Assembly: GCF_000022265.1 (NCBI RefSeq)
Contig: NC_011979.1
Span: forward strand, 3,660,001-3,692,000
Reading direction: 5' to 3'
Source of the DNA: Geotalea daltonii FRC-32
GTDB taxonomy: Bacteria; Desulfobacterota; Desulfuromonadia; Geobacterales; Geobacteraceae
Length of the DNA stretch: 32,000 bases
This document shows, piece after piece, positions 1 through 32,000 of the stretch. The stretch's first letter is position 1, and each line of letters starts with the position of its first letter. The position numbers and the translations under genes are program-made. The notes beneath the pieces were generated by a model. The model was not told the DNA's origin. It did not search any database and saw nothing but the letters and a program-made list of their open reading frames with translations.

Positions 1-1
1 C

Positions 2-2092
2 GAACGCCAGTTTCCTCCCCCCTGCTCATTCACCTCCATCCATAATGCCCTCCATGCCTTCGGTTTTAAAACCGGTGACCGCTCCCTTCCCGCAAGCGGA
101 TCTGAACTTAACAAACTGCCACTGCCGGTGGCGGGTTTTCTGCCGCTGCCGGTTACTGACACCCAGCCTCGACAATCGGAAACCTCCGGAAGCACCAGCG
201 AACCTAACCTCACCCCGATACTGATCGTTAAAGTTAATGAAGACAGCATTCTGTTCTTCCGGCCACGCGCCCAGACACCGGAGACTCTTTCACTGACAGA
301 GGCCCAGGCGCAGTTGTCCCCTCAGCTGCTGCTGGTCTCCAGTGGCGAACAGACAACGGGCAGCGTCGGTACGGACGGACTGGACGGCCAGCAGGTTACC
401 CGCCGGTTCGGCTTTCGCTGGTTCATCCCCGAACTGCTCAAGCACAAGCTGATCTGGCGCGACGTGCTCATCGCCTCCCTGATCATCCAGTTGATCGGTC
501 TGGCCACGCCGCTTTTCACCCAGGTGGTTATTGACAAGGTAGTTGTGCACCAAACCCAGAGCACGCTGGTAGTCATCGGTGTCGGTATGCTGATGTTCAT
601 TGTCTTCAGCTCCGTCATGACTTGGTTGCGCCAATACCTGGTGTTGCATACAGGCAACCGGATCGATGCGGTGCTGGGTACCCAGGTTTTCAGCCACCTG
701 CTCCGGCTGCCCCTCACCTACTTCGAGCACCGGCCAACGGGCGTACTGGTAGCCCGCATGCAAGGGGTTGAGAGCATCCGCCAGTTCGTCAGCGGCGCGG
801 CTGCCTCTCTGGTGCTCGATTTCCCCTTTCTGCTGATCTTTCTGGGGGTCATGTTCTGGTACAGTTGGCAGCTCTCCCTGATCGCCCTGGGTATGCTCTC
901 CCTGATCGCCTTGATCAGCTTGCTGGTCACGCCGGTCTTTCGTGACAAACTCAATAAGCAGTTCATGCTCGGGGCACGAAACCAGGCCTTCGTCACCGAA
1001 TACGTCTCAGGCATGTCCACCGTCAAGTCACTGCAGATGGAACCGGTGCTGGAAAAACGCTACGGCGATTACCTTGCCTCCTATCTGGCAGCCGGTTTTT
1101 CCACCCGTCAACTCTCCAACACCTACAATACCATTGCCAATGCCATGGAGCAGTTGATGACCCTCGCCATTCTGGTGGTCGGCGCCCTGCTGGTCATGCG
1201 CAACGACGGCTTCACCATCGGCAGACTGGTGGCCTTCCAGATGTTCGCCAATCGGATGAGCCAGCCGATGCTGCGGCTGGTAGGGTTATGGCAGGAGTTC
1301 CAGCAAGCCGACATCGCAGTCAAGCGGCTGGGCGACATCATGGATATGCCGCTGGAGCCCTATTCCCTGGTTCCTACCCGCAGTTCCTCCTCCCAGGGAG
1401 GCGTGATGGAGCTGAAAGATCTGAGTTTCCGCTATTCCGAGCAGCACCCCTTTCTCTACCGCAATCTGAATCTCACCTTCAGGGCAGGCCACTTGAGCCT
1501 CCTCATGGGACCGTCCGGTTGCGGCAAGAGCACGCTGGCCAAACTGCTGCAGGGCTTCTATTTCCCCAGCGACGGCCAGATCAGGATCGACGGTCGGGAT
1601 ATCCGCCACATGGCCGCCAACGAACTCCGCTCCATCTTCGGTGTCGTCCCCCAGGAAACGGTCCTCTTCTCCGGCACCATCTACGAGAACCTGAACCACG
1701 CCAATCCCCACGCCACCTTCCAGGATATCGTCACCGCCTGCCGGCAGGCCGAGATCCATGATGTGATCGAAGGACTGCCCCAGGGCTACCAAACCGAGAT
1801 CGGCGAACAAGGGGTCGGCCTCTCCGGCGGTCAGCGGCAACGGATCGCCATCGCCCGGGCACTGCTTAAGCGCCCCCGCATCCTCATTTTTGATGAAGCC
1901 ACCTCCAATCTGGACCAGCAGACCGCCGAACACTTCGCCGCTACGGTTAACCAGCTTAAGGGCAAAGTTTCCATGATCTTCATCACCCATCAACTGCCCA
2001 AGGGATTGCAGGTGGATGAAGTGTTCAGGTTCGGGCAGCAGGCCCAGCCGCAGATGATGGGGGTGGTTGGGGAGGAGAAGCGGGATGAGTAA
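2..2092 (+). CDS. Type I secretion system ABC exporter (HlyB/LktB/CyaB-type permease-ATPase), 5' end cut by window edge
   Basis: The frame of track ORF 128..2092 has no stop back to base 2. The upstream translation (..FTSIHNALHAFGFKTGDRSLPASGSELNKLPLPVAGF..) runs into ..ILIVKVNEDSILFFRP.., which matches the layout of the N-terminal C39-like domain of HlyB-type exporters. GTG 128 is therefore not the real start. TMD segment LIWRDVLIASLIIQLIGLATPLFTQVVIDKVVVH; Walker A GPSGCGKST; signature LSGGQRQRIAIARAL; Walker B ILIFDEATSNLD; H-loop ITHQL. Confidence 0.93.
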   Translation, partial: ERQFPPPCSFTSIHNALHAFGFKTGDRSLPASGSELNKLPLPVAGFLPLPVTDTQPRQSETSGSTSEPNLTPILIVKVNEDSILFFRPRAQTPETLSLTEAQAQLSPQLLLVSSGEQTTGSVGTDGLDGQQVTRRFGFRWFIPELLKHKLIWRDVLIASLIIQLIGLATPLFTQVVIDKVVVHQTQSTLVVIGVGMLMFIVFSSVMTWLRQYLVLHTGNRIDAVLGTQVFSHLLRLPLTYFEHRPTGVLVARMQGVESIRQFVSGAAASLVLDFPFLLIFLGVMFWYSWQLSLIALGMLSLIALISLLVTPVFRDKLNKQFMLGARNQAFVTEYVSGMSTVKSLQMEPVLEKRYGDYLASYLAAGFSTRQLSNTYNTIANAMEQLMTLAILVVGALLVMRNDGFTIGRLVAFQMFANRMSQPMLRLVGLWQEFQQADIAVKRLGDIMDMPLEPYSLVPTRSSSSQGGVMELKDLSFRYSEQHPFLYRNLNLTFRAGHLSLLMGPSGCGKSTLAKLLQGFYFPSDGQIRIDGRDIRHMAANELRSIFGVVPQETVLFSGTIYENLNHANPHATFQDIVTACRQAEIHDVIEGLPQGYQTEIGEQGVGLSGGQRQRIAIARALLKRPRILIFDEATSNLDQQTAEHFAATVNQLKGKVSMIFITHQLPKGLQVDEVFRFGQQAQPQMMGVVGEEKRDE

Positions 2093-2131
2093 TGGTGAAG
2101 ACTGGCGATACAGAGGGTTAAGGGAGGAACC

Positions 2132-2713
2132 ATGATAGGCTTAATGTTCCTGGCAGCATTTGGCATCTACCTAGCTTTTTCAATTTGGGTCATCAAAACA
2201 ACCATAGCCTGGGCAAAAAGAACAGGCAGGGGAGTGAGACGATGGGGCTTAATTGCGTCACTTGTCATGTATCTGCTGGTTTTCTGGGACCATCTTCCTA
2301 CCCTGCTGCTGTACAAGTACTACTGCGCGACCAAAGCGGGCCTATGGGTTTACAAAACACCCGAGCAGTGGATGAAGGAAAATCCTGGCGTAGCAGAGAC
2401 ATTAACCTGGAAGGAAAACTCACCACAAGTAACTAATGGTACTGGAGATTTAATTTTGCAAGTCAATGAACGATTTGTATGGAGGGAAGCTGTTTCAAAG
2501 AGCCACATCCTCCCCGTTCGAATCAGCACTGAAACTATTGTTGATACAAAAAAGGATGAAGTTATGGTCAAACGTGTGAGTATCGGCGCTGGCTACAGGG
2601 GCAGTCTGGAGATGCTAAAATTCTGGACATCTATGGGACCCTGCATGCCTAAAATCAAAGAGTATGGATACTATCAAGACAGATTTCATAGAATGGGGAG
2701 GGGAATTAAATGA
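2132..2713 (+). CDS. Small membrane protein, paralog A (two N-terminal TM helices plus a ~130-aa C-terminal domain), function unknown
   Basis: ATG preceded by SD AAGGGAGGAA. TM1 IGLMFLAAFGIYLAFSIWVI, basic loop KRTGRGVRRW, TM2 LIASLVMYLLVFW. Shares motifs with the 2886..3524 product: PEQWMKENPGVAETL vs LEEWKRENPGVAKNL, VDTKKDEV vs VDTKTGQV, and C-termini GRGIK vs IGGIK. Its stop overlaps the next ORF start (ATGA at 2710-2713). Confidence 0.8.
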   Translation: MIGLMFLAAFGIYLAFSIWVIKTTIAWAKRTGRGVRRWGLIASLVMYLLVFWDHLPTLLLYKYYCATKAGLWVYKTPEQWMKENPGVAETLTWKENSPQVTNGTGDLILQVNERFVWREAVSKSHILPVRISTETIVDTKKDEVMVKRVSIGAGYRGSLEMLKFWTSMGPCMPKIKEYGYYQDRFHRMGRGIK

Positions 2714-2886
2714 GTGATCTTTCGAAGGTCGATGACACAGCAGCCTGGGGAAACGTAAGCTCTGTATATTTTTGGAATTCGGTTATTTTAAAGCTAACAG
2801 AAGTATCCACATTTACTATAAATGACGCCCTTGCCTGTGCTCATAACTTTATGAACAATAAAGGTGGCAAAAGGCTGGTGCCGTAA
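2710..2886 (+). CDS. 58-aa hypothetical protein, not in the supplied ORF track (below its length cutoff)
   Basis: Read by hand: MSDLSKVDDTAAWGNVSSVYFWNSVILKLTEVSTFTINDALACAHNFMNNKGGKRLVP. The ATG overlaps the upstream stop (ATGA, 2710-2713). Its TAA overlaps the downstream ATG (TAATG, 2884-2888). SD-like GGGGAGGGGA lies about 6 nt upstream. The ORF exactly fills the gap between the two paralogs. Confidence 0.55.
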   Translation: MSDLSKVDDTAAWGNVSSVYFWNSVILKLTEVSTFTINDALACAHNFMNNKGGKRLVP

Positions 2887-3524
2887 TGGCCAGTTTGCTT
2901 GTCCTTGCCGTTATAGGTGGATACATTATTCTCTCGGCTTTAGCTGTTTGTTTTGTTGTGCGTGCAGTTACTAAGGGCCGTAAAATAAAACTGGTAGCTG
3001 GAATTGTGGCAACCATAGTAGTAACTCTGCCGGTGACAACAGTGCTATTGGAATACGTCCAAACAAAGCATCGCCTAGAGCGCTATTGCAGAGAAGAGGC
3101 AAAAGTAATCATATTTAAGAGCCTTGAAGAGTGGAAGAGAGAAAATCCAGGCGTGGCAAAGAATTTAAAGCCCTATGACGATAAAAATGCGCCGGATATT
3201 ATAAGCAAAGGGGATGGGCTCCACAATAGTTCAACGACTAAATTCCTCAACCCAAGGTTTGCACACATAACTAAAAAAGAGGGGCCACTACAATTAAATG
3301 TGTTCAGACACTCAGAAGAATTGGTCGATACCAAGACAGGTCAAGTCATCGCCATCCTAACTGATTTCAGTTCTGGTTACGGCAACCCCTTTCTCGGAGC
3401 TAGGTATGGATGGCGCAGCTACAAAGTCTGGTTGGCCACGGATAACTGTCCTAGTTTTGATAAGAATGTAACTGTGTTTTCAAATTATTTCGAATCGATT
3501 AAGAACATAGGGGGGATAAAATAA
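2886..3524 (+). CDS. Small membrane protein, paralog B (two N-terminal TM helices plus a C-terminal domain), function unknown
   Basis: TM1 LLVLAVIGGYIILSALAVCFVV, basic loop KGRKIK, TM2 LVAGIVATIVVTLPVTTVLL. Paralogous to the 2132..2713 product (motifs listed there). Its stop overlaps the start of the giant gene (TAATG at 3522-3526). Confidence 0.8.
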   Translation: MASLLVLAVIGGYIILSALAVCFVVRAVTKGRKIKLVAGIVATIVVTLPVTTVLLEYVQTKHRLERYCREEAKVIIFKSLEEWKRENPGVAKNLKPYDDKNAPDIISKGDGLHNSSTTKFLNPRFAHITKKEGPLQLNVFRHSEELVDTKTGQVIAILTDFSSGYGNPFLGARYGWRSYKVWLATDNCPSFDKNVTVFSNYFESIKNIGGIK

Positions 3525-4520
3525 TGTTACAAAATAAAAATTTGTATCAACTGACCCAACTAGCTGAAGCTTCTTATGCTAACTTTTGGAACTCTGCTGT
3601 TAATCGACCATTTACGACTGCTGCAGATATTCAGCGACAACTTTCAGCCAAGGGCATTAATGATACCCAAGGCAAAGCAATAACTGACCATTGGTCAGTG
3701 GTCAGCCATCAAAAGAACACCGAACACGGTTTTTCCGCTACCGTATTTCAATCTAAAGACGCTTCGTCCCAATATGTACTTGCCATAAGGGGCACAGAAA
3801 CGGGAACGGGAACTATTGTAGACGACCTGATTAACTCCGACGGTGGCGATCTTGTCCGCGATGGCCTGGCGCTTGATCAGATAGTCGACCTCTATAACTA
3901 TTGGCAACAATTGACTTCTGCCAAAGGCTCCGTTTATCAAGCCGCTGTTTTTGAAACACTTACGGCGGAAACGGTTGCCTACAATGCTGCAGTTGCATCG
4001 GGACCGCTCGGTTTGACATATATTGCTTCCCTTCGTGCCCGAACAGACATAGTCATAGACGAACCCACCGGCCAGGTTCGAAAAATTCTGTTCGTCGATT
4101 CCAATGTTATCTACTCCGATAGTCGCAGCCAGGGACTCGGCGTTAACCCTGCCTCTGTAACAGTAGTCGGTCATTCGCTGGGTGGACACTTGGCAGCCGC
4201 CTTCTCTCGGCTCTTTCCTACAGCAACTACTGGCACTCTCATGATCAACGGCGCCGGATATGGTGACGGCTTTGCGATGGGGGCGGGAGGTAACGGACCT
4301 TCCAATGTAAACAACCTGTTCAGCATGCTTAATGGCACAAGCTCCTTCGATTCGAGCAATATAACAAATCTGGTCGGTTCGGCTGGAATGGACTTCGTTG
4401 CCCAGGACTGGTGGATTGGCTTGCACCAGCCCGGTTCGAAATTGACAATCCAAACGGAAAGCGCGAACCTGAGTACCACTTTCGGACATGGTTCCTCCCA
4501 AATGACGGACAGCATGGCTA
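3524..4520 (+). other. N-terminal lipase (class 3)-like alpha/beta-hydrolase domain of the giant protein (approximate bounds)
   Basis: The YVLAIRGTE strand motif and the nucleophile elbow VVGHSLGGHLAAAF (GxSxG; Ser codon at 4175-4177) are both typical of class-3 lipases. The Asp/His triad partners were not assigned by eye. Confidence 0.7.
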
Positions 4521-7500
4521 TCTACGACCTGCTCTTCCGCCTTGATACTAACCTAGCCGCAAGGAGCACTGCAGATGCCTTGGCACGGCTTGAGTCAACC
4601 TTCAAGTCCAGCAGCCCCACCGCAAACAACACCTTCGAATCTATCGTCAACACCCTGAGCAAACTACTTGTATCGGCTAACGCCACACCCATTCCTATCG
4701 CTAACAGAGAAGCGCTCTATGCCCGCATCAAGCAAATCAGGACCGCAATCGACAGCATACCTGCCGGTTCGGTAACTGTTGACCCCCTGCCGATCTACCC
4801 AGTTAGCACCATCATCAACATGGCCAAAGGTATCGACCTCAACACCAACGATTCTCTGGCTTATCGCTATGCGCTTAAGGAATTAAACCCCTTTGCTGTG
4901 CGCGGGCTTGATTACAGCAACGCCAACAAAAACGGTGAACTTAATCTGCTCAACATGAGCACCGGCCAAGGCAGCCTTTCAGAAGCATGGATTGCCGACC
5001 GCGCCGCCATGCTCTCCTGGATCATACAGGCCAATACCCTTGATCAGGGCACCGTTCCGACTTCCTTCAGCGATGGATCTGTCTGGCATTTCTCCGACTT
5101 GACCACCGGAAAATCCGTGAGGGCAGGTCAAGGCCTTTTTCCCCCTCGACATTACGTCATTTTCGGTAAGGAAGGGGCCGACACCATCACCGGTGGCGAG
5201 TATGCCGACCGCTTTTACGGCGCCGGCGGCAATGATGCCATGTATGGATATGGCGGCAACGACTACCTGGAAGGGGGCAAAGGTGACGATACTCTCTATG
5301 GCGGCAAGGGCAACGATATTCTTTACGGCGGGCAGGGATACGATACCTATATCTATAACATAGGCGATGGGACCGATACCATCGTTGACCAGGACAATCT
5401 GGGCCGCATCCTCATCAGGCGCAACGGGCAAACCATCCAGACCGGCACCCTGTACAGCAGAGGTAACAACATCTGGACCGATGCCAGCGGCAAGGTGCTT
5501 CTCACCCACAACTCCCCCTGGCGGTTGGTTCTTGAGGATGGCGGCATTATCGAGCTCGGCGAAAACTTCCAGGACGGCGATTTCGGCCTTGACCTGACCG
5601 AACTCCCAGCCAATAACATATCCAACACCATACTCGGCGATTACACTCCGGTGCCGGCGGAATCCAACGAATACCAGTATGATGCTATCGGCATTCCAAT
5701 CGCTAATGCGAAAACCGATTCTTTGGGCAACATAATTTACGATGCCACCGCACCTTCTCCCACGCGACGGGATTACCTGTATGACAGTGCCGGCAACGAC
5801 TTGATCAAGGCCGGCGGTGGCAGTGACATCATCAACGCAACCAGGGGAGGCGACAATATCATTGAAGGTGGCAGCGGCAGCGACATCGTAGCAGACTATG
5901 GCAATGGCAACAATGTCCTCTTTGGCGAGTTCCAAGGAGATATGGCCGATCTGGTCAGTGCGGGGGAAACTGCCGAAGGCATCAATGAAAAGGGTGACCT
6001 AGTCTCCTCCGGTAGCGGTAACGACCAACTGTATGGGTCGATTCGTAACGACGCCCTCTTTGGCGGTGGAGGAAATGACCTGCTGGTTGGCGGAGGCGGA
6101 AACGATACCATCCTTGCGGATGCAGCCATAAGCTCTGCCTCGCGGGAATGGAACGTCAACAACGCCGACTTCACAGGCCTTTCTTTCGATGAGGCATTGG
6201 TAGGCGGCATAGACAATATCTATGGGGGCAGCGGCAACGATATTATCTATGCCGGCGGAGGCAACGACAGCGTCGATGGCGGTATCGGTAACGACAATCT
6301 TTATGGCGAAGGAGGCAATGACTCCATCACCGGCGGTGGGGGTGACGACTTTATCCAGGGAGATGCCGACTGGCAGGCGTTGGATACCCACGGCAACGAT
6401 TATATTGACGGCGGCGCAGGTAATGACCGGATTGCCGGCCTGGGAGGCAATGACGAAGTATTCGGCGGTGATGGCAACGACGTACTTCAGGGAAATGACG
6501 GGGACGATTATTTGGATGGAGAAGCAGGTGATGACCTGTTGGTAGGAAATAATGGCAATGACCAGCTGATGGGTGGCGACGGCCTTGACGAAATGGCAGG
6601 TAACGAGGGAGACGACTATCTTGATGGCGAGGCCGGTGACGACAAGATGTATGGTGACGACGGCAAAGATGAGCTCTTTGGTGGCGATGGTAACGACTGG
6701 CTTGAAGGTAATAAGGACGGCGATTATCTGGATGGAGAAGATGGCGACGATGTCCTTCTTGGTGGAGAAGAAAATGATCGACTCTTCGGTGGTGAAGGTA
6801 ATGACCGTCTTCAGGGAGACATGGGCGACGATTATCTGGATGGGGAAGCCGGCAATGATAACCTGATGGGCCTCGAAGGTAACGACAGGCTCTTCGGTGG
6901 CGACGGCAACGACTTGTTGCAGGGAGGTGCCGGAGACGATTATTTCGATGGTGGCAACGGCGATGATGAATTGACGGGTGAAGCCGGCGACAACCGAATC
7001 TTCGGTGGTTCAGGCAATGATCGTCTACAGGGCGGTGTTGGTAATGATTACCTTAACGGCGGTGAAGGGGATGACAACCTGTATGGGGGTGATGGTACGA
7101 ATGTCCTGGTTGGAGGCTCAGGAAACGATACCTATTACATTGATCCGACCAGAGAAATAACGGAAATTTATGACAACTTCAATGGTGATGAACAAAACAC
7201 CATCAAGGTACTTGGTGACATAAATCTGGACAATGTAGTTACGGAGGTAAAAGACGGCAAACTTACCCTTACCTTGCGCACTAAACCCGATAACGGAAAC
7301 ACTGGCGGCAATTCCAGCGGTACAGTTGGCGAATGTGCTTCACAACTGGGTGATCCAATTACCTTTTACATCGGCAATGAAATTTCCTATGCAATCTATG
7401 ATCTGGGTTACACTCCCGGACCGATGACTGTGGAATCAGCTCTTATGCAGCTTGGCCTCCCGCTCCCCGGAGACAACGGCGGCTATTTGGATGAACAACA

Positions 7501-10500
7501 GCTTAGCCTGGACGAACTGGTGGCATTGAGCCGCGATCAGAATGAGGTGGATTTCTGCAGGGCCGGCTCTACCCCACCGAGCAGAAAACCGGATCCGCTC
7601 TTGGTTGACCTTGACGGTGACGGCATTGAAACAACCAGGATCAACACAACCACCTACTTTGACCATGATGCTAACGGAACCGCAGAACGAACTGCCTGGA
7701 TCGGTAAAGATGACGGCCTGCTTGTGATGGACAGGAACGGCGACGGTATTATCAACAACGGCCGGGAACTGTTCGGGGATAATACCTTGTTACGGAGCGG
7801 AAGTTTAGCAGGCGGCGGTTTTGCAGCCCTGACAGATCTGGATTCGAATAAGGATGGCAAAATCGATGCCACAGATCCAGGATTCGATCGCTTGCGGGTC
7901 TGGCAGGATGGTAACGGAGATGCCGTCAGCACGCCTGACGAACTGATTGACCTTTACACTCTTGGTATCAAGGAAATTGCACTGGCAACACAATCAGTAA
8001 ACGCACTCGACGGCAAAGGAAACACAATAGTCAGTAACGGCACATTCACTCGTGAGGATGGCAGTACAAGCACGATTGCCGAATATCGCCTTAAACGCAA
8101 CCTCACTCATACCATTTCTGCCGGTGGTACTGCCGGTGCTGACGAAGTGGCGACACTGCCGGAACTAAAGGGCTCAGGCAATCTTATCGACCTGAGTCAG
8201 GCAATGGCTGGCAACCCGGCATTGAAGACACTGGTGGGACAATTTTTGACTGAGGGCAGCGCCACCGCCCGTGCCGGCCTGATGGAGCAGATACTTTTTA
8301 CATGGTCGGGAGCCGATTCGGTAACTGCAGGTTCACGAGGTTGGTTTATAGACGCTCGCAAGGTGGCCTTCATCGAGGCATATATGGGCCGCGAGTTCAC
8401 CAGCAGATGGGGAAGCTCGCCCAACGATCAGGCGGCAATCCTCCTGGACAACATTTACCAGAGGGTTTCGGAAACCAGTTATGCCCAATTGATGATGCAG
8501 ACCCATCTACAAGACCTGTACAGCCAGGTGGAATGGAAATGGGATGATGCACAGCAACGGCAAGTAGCAGACCTGTCGCAGGTAACCGCGACCATTGCCG
8601 AAACCATGGCAACGGATGCTGAAGCAGGCAGGCAACTGCTCACAGAATTTGCCCGCACCTGGCGGGCATCCAATTCCACCAATAGCACTGCCTACCTTAA
8701 CTTCCGCGAGTACTTCATCAACATGGATCCAGATCTTGCCTGGATGATGGATACCGGCGGCCTGACCGCTACTGCATCCAGCTTCGGGACCAACAGATCG
8801 GAAGCTTTAGACGGCCGCACCATGTCGCAAACCTACCTGTCTTCGGGTGACGGAGACGATGTCCTCTATGCCGGTTCTGCCGATACAAAAATGTTCAGCA
8901 ATGGAGGCGATTCGCTCCTTGTCGGCGGCACCGGCAACGACTATTTAGTTGGAGGAGAAGGTTCAGATGTCCTGGAAGGGGGCAACGGCTACGATATTCT
9001 TACGGGCGGAGCTGGTAACGACACATATATCTTCAGGCGAGGAACAGGCATTGACTCGGTGTCGGATTATGGGATCAGCGCATCGCAGGACGTTATTTAT
9101 GTGGGTGATTTCATTACTGCGGAAGAAGTGTCCCTGCGAAGAACCGGAGACGATCTTGTTCTGACCATCACCGACAGCGGCGATCGGATGGTCGTCAAAA
9201 ACTGGTTCTGGAATGATACGTCACAGGTGGAACGTATACAGTTTGCCGATGGAACATTCTGGAATGTGGATACCATTAAAAAGAAGGTTTTGCAGGGTAC
9301 TGAAAATGCTGACATCCTTACTGGATACGAGTCGGATGATACCATTACGGGTTTGGACGGTAACGACCTTCTTAAGGGTGGCGCCGGCAATGACAGCCTG
9401 GATGGAGGGACAGGAAACGATTACCTTAGCGGAGGCTCAGGTAACGACACCTATCTGTTCGGCCGCGGCAGTGGCAGCGACGTTATAGAGGAAGTCGCTA
9501 ATCCTGCCACTGAGCAGAATATCGTGCAGCTGGGTGATGGGGTTGGACCGGACGACCTGGAATTTATGGTCACCGGAGAGGATCTCTTTATTGCTGTAAA
9601 AAACAGCAACGATCAACTCCAGATCAAAGGCTGGTTCGCTGCCGAACCGGCACGTATCGAAGAATTGCACTTTGCCGACGGCACCGTCTGGGATCGCAAC
9701 GCGATCTTGTCGATGATGGCTGTCCCCACCAATACGGACGACTATCTGGCCGGCACGCCCAACGGTGATCTTTTGAATGGCGGTGGTGGATATGATTCCA
9801 TCTACGGCTTTGGCGGCAACGACATCCTTATTGGCGGCAGCGAAGACGACTATATCGTGGGGGGGCAGGGCAACGACACGCTGGACGGCGGTGCGGGATA
9901 CGATGATCTGTATGACAACGACGGCACCAATAGGCTTTCCGGAGGTGCCGATGAGGATTATCTTGAGGTGGCCGGGGGCGTCAATGAATTGGATGGAGGC
10001 GCAGACAGCGATCGTCTGCTCACAACTGCCGGGAGCAATACCATCTTTTTCCGGCGAGGCGATGGCTTCGACTATGTGGAGACCTACCTGACATCGGCTT
10101 ACACTGTGGGTGACGCTGTTATATTTGGGGAAGGAATTCGCCCGGAGGATCTGAGCATCCAGATCAACGACAGCTCTATCAGTGGTGACGGGTACGGCGG
10201 AGAGATTCCCACATTTGTTCCAACTGCAGCCTTTGTCGATGGTGCATATGGTGGCGGATTCGGCAGTTCGGTCCAGTTAGCTATCGGCATCGGCAACGAC
10301 GAAGGCATGCTCATCACCGGAACCCCTGCCGATACAGGTTATGGCGGTGGCTATGGCGGAACGATCTTGAACCTGCATAACCTTTCCATACAACGGTTCG
10401 TCTTTGCCGACGGTCGGGAATTGTCCCTTGCGGACATAATTGGTATGGCTGACGAAGGTGTGATTGGTTATCAGACCTCCCCCTGGTGGGACAAGTTCCT

Positions 10501-13500
10501 CCTGGGGAGCGTCGCCAATGATGAGATCTACGGTAACTTCAACAATGACAAAATCGATGCCCGCGACTACGATGACTACCTTAATGGACAATACGGCGAT
10601 GATGCGCTCAGTGCCGGTTCGGGTCAGGACGACGTTTTCGGTGGTGATGGCGATGATGTGCTCGCCGGGGGACGCGGTGATGACTACTTGAGCGGTGGCT
10701 TCGGCAACGATGTCTACGCCTTCAACCGCGGCGATGGTCATGACTACATCGACAATTATCCCGGCACCGCCTACGGCGAAACCGACACCATTTCATTCGG
10801 CGTCGACATCCTCCCGGCCGATATCCGTGCAACGATTGACACCAGCACCGGCAATCTGGTGCTGAGCATAGCAGGAACAGACGATAACATTACCATCCCC
10901 TGGACCGACCCCAACAACGGCTTTGCCACCTTATCGGCAAGCGCAATAGCCAGGGTACAGTTCATCGATGCCGGCGGCAGCAACCGCATTTTCGATCTGG
11001 CAGGTCTCATCGAGGCCCACAAAGATGAACTGGTGGCGGCCGCCACGACCCCGGTCAGCCTCTTTGGAGCCGACGCAGACACCTTTGAGTTGACCGGCAC
11101 CGTCGATGCTGCCGGCTGGCAGTATGCGGTGGCCTATGCCCAGACTGGCGATCTTTTTGCCGAGCCCAACTACCTTTATGGTTCCTGGGGTAACGACACC
11201 ATCACCGGGCGTGCCGGTGACGACACCTTGGAAGGGGGTTACGGCGACGACCGCCTTGCCGGCGGTTCAGGCGACGACACCTACGCCTATTACCAGTGGG
11301 ACGGTAACGATACCATCGACGACGTCTCCACCCCGGGGGATCCTAACTCCCTTTTATTCGGCTACGGCATCACCCCTGATGACATCACCTTGAGTCACGA
11401 CAAGGGACAGGGTCAATTAATACTGAACATCTTGACTACCGGTGAGACCATACGTATCAATCACTTTGTCGCTGACGACCCCTATGGCCCCCATGCGGTG
11501 GAGTACTTCAAGTTCGATGACGGGACTGTGCTGACCTGGAGCCAGATGATCGACAAGGGCTTTGACATCATCGGCAGCTCCTGGGACGACGACCTGCCGG
11601 GCACTGCCACTACCGACAGAATTTCCGGCAACGAAGGAAACGATTTTATTGCCGCTGGAAGGGGCGATGACATTCTTGCCGGCGGTAATGGTGACGACTT
11701 CTATCACTACAACCCCGGCGACGGAATCGACCGTATCAATGATCTTTCTCTTCCCGGTGAAGAGAACACCCTTGCCTTCGGTGAAGGAATCGCTCTGCCC
11801 GATATAACCCAGCGGCTGACCTATCGTGATAATACATTGATCATCCGTGTCGGCGATGGTGGCGACGAAATTCATCTCAGCAACTTCGACCCCAATCAAG
11901 CCGACAGCGGCCCAAGAGCCATTCAGACTTTTACCTTTGCCGATGGGACCAGCATTACCTATGAGGATCTGGTCAAAAACACCTTCATTCTTCAGGGAGA
12001 TACCACCAATGATGCAATCCGCGGCACCAATCTGAGTGATCGCCTCTACGGGTACGAGGGAAGCGATTGGTTGGATGCAGGCGAAGGCAACGACACTCTT
12101 ACCAGTGGGACAGGCGATGATGAACTTGAGGGGGGCACAGGAAACGATGCCTATGTTTTCAATTTGGGCGACGGTGTTGATACCATTTCGGATTCTGCAA
12201 CTCTTGAGGAAGGCAACATTATTCACTTCGGCGCCGGCATTACCGCTGCCGATCTACGGACCAGGATTGACGGAAACACCCTGGTCATCGAGTACGGAAA
12301 CGGTGGCGACGCCATAATCCTCGATAATTACGATTACAGTGGATTAAACGGTTCACATGTGGTTGAACACATCGAATTCGCCGATGGCTCCATCATAAGG
12401 CTGGCCAGCCTCGTCGATCCCGGTACTGAAGGCAATGACCTAATCTTTGGCACTCCTTTCGATGACGTCATCAATGCCAAAGGTGGCGATGATGAGGTTT
12501 ACGGCCTTGCCGGCAATGATCATCTCTCAGGTGGAACAGGCAGCGACCGCCTGGACGGAGGCGACGATGAAGACATTATCGATGGTGGAGGGGGAAATGA
12601 CACGCTTACCGGGGGCAAAGATTTCGATACCTATCTCTTCAACATCGGCGATGGTTCCGATGTGATCGTCGATGCCGCAGACAAAGGAATCGGCAACATC
12701 GCGGCCTTCGGAACAGGAATTACCCGGAACGACGTCTCATTGACCGTGGATGGTAATGATCTGCTCATCACCTACGGCGGGTCCGGCGACCAGATCAGAG
12801 TGATAAACTACAATCCTACGGGCCGGCGCAGTGATTTGCCGGTAAGTGCCCTGCAGTTTGCCGATGGTTCTACCATGTACCTGCAGGAGCTTATAAATCA
12901 GGCTCCTGCAATAGGCACCTCACTGATCGATCAAAGTGCGACGGAAGACACGGCCTTCACCTTACGACTCCCCGATGATGCCTTCATAGATCCAGAAGGA
13001 CTGCCTATGAGTTACCGGTTGAGTGGTCCGGGCAATGCCCCCCTTCCCTCTTGGATCATTTTCAATCCGGTTACCCGTACTCTGAATGGGACACCCGGCA
13101 ATGGAGACGTCGGAATCCATGAGGTCGTAGTAACCGCGTATGACGACCTTGGCACCACGAGCCGGCGCTCTTTCTTCGTAACTGTTCAGAACACCAACGA
13201 TGCCCCGGTAGTTGTAGAAGCTATCCCAGCACAGAACGTACTGGAAGACAGTCCTTTCAGTTACCGGATACCTGCAGCAGCCTTCGACGACATAGACGCC
13301 GGTGATTCTCTGACACTGTCCGCAGCCCTGTCCGACGGAGCTCCGCTGCCGGCATGGCTGCAGTTCGACGCTGCCACCGGCACATTCAGCGGCACTCCGG
13401 GGAACGATGATGTGGGGAGCCTGAGCATAAACGTCACCGCCACAGACCTGGCCGGAGCTGCTGTCGACAATGCCTTCGACCTGACTGTGGAGAACGCCAA

Positions 13501-15238
13501 CGATGCCCCGGTTGCAGTGACGCCGCTGACGCCTCAAAATGCCGTCGAAGACCTGCCGTTCTCCTACAGCATTCCCGCCGATACCTTCAACGACATGGAC
13601 AAAGGTGATTCTCTGACACTTTCCGCCACCCTGGCAGATGGTTCGGCACTGCCCGCCTGGCTGCAGTTCGATGCTGCCACCGGGACCTTCACCGGCACCC
13701 CCGACAACAGCAATGTGGGAGCATATCAACTTTCGGTAACGGCCACCGACCTGGCTGGAGCCGCCGCCTCCACCGACCTTGGCCTCACCGTGGCAAATGT
13801 CAATGACGCGCCCGTTGTCAACGGCGTCGTCACCGACCAGGTTGCCCAGAGTGGTCACCTGGTCAGCTTCGCCATCCCCACCGGGCTTTTTGCGGATGTG
13901 GACAAGGGTGACATCCTCACCATCTCCGGGACAAACGGCGACGGCTCCCCCCTCCCCGCCTGGCTGACCTATGACCAGGCAAGCGGCACCATGTCCGGCA
14001 CCCCTGACAATTCCGCCATAGGCAGTCACACAATATGTTTGACCGCCACAGACCAAGCCGGAGCACAGGTCGATACCTCCTTCACCATGGAGGTACTGAG
14101 AAACAGGCTGCCAATAGCTGTTCCGGACACCGCCGAACTGGATGAAGACGGTCCCTCTCCCTCCGTGACCGGCAACGTCCTCGCCAACGACAGCGATCCG
14201 GATCTGGGAGACGTTCTCACCGTTGCAGACCCCGGGGTCAGGGAGGGGGAATACGGCTATCTGGGTCTCTCCGGCGACGGCAGGTACGGATACATACTGG
14301 ACAACCTGTCCGAAGACGTTCAGTCACTGGGGCGCTCAGCCCAGGTAACAGAACATTTCGACTACACCGTCACCGACGGTGAAGACGCGGTTCCCTCTTC
14401 CCTGGAAATAACCATCAGGGGAAAGAACGATGCCCCTATTCTAGAGGAGCATCTGGACGACCGGCGGATCAAAAAAGGGAAAGAATTCAGCTTCTCCATC
14501 GATTCCGACAGCTTCGAGGACGCTGACGAGGGCGATGCCCTCACCTACACCGCCACCTTGGCCGACGGCACTGCCCTGCCCGATTGGCTGAAATTCGACG
14601 GCACGACCGGCATCTTCTCCGGTACAGCGCCGAAAACTGCCGGTTACCTGGACATCAAGGTAACCGCCACCGACATGGTGGAAGCCACCGGCAGTACGGA
14701 AGGAAGCCTCTCCGTTTCCGATACCTTCGAATTGAGCTTCGGCAAGAGCAGGAAGGAGTCTGACGACCGTCGCAAAGACGATCACCGTGAAGACAAGCTG
14801 GACTGGATGAAAAAGGCCGGACCCGGCCATCGCGAGGATGAGCAAGGTAGCTTCAGGCCCGGCCATGACGATGACCATGACCATGGCCATGACCGCAGGC
14901 GCAGTGAGGATCATTCTGTCTCGAATGGCAACGATTACCTTGACAGGCAGCGGCTTGATGATTTCCTGCAGGACTTTGATCAGCCCTCTCCCGGCACTGA
15001 CCGCGAGATTGCCACACGCTGGCAGGCAGTAAGCGATGCGCTGAAAGAGGAGCTCGCGGACTTCGACAACGACTTCGGTAACCATCGCAAACAATCCGGC
15101 GACTTCTCCTTCATGAACTATGACCACGGATCCGGCTTTGGCAGGGGCATTGTCGATAGCAGTCTGTTGACCGCCGGCAGCGGGACCGAGCTTAAGGACT
15201 TCAAGGGTCTTAAGGAAGGGCTGCGGAGATTGGGATAA
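3524..15238 (+). CDS. Giant (3904 aa) RTX-family Ca-binding repeat protein with an N-terminal class-3 lipase/alpha-beta hydrolase domain and C-terminal cadherin-like repeats; presumed cargo of the flanking T1SS
   Basis: A single uninterrupted ORF. G-rich SD (TAGGGGGGAT) upstream and no N-terminal signal peptide. Contains dozens of GGxGxDxUx nonapeptides. It sits between HlyB-type and HlyD-type genes on the same strand. Domain sub-features are listed separately. Confidence 0.96.
   Translation: [3904 protein letters not shown]
5180..5350 (+). repeat. RTX nonapeptide block 1
   Basis: [57 protein letters not shown]. Confidence 0.85.
5780..7140 (+). repeat. RTX nonapeptide block 2 (about 450 aa of near-continuous GGxGxDxUx repeats)
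   Basis: Runs from [34 protein letters not shown] to [11 protein letters not shown]. Most 9-aa units fit the parallel beta-roll consensus. Confidence 0.9.
6495..7142 (+). repeat. Six tandem copies of a 108-bp (36-aa, four-nonapeptide) super-repeat inside RTX block 2
   Basis: The unit anchor GA(C/T)TAT(C/T)T(G/T)GATGG recurs every 108 nt (for example GATTAT at 6506 and 6722, GACTAT at 6614). Protein units follow [36 protein letters not shown]. Confidence 0.85.
7600..7960 (+). other. Cluster of EF-hand/dockerin-like DxDxDG Ca-binding loops
   Basis: [53 protein letters not shown]. Followed at about 8100-8770 by a non-repetitive, apparently helical segment (..[37 protein letters not shown]..). 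Confidence 0.6.
8846..12900 (+). repeat. Eight divergent modules, each with a few RTX nonapeptides followed by a haemolysin-type Ca-binding-protein-related beta domain
   Basis: Recurrent pattern: GNDTYxFxxGDGxDxIxD .. FGxGIxxxDL .. GxDLxIxxxxxxDxIxIxNxF .. IExxxF(A/D)DG(T/S). The F(A/I/D)DG anchor codons start at 9242, 9671, 10403, 10961, 11513, 11936, 12377 and 12857, all in frame. Confidence 0.8.
12900..14740 (+). repeat. Cadherin-like/dystroglycan-type Ig repeats: four tandem ~300-bp copies, a VCBS-like unit (~14100-14430), then a fifth copy
   Basis: Each copy has the pattern EDxxFxxxIPxxxFxDxDxGDxLTxSAxLxDGxxLPxWLxFDxxTGTFxGTPxNxxVG..VTATD..NDAP. The LPxWL anchors lie at about 13044, 13346, 13649, 13950 and 14575. 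Copies 2 and 3 are spaced exactly 303 nt apart and share long near-identical nucleotide runs. The VCBS-like unit reads [33 protein letters not shown]. Confidence 0.8.
14740..15238 (+). other. C-terminal charged, His/Asp-rich low-complexity tail ending in a putative T1SS secretion signal
   Basis: [90 protein letters not shown]. No RTX nonapeptides occur in the last ~800 aa. The signal assignment rests on position only. Confidence 0.4.
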
Positions 15239-15261
15239 TAAAACCTGTCAAGCGAGGAGGG

Positions 15262-15345
15262 ATGTTGGTGCAAAGCCATATCCCTTCTCGTTCGCCATGG
15301 TTTCTGCTCTTGAGAAGCCACAAAAAGATCGGATCATGTAATTGA
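15262..15345 (+). CDS. Cryptic 27-codon ORF (MLVQSHIPSRSPWFLLLRSHKKIGSCN) immediately upstream of the radical SAM gene; speculative
   Basis: Strong SD GAGGAGGG at 15254-15261, followed by clustered ATG(15262)/TTG/GTG(15268) starts. Its TGA stop (15343-15345) overlaps the TTG start (15342-15344) of the radical SAM gene, which has no SD of its own. Caveats: the SD/start region can also fold into a hairpin (15259-15268 with 15276-15284), and a 27-codon open frame arises easily by chance. Confidence 0.3.
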   Translation: MLVQSHIPSRSPWFLLLRSHKKIGSCN

Positions 15346-16130
15346 AAACTGCCACAAGTAGTCATACCAGCTTCATTCAGATAGAGATCACCACGATCTG
15401 CAACTTCGACTGTTTCTACTGCGCAGGGAGAAATATGCCCCAGCGACACATGGGCCTGGATCTCTTCAACACAATACTGGCATCACTACCACTAGAACCT
15501 TGCACAATCTCGCTTCAGGGAGAGGGAGAACCGACTCTTCATCCCCATTTCATTTCAATGGCAAAGCAGGTGATCGAAGCGGGCCATATTCCCTATACCA
15601 TTACCAACTGCAGCTGTCTTGATGCCAGTGTCATCGCCGAAGTTTTCCCCCAGATCGGCGTATCGCTGGACACGCTGGACCCGGGTGAAGCGCAGCGCCT
15701 TGGACGGCATGACCTGCGGCAGGTGGTGGAAAACCTGGACCGGCTTCTCCAAAGGATGGGGCCTGACCGAGTCATCCTGCATACGGTAAATTACGGACAG
15801 CAAATGGAACGATTTACCAAGCTCGTTGAGAGCAGAGGGTTTTCCCGTCATATCGTTCAACCCCTGCAAATGAAGGACGATTATCGGAAGCGGTACTGCA
15901 ACGTACCTGTGGGGCCGCAGGGATGGAAATCTGCCCATTACTTAGGCTGCCGCTATCTGCAGCAGCCGCTCATGCGTTACTTCGATGTGAACGGCCGGGA
16001 GATGCCCTGCTGTTATATCAAGGATGCATCCAAATTTGTGTCGACGGATCATGCGCGCAGCGTAATGGGCCAGGGCAGAGTGCCCGACTGCTGCGCAGGC
16101 TGCCGTGAAATTACCATGGGGCGATCATGA
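15342..16130 (+). CDS. Radical SAM enzyme with a C-terminal half-SPASM/Twitch-like Cys motif (262 aa)
   Basis: FIQIEITTICNFDCFYCAGR carries CxxxCxxC. The C-terminus has C-X14-G-X4-C (CRYLQQPLMRYFDVNGREMPC) and then CC-X2-C (DCCAGC). The only in-frame start upstream of the cluster motif is TTG at 15342, directly after a TAA. Its stop overlaps the next gene (ATGA 16127-16130). Confidence 0.85.
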   Translation: MKTATSSHTSFIQIEITTICNFDCFYCAGRNMPQRHMGLDLFNTILASLPLEPCTISLQGEGEPTLHPHFISMAKQVIEAGHIPYTITNCSCLDASVIAEVFPQIGVSLDTLDPGEAQRLGRHDLRQVVENLDRLLQRMGPDRVILHTVNYGQQMERFTKLVESRGFSRHIVQPLQMKDDYRKRYCNVPVGPQGWKSAHYLGCRYLQQPLMRYFDVNGREMPCCYIKDASKFVSTDHARSVMGQGRVPDCCAGCREITMGRS

Positions 16131-17356
16131 GCCGCTTCATGCTGGCATGGGAGCTTGGCGGCAACTATGGCCATCTGGGCAAACTGGTCCCTCTGACGCA
16201 TGCAATCAAAGACAAGGGACATGACGTGGCCCTTGCTGTAAGAGATCTTGCCGCACTGGGGAAATGCCTGGACCGCACGGCTGCGACCCTCCTGCAGGCA
16301 CCCATTGACTCACACCCGAGAAGAAAGTGCCAGCCGGTCAGTTTCGCCGATATCCTGGACGATGTGGGTTTCGGCAGTCCCGAGCGCCTTGATGGGCTGG
16401 TGCGTGGCTGGCACGGCCTCTTTGATCTCTACCGGCCCGAGGTAGTGGTGGCGGAATACGCGCCGTCAGCCGTATTTGCCGCCAGGCTGGCAGGCATACC
16501 CTGTCTGAGGATGGACACGGGCTTCGCCATTCCGCCGGACGTGAGCCCTTATCCCTGTTTCCGCCCCTGGCTCAAGCTGCGGCGGGAACAGCTGTTGGAA
16601 AAAGAGACGGGCATGCTGCAGGCCATAAACCAAGTTCGCGAAGACTATGGTTATTCTGCCCATGAGCATCTCTTTCAGGCAGTGCAGGCCGACCTGACCC
16701 TGCTGACAACGGTGCCGGAGCTTGATCACTACCCGGCGCGCAAGGGAGGGCGCCATATCGGCCCTCTGTTGAACTTGGATACAGGGCAGGATATCCCCTG
16801 GCCTGGCGGAAACGGACCGCGAATATTTGCCTATCTGCATCCCTTTCCAGGACTTGGACTGGTACTGGATGGACTCAGGAACTGCGGCGGTCAAACCATT
16901 GCCGTGGTTCCCGGTATCAGCCAGGAAATTTGCGACCGGTATAGGGGCAGCAAATTTTCGATCTCCGACCAACCGGCGACATTGCGGCATATTTTGCCCA
17001 AAGCGGAATTGGTCGTTTCCCATACCGGCCATGGCCTGACCTCGGCTGCACTGCTGGCAGGGGTGCCAACCTTGGCGATACCGACCCAGATCGAACAGAT
17101 GATGCTGATGAGAACTATCGAACGACTTGGTACCGGTACTGGTGTTACCCCCAATGCACTACGGACACATTTTCAGGAAATCCTGCAGAAGACCCTTGCC
17201 GATCAGGAGATTACCCACCGAACCCAAGAGCTTGCAGCCAAGTACAGTCGGTATGATGAACGGAGAACCTTGGCTCGTCTGATAACAACCATTGAGCGAC
17301 TGCCTGAAACCATCATAAACAGGCAGCCCGATAAACAGGAGAAAACATACAGATGA
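16127..17356 (+). CDS. GT-B fold glycosyltransferase, GT1/MGT (UDP-glycosyltransferase)-like (409 aa)
   Basis: N-terminus FMLAWELGGNYGHLGKLVPLTHAIKDKGHDVALAV (GT1 acceptor-domain pattern). The C-terminal donor-binding signature VVSHTGHGLTSAALLAGVPTLAIPTQIEQ resembles the UDPGT motif. ATGA overlaps at both ends (16127-16130 and 17353-17356). Confidence 0.82.
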   Translation: MSRFMLAWELGGNYGHLGKLVPLTHAIKDKGHDVALAVRDLAALGKCLDRTAATLLQAPIDSHPRRKCQPVSFADILDDVGFGSPERLDGLVRGWHGLFDLYRPEVVVAEYAPSAVFAARLAGIPCLRMDTGFAIPPDVSPYPCFRPWLKLRREQLLEKETGMLQAINQVREDYGYSAHEHLFQAVQADLTLLTTVPELDHYPARKGGRHIGPLLNLDTGQDIPWPGGNGPRIFAYLHPFPGLGLVLDGLRNCGGQTIAVVPGISQEICDRYRGSKFSISDQPATLRHILPKAELVVSHTGHGLTSAALLAGVPTLAIPTQIEQMMLMRTIERLGTGTGVTPNALRTHFQEILQKTLADQEITHRTQELAAKYSRYDERRTLARLITTIERLPETIINRQPDKQEKTYR

Positions 17357-18771
17357 ATGAGCAGCATTCAGCAAAACCTTCCGGCTTGGTGAGACTGTCC
17401 TCTAGGCTGTTCAATGCCGCTGAAACAGATTCGCTGGACTTTGCCCCCTCCATGGTTCAATTGCAGGAGAAGCCACCGGCACCGCTGGGACGGACCGTGT
17501 TGAAGGTTGTGGCGATACTGTTCTGTTGCGTCCTGCTGTGGGCTATTCTGGGGCGGCTGGATATCGTGGCGGTGGCGGAAGGCAAGCTGGTGCCGAAGAC
17601 TTACCTGAAGATCGTGCAGCCTTCTGAACAGGGAATCGTGGAGGATATCCTTGTCAAGGAGGGGCAGTCGGTTACCAAGGGGCAACTCCTGATGCGGATG
17701 GATGCGGTACTCTCCACTGCGGAAGGTAACTCCCTTACTTCTGAATTCCACCGCTTGCGGCTTGGCCTGCGCCGCATAGATGCAGAGCTGGCAGGCAGGC
17801 AGCTTACCCGCGAGAGTGGCGACCCGCCTGATCTGTTCGCCCAGGTATCGGCGCAATACCACACCAACCGTCAGGCCCAGCAGAGTGCCATCGATGAGCA
17901 ACAGAGCGTGCTGGAGCGTGCCCGCCAGGATATGGCTTCGGCCCGGGAAATCAAGGCAAAGCTTGAGCAGACACTGCCCCATTACCGTGAACAGGAAAGG
18001 GCCTACGAGGATCTTTTTAAAACAGGGACGGTTGCAAAGCTTCAGTTTTCTGAAAAGCAACGGGACCGGATCGAGAAGGAACATGACCTGAGAACCCAGG
18101 AGTTCACCATGAAAAGTAATCAGGCGCTGATGGCCCAGGCCCAGAAGAAGATGGCTCAGATCACGGCAGAAAACCGGCGCCAGTTGCAAATCGAACGGGT
18201 TGAAAGCATGGGACAGTTTGAGAAAATCAGGCAGGAGTTGGCCAAGCAGCAGCACCGTCACCAGTTACTGGAGCTGAGGGCACCGGACGACGGCGTTGTC
18301 AAGGATCTGGCCACACATACAACAGGTACGGTTGTGACGCCAGGGACCATTCTGATGACTTTGGTGCCCAAGGAAGAACCGCTGCAGGCCGAGGTATGGG
18401 TAAGCAACGAGGATATTGGTTTCGTGCGTCCCAATCAGCCGGTGAAGGTCAAGCTGTCCGCTTTCACCTTCCAGAAATACGGAATGCTTAACGGGAAAGT
18501 GGAACAGGTCAGCGCCGATTCCAGCGAAAACCAAGGCCAGACCGGAACGATCGATTCGACTACTTCAGCTCCGCCCAAGGACCTGAGCCGCCTGCGCTAC
18601 AAAACCCTGGTGACGCTCTCCACCCAGCAACTCATGGCAGATGGACAAAAGCACAAATTAACCCCCGGCATGCAGGTGTCGGCCGAGATAAAATTGGGCA
18701 CGAGATCGGTGGTGGAATACCTTTTCTCACCGGTAACAAAGGCGTTCCATGAGGCGGGGCGAGAACGGTAG
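17353..18771 (+). CDS. Type I secretion membrane fusion protein, HlyD family (472 aa)
   Basis: N-terminal cytoplasmic segment plus a single TM (VLKVVAILFCCVLLWAILG). Then DIVAVAEGKLVPKTYLKIVQPSEQGIVEDILVKEGQSVTKGQLLMRMD (lipoyl/barrel pattern as in HlyD), a long coiled-coil Q/E/R-rich middle, and a C-terminal beta-barrel ending in RSVVEYLFSPV. Confidence 0.94.
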   Translation: MNEQHSAKPSGLVRLSSRLFNAAETDSLDFAPSMVQLQEKPPAPLGRTVLKVVAILFCCVLLWAILGRLDIVAVAEGKLVPKTYLKIVQPSEQGIVEDILVKEGQSVTKGQLLMRMDAVLSTAEGNSLTSEFHRLRLGLRRIDAELAGRQLTRESGDPPDLFAQVSAQYHTNRQAQQSAIDEQQSVLERARQDMASAREIKAKLEQTLPHYREQERAYEDLFKTGTVAKLQFSEKQRDRIEKEHDLRTQEFTMKSNQALMAQAQKKMAQITAENRRQLQIERVESMGQFEKIRQELAKQQHRHQLLELRAPDDGVVKDLATHTTGTVVTPGTILMTLVPKEEPLQAEVWVSNEDIGFVRPNQPVKVKLSAFTFQKYGMLNGKVEQVSADSSENQGQTGTIDSTTSAPPKDLSRLRYKTLVTLSTQQLMADGQKHKLTPGMQVSAEIKLGTRSVVEYLFSPVTKAFHEAGRER

Positions 18772-18780
18772 GTTGAGTGG

Positions 18781-18799
18781 ACCCTATAGTCAAGACAAT
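18781..18799. repeat. 19-nt direct repeat, copy 1 (ACCCTATAGTCAAGACAAT)
   Basis: Matches 19227-19245 (ACCCTGTAGTCAAGACAAT) at 18 of 19 positions. The two copies bracket the tRNA-Arg gene and its flanking terminators. Confidence 0.8.
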
Positions 18800-18840
18800 A
18801 AACCGTCGAGTTTAAGGTGGTGCTGTTGAGGCAGCATGCC

Positions 18841-18870
18841 AGAGGTCGAACAGGTCTCGACCTTTCTTCC
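18841..18870 (+). terminator. Candidate rho-independent terminator after hlyD
   Basis: Stem AGGTCGA (18843-18849) pairs with TCGACCT (18857-18863), followed by TTCTTCC. The T-run is weak. Confidence 0.4.
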
Positions 18871-18903
18871 GCTGATAAAGCGCACGAAGCTCAAACAAAC
18901 AAG

Positions 18904-18932
18904 AAAAGCAACGAAATTTGTTGCTTTTCAAA
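18904..18932 (+). terminator. Second hairpin, terminator-like (possibly bidirectional)
   Basis: AAAAGCAAC (18904-18912) pairs with GTTGCTTTT (18920-18928) around loop GAAATTT. The U-run is part of and follows the 3' arm. Confidence 0.45.
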
Positions 18933-19038
18933 ATTGAGTAATTGGCGCTTCAACGCCTTCTCTCCTCTAGGTCTAACCTCTGACCTTTGGGTTATGAGCT
19001 ACTGAAAAAACATAACTACACAGAAATTACACAGACGG

Positions 19039-19068
19039 AAAAAAGGGCCACAGCACATGCTGTAGCCC
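19039..19068 (-). terminator. Rho-independent terminator downstream of tRNA-Arg
   Basis: The minus strand reads GGGCTACAGC-ATGT-GCTGTGGCCC followed by TTTTTT (A-run 19039-19044 on the plus strand). It begins 11 nt after the tRNA 3' end. Confidence 0.7.
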
Positions 19069-19079
19069 TTTGAGTTTTA

Positions 19080-19156
19080 TGGCGTCCCCGAGACGATTCG
19101 AACGTCCGACCCCTTCCTTAGGAGGGAAGTGCTCTATCCTGCTGAGCTACGGGGAC
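19080..19156 (-). tRNA. tRNA-Arg (anticodon CCU)
   Basis: 77 nt. The reverse complement reads GTCCCCGTAGCTCAGCAGGATAGAGCACTTCCCTCCTAAGGAAGGGGTCGGACGTTCGAATCGTCTCGGGGACGCCA. Acceptor stem GTCCCCG/CGGGGAC; D arm GCTC..GAGC; anticodon stem CTTCC/GGAAG with loop CTCCTAA (anticodon CCT); T arm GGACG-TTCGAAT-CGTCT; CCA is encoded. Confidence 0.95.
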
Positions 19157-19226
19157 AGTGAGAAAAGGCCTTGAAGTTTAGAATCAAAAACCGGCAGGAC
19201 CAAGGAAGTGTTTCTAACAAATCTTA

Positions 19227-19245
19227 ACCCTGTAGTCAAGACAAT
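19227..19245. repeat. 19-nt direct repeat, copy 2 (ACCCTGTAGTCAAGACAAT)
   Basis: See copy 1 at 18781-18799. Confidence 0.8.
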
Positions 19246-19347
19246 TCAAGTACTGTAACCACCAAGCCCTCCCGTTCACCCAGCAAGGCACCGTTGTCAC
19301 CCTTCGAAAAATGTCCCTATCGACCAAGTTTCAGCCTTCAAAGTGGT

Positions 19348-20232
19348 CTATCTCTTAATTGCCAACGCGACCCCGGTTACGGTCACGAACATCCCCATCA
19401 GGGCGGTAACGCCCAGCTGTTCGTCGAAGAACAGGAAGGCCATCAACGAGGTAACCGGCGGGACGAGATAAAACAGGCTAGCCACCCGTGAGGCTTCGCC
19501 GCGCCGGATAAGGATATTGAGCAGGGTGATGGCCCCCAGCGACAGCACTACCACCAGCCAGGCCATGGCAAATATGAATGTGCCAGTCCAACGTACCTGC
19601 ATTGTTTCAAAGGTTGGCGCCAGGAGCGCCATTGTCAGCGCTGAGGCAGCGAATTGGATTACGCCGCCGCTCCGCAAATCCATAAGAGCGCAGTAGCGTT
19701 TCTGATAAAGTGTGCCTGCGGTGATGCCAAACAGGGCCATTATGGCCATGGATAGGCCCAGTGGGCTGCCCCCGACAAAAGAAATCTTGTCCATCAGCAC
19801 CTGTACTACGCCCACCAGACCGAGGCCAAAACCAACCCATTGCCTGGGGTACACCTTCTCCCCCAGTATTCGCGCAGCGACAACGGCGGTGAACAGCGGC
19901 TGCAACCCGGCGATGAGAGATACGATACCGGCAGGCACCCCCTGATAGATCGCGCAGAACACACCACCAATATAGAGGGCGTTGACCAGAACGCCGGATA
20001 CGGCAATGTGTAGTGCCTGAACTGGGCTGGCAGGCCAGGGTGCCCGCATCAGCAGGGCCATGGCCAGAAGCAGCAGCGTGACGAACCCGAACCGCCAGAG
20101 AAGAAAGGTGAAAGGCTCGGCGAACGGAAGGCCGAACTTTGCACCAATGAAACCGGTGCTCCAGAGGAGGACAAATAAAAAGGGCGCCGCGATCTCCCCA
20201 TAACCAGTTCTGTCTATGGTGGTATCCGTCAT
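19348..20232 (-). CDS. DMT-superfamily (EamA/RhaT-like) 10-TM permease (294 aa)
   Basis: Highly hydrophobic, with two similar halves and the typical EamA opening APFLFVLLWSTGFIGAKFGL. SD GGAGAG lies upstream of ATG 20232. Only 25 nt separate it from the upstream DctP-like gene. Confidence 0.88.
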   Translation of the reverse strand: MTDTTIDRTGYGEIAAPFLFVLLWSTGFIGAKFGLPFAEPFTFLLWRFGFVTLLLLAMALLMRAPWPASPVQALHIAVSGVLVNALYIGGVFCAIYQGVPAGIVSLIAGLQPLFTAVVAARILGEKVYPRQWVGFGLGLVGVVQVLMDKISFVGGSPLGLSMAIMALFGITAGTLYQKRYCALMDLRSGGVIQFAASALTMALLAPTFETMQVRWTGTFIFAMAWLVVVLSLGAITLLNILIRRGEASRVASLFYLVPPVTSLMAFLFFDEQLGVTALMGMFVTVTGVALAIKR

Positions 20233-20257
20233 GACTGCTTACTCTCCAGCCTGGTTG

Positions 20258-21298
20258 TTAATCACGGTACTTTTTCAGCAGATCCTTGGCGTCTTTCAGA
20301 AGCGCCTTGCCGTTGGCCCCCTTTGCGCTAACCTCCTTGATCCATTCATCATCGACAGACTCGGTGGCCTTGGTCCATCTCTTGTATTCGGCATCGGTCA
20401 GGATGTTTATCTTATTCTTACGGTTCATGGCTACCTTGCGGGATACACTCGCCCCCTCGTCCCATATTTTGCCTACCCACCTGGAGACCTCACGACCGCT
20501 GTTGTTGTCGATGACCTTTTTCAGGTCGGCGGGCAAGCTGTTGTATTTGGACTGGTTCATGGCAAAGACAAAGATTGAGTTGGCATGTTTGGCCTGGCTC
20601 GGTGCGGTCTCAGTGTGGGTTTTGCAAACTTCCTGCAACTTCAGAGAAGTGGTTACCTCCCATGGGATGCTGACGCCATCCACCACCCCCTTGGCAATGG
20701 ATTCAGGCACTGCCGGCGCCGGCATTTGCACCGGCATCGCACCCAGGGCAGCCAGAGTCTTGGTACCGATGCGGCTGGCTGCACGTACCTTCAATCCCTT
20801 CAGGTCCTCCAATGTCTTGACGGTCTTGCTGCCAAAATGGAGCTGTGAACCGTCATGCACATGGGTGAAGATCAGCTTCACCCCCTTGAACTCATCCATC
20901 GCATTTTTCTGAACATAGTCCCACATGGCCTGGCTCGCTCGCTCGGAACTTTTGGCCATGAACGGCAGCTCGAAGACCTCAGATTTGGTGAACCGACCGG
21001 CCTGGTAGGTCGGCAAGCTCCAGACGATGTCGGCTATGCCGTCACGGGCCTGGTCGAAAAGTTGGGCAGGTGAACCTCCCAACTGCATGGAGGGGTAGAG
21101 TTGACACTTGAGCCTGCCGCCGGACTCCTTGCCGATCTTGTCACACCAGGGAATTAGGTTTTTCTGGTGGAATGTGGAACCTGGCGGCAGAAAATGGGCC
21201 ACTTTGAGGGTGACTGCTTCCGGGGCGGCAAAGCTGGTCCCGGCGCAAAGAGCTATGACGGTTGCGGTTAAGACCAGGCATCTTTTCGACTGCTTCAT
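20258..21298 (-). CDS. TRAP-type (DctP family) periplasmic solute-binding protein (346 aa)
   Basis: Signal peptide MKQSKRCLVLTATVIALCAGTSFAAPE. DctP-family pattern LKVAHFLPPGSTFHQKNLIPWCDKIGKESGGRLKCQLYPSMQLGG..QARDGIADIVW. SD AGGAGG lies 5 nt upstream of the ATG. Confidence 0.88.
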   Translation of the reverse strand: MKQSKRCLVLTATVIALCAGTSFAAPEAVTLKVAHFLPPGSTFHQKNLIPWCDKIGKESGGRLKCQLYPSMQLGGSPAQLFDQARDGIADIVWSLPTYQAGRFTKSEVFELPFMAKSSERASQAMWDYVQKNAMDEFKGVKLIFTHVHDGSQLHFGSKTVKTLEDLKGLKVRAASRIGTKTLAALGAMPVQMPAPAVPESIAKGVVDGVSIPWEVTTSLKLQEVCKTHTETAPSQAKHANSIFVFAMNQSKYNSLPADLKKVIDNNSGREVSRWVGKIWDEGASVSRKVAMNRKNKINILTDAEYKRWTKATESVDDEWIKEVSAKGANGKALLKDAKDLLKKYRD

Positions 21299-21341
21299 GT
21301 TCGCCTCCTGTCCATCTTTTATTATTTATAAAAAACTGTTT

Positions 21342-21357
21342 TGCAAAAATGACTCCA
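21342..21357 (-). promoter_or_regulatory. Sigma-54-like promoter candidate for the DctP-like gene
   Basis: The minus strand reads TGGAGTCATTTTTGCA, with GG-N10-GC spacing and a TTGCA -12 element. It lies about 45-60 nt upstream of ATG 21298. The -24 element deviates from TGGCAC. Confidence 0.3.
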
Positions 21358-21390
21358 TTCTACAAGCAAACAAGCAACATCATCGCCCAT

Positions 21391-21441
21391 AATTTAACCA
21401 TCTGAAATATCTGTTAAATTTTTACGAACACGTGTTAAATT
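21391..21441. promoter_or_regulatory. Cluster of repeated half-sites (AATTTAAC / GTTAAATT) plus the perfect palindrome AACACGTGTT
   Basis: AATTTAAC (21391-21398) is the inverse of GTTAAATT (21413-21420). TGTTAAATT repeats at 21412-21420 and 21433-21441, with 21-nt spacing. AACACGTGTT lies at 21427-21436. All sit in the AT-rich ~400-nt intergenic region upstream of the DctP-like gene. Confidence 0.4.
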
Positions 21442-21604
21442 AAAATAAAATTGTTTTATTTCTGCAATGGAATTGTAAAATTGTGAGTGAGGGTGTAACA
21501 AATTGATGGAGTAAGCTGCCTGTTCCTTCTCAGCAGCAAGAGGCATTTATCGGTAGAGATTGAATTGCAGAGGCTCCGGCTAACACATCTGCATTGCGAT
21601 GTGA

Positions 21605-21636
21605 ATAAAAAAAGGGAGTAGCAAGACCGCTACCCC
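21605..21636 (-). terminator. Rho-independent terminator of apt
   Basis: The minus strand reads GGGGGTAGC-GGTCTT-GCTACTCCC followed by TTTTTTTATT. Confidence 0.78.
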
Positions 21637-21705
21637 CAAAGTACTTTATCCCCACACAAGCCAACCTGCAGTGCCACAGAGAGACATGGCTTGGCAGGCG
21701 ACTGT

Positions 21706-22221
21706 CTAAAACTTCAACAGCGAAAAGACTCTTTCGACAGGCAGTTTGGTCCTGCCGTTAAGGAATTCGAGCTCTGCCATGAAGCAGCATTCAACAAGCT
21801 CTCCCCCCATGGAATCGACCATATCGACCACAGCCGACATGGTTCCCCCCGTGGCCAGCAGGTCATCGGCGATCAGGACCCTTTCCCCTTTCTTGATGGC
21901 ATCAGTGTGCATTTCCAGGGTATCGGTGCCATACTCCAGGTCATAGGTTTTTTTGAATGTTTCCGAGGGAAGCTTACCAGGCTTACGCACCAGCACGATG
22001 CCGGCGCCCAGCTTATATGCCAGGGCTGCGCCGATTATGAAACCTCTGGCCTCAACCCCAACCACCTTGTCGATTCTTTTGCCGATGTAGCGGTGGGACA
22101 AGAGGTCAATCATCCGCTGGTAGGACGCCGCATCAGACAACAGGGTGGTAATGTCCTTGAAAATGATACCTTTTTTGGGGAAATCCGGGATGTCTCTGAT
22201 GATACTCTTCAACTCTTCCAT
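21706..22221 (-). CDS. apt: Adenine phosphoribosyltransferase (171 aa from the internal ATG)
   Basis: [94 protein letters not shown] closely resembles known Apt proteins. ATG 22221 has SD AAGGAG 5 nt upstream. The track start at 22275 would add an unsupported 18-aa extension. Confidence 0.95.
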
Positions 22222-22258
22222 GCCTTCTCCTTGACATTCTTCTTCAAAACCAAAGAAT

Positions 22259-23335
22259 TTATTTGCTGGGGACACTGCAACGTGCCGCCAATTCCGTTGC
22301 CTCCATTATCTTTCTCAACTTTTCCAGTGACTTTGCCTCGATCTGGCGGATTCTTTCGCGGGTTACGCCGAAACTGCGGCCGATGGTGTCCAGGGTCTGC
22401 GGGTCTTTGTCATCCAGGCCGAAACGCAGGGTGAGGATCTTCTTTTCATTGTCGGAAAGGGTGTCAAACCATTTGGAGACCATTTCATACCTGTTCACAT
22501 CCTCCAAAAGTTCGGCAGGCGAGACGGTGGAGGTATCCTCTATGGTATCGATGAGAAAGTAATCGTTGTTTTCCCCCATGGGGCGCTCGATGGAATAGGT
22601 CTTTTTCAGCAGCACCATCAGCCTGCGGATATATGCCGAGTTAACCTCCATGGCGGTGGCCACTTCCTTGATGGAAGGTTCTCGATTGATCTTCTGCAAA
22701 AGTTCCCGGGTTATTCTCAGCATCTTGTTGATGTCGTCGGAAACATGGACCGGCAGCCTGATGGTCCGGGACTGGTTTACCAAAGCACGCTCGATGGACT
22801 GCCTGATCCACCATGTGGCGTAGGTGGAGAAGCGGCATTCCTTGGAGAGCTTGAACCGCTCCACTGCCTTGATCAGCCCCATGTTCCCCTCTTCGATCAG
22901 GTCCAGGAAAGGGAGACCGCGGTTGATGTAACGTTTGGCGATTTTTACCACCAGCCGCAGATTGGATTCGATCATCTTGTCGCGGGCAGCCTTATCCCCC
23001 CTGTCGATCCGTGCTGCCAGCTCTTTTTCTTCGTCTGCAGTCAAAAGCTTGGTCTTTTGAATCTCCCGGAGATAGAGCTTGATGGCATCGTCGAAATGCT
23101 CGACTACGGCTACCTTGATCTCTTCTTCCTCAACCTCCTCATGTTCCTCGACCTCTTCCACCTGCTCCAGCTCTACAGCATCAGGCTCAACTTCCGGTTC
23201 CATGAAAAGGTCCAGCTCCTTATGCGGTTCCTCTCCGGGAAAAACTCCTATGGTTTCATCGTTGTCCATGGCAACCTCGCTTGTGGATTCAAGTTCACTT
23301 CCGTCTGCCTTCTTGACCATAGCACCACTTTCCAT
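22259..23335 (-). CDS. rpoS: Group-2 sigma-70 family factor, RpoS-like (358 aa; the start could instead be ATG 23320)
   Basis: Acidic N-terminus. Region 2 [30 protein letters not shown]; region 4 [28 protein letters not shown]. Too short for RpoD. Sits in the conserved surE-pcm-(nlpD)-rpoS neighbourhood. Confidence 0.82.
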
Positions 23336-23338
23336 AAA

Positions 23339-23989
23339 TTACTCTTCGCCGCTCCATCCGTACTTGCCGATGAGTTTGACGAAACGGCATGGGACAGACT
23401 CCTGACAGGTGATGGTCCCGTCCTTTTCCTTTGTCACCCGTACCAGGGTCTGATCCAGCTGATTTCCCACGGGTATTACAAGCCTGCCCCCCAAAGCCAG
23501 TTGATCGACGAGGTGAGCCGGAACATCCGGCGCCCCGGCAGTGACAATAATCGCATCGAACGGGGCCTCGGCGGCCCAACCATCGGTGCCGTCACCTATT
23601 TTCAGGTTCACATTCAGGTAGTGCAGCCTGTCCAGGGCCTTTCTTGCCCGCAAGGCAAGAGAACGTATCCGCTCCACAGTGTAGACCCGGTTAGACAACT
23701 CGGCAAGAATGGCGGTCTGATAACCGGAGCCGGTTCCCAGTTCGAGGACTTTTTCCCGGCCGGTCAACTGCAGCATCTCGGACATGAGAGCCACCATGTA
23801 TGGCTGAGAAATGGTCTGTTTTTCACCGATTGGAAGAGATGAGTCACTGTAGGCTTGTGCAGCCATAGCCTCTTCGACGAAAATATTACGTGGAACTTTC
23901 AACATGGCATCAATAACGCGCCGGTCCGTGATACCGCGGCCGATAATCTGCGTCTCCACCATTCTTCGTCTTGTGATGTCGAAATTCAT
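23339..23989 (-). CDS. pcm: Protein-L-isoaspartate O-methyltransferase (216 aa)
   Basis: [65 protein letters not shown]. Confidence 0.95.
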
Positions 23990-24066
23990 AATAAAACCTT
24001 AATGCCTATAGCCGGAAAAATATAACAGACAGACACCCATCTGTCCAGCCTACAACTGCTCCGGCA

Positions 24067-24813
24067 TCAGAAGATTTCCCATTTTTTCAGAACGGCGATG
24101 GAATTGTAATTGGTCAGATCAAGATGTAATGGGGTTACGGAGACATGTCCACGGGAAACAGCGTGGTAATCGCTGCCGTCGATGTCCTTGAAATTAAGAT
24201 CGACGGTGCCTATCCAGTAGTAGTTGCGACCGCGGGGATCGACCTTGTCGACGATGGTCCCCTCGTAAGATCTCTTTCCCTGGGTTGTCACCAGGGGGGG
24301 GCGAATTCTCTCCCGGGGCAGGTCCGGGACATTGACATTGAGAAAGGTATCGGCCGGCAGCCCTTTTTCACGGACAGTGGCGGCAAGTTTCACAGCGAAT
24401 TGAGCTGCCGCGGCATAATTGGTTCCCTCGGCAGACGTTACCAGGGAGACGGCAATGGCCGGAATGCCCATCAGGGTGGCCTCCATTGCCGCTGAGACAG
24501 TGCCTGAATAGGTCACATCATCACCGAGATTAGCTCCGCGATTGATGCCGGAAACAACTATGTCCGGCTTGAAAGAAAGGAGGCTGTGGATGCCCAGATT
24601 GACGCAATCGGTCGGGGTACCGTCAACGGCAAATATATTCTCGCCGATCTTGTTGGCCCTAAGCGGGTGATGAAGGGTTAGTGCGTGACCGACAGCGCTC
24701 TGTTCCCTGTCCGGAGCAATCACGAATACCTGGCCAAGCACTGTCATTGCCTCAGCCAAGGCGTTGAGGCCGGGGGCGCGCACCCCGTCATCGTTGGTCA
24801 GGAGAATTTTCAA
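24067..24813 (-). CDS. surE: 5'/3'-nucleotidase SurE (248 aa, TTG start)
   Basis: MKILLTNDDGVRAPGLNALAEA..SGINRGANLGDDVTYSGTVSAAMEA. The start codon is TTG at 24813, with GAAGAGG upstream. Confidence 0.94.
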   Translation of the reverse strand: MKILLTNDDGVRAPGLNALAEAMTVLGQVFVIAPDREQSAVGHALTLHHPLRANKIGENIFAVDGTPTDCVNLGIHSLLSFKPDIVVSGINRGANLGDDVTYSGTVSAAMEATLMGIPAIAVSLVTSAEGTNYAAAAQFAVKLAATVREKGLPADTFLNVNVPDLPRERIRPPLVTTQGKRSYEGTIVDKVDPRGRNYYWIGTVDLNFKDIDGSDYHAVSRGHVSVTPLHLDLTNYNSIAVLKKWEIF

Positions 24814-24903
24814 GGTAGCCTCTTCGTCATACTTCCTCTTTATAAGGTACTAACCGGTTCTGCGCTTGTAAAGGCCGCAGCAAATTAATTTCATAGCAAT
24901 GGA

Positions 24904-25689
24904 TCAAGGAGATGCATTGCCTCTTCCAGCGAATCTGTTGCCAACGATATCGATTCCTTTAGTAGCAGCCCCCGTGGTGACCAGGACTGGAGCTGCCTCC
25001 CCACTGCCATAGAAACCAAGGATCTGCCCCTCCTGCGGCCGTCCACCACCGTAAAAATCCCTTATTTTCAGGTAATAGGTACCGCCCTGATGAAGGCCAA
25101 GGCGATAATTCCCCTTACGATCGGTCTTTGTGGAGACAAAAAGAGGCCTGCCTTTCATTTCCCGATTGGCATAGGCCAGGATCAGCACTCCCTCTACAGG
25201 TTTCCCATCACGATCGGCCACCGTGCCTTCTATGGCTGTTACCCCCTTCTGGAGGACGCCTTTAAAGGCCACACCGTCTGTAAAAGTGCCAATGTCCGCT
25301 TTTTCACCGGCTTTGACAACATGTATGAATGGTTTCCCGTTTTCGTCTTTTTTCAGAAAGAAAACGTCCCCCGGAGACAGCGGCCCGACCCCTTTTCCTT
25401 TGAGGCGCTTCATTCCTCCCAGGAAATAACTGCCGGCAGGGGCCTGGACGGTAAATCTTCCATCACCTTCAATCGGAAATGTACCGTCAGGAACTCGCCA
25501 GTAGCTTTCCGGTAAAGGAGGAGGACCGTTGGTCACATTGAAGAGATGGACGTACCCGTCGCCGGCCAGATCTTTCTGCAGCCACATCCATCTGCCGGAC
25601 AGGGTACCGGTTGCTGGTTCCTGGGCAATTGTGACTGCAGCTATGACTACTACCACAGATAAAGTGATAACTTGAACCAGTTTTTTCAT
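24904..25689 (-). CDS. Secreted protein with two carboxypeptidase-regulatory-like (CarboxypepD_reg) beta-sandwich repeats (261 aa)
   Basis: Real start taken as ATG 25689 (SD AAAGGAGGTG). This gives the signal peptide MKKLVQVITLSVVVVIAAVTIAQEP. The second repeat reads IEGTVADRDGKPVEGVLILAY..TDRKGNYRLGLHQGGTYYLKIR. Its start overlaps the cbiO stop (ATGA 25686-25689). The 31-aa extension in the track is rejected. Confidence 0.72.
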   Translation of the reverse strand: MKKLVQVITLSVVVVIAAVTIAQEPATGTLSGRWMWLQKDLAGDGYVHLFNVTNGPPPLPESYWRVPDGTFPIEGDGRFTVQAPAGSYFLGGMKRLKGKGVGPLSPGDVFFLKKDENGKPFIHVVKAGEKADIGTFTDGVAFKGVLQKGVTAIEGTVADRDGKPVEGVLILAYANREMKGRPLFVSTKTDRKGNYRLGLHQGGTYYLKIRDFYGGGRPQEGQILGFYGSGEAAPVLVTTGAATKGIDIVGNRFAGRGNASP

Positions 25690-26477
25690 GGGAGCACCTC
25701 CTTTTTCAGCGTTGAACTCAGCTGGGGGAAACATCCACAAACGGGACATCCCTGCATGGAAAGAGGCTTTTCCAGTCTGCATCGTGTAAGCAGTGCGTCA
25801 TTTTGAAAAATTTCCAGGGTAGGACCGTCCGCCTGGACCTTTCCCTCGTTAAGAATGATGGTTCGCTCGCAGAGGCAGATGACCATGTCCAGATCATGAC
25901 TGGTGAAAATTTTCGTATGATGGAAGTCCCGGAGAAGCTCCATGAGCTGGCGTCTGGAAAATGGATCCAACCCACTGGTAGGCTCGTCCATAACAAGGAT
26001 ATCCGGAGACATGGACAAGACCGTGGCAATGGCTACCCTCTTTTTCTCCCCCCCCGAAAGGTGGTGCGGCGCCTTCTCCTGCAGGTGCAGTGCGCCCACG
26101 TGCTCCAGAGCACATTTGACCCTGGCATCGACTTCCGCAGCCGGAAGGCCGATATTCATTGGCCCAAAAGCAACATCATCGTAAACGGTTGGCATAAAGA
26201 GCTGGTCGTCGGGATCCTGGAAGATCATGCCGACGGTCCGGCGGATATTCGGCAGGGTCGCCTTGCTCATGGGGAAATCACCAATGCGGATCTCTCCGGC
26301 AGTGGGCGTCAGATAACCGTTCAGGTGCAGCAGGAGCGTTGATTTGCCGGCGCCATTGGCGCCGATGATGGCCACCGATTCTCCATGGGTGATGCGAAAG
26401 GAAACATCATCAAGGGCTGCCGTACCATCGGGATAGACGTGGCGAAGATTTTTAACTTCAACGATATGATGACTCAT
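25686..26477 (-). CDS. cbiO: ECF-type (CbiO/EcfA) transporter ATPase
   Basis: Start taken as ATG 26477 (MSHHIVEVKNLRHVYPDG), overlapping the cbiQ stop by ATGA. Walker A GANGAGKST; signature LSGGEKKRVAIA; Walker B ILVMDEPTSGLD. Confidence 0.9.
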   Translation of the reverse strand: MSHHIVEVKNLRHVYPDGTAALDDVSFRITHGESVAIIGANGAGKSTLLLHLNGYLTPTAGEIRIGDFPMSKATLPNIRRTVGMIFQDPDDQLFMPTVYDDVAFGPMNIGLPAAEVDARVKCALEHVGALHLQEKAPHHLSGGEKKRVAIATVLSMSPDILVMDEPTSGLDPFSRRQLMELLRDFHHTKIFTSHDLDMVICLCERTIILNEGKVQADGPTLEIFQNDALLTRCRLEKPLSMQGCPVCGCFPQLSSTLKKEVLP

Positions 26478-27286
26478 GTGAATAGTTCCGTCACCAACGA
26501 TCCCACAAGCAGTGACAGATTTTCGCACCGCAGGATGAAGAAAGAGGTAGACCAGCAGAGGAGGAAGGCGGTTTCCCTCCTGCCAAAGGTGAATTGGTGA
26601 CGGGTATTGAAGTTCCCTTCAAAGCCCCTGGCCAGCATTGCCATGTGAACCCTCTCTGCCCTCAGCCAGGTCCTCAGAAGAAGATGACCCAGAAGAGGAA
26701 TAAAGCTTTTCATGCCCAACCCATTTTTACCATTGGCCCGCAGCTCCCGCGCCCGGGACACCCGGCTCCCCTCTTCTGCCAGGACAAAAATATACCTGTA
26801 GAGGAAAAGCAGCTGTACAGCAAAGGCCCGCGGCATGCCAAGCTTCTCCATTGCCCGGCAGATGGACGGAAAACCGGTGACGCACAGAAGGATTAGCGCC
26901 GCACTTATGGTAAGCGCAGATCGTATTAAGACCGAAGCGAAGGAAATCCAGCCACCGCTTATGGTCAGAGGCCCGAACTCCATCATCGTGCCCCGGTCAA
27001 ACAGCGGATTGAAGAGGGCGACAATGACGGCAAAAGGGCAGATTATGGCTACTTTTCTGGCAATGTAGCCCACGGGAAGGTCGGCAAGTGCAATAATTAC
27101 AGCCGGAAAAATGAAAAAAGGGAATACTGCGGAAAGTTCGTACTTGCCGAAAGAAACCACAGTCACGACAAAGGCAAGGGTAACCAACACCTTGGCGCGC
27201 GGGTCGAGGCGGTGGATTGCCGTATCCCCCTTTGCCAGCAAGTCCAGTCGTTTGAAGTCAAGTAATGCACTATCGATGGAGAGCAT
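26474..27286 (-). CDS. cbiQ: ECF-type transporter transmembrane (T) component, CbiQ/EcfT family (270 aa)
   Basis: N-terminal HRLDPRAKV motif, multiple TMs, and the conserved Arg-containing coupling helices (..SRARELRANG.. and ..AMLARGFEG..). No recognisable SD precedes ATG 27286. Confidence 0.85.
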   Translation of the reverse strand: MLSIDSALLDFKRLDLLAKGDTAIHRLDPRAKVLVTLAFVVTVVSFGKYELSAVFPFFIFPAVIIALADLPVGYIARKVAIICPFAVIVALFNPLFDRGTMMEFGPLTISGGWISFASVLIRSALTISAALILLCVTGFPSICRAMEKLGMPRAFAVQLLFLYRYIFVLAEEGSRVSRARELRANGKNGLGMKSFIPLLGHLLLRTWLRAERVHMAMLARGFEGNFNTRHQFTFGRRETAFLLCWSTSFFILRCENLSLLVGSLVTELFT

Positions 27287-27320
27287 GTCGTTAGAAATAA
27301 TAGATGGTAGTGAAGTCCCT

Positions 27321-27354
27321 TAAATAGAAAATGAGGCTGGATAATCAGCCTCAT
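27321..27354 (-). terminator. Rho-independent terminator or attenuator between the 19-codon ORF and cbiQ
   Basis: The minus strand reads ATGAGGCTG-ATTATC-CAGCCTCAT (27354-27331), a perfect 9-bp stem, followed by TTTCTATTT. It lies 26 nt after the small-ORF stop and 45 nt before the cbiQ ATG. Confidence 0.7.
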
Positions 27355-27380
27355 CTCTTTTCAACTTCATTGAAAATGAA

Positions 27381-27440
27381 TTAACAGGGATGAACAATTG
27401 CACTGCCGACGACTTTGGGTGCTACATATGTCTTTTTCAT
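27381..27440 (-). CDS. Unannotated 19-aa ORF MKKTYVAPKVVGSAIVHPC downstream of the B12-radical SAM gene (candidate modified-peptide precursor or leader peptide)
   Basis: Read by hand on the minus strand. SD AGAGGAGG sits 7 nt before ATG 27440, and the stop TAA is at 27383-27381. It lies 55 nt after the radical SAM stop and is followed by the terminator hairpin. It is too short for the supplied track. Confidence 0.5.
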   Translation of the reverse strand: MKKTYVAPKVVGSAIVHPC

Positions 27441-27495
27441 CAGAGCGCCTCCTCTCTTACCGTTATGAAATCATTTGCTGTTCTGCAGTAAATAC

Positions 27496-29004
27496 TTATG
27501 GAATCGGTGCAATGGCTTGGTGCATGGCAGGAGACTTATGGCCCTTAACCGTCTTGATCAGTGCCTTCACCTCGGGTGGCATCTCTTTTCCCTCCTTCAT
27601 GGCTGCTTTGATCTGCCCTGCCAGATAGGAGTGGTTGATGAAGATGTCCAGCACCGCCAGCATGAAATCCTTCTTCCACCCTCTGATCTTATCCAGATTC
27701 TGGAACTTGTGCATGTAGAATTTCTGCGCCGCCTTGCCCAGTTCCTTTTCCAGTTCATCCACGGACATGTTTATCGGTTTGAGAACCGGTTCCACCAGAT
27801 TGTACTTGCGATAGTCTTTGGTTACCACATATTTTTCCAGTTGTGGATAGAGTTCGGCATAGGGCCAGGGAGCGATGGCCAGGAAAAAAGCCATGTCCGG
27901 ATTGTAATGCTTGGCCAGCTCTATGGTGGCGGCAATGGATTCAGGGGTGTCTTCAGGCATGCCCAGGACGAATGAGGTCTCTGAAACTATATCGGCATTA
28001 TTGATGATGTCGATTGCCAGTTTTGACTGTTCTACCTTCGTATCCTTCTTGAAGAGATCCAACGTTTCCTGGGAGCCGGCCTCAACCCCCACATAGATAT
28101 GCTCGACCCCTGCCTTTCGATACTTGTCCATGATATCTGCATCGCGGAGAATATCATCGACGCGGGTTTCCATCAGAAGCTTGACTCCCACCTTGCGCTC
28201 GATCATCAGATCGAGGATCCGCACCCAGCGATCCCTGTCAAAGGTGGGAATCTCGTCGGAAAGCATTGCGACTTCAACGCCGTATTTGTTGTTCAGCATC
28301 TCCAGTTCGGCAATGAAATTCTCCGGACTTCTGGCTCGCCAGGTCTGGGCCCAGAAAAGCTGCTGGGAGCAGAAAGAACATTTCTGCTGACAACCTCGCG
28401 ACGAGGAAACGATAGCCAGTCTGGCATTATTCTTGGCACGATAGGTATAAATAGGCCATTCCACCAGGTCCCAAGCCGCCTGAAGGGAGTCCAGATCCTG
28501 TATATAGGGAGCCTTCGGGGTAGCAATGACGCTGCCACCGGAATAAAATGCCAAGCCGGGAACGGCAGCAGGATCCTCACCGGCATTGAGGCAATTCAGA
28601 AGGGACGGCAGTGTCACCTCCCCTTCGCCACGTACCACATAATCAATTACGTTATGATCTGCGGACAATAATTCTTCATAGCAGAAGGTAGCGTGGACAT
28701 TGCCAATGACCGTAACAACCTGCGGATTCACTGATTTGGCAAGTCGAACAAGTTCGACGGCATGAACTATGGAAGCGGTGTAGGCAGTTGTTGCAACCAC
28801 ATCAGGGTTGAATGCCTCGATCCGTTCCTGGATCTCAGGCCATTTGTGCCACAACGACATGGCGTCATAGTAGTCGACTTCGTAGCCCTGCGCCCGCAGG
28901 GCACCGGCAATATAGACAAGGCCCACGTTCAGCCAGGTGCCTGCAGACTCAACAACCCCTGAATGATAAGGGGGGGTGATGAGTGCCACCCGTTTTATAG
29001 TCAT
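27496..29004 (-). CDS. B12-binding-domain radical SAM enzyme (class B, 502 aa)
   Basis: N-terminal B12-binding Rossmann pattern VALITPPYHSG..GLVYIAGALRAQGYEVDYYDA. Radical SAM motif SSSRGCQQKCSFCSQ (CxxxCxxC). C-terminal tail typical of this class (..DYRKYNLVEPVLKPINMSVDELEKEL..). SD AAAGGAG sits 6 nt upstream of ATG 29004. Confidence 0.9.
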   Translation of the reverse strand: MTIKRVALITPPYHSGVVESAGTWLNVGLVYIAGALRAQGYEVDYYDAMSLWHKWPEIQERIEAFNPDVVATTAYTASIVHAVELVRLAKSVNPQVVTVIGNVHATFCYEELLSADHNVIDYVVRGEGEVTLPSLLNCLNAGEDPAAVPGLAFYSGGSVIATPKAPYIQDLDSLQAAWDLVEWPIYTYRAKNNARLAIVSSSRGCQQKCSFCSQQLFWAQTWRARSPENFIAELEMLNNKYGVEVAMLSDEIPTFDRDRWVRILDLMIERKVGVKLLMETRVDDILRDADIMDKYRKAGVEHIYVGVEAGSQETLDLFKKDTKVEQSKLAIDIINNADIVSETSFVLGMPEDTPESIAATIELAKHYNPDMAFFLAIAPWPYAELYPQLEKYVVTKDYRKYNLVEPVLKPINMSVDELEKELGKAAQKFYMHKFQNLDKIRGWKKDFMLAVLDIFINHSYLAGQIKAAMKEGKEMPPEVKALIKTVKGHKSPAMHQAIAPIP

Positions 29005-29045
29005 CGAGAACTCCTTTGAATTTAAACCACCAAATCATGGACATC

Positions 29046-29061
29046 AGCAATTATCATGCCG
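29046..29061 (-). promoter_or_regulatory. Sigma-54-type promoter candidate for the B12-radical SAM gene
   Basis: The minus strand reads CGGCATGATAATTGCT. It has GG-N10-GC spacing, GGCAtG against GGCACG, and an exact TTGCT -12 element. It lies 42-57 nt upstream of ATG 29004. Confidence 0.45.
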
Positions 29062-29206
29062 TCAAAAAGCCATCAACACCAAGCCCAAACAACAGTGCTT
29101 TCAAATACTTACAATAAAACTTCCATTGAGGCGTTACGGGTGATTGGTGAAATAACCGGTATAGCCAAAGCAAAGTAGCGTAAACGAACATAAAGAGAAC
29201 GTTTAG

Positions 29207-29566
29207 TTAATGAAAGGTCATATCGAAAACAAACCAGTAACCTATGCCAAAGGCAATGAACAGGATGATATGCTTTACCAAGAGCATTCGACGGCGTGTT
29301 CTTTCCGAGTCGACCCCATAGTAATTGTCAACATAGGTAAAAGTGCGTCCTGAGCCTGTCGCCATGATAATAACACCAGCGGCAACGCTCTGCCAGAAGA
29401 AGAGGTGCTCCAACTGGTTTAGTATTCCGGTCACCATCGGCTGTCGACCGTGCATATCATGGAGTACGGCAATGGCAATTATGGCCGCCAGCCAATAACC
29501 AGCTGCAAAATCATGGATAAATCCATTGAGAACAACAAGAGATTTCTTAACCTGCACCATGACCAA
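29207..29566 (-). CDS. Small integral membrane protein (about 3 TM, 117-119 aa), function unknown
   Basis: Hydrophobic segments AAGYWLAAIIAIAVL, LFFWQSVAAGVIIMATG and LLVKHIILFIAFGIGYWFVF. Start is TTG 29566 or ATG 29560, with only a weak SD. Confidence 0.6.
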   Translation of the reverse strand: MVMVQVKKSLVVLNGFIHDFAAGYWLAAIIAIAVLHDMHGRQPMVTGILNQLEHLFFWQSVAAGVIIMATGSGRTFTYVDNYYGVDSERTRRRMLLVKHIILFIAFGIGYWFVFDMTFH

Positions 29567-29626
29567 GCTCTCGGTAGCAATGCCGGCGTCAGAAAATTCA
29601 GAGGCCGGTAAACGCTCTTTATTAGT

Positions 29627-29645
29627 TAGTTTCCATCCGGAAACT
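29627..29645. promoter_or_regulatory. Palindromic site 1: GTTTCC-ATCC-GGAAAC
   Basis: Perfect 6-bp arms at 29629-29644. With its flanks it is the exact inverse complement of 29789-29805 (TAGTTTCCATCCGGAAA vs TTTCCGGATGGAAACTA). Confidence 0.6.
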
Positions 29646-29663
29646 CCGGATGATAAACTGGTG

Positions 29664-29679
29664 GTTTCCGATTCGGAAA
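29664..29679. promoter_or_regulatory. Palindromic site 2: GTTTCCGATTCGGAAA
   Basis: TTTCCGA-T-TCGGAAA, with perfect 7-bp arms and the same TTTCC..GGAAA core as sites 1 and 3. Confidence 0.55.
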
Positions 29680-29788
29680 GAGGGGATTTTTTGTTCTGGC
29701 AAGGAAATCAAGGGCTTGAGCGGAGACGTACATCGGTACGTCGCACAAGTAAGCCCGCAGATTGACGCCGCCAGGGCAGAAAAGAACC

Positions 29789-29805
29789 CTTTCCGGATGG
29801 AAACT
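29789..29805. promoter_or_regulatory. Palindromic site 3: CTTTCC-GGAT-GGAAAC
   Basis: 5/6-bp arms. Like site 1 it is followed by GGAAACTnnnnATGATAA (29639-29656 vs 29799-29816). Confidence 0.6.
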
Positions 29806-30076
29806 AGTTATGATAAGTCCTTGGCATTATGGCATAAATGATTTACCGGTACAATTCTATTTTTAATCTGTTGTTAATGCACCATTCCGCCGTTGATGGC
29901 AAACTGGTTATTCCTTGACTAGACAAAGGTCCGTAAGCTACTATTTCCCTACCTGCATGATGAGCCCGCTGATGTTTGAGCTGTTTTTTTGTTCACTGCT
30001 GCCATAAAAAGCAGCAGCCCTACCTGATCACCTGGCAGCTATGCTGTATTTCTGGCCTATCCGATACGACCTTGAT

Positions 30077-30092
30077 TGGCTCAAACCTTGCT
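30077..30092 (+). promoter_or_regulatory. Sigma-54-type promoter candidate for the LuxE-like gene
   Basis: TGGCTCAAACCTTGCT fits TGGCAC-N5-TTGCW with one mismatch. It lies about 50-65 nt upstream of ATG 30143, whose SD CAGGAG sits 8 nt upstream. Confidence 0.5.
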
Positions 30093-30142
30093 AGAACAGT
30101 TCCCGGGTGTTAAGCAACAACCACTAAACAGGAGTCCATTTT

Positions 30143-31612
30143 ATGGCCACAACTGATAGTACAAGTCATCGTCTCACTGAAGAAGTTCTCGGATTTATTC
30201 AAGCAGGAGTTGACGCCGAGCTTTCGGATGCCCAATTCAATGACTATTCAATGCAACTGTTCGCATTGCAGTACCAGAACAACGCCATCTTCAGGGAATT
30301 CTGCGACGCCAAGAAAGTCAAACCGGGTGATATCAGTCGCTGGCAGGATGTCCCTTTGGTCTACAATGATGTCTTCAAGACACATCTGGTTGCATCTTTT
30401 CCTTTGGAACAGTCGGTGATGGCATGTCTGACCGGCGGCACAACCAGCCTCACCCAGCGCGGTCGCATTTTCAGGGATGAGGACGGGAAACGCCTCGTCT
30501 TTGGTGCAAACAGGATGATGACCGAATCATACCTGTTCCCCGATTTTGAGGAGGGAAAACGTTGCCGCATCCTCATCCTTGCTCCTAGCCCTGAACTGGC
30601 ACCATCCATGGGAATGGCCATCGGCATGGATCAGACAAGACAGGCGTTCGGCACTCCGGACAGCATGTTCCTGCTTGGAAAAACCGGCATTGACGTGAAA
30701 AACCTGCTTACAGCACTACACGAAGCTGAGTCAAGCGGGATACCTGTGGCACTGATCGGCGCAACCGCTGCATATGTCTATTTCTTCCAGGCCTGCCGCC
30801 GGAAAAAAATGAAATTCAAGCTTCCCCCAGGAAGCCGAGTCTGCGACGGCGGCGGTTATCGTGGGCGCTTCGGCGTAGTTACCCGCGATGATTACTATGA
30901 AATGGTCAGAGAGATACTTGACGTTCCGGATACCCACTGTGTAAACGTTCTCGGTGAAGCCGAAACCGCCACCAATTTGTTTGACGATGCATTACGCCGC
31001 CATATGAAAGGTCTTTCGCCCCGCAAACGGGTTCGTCCTGTACCTCCATGGTCACGGGTGCTGGCCATGAATATCGACGATCTCAGCCCTCTGCCCGATG
31101 GCGAAGTCGGCTTGCTCGCCCATTGGGACCTGGCCAATGTACCGACTGTACTGGCCGTCATAACCGACAACCTCGGTTACACAACTGATAACGGTACCGG
31201 CTGTGAAATGGTGGGGCGTGCCAAAATTGAGAACGGCAAGGTATCACCGCTGCCTGATGAGGACCGGACCATGGGTCCCATGGGCGACAATGCCGTTTTC
31301 AGGATGTTGGAAGCGTACACCAACTTTTCCATTGACCTGAAGATGCGCTTTGCCAAAAGCCCCAAGGTCAAACCGAGCATCAGGGAAGAGGTCGAAGCAC
31401 GTCCCGGTTCTCTGCCGTCATGTCCCCAGGTCGTCGATGAGATCCTGGTTTCTCAGGCGAGCAAAGAAGCCGCAGAACTGCGCGACGCAGCCCTTGGGGC
31501 ATTCAAGGATCAAACCGAGCGGCCGCTTGACTGGTACAAGGCCGAAGAGAAAAAACAGGAACTGAAGGATCACCCTGCGGGACTGCAATCGGAAAAACTG
31601 CCAAAAAAATAA
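30143..31612 (+). CDS. LuxE-like acyl-protein synthetase / adenylate-forming enzyme family protein (489 aa); function tentative
   Basis: The N-terminal pattern FNDYSMQLFALQYQNNAIFREFCDAKKVKPGDISRWQDVPLVYNDVFKTH followed by LTGGTTSLTQRG resembles LuxE-type acyl-protein synthetases (..Q..N..Y..F..i..iP.lp...FK.. then the (S/T)GTT phosphate loop). The C-terminal ~90 aa is charged and low-complexity. Confidence 0.55.
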   Translation: MATTDSTSHRLTEEVLGFIQAGVDAELSDAQFNDYSMQLFALQYQNNAIFREFCDAKKVKPGDISRWQDVPLVYNDVFKTHLVASFPLEQSVMACLTGGTTSLTQRGRIFRDEDGKRLVFGANRMMTESYLFPDFEEGKRCRILILAPSPELAPSMGMAIGMDQTRQAFGTPDSMFLLGKTGIDVKNLLTALHEAESSGIPVALIGATAAYVYFFQACRRKKMKFKLPPGSRVCDGGGYRGRFGVVTRDDYYEMVREILDVPDTHCVNVLGEAETATNLFDDALRRHMKGLSPRKRVRPVPPWSRVLAMNIDDLSPLPDGEVGLLAHWDLANVPTVLAVITDNLGYTTDNGTGCEMVGRAKIENGKVSPLPDEDRTMGPMGDNAVFRMLEAYTNFSIDLKMRFAKSPKVKPSIREEVEARPGSLPSCPQVVDEILVSQASKEAAELRDAALGAFKDQTERPLDWYKAEEKKQELKDHPAGLQSEKLPKK

Positions 31613-31626
31613 TTACCAATAAAAAT

Positions 31627-32000: not shown

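Follow-up and report, generated by a model that had tools for sequence, protein, structure and literature searches.

HlyC-type acylation is the established maturation step of RTX proteins. In a type I secretion (T1SS) operon of Geotalea daltonii FRC-32, genes for two enzymes of other kinds, a radical SAM enzyme and a glycosyltransferase (GT), are found between the gene of a giant, calcium-binding RTX protein and hlyD, and the question is what these two enzymes act on. The first-pass annotation of this DNA proposed that they mature the exported cargo, either the giant itself or a small peptide encoded beside it.

Organization of the locus

The window, i.e. the whole stretch of 32,000 nucleotides analysed, contains hlyB, three small genes, the RTX gene, the radical SAM gene, the GT gene, and hlyD, all on the plus strand and in the order first described. 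The features are as follows.

2..2092, +, HlyB-type T1SS ABC permease/ATPase (ABC_membrane 170 bits, ABC_tran 119 bits, TIGR01846)
2132..2713, +, small predicted membrane protein, 193 aa (hydrophobic N-terminus in the translation; paralogue of the 2886-3524 product)
2710..2886, +, 58-aa ORF overlapping both neighbouring genes (ORF call)
2886..3524, +, small predicted membrane protein, 212 aa (paralogue of the 2132-2713 product)
3524..15238, +, giant RTX cargo, 3904 aa (18 RTX stretches by PF00353, HemolysinCabind, 470.7 bits)
14954..15235, +, cargo C-terminal domain with the final residues GLKEGLRRLG, about 94 aa (from an alignment and HMM made in this work)
15251..15292, +, strong RNA hairpin containing the Shine-Dalgarno-like GAGGAGGG and the start of a 27-aa ORF
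15342..16130, +, radical SAM enzyme, 262 aa (PF04055, CX3CX2C, four-cysteine Twitch-like C-terminal motif)
16127..17356, +, GT1-family glycosyltransferase of GT-B fold, 409 aa (PDB profile search, Foldseek)
17353..18771, +, HlyD-family T1SS periplasmic adaptor (TIGR01843 333.8 bits, cut-off 208.65)

The assignment to T1SS is based on the HlyD score above cut-off, the HlyB model match, and the 18 RTX stretches of the cargo. The hlyB ORF is open to position 2 at the left window edge, with the first in-window start at GTG 128, and its product matches TIGR01846 (type_I_sec_HlyB) over model positions 75-660 with 581.8 bits, the N-terminus being cut off; this truncation at the window edge explains why the score is under the cut-off of 725.55. 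No TolC gene is found within the window, while one is present in three related loci (L076, L020, and L164). The products of 2132-2713 and 2886-3524 share 27.5% identity (E = 5e-14) and have no Pfam or NCBIfam match. With the same two collections, no HlyC-type acyltransferase model is matched by the accessory proteins of the operon, and no lipid or sugar-nucleotide biosynthesis genes are found in it.

The reading frames are tightly coupled. As the first-pass annotation had it, ATGA overlaps join the radical SAM gene to the GT gene at exactly 16127-16130 and the GT gene to hlyD at 17353-17356, both of which can be read directly in the sequence. Similar coupling is seen upstream (ATGA at 2710-2713, TAATG at 2884-2888, and TAATG at 3522-3526, the last at the start of the cargo gene). 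On sequence grounds, these start/stop overlaps, taken with the recurrence in relatives described below, establish that the two enzymes are translated as parts of the secretion operon, as had been claimed, and are conserved as its members.

The radical SAM enzyme

This gene starts with TTG, no other start being available ahead of the cluster motif, and the protein begins 19 residues before that motif, with no extra domain. The product belongs to the Radical_SAM superfamily (PF04055, 50.3 bits; cut-off 29.5). The cysteine motifs reported earlier are all present, namely CNFDCFYC (C20/C24/C27, the invariant CX3CX2C), C203-x14-G218-x4-C223, and C250-C251-x2-C254, and seven of these cysteines (C20, C24, C27, C203, C223, C251, and C254) are invariant in 20 homologues.

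A SPASM protein is defined by the pattern CX9-15GX4C - gap - CX2CX5CX3C - gap - C together with a match to a SPASM profile, and has seven cysteines and two auxiliary clusters. The label 'half-SPASM' given earlier is apt as far as the first half of the cysteine signature goes, and no further: only C203, C223, C251, and C254 are conserved in the C-terminal part, and no Pfam or NCBIfam SPASM model is matched at E ≤ 0.01. The Twitch-type model NF033640 (N_Twi_rSAM) gives 21.6 bits (cut-off 170), with C-x14-G-x4-C ... C-x2-C conserved and BtrN, MoaA, and BlsE among the fold neighbours. The protein would be a four-cysteine Twitch-like enzyme, predicted to bind one extra [4Fe-4S] cluster.

The predicted model (pLDDT 86) has CteB, DesII, MoaA, BtrN, BlsE, viperin, SuiB, and EpeE as fold neighbours, the best Foldseek match being CteB (E = 1.4e-9); AprD4 is also found among the sugar-acting Twitch-type neighbours. 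Those acting on sugars or nucleotides (DesII, BtrN, BlsE, viperin, and MoaA) are as many as those acting on peptides, and the fold search did not separate the two kinds. The peptide substrate that had been deduced from the half-SPASM signature is therefore not borne out: a four-cysteine Twitch-like enzyme without a SPASM profile match or an N-terminal peptide-recognition domain, and with such mixed neighbours, need not act on peptides. A formylglycine maturase of the anSME type was considered and rejected, since a second auxiliary-cluster motif and a sulfatase domain are both lacking.

The glycosyltransferase

Members of the GT1 family have two Rossmann domains, an N-terminal catalytic histidine, and, in the C-terminal part, a nucleotide-sugar motif that ends in E/D-Q. 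The UDPGT-like donor motif noted in the first reading, HTGHGLTSAALLAGVPTLAIPTQIEQ, is indeed present, with P314, P319, and E323 invariant in 21 homologues; G15-H16 is likewise invariant, and at least 90% of homologues have Q324. The score against EryCIII-like_C is 30.1 bits, slightly below the cut-off of 31.7, and homologues carry PF06722. The PDB profile search gives E = 6e-19 to UGT/YjiC, followed by CalG1 and OleD, and the predicted model (pLDDT 90) matches VinC, CalG1, and OleD (TM 0.65-0.70), as well as EryCIII, in Foldseek with E about 1e-18. By profile and predicted fold, then, the protein clearly belongs to GT1 (GT-B fold) despite its sub-cut-off EryCIII-like_C score. It does not fall within the macrolide subfamily TIGR01426 (MGT), where it scores 47.7 bits over a C-terminal stretch only (cut-off 260), nor with HMW1C/GT41 or TibC/Aah, the Pfam, NCBIfam, and PDB searches yielding only GT1/GT28-type families. 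The substrates of its closest solved relatives are without exception small molecules (macrolides, enediynes, and flavonoids).

The profile-HMM check suggested for both enzymes thus places one in Radical_SAM above cut-off and the other in GT1 by PDB profile and fold, with the SPASM profile absent. None of the following reaches the cut-off of a curated family: the radical SAM enzyme, the GT, a second radical SAM family described below, a 285-aa partner (cluster 173), the small membrane proteins, and the cargo C-terminus.

The cargo and the adjoining spacer

Apart from RTX repeats, the profile search of the cargo finds He_PIG (five copies), HCBP_related (five copies), Big_9, and cadherin-like domains. 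The 'lipase' label given to its N-terminus rests solely on a GHSLGG motif, as there is no Pfam or NCBIfam match in that region. Residues 3811-3904 score 94 bits against the HMM built here for the C-terminal domain, which is common to giants encoded beside the radical SAM or GT gene in other loci (L001, L002, L013, L029, L036-38, L054, L056, L057, and L073-75). The same domain is found in 12 loci of the GT survey, 11 of them without a radical SAM gene; it has no NCBIfam match and is presumably the secretion signal region. Beyond it, no acceptor motif common to the cargos is obvious. Many of the associated giants resemble adhesins or enzymes more than toxins, e.g. the window cargo with its cadherin/Ig-rich tail and that of L073 with its glucosaminidase N-terminus. 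The window cargo holds only three cysteines, those of related loci 0-7, and the visible 3325 aa of L029 none; thioether cross-linking of the sacti/ranthi kind is therefore unlikely.

The spacer between the cargo and radical SAM genes is 103 nt. The region 15225-15360 folds at -42.7 kcal/mol (z = -3.26 against 200 shuffles) and includes a 17-bp hairpin; its 5' arm is formed by what looks like the Shine-Dalgarno sequence of the 27-aa ORF (15262-15345), the product of which had been put forward as a possible substrate. This ORF has no tblastn match at E ≤ 10 among 156 related loci, and some relatives have no room for it, the cargo and radical SAM genes overlapping in L074 and being 56 nt apart in L073. 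With its position inside the hairpin, it was rejected as a precursor peptide. The spacer may also hold an internal promoter, a weak promoter-like site being seen at 15310-15337; such sites are not commoner here than in shuffled sequence.

Recurrence of the two enzymes

HlyB, HlyD, or a giant RTX ORF is present in 20 of 72 species-level loci of radical SAM relatives. The enzymes of these loci belong to six or more deep clades of their family, and a T1SS link is seen for every one of the four close metagenomic relatives. Seven loci (L001, L029, L036, L054, L073, L074, and L135) repeat the order giant RTX protein, radical SAM, GT, HlyD, and the overlap between the two enzyme genes is kept in L073, L074, and L076. 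In the GT survey of 80 metagenome loci, 26 are T1SS-linked and 11 T5SS-linked; when only loci of 10 kb or more are taken, the count is 25/37. When the GTs are clustered at 70% identity, 27 of 85 clusters are T1SS-linked, and the association extends over several phyla and classes. In no fewer than 20 T1SS loci the GT gene directly adjoins that of the cargo, HlyD, HlyB, or TolC, and the two neighbours nearly always share a strand. The anticipated recurrence of both enzymes beside T1SS and giant RTX genes is thus observed.

Other GT neighbours include TpsA, TpsB, autotransporters, RHS toxins (one with an AHH nuclease tip), and a GLUG protein, and the GT clades track the type of secretion context. 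Judged from these gene neighbourhoods, what the contexts share is a giant exported protein and not one export machine.

The two enzymes do not form a fixed pair, as the first reading had assumed. Most T1SS-linked GT relatives have no radical SAM partner, and a GT is within 5 kb of, or fused to, the radical SAM gene in 35 of the 72 loci (including five fusions to GT2) and absent in the other 37. Fusions link the two activities to each other at the level of the gene, both as GT1-radical SAM (P0185, which directly follows an ORF of at least 2512 aa, and P0205) and as radical SAM-GT2 (P0182 and others). A second, unrelated small radical SAM enzyme with the same cysteine layout is encoded 3' of the GT in another T1SS lineage; its eight examples are 88-91% identical and therefore count as one lineage, not eight. 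Sulfotransferases, another kind of tailoring enzyme, are encoded in L020 and L125.

About half of the radical SAM relatives have neither a GT nor a secretion gene nearby. Many lie among housekeeping genes (ruvB-ybgC-tolQ, ApbE/flavodoxin reductase, DsbB/RraA); in the ruvB loci there is a GT1 gene nearby or a fused GT2 domain. Two contexts are natural-product-like: in Duganella the gene is located between FAAL-ACP-KS synthase and ACP-GT-ABC genes (a PKS-ACP-GT-ABC context), and in Albitalea the pair adjoins a YcaO/nitroreductase fusion. Of the concern that orthologues might be found away from T1SS in a known unrelated role, the first part holds for many, and the second for none. A PKHD-type 2OG oxygenase near some loci is probably incidental because its context is iron-uptake-like. 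In a plasmid collection there is no match to the radical SAM enzyme, and matches to the GT are confined to Ralstonia megaplasmids and a single Pseudomonas plasmid; in the Ralstonia records no gene is annotated under the match.

Proposed function and alternatives

The best reading is that the two enzymes act on the giant secreted cargo, a role to which we give about an even chance. It agrees with the cargo maturation first proposed, and is favoured by operon membership, the recurrence of both enzymes, the fusions, the second radical SAM family, the sulfotransferases, and the glycosylated RTX proteins on record. Under this reading, the GT would be a cytoplasmic enzyme dedicated to the giant protein, transferring sugar from a nucleotide sugar to the unfolded RTX cargo before or during export by HlyB/HlyD. 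The radical SAM enzyme would be its partner, carrying out radical tailoring of the sugar (on the donor or as the attached residue) or of the modified residue. Both the cargo as acceptor and this chemistry we infer from gene context.

A broader generalization is conceivable, with somewhat less than even confidence: a distinct GT1 subfamily may glycosylate RTX (T1SS), two-partner, autotransporter, and RHS proteins as a widespread post-translational modification system. In T1SS and RHS contexts this would be joined by a Twitch-type radical SAM enzyme of small size, which was recruited on two or more occasions and is in some cases fused to GT1 or GT2, and whose radical step would give the cargo an unusual sugar or linkage. 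If the subfamily does glycosylate giant exported proteins, with or without the radical SAM enzyme, it would be a new bacterial protein glycosyltransferase family. The compact module would then provide a second kind of cargo maturation for type I secretion and an instance of radical SAM chemistry on megadalton-scale substrates or their glycans, and a GT gene beside a cargo gene would be a simple genomic marker of modified adhesins and toxins, including those of Ralstonia solanacearum. A full-text literature search found nothing on radical SAM or GT1 enzymes in T1SS operons, and no paper or curated family describing the module, which accords with the earlier impression that it is undescribed.

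Alternatively, the enzymes may make or modify an envelope glycolipid or small glycoconjugate, which serves as surface anchor or receptor for the giant or is exported separately. This is rather unlikely, though several observations are in its favour: the small lipophilic acceptors used by all the close solved GT relatives, the sugar-acting Twitch-type enzymes (BtrN, DesII, BlsE, and AprD4) among the fold neighbours, the Duganella context, and the radical SAM clade in the ruv/ybgC/tol-pal envelope cluster. Moreover, the rsaA T1SS genes of Caulobacter are flanked by O-antigen genes needed for S-layer attachment. However, the GT family accompanies giants across unrelated export routes (T1SS, T5SS, and RHS), and a protein acceptor is therefore simpler than a glycolipid. 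The immediate adjacency of the GT to secretion genes and the lack of lipid or sugar-nucleotide biosynthesis genes in the window operon also argue against it.

Macrolide glycosyltransferases protect antibiotic producers, and by analogy glycosylation might keep a toxic giant inactive in its producer or modify the producer's own target. Within NCBIfam, the GT comes nearest to the macrolide/OleI/MGT group, if far under the cut-offs; polymorphic toxins (RHS with the AHH tip, and TpsA) are among its neighbours; the N-terminus of the window cargo is alpha/beta-hydrolase-like (GHSLGG); and the two small membrane paralogues upstream could be immunity proteins. Self-protection is nonetheless improbable, since many of the giants look like adhesins or enzymes, and no such immunity mechanism is listed in a survey of polymorphic toxins (PMC3482391).

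It is very improbable that the enzymes are mere passengers with a role unrelated to secretion. The unrelated neighbourhoods of about half of the radical SAM relatives would fit this, but the association in at least six radical SAM clades and 27 GT clusters, with reading frames usually overlapping or adjacent, does not, and by a rough estimate chance would give about one T1SS-linked locus in 72 against the 20 observed.

Maturation and T1SS export of a small peptide, at 15262-15345 or elsewhere, can hardly be the function (and is largely refuted for the 27-aa ORF), for the half-SPASM motif, the neighbours CteB, SuiB, and EpeE, and the Albitalea YcaO context are outweighed by the unconserved, hairpin-bound ORF, the relatives with no space for a peptide gene, a radical SAM enzyme that starts at its cluster motif without an RRE/PqqD-like domain, and an exporter that fits the HlyB protein-exporter model better than the bacteriocin peptidase-exporter models.

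Comparison with known systems

Among radical SAM enzymes, BtrN (2-deoxy-scyllo-inosamine dehydrogenase) and MoaA resemble the G. daltonii protein as fold and sequence neighbours of small size (BtrN chains are 269-270 aa), with a CX3CX2C core and a C-terminal beta-hairpin cysteine motif that would bind one auxiliary cluster; the identity is only 13-16%, and no curated family is reached at cut-off. The SPASM maturases (CteB, SuiB, anSME, and PqqE) share the first half of the cysteine signature and include the best Foldseek match, but they have seven C-terminal cysteines against the four conserved here, where the SPASM profile, RRE, and conserved precursor peptide are all absent.

The hlyCABD systems (HlyC/CyaC) likewise have a dedicated cytoplasmic enzyme in a T1SS/RTX operon, and here too the unfolded cargo would be modified before export. 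HlyC and CyaC, however, acylate lysines from acyl-ACP and have another fold, and no such acyltransferase is found in the G. daltonii operon. Moreover, hlyC precedes the toxin gene, whereas the two genes here are located between the cargo gene and hlyD.

SwmA of Synechococcus and oscillin of Phormidium, RTX/T1SS-type surface proteins of other organisms, are reported to be glycosylated (PMC3034196). The review in question assigns no glycosyltransferase to them and describes no link to GT1 or radical SAM enzymes.

A further parallel may be seen in the glycosylated adhesins, if the cargo is indeed the acceptor. HMW1C/NGT (GT41), acting with the two-partner adhesin HMW1, and the heptosyltransferases TibC/Aah, acting with the autotransporters TibA/AIDA-I, are adhesin-specific and cytoplasmic. 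These belong to unrelated GT families, whereas the G. daltonii enzyme is a GT-B GT1 protein of the macrolide/UGT type that would have a protein acceptor, and its linkage to T1SS and RHS and its radical SAM partner have no counterpart in them. In those systems, as here, the GT gene adjoins that of a very large secreted protein, which is modified in the cytoplasm before export (as is proposed here), and part of the G. daltonii GT1 family itself adjoins TpsA/TpsB and autotransporter genes.

Operon layout and cargo

The rSAM and GT sequences match Geotalea daltonii FRC-32 entries at 100% identity. The genes from hlyB through hlyD form a single, densely packed operon on the + strand of the window:

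up to 2092, +, HlyB-type ABC exporter, ORF open at the window edge (TIGR01846 match, model positions 75-660)
2132-2713, 2710-2886 and 2886-3524, +, three small ORFs
3524-15238, +, RTX cargo, 3904 aa, followed by a 103-nt spacer
15342-16130, +, radical SAM enzyme (rSAM), 262 aa
16127-17356, +, GT1 glycosyltransferase (GT), 409 aa
17353-18771, +, HlyD (TIGR01843, 333.8 bits, passing the curated model)
19080-19156, -, tRNA-Arg(CCT) gene, ~300 nt past the hlyD stop codon

Because the HlyB match starts at position 75 of the model, HlyB is cut by the window edge. The stop/start overlaps described in the first-pass annotation are present, with ATGA at both 16127-16130 and 17353-17356, and the genes 5' of the cargo gene are linked by overlaps of the same kind. 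The tRNA gene may represent the boundary of an acquired island.

The cargo contains 18 RTX-repeat stretches, together with He_PIG, HCBP_related, Big_9 and cadherin-like domains. A C-terminal domain of ~95 aa, ending in GL.EG..RLG, is common to the giant proteins adjoining the enzymes. Cysteines are few or absent in the cargos, which makes thioether chemistry by the rSAM unlikely.

Genomic neighbours of the rSAM

One genome per species was scanned for rSAM relatives, which occur at 72 loci with 39-57% identity; tblastn, phmmer and ORF clustering were used to map the genes around them. Of the 72, 20 encode HlyB, HlyD or a giant ORF containing 17 or more RTX nonapeptides, and several of these repeat the order cargo, rSAM, GT, HlyD of the window. 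Among metagenomic relatives, the three closest that were looked up share 58-62% identity with the window rSAM, and all four of their loci are linked to type I secretion (T1SS). In a neighbour-joining tree, the T1SS-linked rSAMs are spread over at least six separate deep clades. Three T1SS loci carry, along with the rSAM, a gene for a conserved 285-aa protein (L013:8981-9838, L037:8566-9426 and L054:11967-12824) that has no Pfam or NCBIfam match.

Other contexts are diverse. Three further loci with both enzymes adjoin RHS-repeat toxins. Flagellar export genes (fliQ, fliR, flhB, flhA, fliK, flgE/F/G-like) lie directly beside GT-rSAM at L022:1542-7875 and L050:11946-18235, the other flank of the L022 module being an RHS/AHH toxin. 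Thirteen Burkholderiales loci (L003, L004, L005, L017, L019, L025, L026, L028, L030, L031, L034, L039 and L045, ~position 10000 each) form a monophyletic clade in which the rSAM lies between ruvB and ybgC-tolQ(-tolR), inside the ruv/tol-pal housekeeping cluster. Two contexts are natural-product-like: in Duganella (L023:4965-14909) a FAAL-ACP-KS synthase (PKS) is divergent from rSAM-ACP-GT-two unknown genes-ABC transporter, and in Albitalea terrae (L033:7930-12945) the order is sigma factor-GT-rSAM-YcaO/nitroreductase fusion. ApbE/flavodoxin-reductase, DsbB/RraA/MatE and oxidoreductase genes are also seen.

Genomic neighbours of the GT

From at least 518 metagenome loci carrying a GT relative, the reciprocal survey took the best 80. 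Among these 80, 26 are T1SS- or RTX-linked, in almost all cases with the GT on the same strand and one or two genes away at most; cargo-GT-HlyD and HlyD-GT are typical orders. Type V secretion (T5SS) genes, namely TpsA with a TPS domain, ShlB/POTRA-type TpsB or autotransporter beta-domains, adjoin the GT in 11 of the 80, and other neighbours include an RHS toxin, a 1550-aa GLUG protein and a 1353-aa Ig-repeat protein. When only loci of at least 10 kb within this set are considered, 25 of 37 are T1SS- or T5SS-linked. At 70% identity the GTs form 85 clusters (27 T1SS, 8 T5SS, 4 RHS and 8 ruv context; 38 other or too short for judgement), and GT clades follow context type. A window-type rSAM occurs at only three of the best 80 loci, and at none of the T5SS-linked ones; the GT is thus the commoner partner of secreted giants.

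A GT relative is also present in 14 Ralstonia megaplasmid records. In the one inspected, from R. solanacearum PSI07 (L164, NC_014310.1 324093-349262), the order is hlyB-hlyD-tolC-GT (GT 34% identity), with neither an rSAM nor an RTX gene within 12 kb. This strain offers a culturable system carrying a GT relative.

Sulfotransferases were observed at two loci: L020:4332-5162, near the GT in a T1SS locus ordered GT-rSAM-TolC-sulfotransferase, whose HlyD and HlyB genes run on the opposite strand, and L125:7347-9236, a TPR-sulfotransferase fusion beside an RHS toxin. They may represent an extra tailoring step.

Enzyme families and folds

The rSAM passes PF04055 at 50.3 bits and lies below every curated NCBIfam subfamily cut-off, its best scores being to tungsten-cofactor maturase (61.5 bits; cut-off 380), viperin (48.4) and MoaA (35.5). 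Cysteines C20/C24/C27, C203, C223, C251 and C254 are invariant in 20 homologues. The C-x14-G-x4-C and C-x2-C motifs, initially taken as half of a SPASM signature, are present, but they make up a four-Cys Twitch-like layout rather than a seven-Cys SPASM domain. The model (pLDDT 86) is about as similar to peptide-acting enzymes (CteB, SuiB, EpeE) as to those that act on sugars or nucleotides (DesII, BtrN, BlsE, viperin, MoaA), and therefore the substrate class is not readable from the fold.

Profile and model evidence identify the GT as a GT1-family enzyme of GT-B fold. Its profile matches a Bacillus UGT in the PDB (E = 6e-19), then YjiC, CalG1 and OleD, and its model (pLDDT 90) matches VinC, CalG1 and EryCIII at E about 1e-18. 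It scores far under the macrolide-GT subfamily cut-off. Neither enzyme family is covered by a Pfam or NCBIfam model.

Association of the rSAM with glycosyltransferases

Counting fusions, a GT lies within 5 kb of the rSAM at 35 of the 72 loci. An exhaustive profile search gave 127 representative rSAM clusters at E ≤ 1e-30, in which Pfam-checked fusions were found to an N-terminal GT1 domain (P0185 and P0205), a C-terminal GT2 domain (P0182, P0183 and P0186) and a CapK-like adenylating enzyme (P0200). P0184, judged by its matching size, is probably another rSAM-GT2 fusion. P0185 lies directly 3' of an ORF at least 2512 aa long, and L038 has the order cargo, rSAM, separate CapK-like gene. One locus with a natural fusion is L157:7558-9633. 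In the ruvB-ybgC clade, ruvC and ruvA are separated by one or two GT1 genes, or else the rSAM carries a fused GT2 domain (the clade's long rSAM ORFs), so that 11 of the 13 loci have a GT partner. Adjacency, gene fusions and the non-orthologous exchange of GT1 for GT2 all connect the rSAM with glycosyl transfer.

A second small rSAM (264-270 aa) occurs in another T1SS lineage, where it lies directly 3' of the GT; it has the same Cys layout, and its alignment to the window family is limited to the core. Its copies (L097:11194-12006, L086, L088, L090, L096, L099, L107 and L108) are all 88-91% identical and therefore count as one lineage.

Proposed function

What the GT neighbourhoods have in common is an exported protein of very large size, regardless of the export machine. 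This favours a protein acceptor, as is the case for the cytoplasmic, adhesin-specific GTs found in type V secretion. On the basis of this pattern and of the rSAM's ties to glycosyl transfer, we propose, with even rather than high confidence, that the GT would glycosylate the unfolded cargo in the cytoplasm and the rSAM would tailor the sugar or the modified residue. The main rival, that the pair makes a glycolipid or other small-molecule product, draws on the closest solved relatives of the GT, as well as on the gene contexts in Duganella and at tol-pal; we regard it as rather improbable. Cargo-directed modification is the best reading, and to this extent the recurrence of both enzymes in T1SS loci supports the cargo-maturation idea of the first-pass annotation; its alternative substrate, a cryptic peptide, does not hold (see below).

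Enzymes dedicated to modifying a cargo have precedents (HlyC, HMW1C, TibC). A full-text literature search returned no description of an rSAM or GT1 in T1SS operons. The glycosylated RTX proteins SwmA and oscillin are noted, with no enzyme assigned, in a review (PMC3034196).

Spacer and small genes

The 27-aa ORF at 15262-15345 is rejected as a precursor gene, because a tblastn search of 156 related loci gave no match at E ≤ 10, the rSAM gene overlaps the cargo gene in L074 and lies only 56 nt from it in L073, and the apparent Shine-Dalgarno of the ORF is the 5' arm of an RNA hairpin. This 17-bp hairpin (15251-15292; whole fold -42.7 kcal/mol, z = -3.3) lies just 3' of the cargo stop, lacks a U-tract and is not conserved in L073 or L074. 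It may moderate expression 3' of the cargo, setting the ratio of cargo to downstream products.

The three overlapping small genes at 2132-3524 encode two paralogous predicted membrane proteins (193 and 212 aa, 27.5% identity to each other) and one 58-aa ORF, with no Pfam or NCBIfam match and no homologue among the 156 related loci. The lowest GC of the window is found at 2001-4000 (44.8%, versus 52-59% in the rest of the operon). These genes could encode immunity or accessory proteins for the hydrolase-like N-terminus of the cargo.

Follow-up and report, generated by a model that had tools for sequence, protein, structure and literature searches.

We examined the 32,000-nucleotide stretch of the Geotalea daltonii FRC-32 genome (GCF_000022265.1, contig NC_011979.1, positions 3,660,001 to 3,692,000; hereafter the window) in which a B12-binding radical SAM gene is followed on the minus strand by a 19-codon open reading frame. 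The radical SAM ORF occupies 29004..27496 and encodes 502 residues, with its TAA stop at 27498-27496. A Shine-Dalgarno sequence, AGAGGAGG, lies at 27455-27448 and is followed by 7 nt and an ATG at 27440, 55 nt after the radical SAM stop, and the frame (27381..27440) reads MKKTYVAPKVVGSAIVHPC with a TAA stop at 27383-27381. Twenty-six nucleotides beyond this stop, the hairpin ATGAGGCTG-N6-CAGCCTCAT at 27354-27331 is followed by the T-run TTTTCTATTT, so that the entire element (27322..27354, with a stem of 9-10 bp) resembles an intrinsic terminator that probably acts as an intra-operon attenuator after the peptide gene. Downstream on the same strand are a CbiQ-family ECF transporter T component (26474..27286; TIGR02454, 140.9 bits against a cut-off of 111.8), a CbiO-family ECF/ABC ATPase (25686..26477; 218.5 bits against 211.8) whose start overlaps the cbiQ stop, and a secreted 261-residue protein, here termed c1 (24904..25689), that harbors a CarboxypepD_reg (transthyretin-like) domain (Pfam PF13620) and whose start overlaps the cbiO stop; overlapping start and stop codons were also present in the gene calls at loci L206/L207. 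No gene is called between the radical SAM gene and cbiQ on two public contigs carrying the identical enzyme, and an Rfam scan of the window identified only a tRNA, with no riboswitch or sRNA at the locus.

Each feature that the sequence-only reading had listed is present where it was placed, and the observation is therefore confirmed. The one weak element is the sigma-54-like site CGGCATGATAATTGCT at 29061-29046, which has two mismatches to TGGCAC-N5-TTGCW; sites of this quality occur 15 times in the window against 18.8 expected, and a matching site was found upstream of the radical SAM gene in only 4 of 78 related loci, at -57/-58 in L001 (Geotalea sp. SG265), L063 and L050, and as a different sequence at -114 in L034. 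The site is thus no better than chance.

To ask whether the 19-codon frame is a gene, we searched metagenomes with a DNA pattern derived from the peptide, which returned at least 120 loci and about 120 ORFs with 116 distinct 48-nt cores. The summed entropies of these cores were 9.4, 8.9 and 24.2 bits at codon positions 1, 2 and 3, indicating saturated third positions. Because the pattern fixed Y, P, G and HPC, the invariance of those residues in the metagenomic set is by construction, and only the 11 peptides from the eight enzyme- or c1-seeded loci that carry one test it independently; however, positions that the pattern left free were also conserved, with Val in 113 of 116, Ser in 89 of 116 and Ser/Ala in 110 of 116. 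Start codons were 106 ATG, 14 GTG and 3 TTG. A Shine-Dalgarno core was present in 118 of 119 ORFs (99%) against 16% of control positions, and a hairpin plus T-run followed 54 of 119 (45%) against 3.9% of control windows; the same element follows the peptide in L209, L031, L201, L202, L204 and L125. The window peptide matches the signature Y-x-x-P-x-[V/I]-V-G-x4-H-P-C-stop (17-23 residues with a Shine-Dalgarno sequence), which occurs once in the window against 0.00 expected. Orthologs of the window copy are found in L063 (identical), L209 (MKKKTYVKPKIVGRAAVHPC) and L031 (MKKRTYIKPRVVGSANVHPC), and comparison of the window with L031 revealed about 12 synonymous codon changes, including Ser AGT to TCC, against four replacements. 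The micro-ORF is therefore a true gene on sequence evidence, belonging to a large family of 17-21-residue peptides with the consensus M-K-K-(x0-3)-Y-x-[K/A]-P-[K/R]-[V/I]-V-G-[S/T]-[S/A]-x-V-H-P-C-stop.

This VHPC family is essentially invisible to existing annotation. NCBIfam and Pfam scans of the peptide padded to 20 residues, and of three other variants, returned only a weak match to the lasso-peptide model lasso_cyano (E = 0.063; residues 2-10 against model positions 1-9), and neither collection holds a model of the peptide. A 115-residue concatenation of six variants recovered only eight over-extended ORFs among 5.8 billion protein clusters, an exact look-up of ten 20-residue peptides among 15 billion proteins found none, and a scan of viral contigs with the peptide alignment gave no confirmed hit. 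Three other origins were considered and rejected: a mobile-element or MITE origin, as nucleotide sequences are saturated at synonymous sites; a lipoprotein signal peptide (MKK, hydrophobic stretch, Cys), as the Cys is the last residue and the hydrophobic stretch is too short; and selenocysteine read-through of the frequent TGA stop, as the downstream frames are not conserved.

The sequence-only reading had proposed that the peptide and the adjacent B12 radical SAM enzyme form a minimal enzyme-plus-substrate unit with SAIVHPC as the modified core, and had set conservation of this pairing as a test. The pairing fails in both directions: 78 of 80 orthologous or paralogous radical SAM loci lack the peptide, including L001 with an enzyme 91% identical, and about 117 of the 120 peptide loci lack that enzyme. 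The enzyme contains only B12-binding (109 bits) and Radical_SAM (78 bits) domains by Pfam, and its best family match is BchE, the anaerobic Mg-protoporphyrin IX monomethyl ester cyclase (TIGR02026), aligned over residues 5-457 at 403.1 bits, below the cut-off of 481.35; the enzyme is thus BchE-like, and the host lineage (Geobacteraceae) is not known to be phototrophic. Although it shares the B12-binding plus Radical_SAM architecture of the RiPP C-methyltransferases (TIGR03975, ApyD, PoyC-type), it scores far below the cut-offs of the peptide-modifying families, with 107.8 against 281.85 for TIGR03975, 136.8 against 750 for ApyD and 87 against 360 for the Mmp10-type TIGR04014. No leader-recognition domain was found in the enzyme or in its window neighbors, a 117-residue protein with no Pfam hit and a LuxE-like protein, and the nearest solved structures (TokK, AprD4, OxsB and CysS) act on small molecules. 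The enzyme has a recurrent gene context of its own, comprising CcsA-like proteins (29 loci), ResB (19), multihaem cytochromes (25), LuxE-like proteins (33) and a 118-residue protein (34), of which ResB, the CcsA-like proteins and the cytochromes handle haem.

In contrast, the only conserved enzymatic context of the peptide family is the GeoRSP cassette. In 12 peptide-seeded metagenomic loci the order is rSAM/SPASM gene, peptide, SPASM-only paralog and cysteine-desulfurase-family gene, with a PqqD-family chaperone gene just upstream and a YedE-type S/Se transporter and NosD-like beta-helix proteins beside the cassette. The rSAM/SPASM proteins score 443.8 and 447 bits on TIGR04303, above the cut-off of 400, and are named GeoRSP system radical SAM/SPASM protein by NCBI. 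The PqqD scores 87.9 on TIGR04302, below the cut-off of 100, but 56.2 on PQQ_PqqD, above 46, while the SPASM-only partner (TIGR04304) reaches only 92-112 bits against 300. Consistent with this arrangement, four of five enzyme-seeded loci, including the complete genome of Desulfuromonas versatilis, carry the peptide in the gap where no gene is called. The N-terminal Y-x-x-P-x-[V/I] segment, present in every family member found without the pattern, equals the [Y/W]xxPx[L/V/I/F/A] motif bound by PqqD-type recognition elements (PMC13381572), and in the window peptide only the glycine spacing is compressed relative to the YxxPxLxxxG form cited in the sequence-only reading.

The window copy is not itself located in such a cassette, as no GeoRSP gene lies in the 32 kb; two window ORFs of about the right size (20258-21298 and 19348-20232) proved to be a TRAP solute-binding protein and an EamA-type exporter. 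Instead, blastn of the window against L001 showed that homology stops at 27500 and resumes at 24892, defining a 2.6-kb presence/absence block (24893..27499) of peptide gene, hairpin, cbiQ, cbiO and c1 between the radical SAM stop codon and surE that is collinear in L209. The peptide is thus gained or lost with cbiQ-cbiO-c1 and not with the radical SAM enzyme. Full-length c1 homologs (30-43% identity) flank the peptide in at least 19 metagenomic loci, in most of them 36-180 nt away on the same strand, and all four loci seeded from c1 carry the peptide. An alignment of c1 homologs revealed no conserved Cys or His. At least 25 peptide genes, including one in the isolate Geomobilimonas luticola, start 21-215 nt after a gene with 3-34 CXXCH motifs, and in L125 the cytochrome TAA stop overlaps the Shine-Dalgarno sequence of the peptide. 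Most copies end an operon behind a cytochrome gene.

Taken together, we favor, with a probability of roughly 0.65, the interpretation that the 19-codon gene encodes a GeoRSP-type precursor peptide. The strong purifying selection on the amino acid sequence and the conserved GeoRSP context are shown directly by the analysis, whereas translation, binding, modification, the chemistry and the role are inferred from sequence and gene context alone. In this view the Y-x-x-P-x-[V/I] segment would be bound by the PqqD chaperone and presented to the rSAM/SPASM enzyme, which would modify the invariant C-terminal V-H-P-C, likely through a Cys-centered crosslink or oxidative C-terminal chemistry by analogy with MftC and PqqE, while the hairpin would let the short precursor transcript accumulate over the downstream genes. 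The window copy is a satellite, with Tyr at position 5-7 and an S-A-x-V-H-P-C tail, that like about 90% of the family has no adjacent maturase and is assumed to be matured in trans; such satellites sit directly behind genes for giant multihaem cytochromes or other giant secreted proteins, or beside CarboxypepD_reg proteins of about 260 residues. A caution is that all 12 cassette-embedded peptides are of the 18-residue SSNVHPC subtype and the S-A-x-VHPC subtype was never seen inside a cassette, making it possible that the latter has another fate or acts unmodified. The sequence-only interpretation is accordingly supported in part: the ORF is a genuine, selected, RiPP-precursor-like micro-gene with a plausible VHPC core, but its assignment to the B12 radical SAM enzyme is not supported.

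Comparison with characterized systems yields analogies and not membership. Like the mycofactocin (MftA/MftB/MftC) and PQQ (PqqA/PqqD/PqqE) systems, the cassette combines a tiny precursor with an invariant C-terminal part, a discrete PqqD-type chaperone and an rSAM/SPASM enzyme, but the enzyme scores 192-204 bits on MftC (TIGR03962) and 122-126 on PqqE (TIGR02109), below the cut-offs of 265 and 381, and scores equally well on the haem-pathway enzymes AhbD and NirJ. The modified residues also differ, being V-H-P-C here by inference, G-V-Y in MftA and E/Y in PqqA, and many satellite precursor genes lie behind cytochrome genes. Similarity to lasso-peptide and LPP leader recognition by discrete RRE (PqqD-like) proteins extends to the leader motif and to weak matches on both sides, with the PqqD hitting lasso PqqD models; however, there is no lasso cyclase, protease or kinase, the putative core is only about seven residues, and the Thr at position -2 of lasso leaders (PMC10368454) is absent.

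Among the alternatives, it is possible but unlikely that the peptide acts unmodified, for example as an accessory or assembly factor or a His/Cys ligand-donating partner of the giant cytochromes and the CarboxypepD_reg/NosD-like secreted proteins beside which it is encoded, its place in the cassette reflecting shared function. The scarcity of adjacent maturases, the tight coupling to giant cytochrome genes and the absence of the satellite subtype from cassettes are consistent with this possibility, but it is difficult to reconcile with the position exactly between the rSAM/SPASM gene and its paralog, next to a PqqD chaperone, in 16 loci, with the RRE-type leader motif, with the absence of a signal peptide although the neighbors are secreted, and with the lack of a conserved Cys or His in c1 that would suggest a shared metal or haem site. 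Slightly less likely is the original pairing with the B12 radical SAM enzyme, although a tailoring role is not excluded: the order radical SAM then peptide recurs in two enzyme lineages (the window, L063 and L209, with enzymes 90-95% identical, and independently L031 at 77.6%), L168 has the enzyme 1.4 kb downstream of a peptide gene, and B12 radical SAM families do include peptide modifiers, to two of which (ApyD and TIGR03975) the enzyme gives weak hits. A regulatory leader peptide controlling cbiQ-cbiO, the alternative offered by the sequence-only reading, is rejected despite the four Val in 19 residues and the hairpin only about 45 nt before the cbiQ start, because selection acts on the amino acids, the hairpin starts 26 nt past the stop and needs no alternative pairing with the ORF, no Rfam element is present, the next gene in L031 is convergent and in many other loci no co-directional gene follows, and most copies end an operon or, in 16 cases, lie inside a cassette.

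GeoRSP is a curated but uncharacterized system, and literature searches for it, its NCBIfam models, the VHPC peptide, PqqD and SPASM proteins in Geobacter, and BchE in Geobacter returned nothing relevant, with no substrate reported in the libraries searched. For this window, the result corrects an attractive enzyme-substrate assignment that the evidence does not support. The conserved 18-codon gene lying uncalled in the middle of the cassette supplies a concrete substrate candidate, and thereby makes the chemistry of the enzyme directly testable. A more speculative and on balance unlikely extension is that the VHPC peptides are precursors of an as yet unknown peptide-derived cofactor or small redox, sulfur or haem-linked product, made by the cassette and required by, or delivered to, the giant extracellular multihaem cytochromes and their beta-helix and transthyretin-like accessory proteins in Geobacter and Desulfuromonas, which would make it a missing component of extracellular electron transfer encoded by genes too short to have been annotated. 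The satellite copies are tied to the giant multihaem cytochrome operons of metal-reducing Desulfuromonadia, and if the peptide or its product serves those cytochromes, it bears on how the extracellular electron-transfer machinery is built.

On the minus strand, the B12-binding radical SAM open reading frame runs 29004..27496 and encodes a protein of 502 aa in which Pfam identifies the B12-binding (109 bits) and Radical_SAM (78 bits) domains. Fifty-five nucleotides separate its TAA stop codon from the micro-ORF, within which interval AGAGGAGG (27455-27448) is followed by 7 nt and then by an ATG at 27440, and the resulting frame reads MKKTYVAPKVVGSAIVHPC and ends at a TAA (27383-27381). A hairpin of 9-10 bp at 27354-27331 with a T-run follows 26 nt later, and cbiQ (26474-27286) and cbiO, both of which pass their NCBIfam cut-offs, lie beyond it. 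In two public contigs that encode the identical enzyme, no gene is called in the gap. The arrangement described by the sequence-only reading, a radical SAM gene followed by a 19-codon frame with its own Shine-Dalgarno sequence and terminator-like hairpin, is therefore confirmed. The sigma-54-like promoter that it also placed upstream of the enzyme (29061-29046) is a weak claim, as this site has two mismatches to the consensus, such sites are no more frequent than chance (15 in the window against 18.8 expected), and a matching site was found upstream of the radical SAM gene in only 4 of 78 related loci.

The proposal that the enzyme and the micro-ORF form an enzyme-substrate pair led us to ask whether the two genes occur together elsewhere. 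A scan of one genome per species identified 113 relatives of the enzyme, of which the best 80 (60-95% identical, mostly from Geobacteraceae) were retained as loci L001-L080, and a six-frame search recovered the peptide in only two of them: L063 from Geotalea toluenoxydans, in which the peptide is identical, and L031 from Geobacter sp. H7geo, in which the enzyme is 77.6% identical. In contrast, L001 from Geotalea sp. SG265 encodes an enzyme that is 91% identical yet proceeds directly from the radical SAM gene through a terminator to surE. The best family match of the enzyme is the tetrapyrrole cyclase BchE, at 403 bits against a cut-off of 481, while models of peptide-modifying B12 radical SAM enzymes score far below their cut-offs (ApyD, 137 against 750; TIGR03975, 108 against 282), and the nearest solved structures are distant and act on small molecules. 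The interpretation offered by the sequence-only reading is thus only partly supported, in that the ORF is a genuine gene with a precursor-like leader motif (see below) but its pairing with the neighboring enzyme is not supported.

Across the 80 loci the enzyme instead has recurrent neighbors of its own, comprising a 118-aa protein with no family hit (34 loci), a LuxE-like adenylating enzyme (33 loci), a CcsA-like cytochrome-c assembly protein (29 loci), multihaem cytochromes (25 loci), a tandem paralogue of the enzyme (21 loci) and ResB (19 loci). The enzyme therefore has its own haem- and cytochrome-flavored context, suggesting an uncharacterized haem- or cytochrome-related role for this BchE-like family of Geobacteraceae. 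The window carries the same set, with a 117-aa protein directly upstream of the radical SAM gene (29207-29560, minus strand), a divergent LuxE-like gene (PF04443; 30143-31612, plus strand) and the start of a second B12 radical SAM gene (31678-31995, minus strand), which on L206, a public contig with the identical enzyme, is at least 445 aa. In another Geobacter lineage, represented by L031 (5842-7478, minus strand) and also by L038, L048 and L077, the CbiQ-like and ABC-ATPase genes lie convergent to the radical SAM gene and the ATPase, of 380 aa, ends in a CRLEKPFSMQGCP[VL]C tail; only L031 has the peptide gene in between.

The micro-ORF is nevertheless real. A codon-by-codon comparison of the window with L031 gives about 12 synonymous differences, including a Ser AGT to TCC switch, against 4 replacements and one codon indel, and L031 also retains a Shine-Dalgarno sequence and a hairpin, with the next gene convergent. 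To assess the wider family, we scanned metagenome contigs for the pattern Y-x-x-P-x-[V/I/M]-[V/I/M]-G-x4-H-P-C-stop and recovered at least 120 loci, of whose hits only 3 were chance matches. The remaining 123 ORFs, which were ascertained with a pattern that fixes Y, P, G and HPC, comprise 116 distinct cores and 101 distinct peptides of 17-23 aa and begin with 106 ATG, 14 GTG and 3 TTG codons. A Shine-Dalgarno core is present in 118 of 119, against 16% of control positions, and a hairpin plus T-run follows within 80 nt in 45%, against 3.9% of control windows. Summed entropy at codon positions 1, 2 and 3 is 9.4, 8.9 and 24.2 bits, respectively, and positions that the pattern left free are conserved at the protein level, with Val16 in 113 of 116, Ser13 in 89 of 116 and Ser/Ala14 in 110 of 116. 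This is purifying selection on a peptide and not conservation of an RNA or of a mobile element.

A tblastn search with the window enzyme against the 120 peptide loci found it near only L148, L168 and, at 27% identity, L188. Clustering of the neighboring ORFs revealed three contexts. In the first, a GeoRSP cassette found at 12 loci, the gene order is a YedE-type S/Se transporter (TIGR04112, 414 bits), a PqqD-family chaperone (TIGR04302, 87.9 bits; PQQ_PqqD, 56 bits, above its cut-off of 46), the GeoRSP radical SAM/SPASM protein (TIGR04303, 444-447 bits against a cut-off of 400), the peptide gene, a SPASM-only paralogue (TIGR04304, 92-112 bits, below its cut-off), a cysteine-desulfurase-family protein, PhoH2 and TsaD. 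In the second, at about 50 loci, the peptide gene lies 21-215 nt downstream of a giant gene for a secreted protein on the same strand, and most of these giant genes encode multihaem c-type cytochromes with 3-34 CXXCH motifs. These cytochromes reach 2846 aa and are followed by the micro-gene and a terminator in the peptide loci L082, L086, L090, L114, L118, L125, L133, L171, L197 and others, as well as at 1-4680 of L208 (Geomobilimonas luticola); in L090 and L118 the unit of cytochrome then peptide is repeated in tandem, and in L125 the cytochrome stop codon overlaps the Shine-Dalgarno sequence of the peptide. In the third, at 36 loci, the neighbors are secreted CarboxypepD_reg proteins of about 260 aa, here called c1, and NosD-like beta-helix proteins.

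These associations were next sampled independently from the partner side. Homologues of the GeoRSP enzyme are named 'GeoRSP system radical SAM/SPASM protein' by NCBI and JGI, with 552 hits at E ≤ 1e-40, and of five contexts examined, four carry the peptide in the gap between the radical SAM and SPASM genes, which is uncalled in all four. These are L201 from Desulfuromonas versatilis (AP024355.1), with MKKYMKPRVVGSSNVHPC followed by a hairpin and seven T, and the metagenome-derived L202, L204 and L205, with MKAYLKPRVVGSSNVHPC, MKKYMKPRVVGSSNVHPC and MKKYMKPRITGSSNVHPC, respectively, whereas L203 from Geothermobacter has none. Loci L201-L205 share a highly conserved extended gene order, consisting of a ~155-aa protein, two NosD-like beta-helix proteins, a PhnD-like binding protein, a 180-aa protein, the YedE S/Se transporter, PqqD, the radical SAM/SPASM protein, the peptide gene, the SPASM-only protein, a cysteine desulfurase / SclA-like protein, a ~92-aa protein, PhoH2 and TsaD, a neighborhood with a sulfur/selenium flavor.

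The c1 protein of the window has 36 homologues, and all four contexts examined carry the peptide. In L208 the arrangement is giant cytochrome, peptide, c1, peptide, NosD-like, CarboxypepD_reg, OpuAC-like and ResB-like, while the metagenome-derived L210 has two peptide copies and the metagenome-derived L211 has one variant peptide plus a radical SAM/SPASM gene. The fourth, the metagenome-derived L209, reproduces the arrangement of the window, with a 117-aa protein, the B12 radical SAM enzyme (90.6% identical), the peptide MKKKTYVKPKIVGRAAVHPC, CbiQ, CbiO, c1 and then SurE. Divergent peptide variants exist at L210 (1261-1300 and 4757-4796) and L211 (~5900-5945), namely MKKA[RI]YARPRIIGSVCVHPC, with a second Cys, and VKRQYVRPKIVAAAVVHPC, which has no Gly and a GTG start, indicating that the family is wider than the search pattern.

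A blastn comparison with L001 shows that window 27499-24893 is a clean 2.6-kb presence/absence block between the radical SAM stop codon and surE, which holds the peptide gene, the hairpin, cbiQ, cbiO and c1, the last three with overlapping stop and start codons. The peptide gene therefore travels with the transporter-plus-c1 unit and not with the enzyme. No GeoRSP gene and no multihaem cytochrome lies in the 32 kb. Moreover, all 12 cassette peptides are of the 18-aa MKKYxKPxVVGSSNVHPC type, whereas the window peptide belongs to the longer S-A-x-VHPC type, which is seen beside c1 and giant proteins but was never seen inside a cassette. Elsewhere in the window, the plus strand carries a type I secretion locus (128-2092, 3524-15238, 15342-16130, 16127-17356 and 17353-18771) with an ABC exporter, a 3904-aa RTX/He_PIG/cadherin-like giant protein and a HlyD-family protein, in which a 262-aa radical SAM protein and a glycosyltransferase are inserted between the giant gene and the HlyD gene, and a tRNA gene (19083-19156, minus strand) is the only Rfam match (62.7 bits).

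Among the alternatives, a role for the peptide as an unmodified small protein survives best, although it appears unlikely. Pairing with the B12 radical SAM enzyme is slightly less likely still, but is not excluded, as the order of radical SAM gene then peptide recurs in two enzyme lineages and both families frequent cytochrome neighborhoods. The possibility that the ORF is an attenuator is contradicted by selection on the amino acids and by the family contexts.

No NCBIfam or Pfam model matches the peptide, ten exact sequences are absent from 15 billion proteins, only 8 over-extended ORFs hold the motif among 5.8 billion clusters, and no paper mentioning GeoRSP or the motif was found in the literature searched. 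A PqqD-dependent peptide modified by a radical SAM/SPASM enzyme is a known kind of system; what is new here is this family, together with its extreme shortness, its invariant VHPC end and its satellite copies behind giant cytochrome genes.

Our analysis establishes that the micro-ORF is a real gene, that its family has a conserved placement in the GeoRSP cassette, that a PqqD-family chaperone is present there and that the leader is Y-x-x-P-x-[V/I], the motif that discrete RRE/PqqD proteins bind in lasso and LPP leaders, where YxxP is essential for complex formation (PMC13381572). The remainder, including translation and modification of the peptide, is inferred from sequence and gene context alone. 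In this view, PqqD would bind the N-terminal half, the radical SAM/SPASM enzyme would modify the invariant V-H-P-C end, and the hairpin would enrich the precursor transcript. The enzyme scores 192-220 bits on MftC, AhbD and NirJ alike, and a Cys-centered crosslink or oxidative C-terminal chemistry is most likely only by analogy with MftC, PqqE and thioether-forming SPASM enzymes. Satellite copies such as that of the window would be processed in trans, and their product would serve the secreted proteins with which they are encoded.
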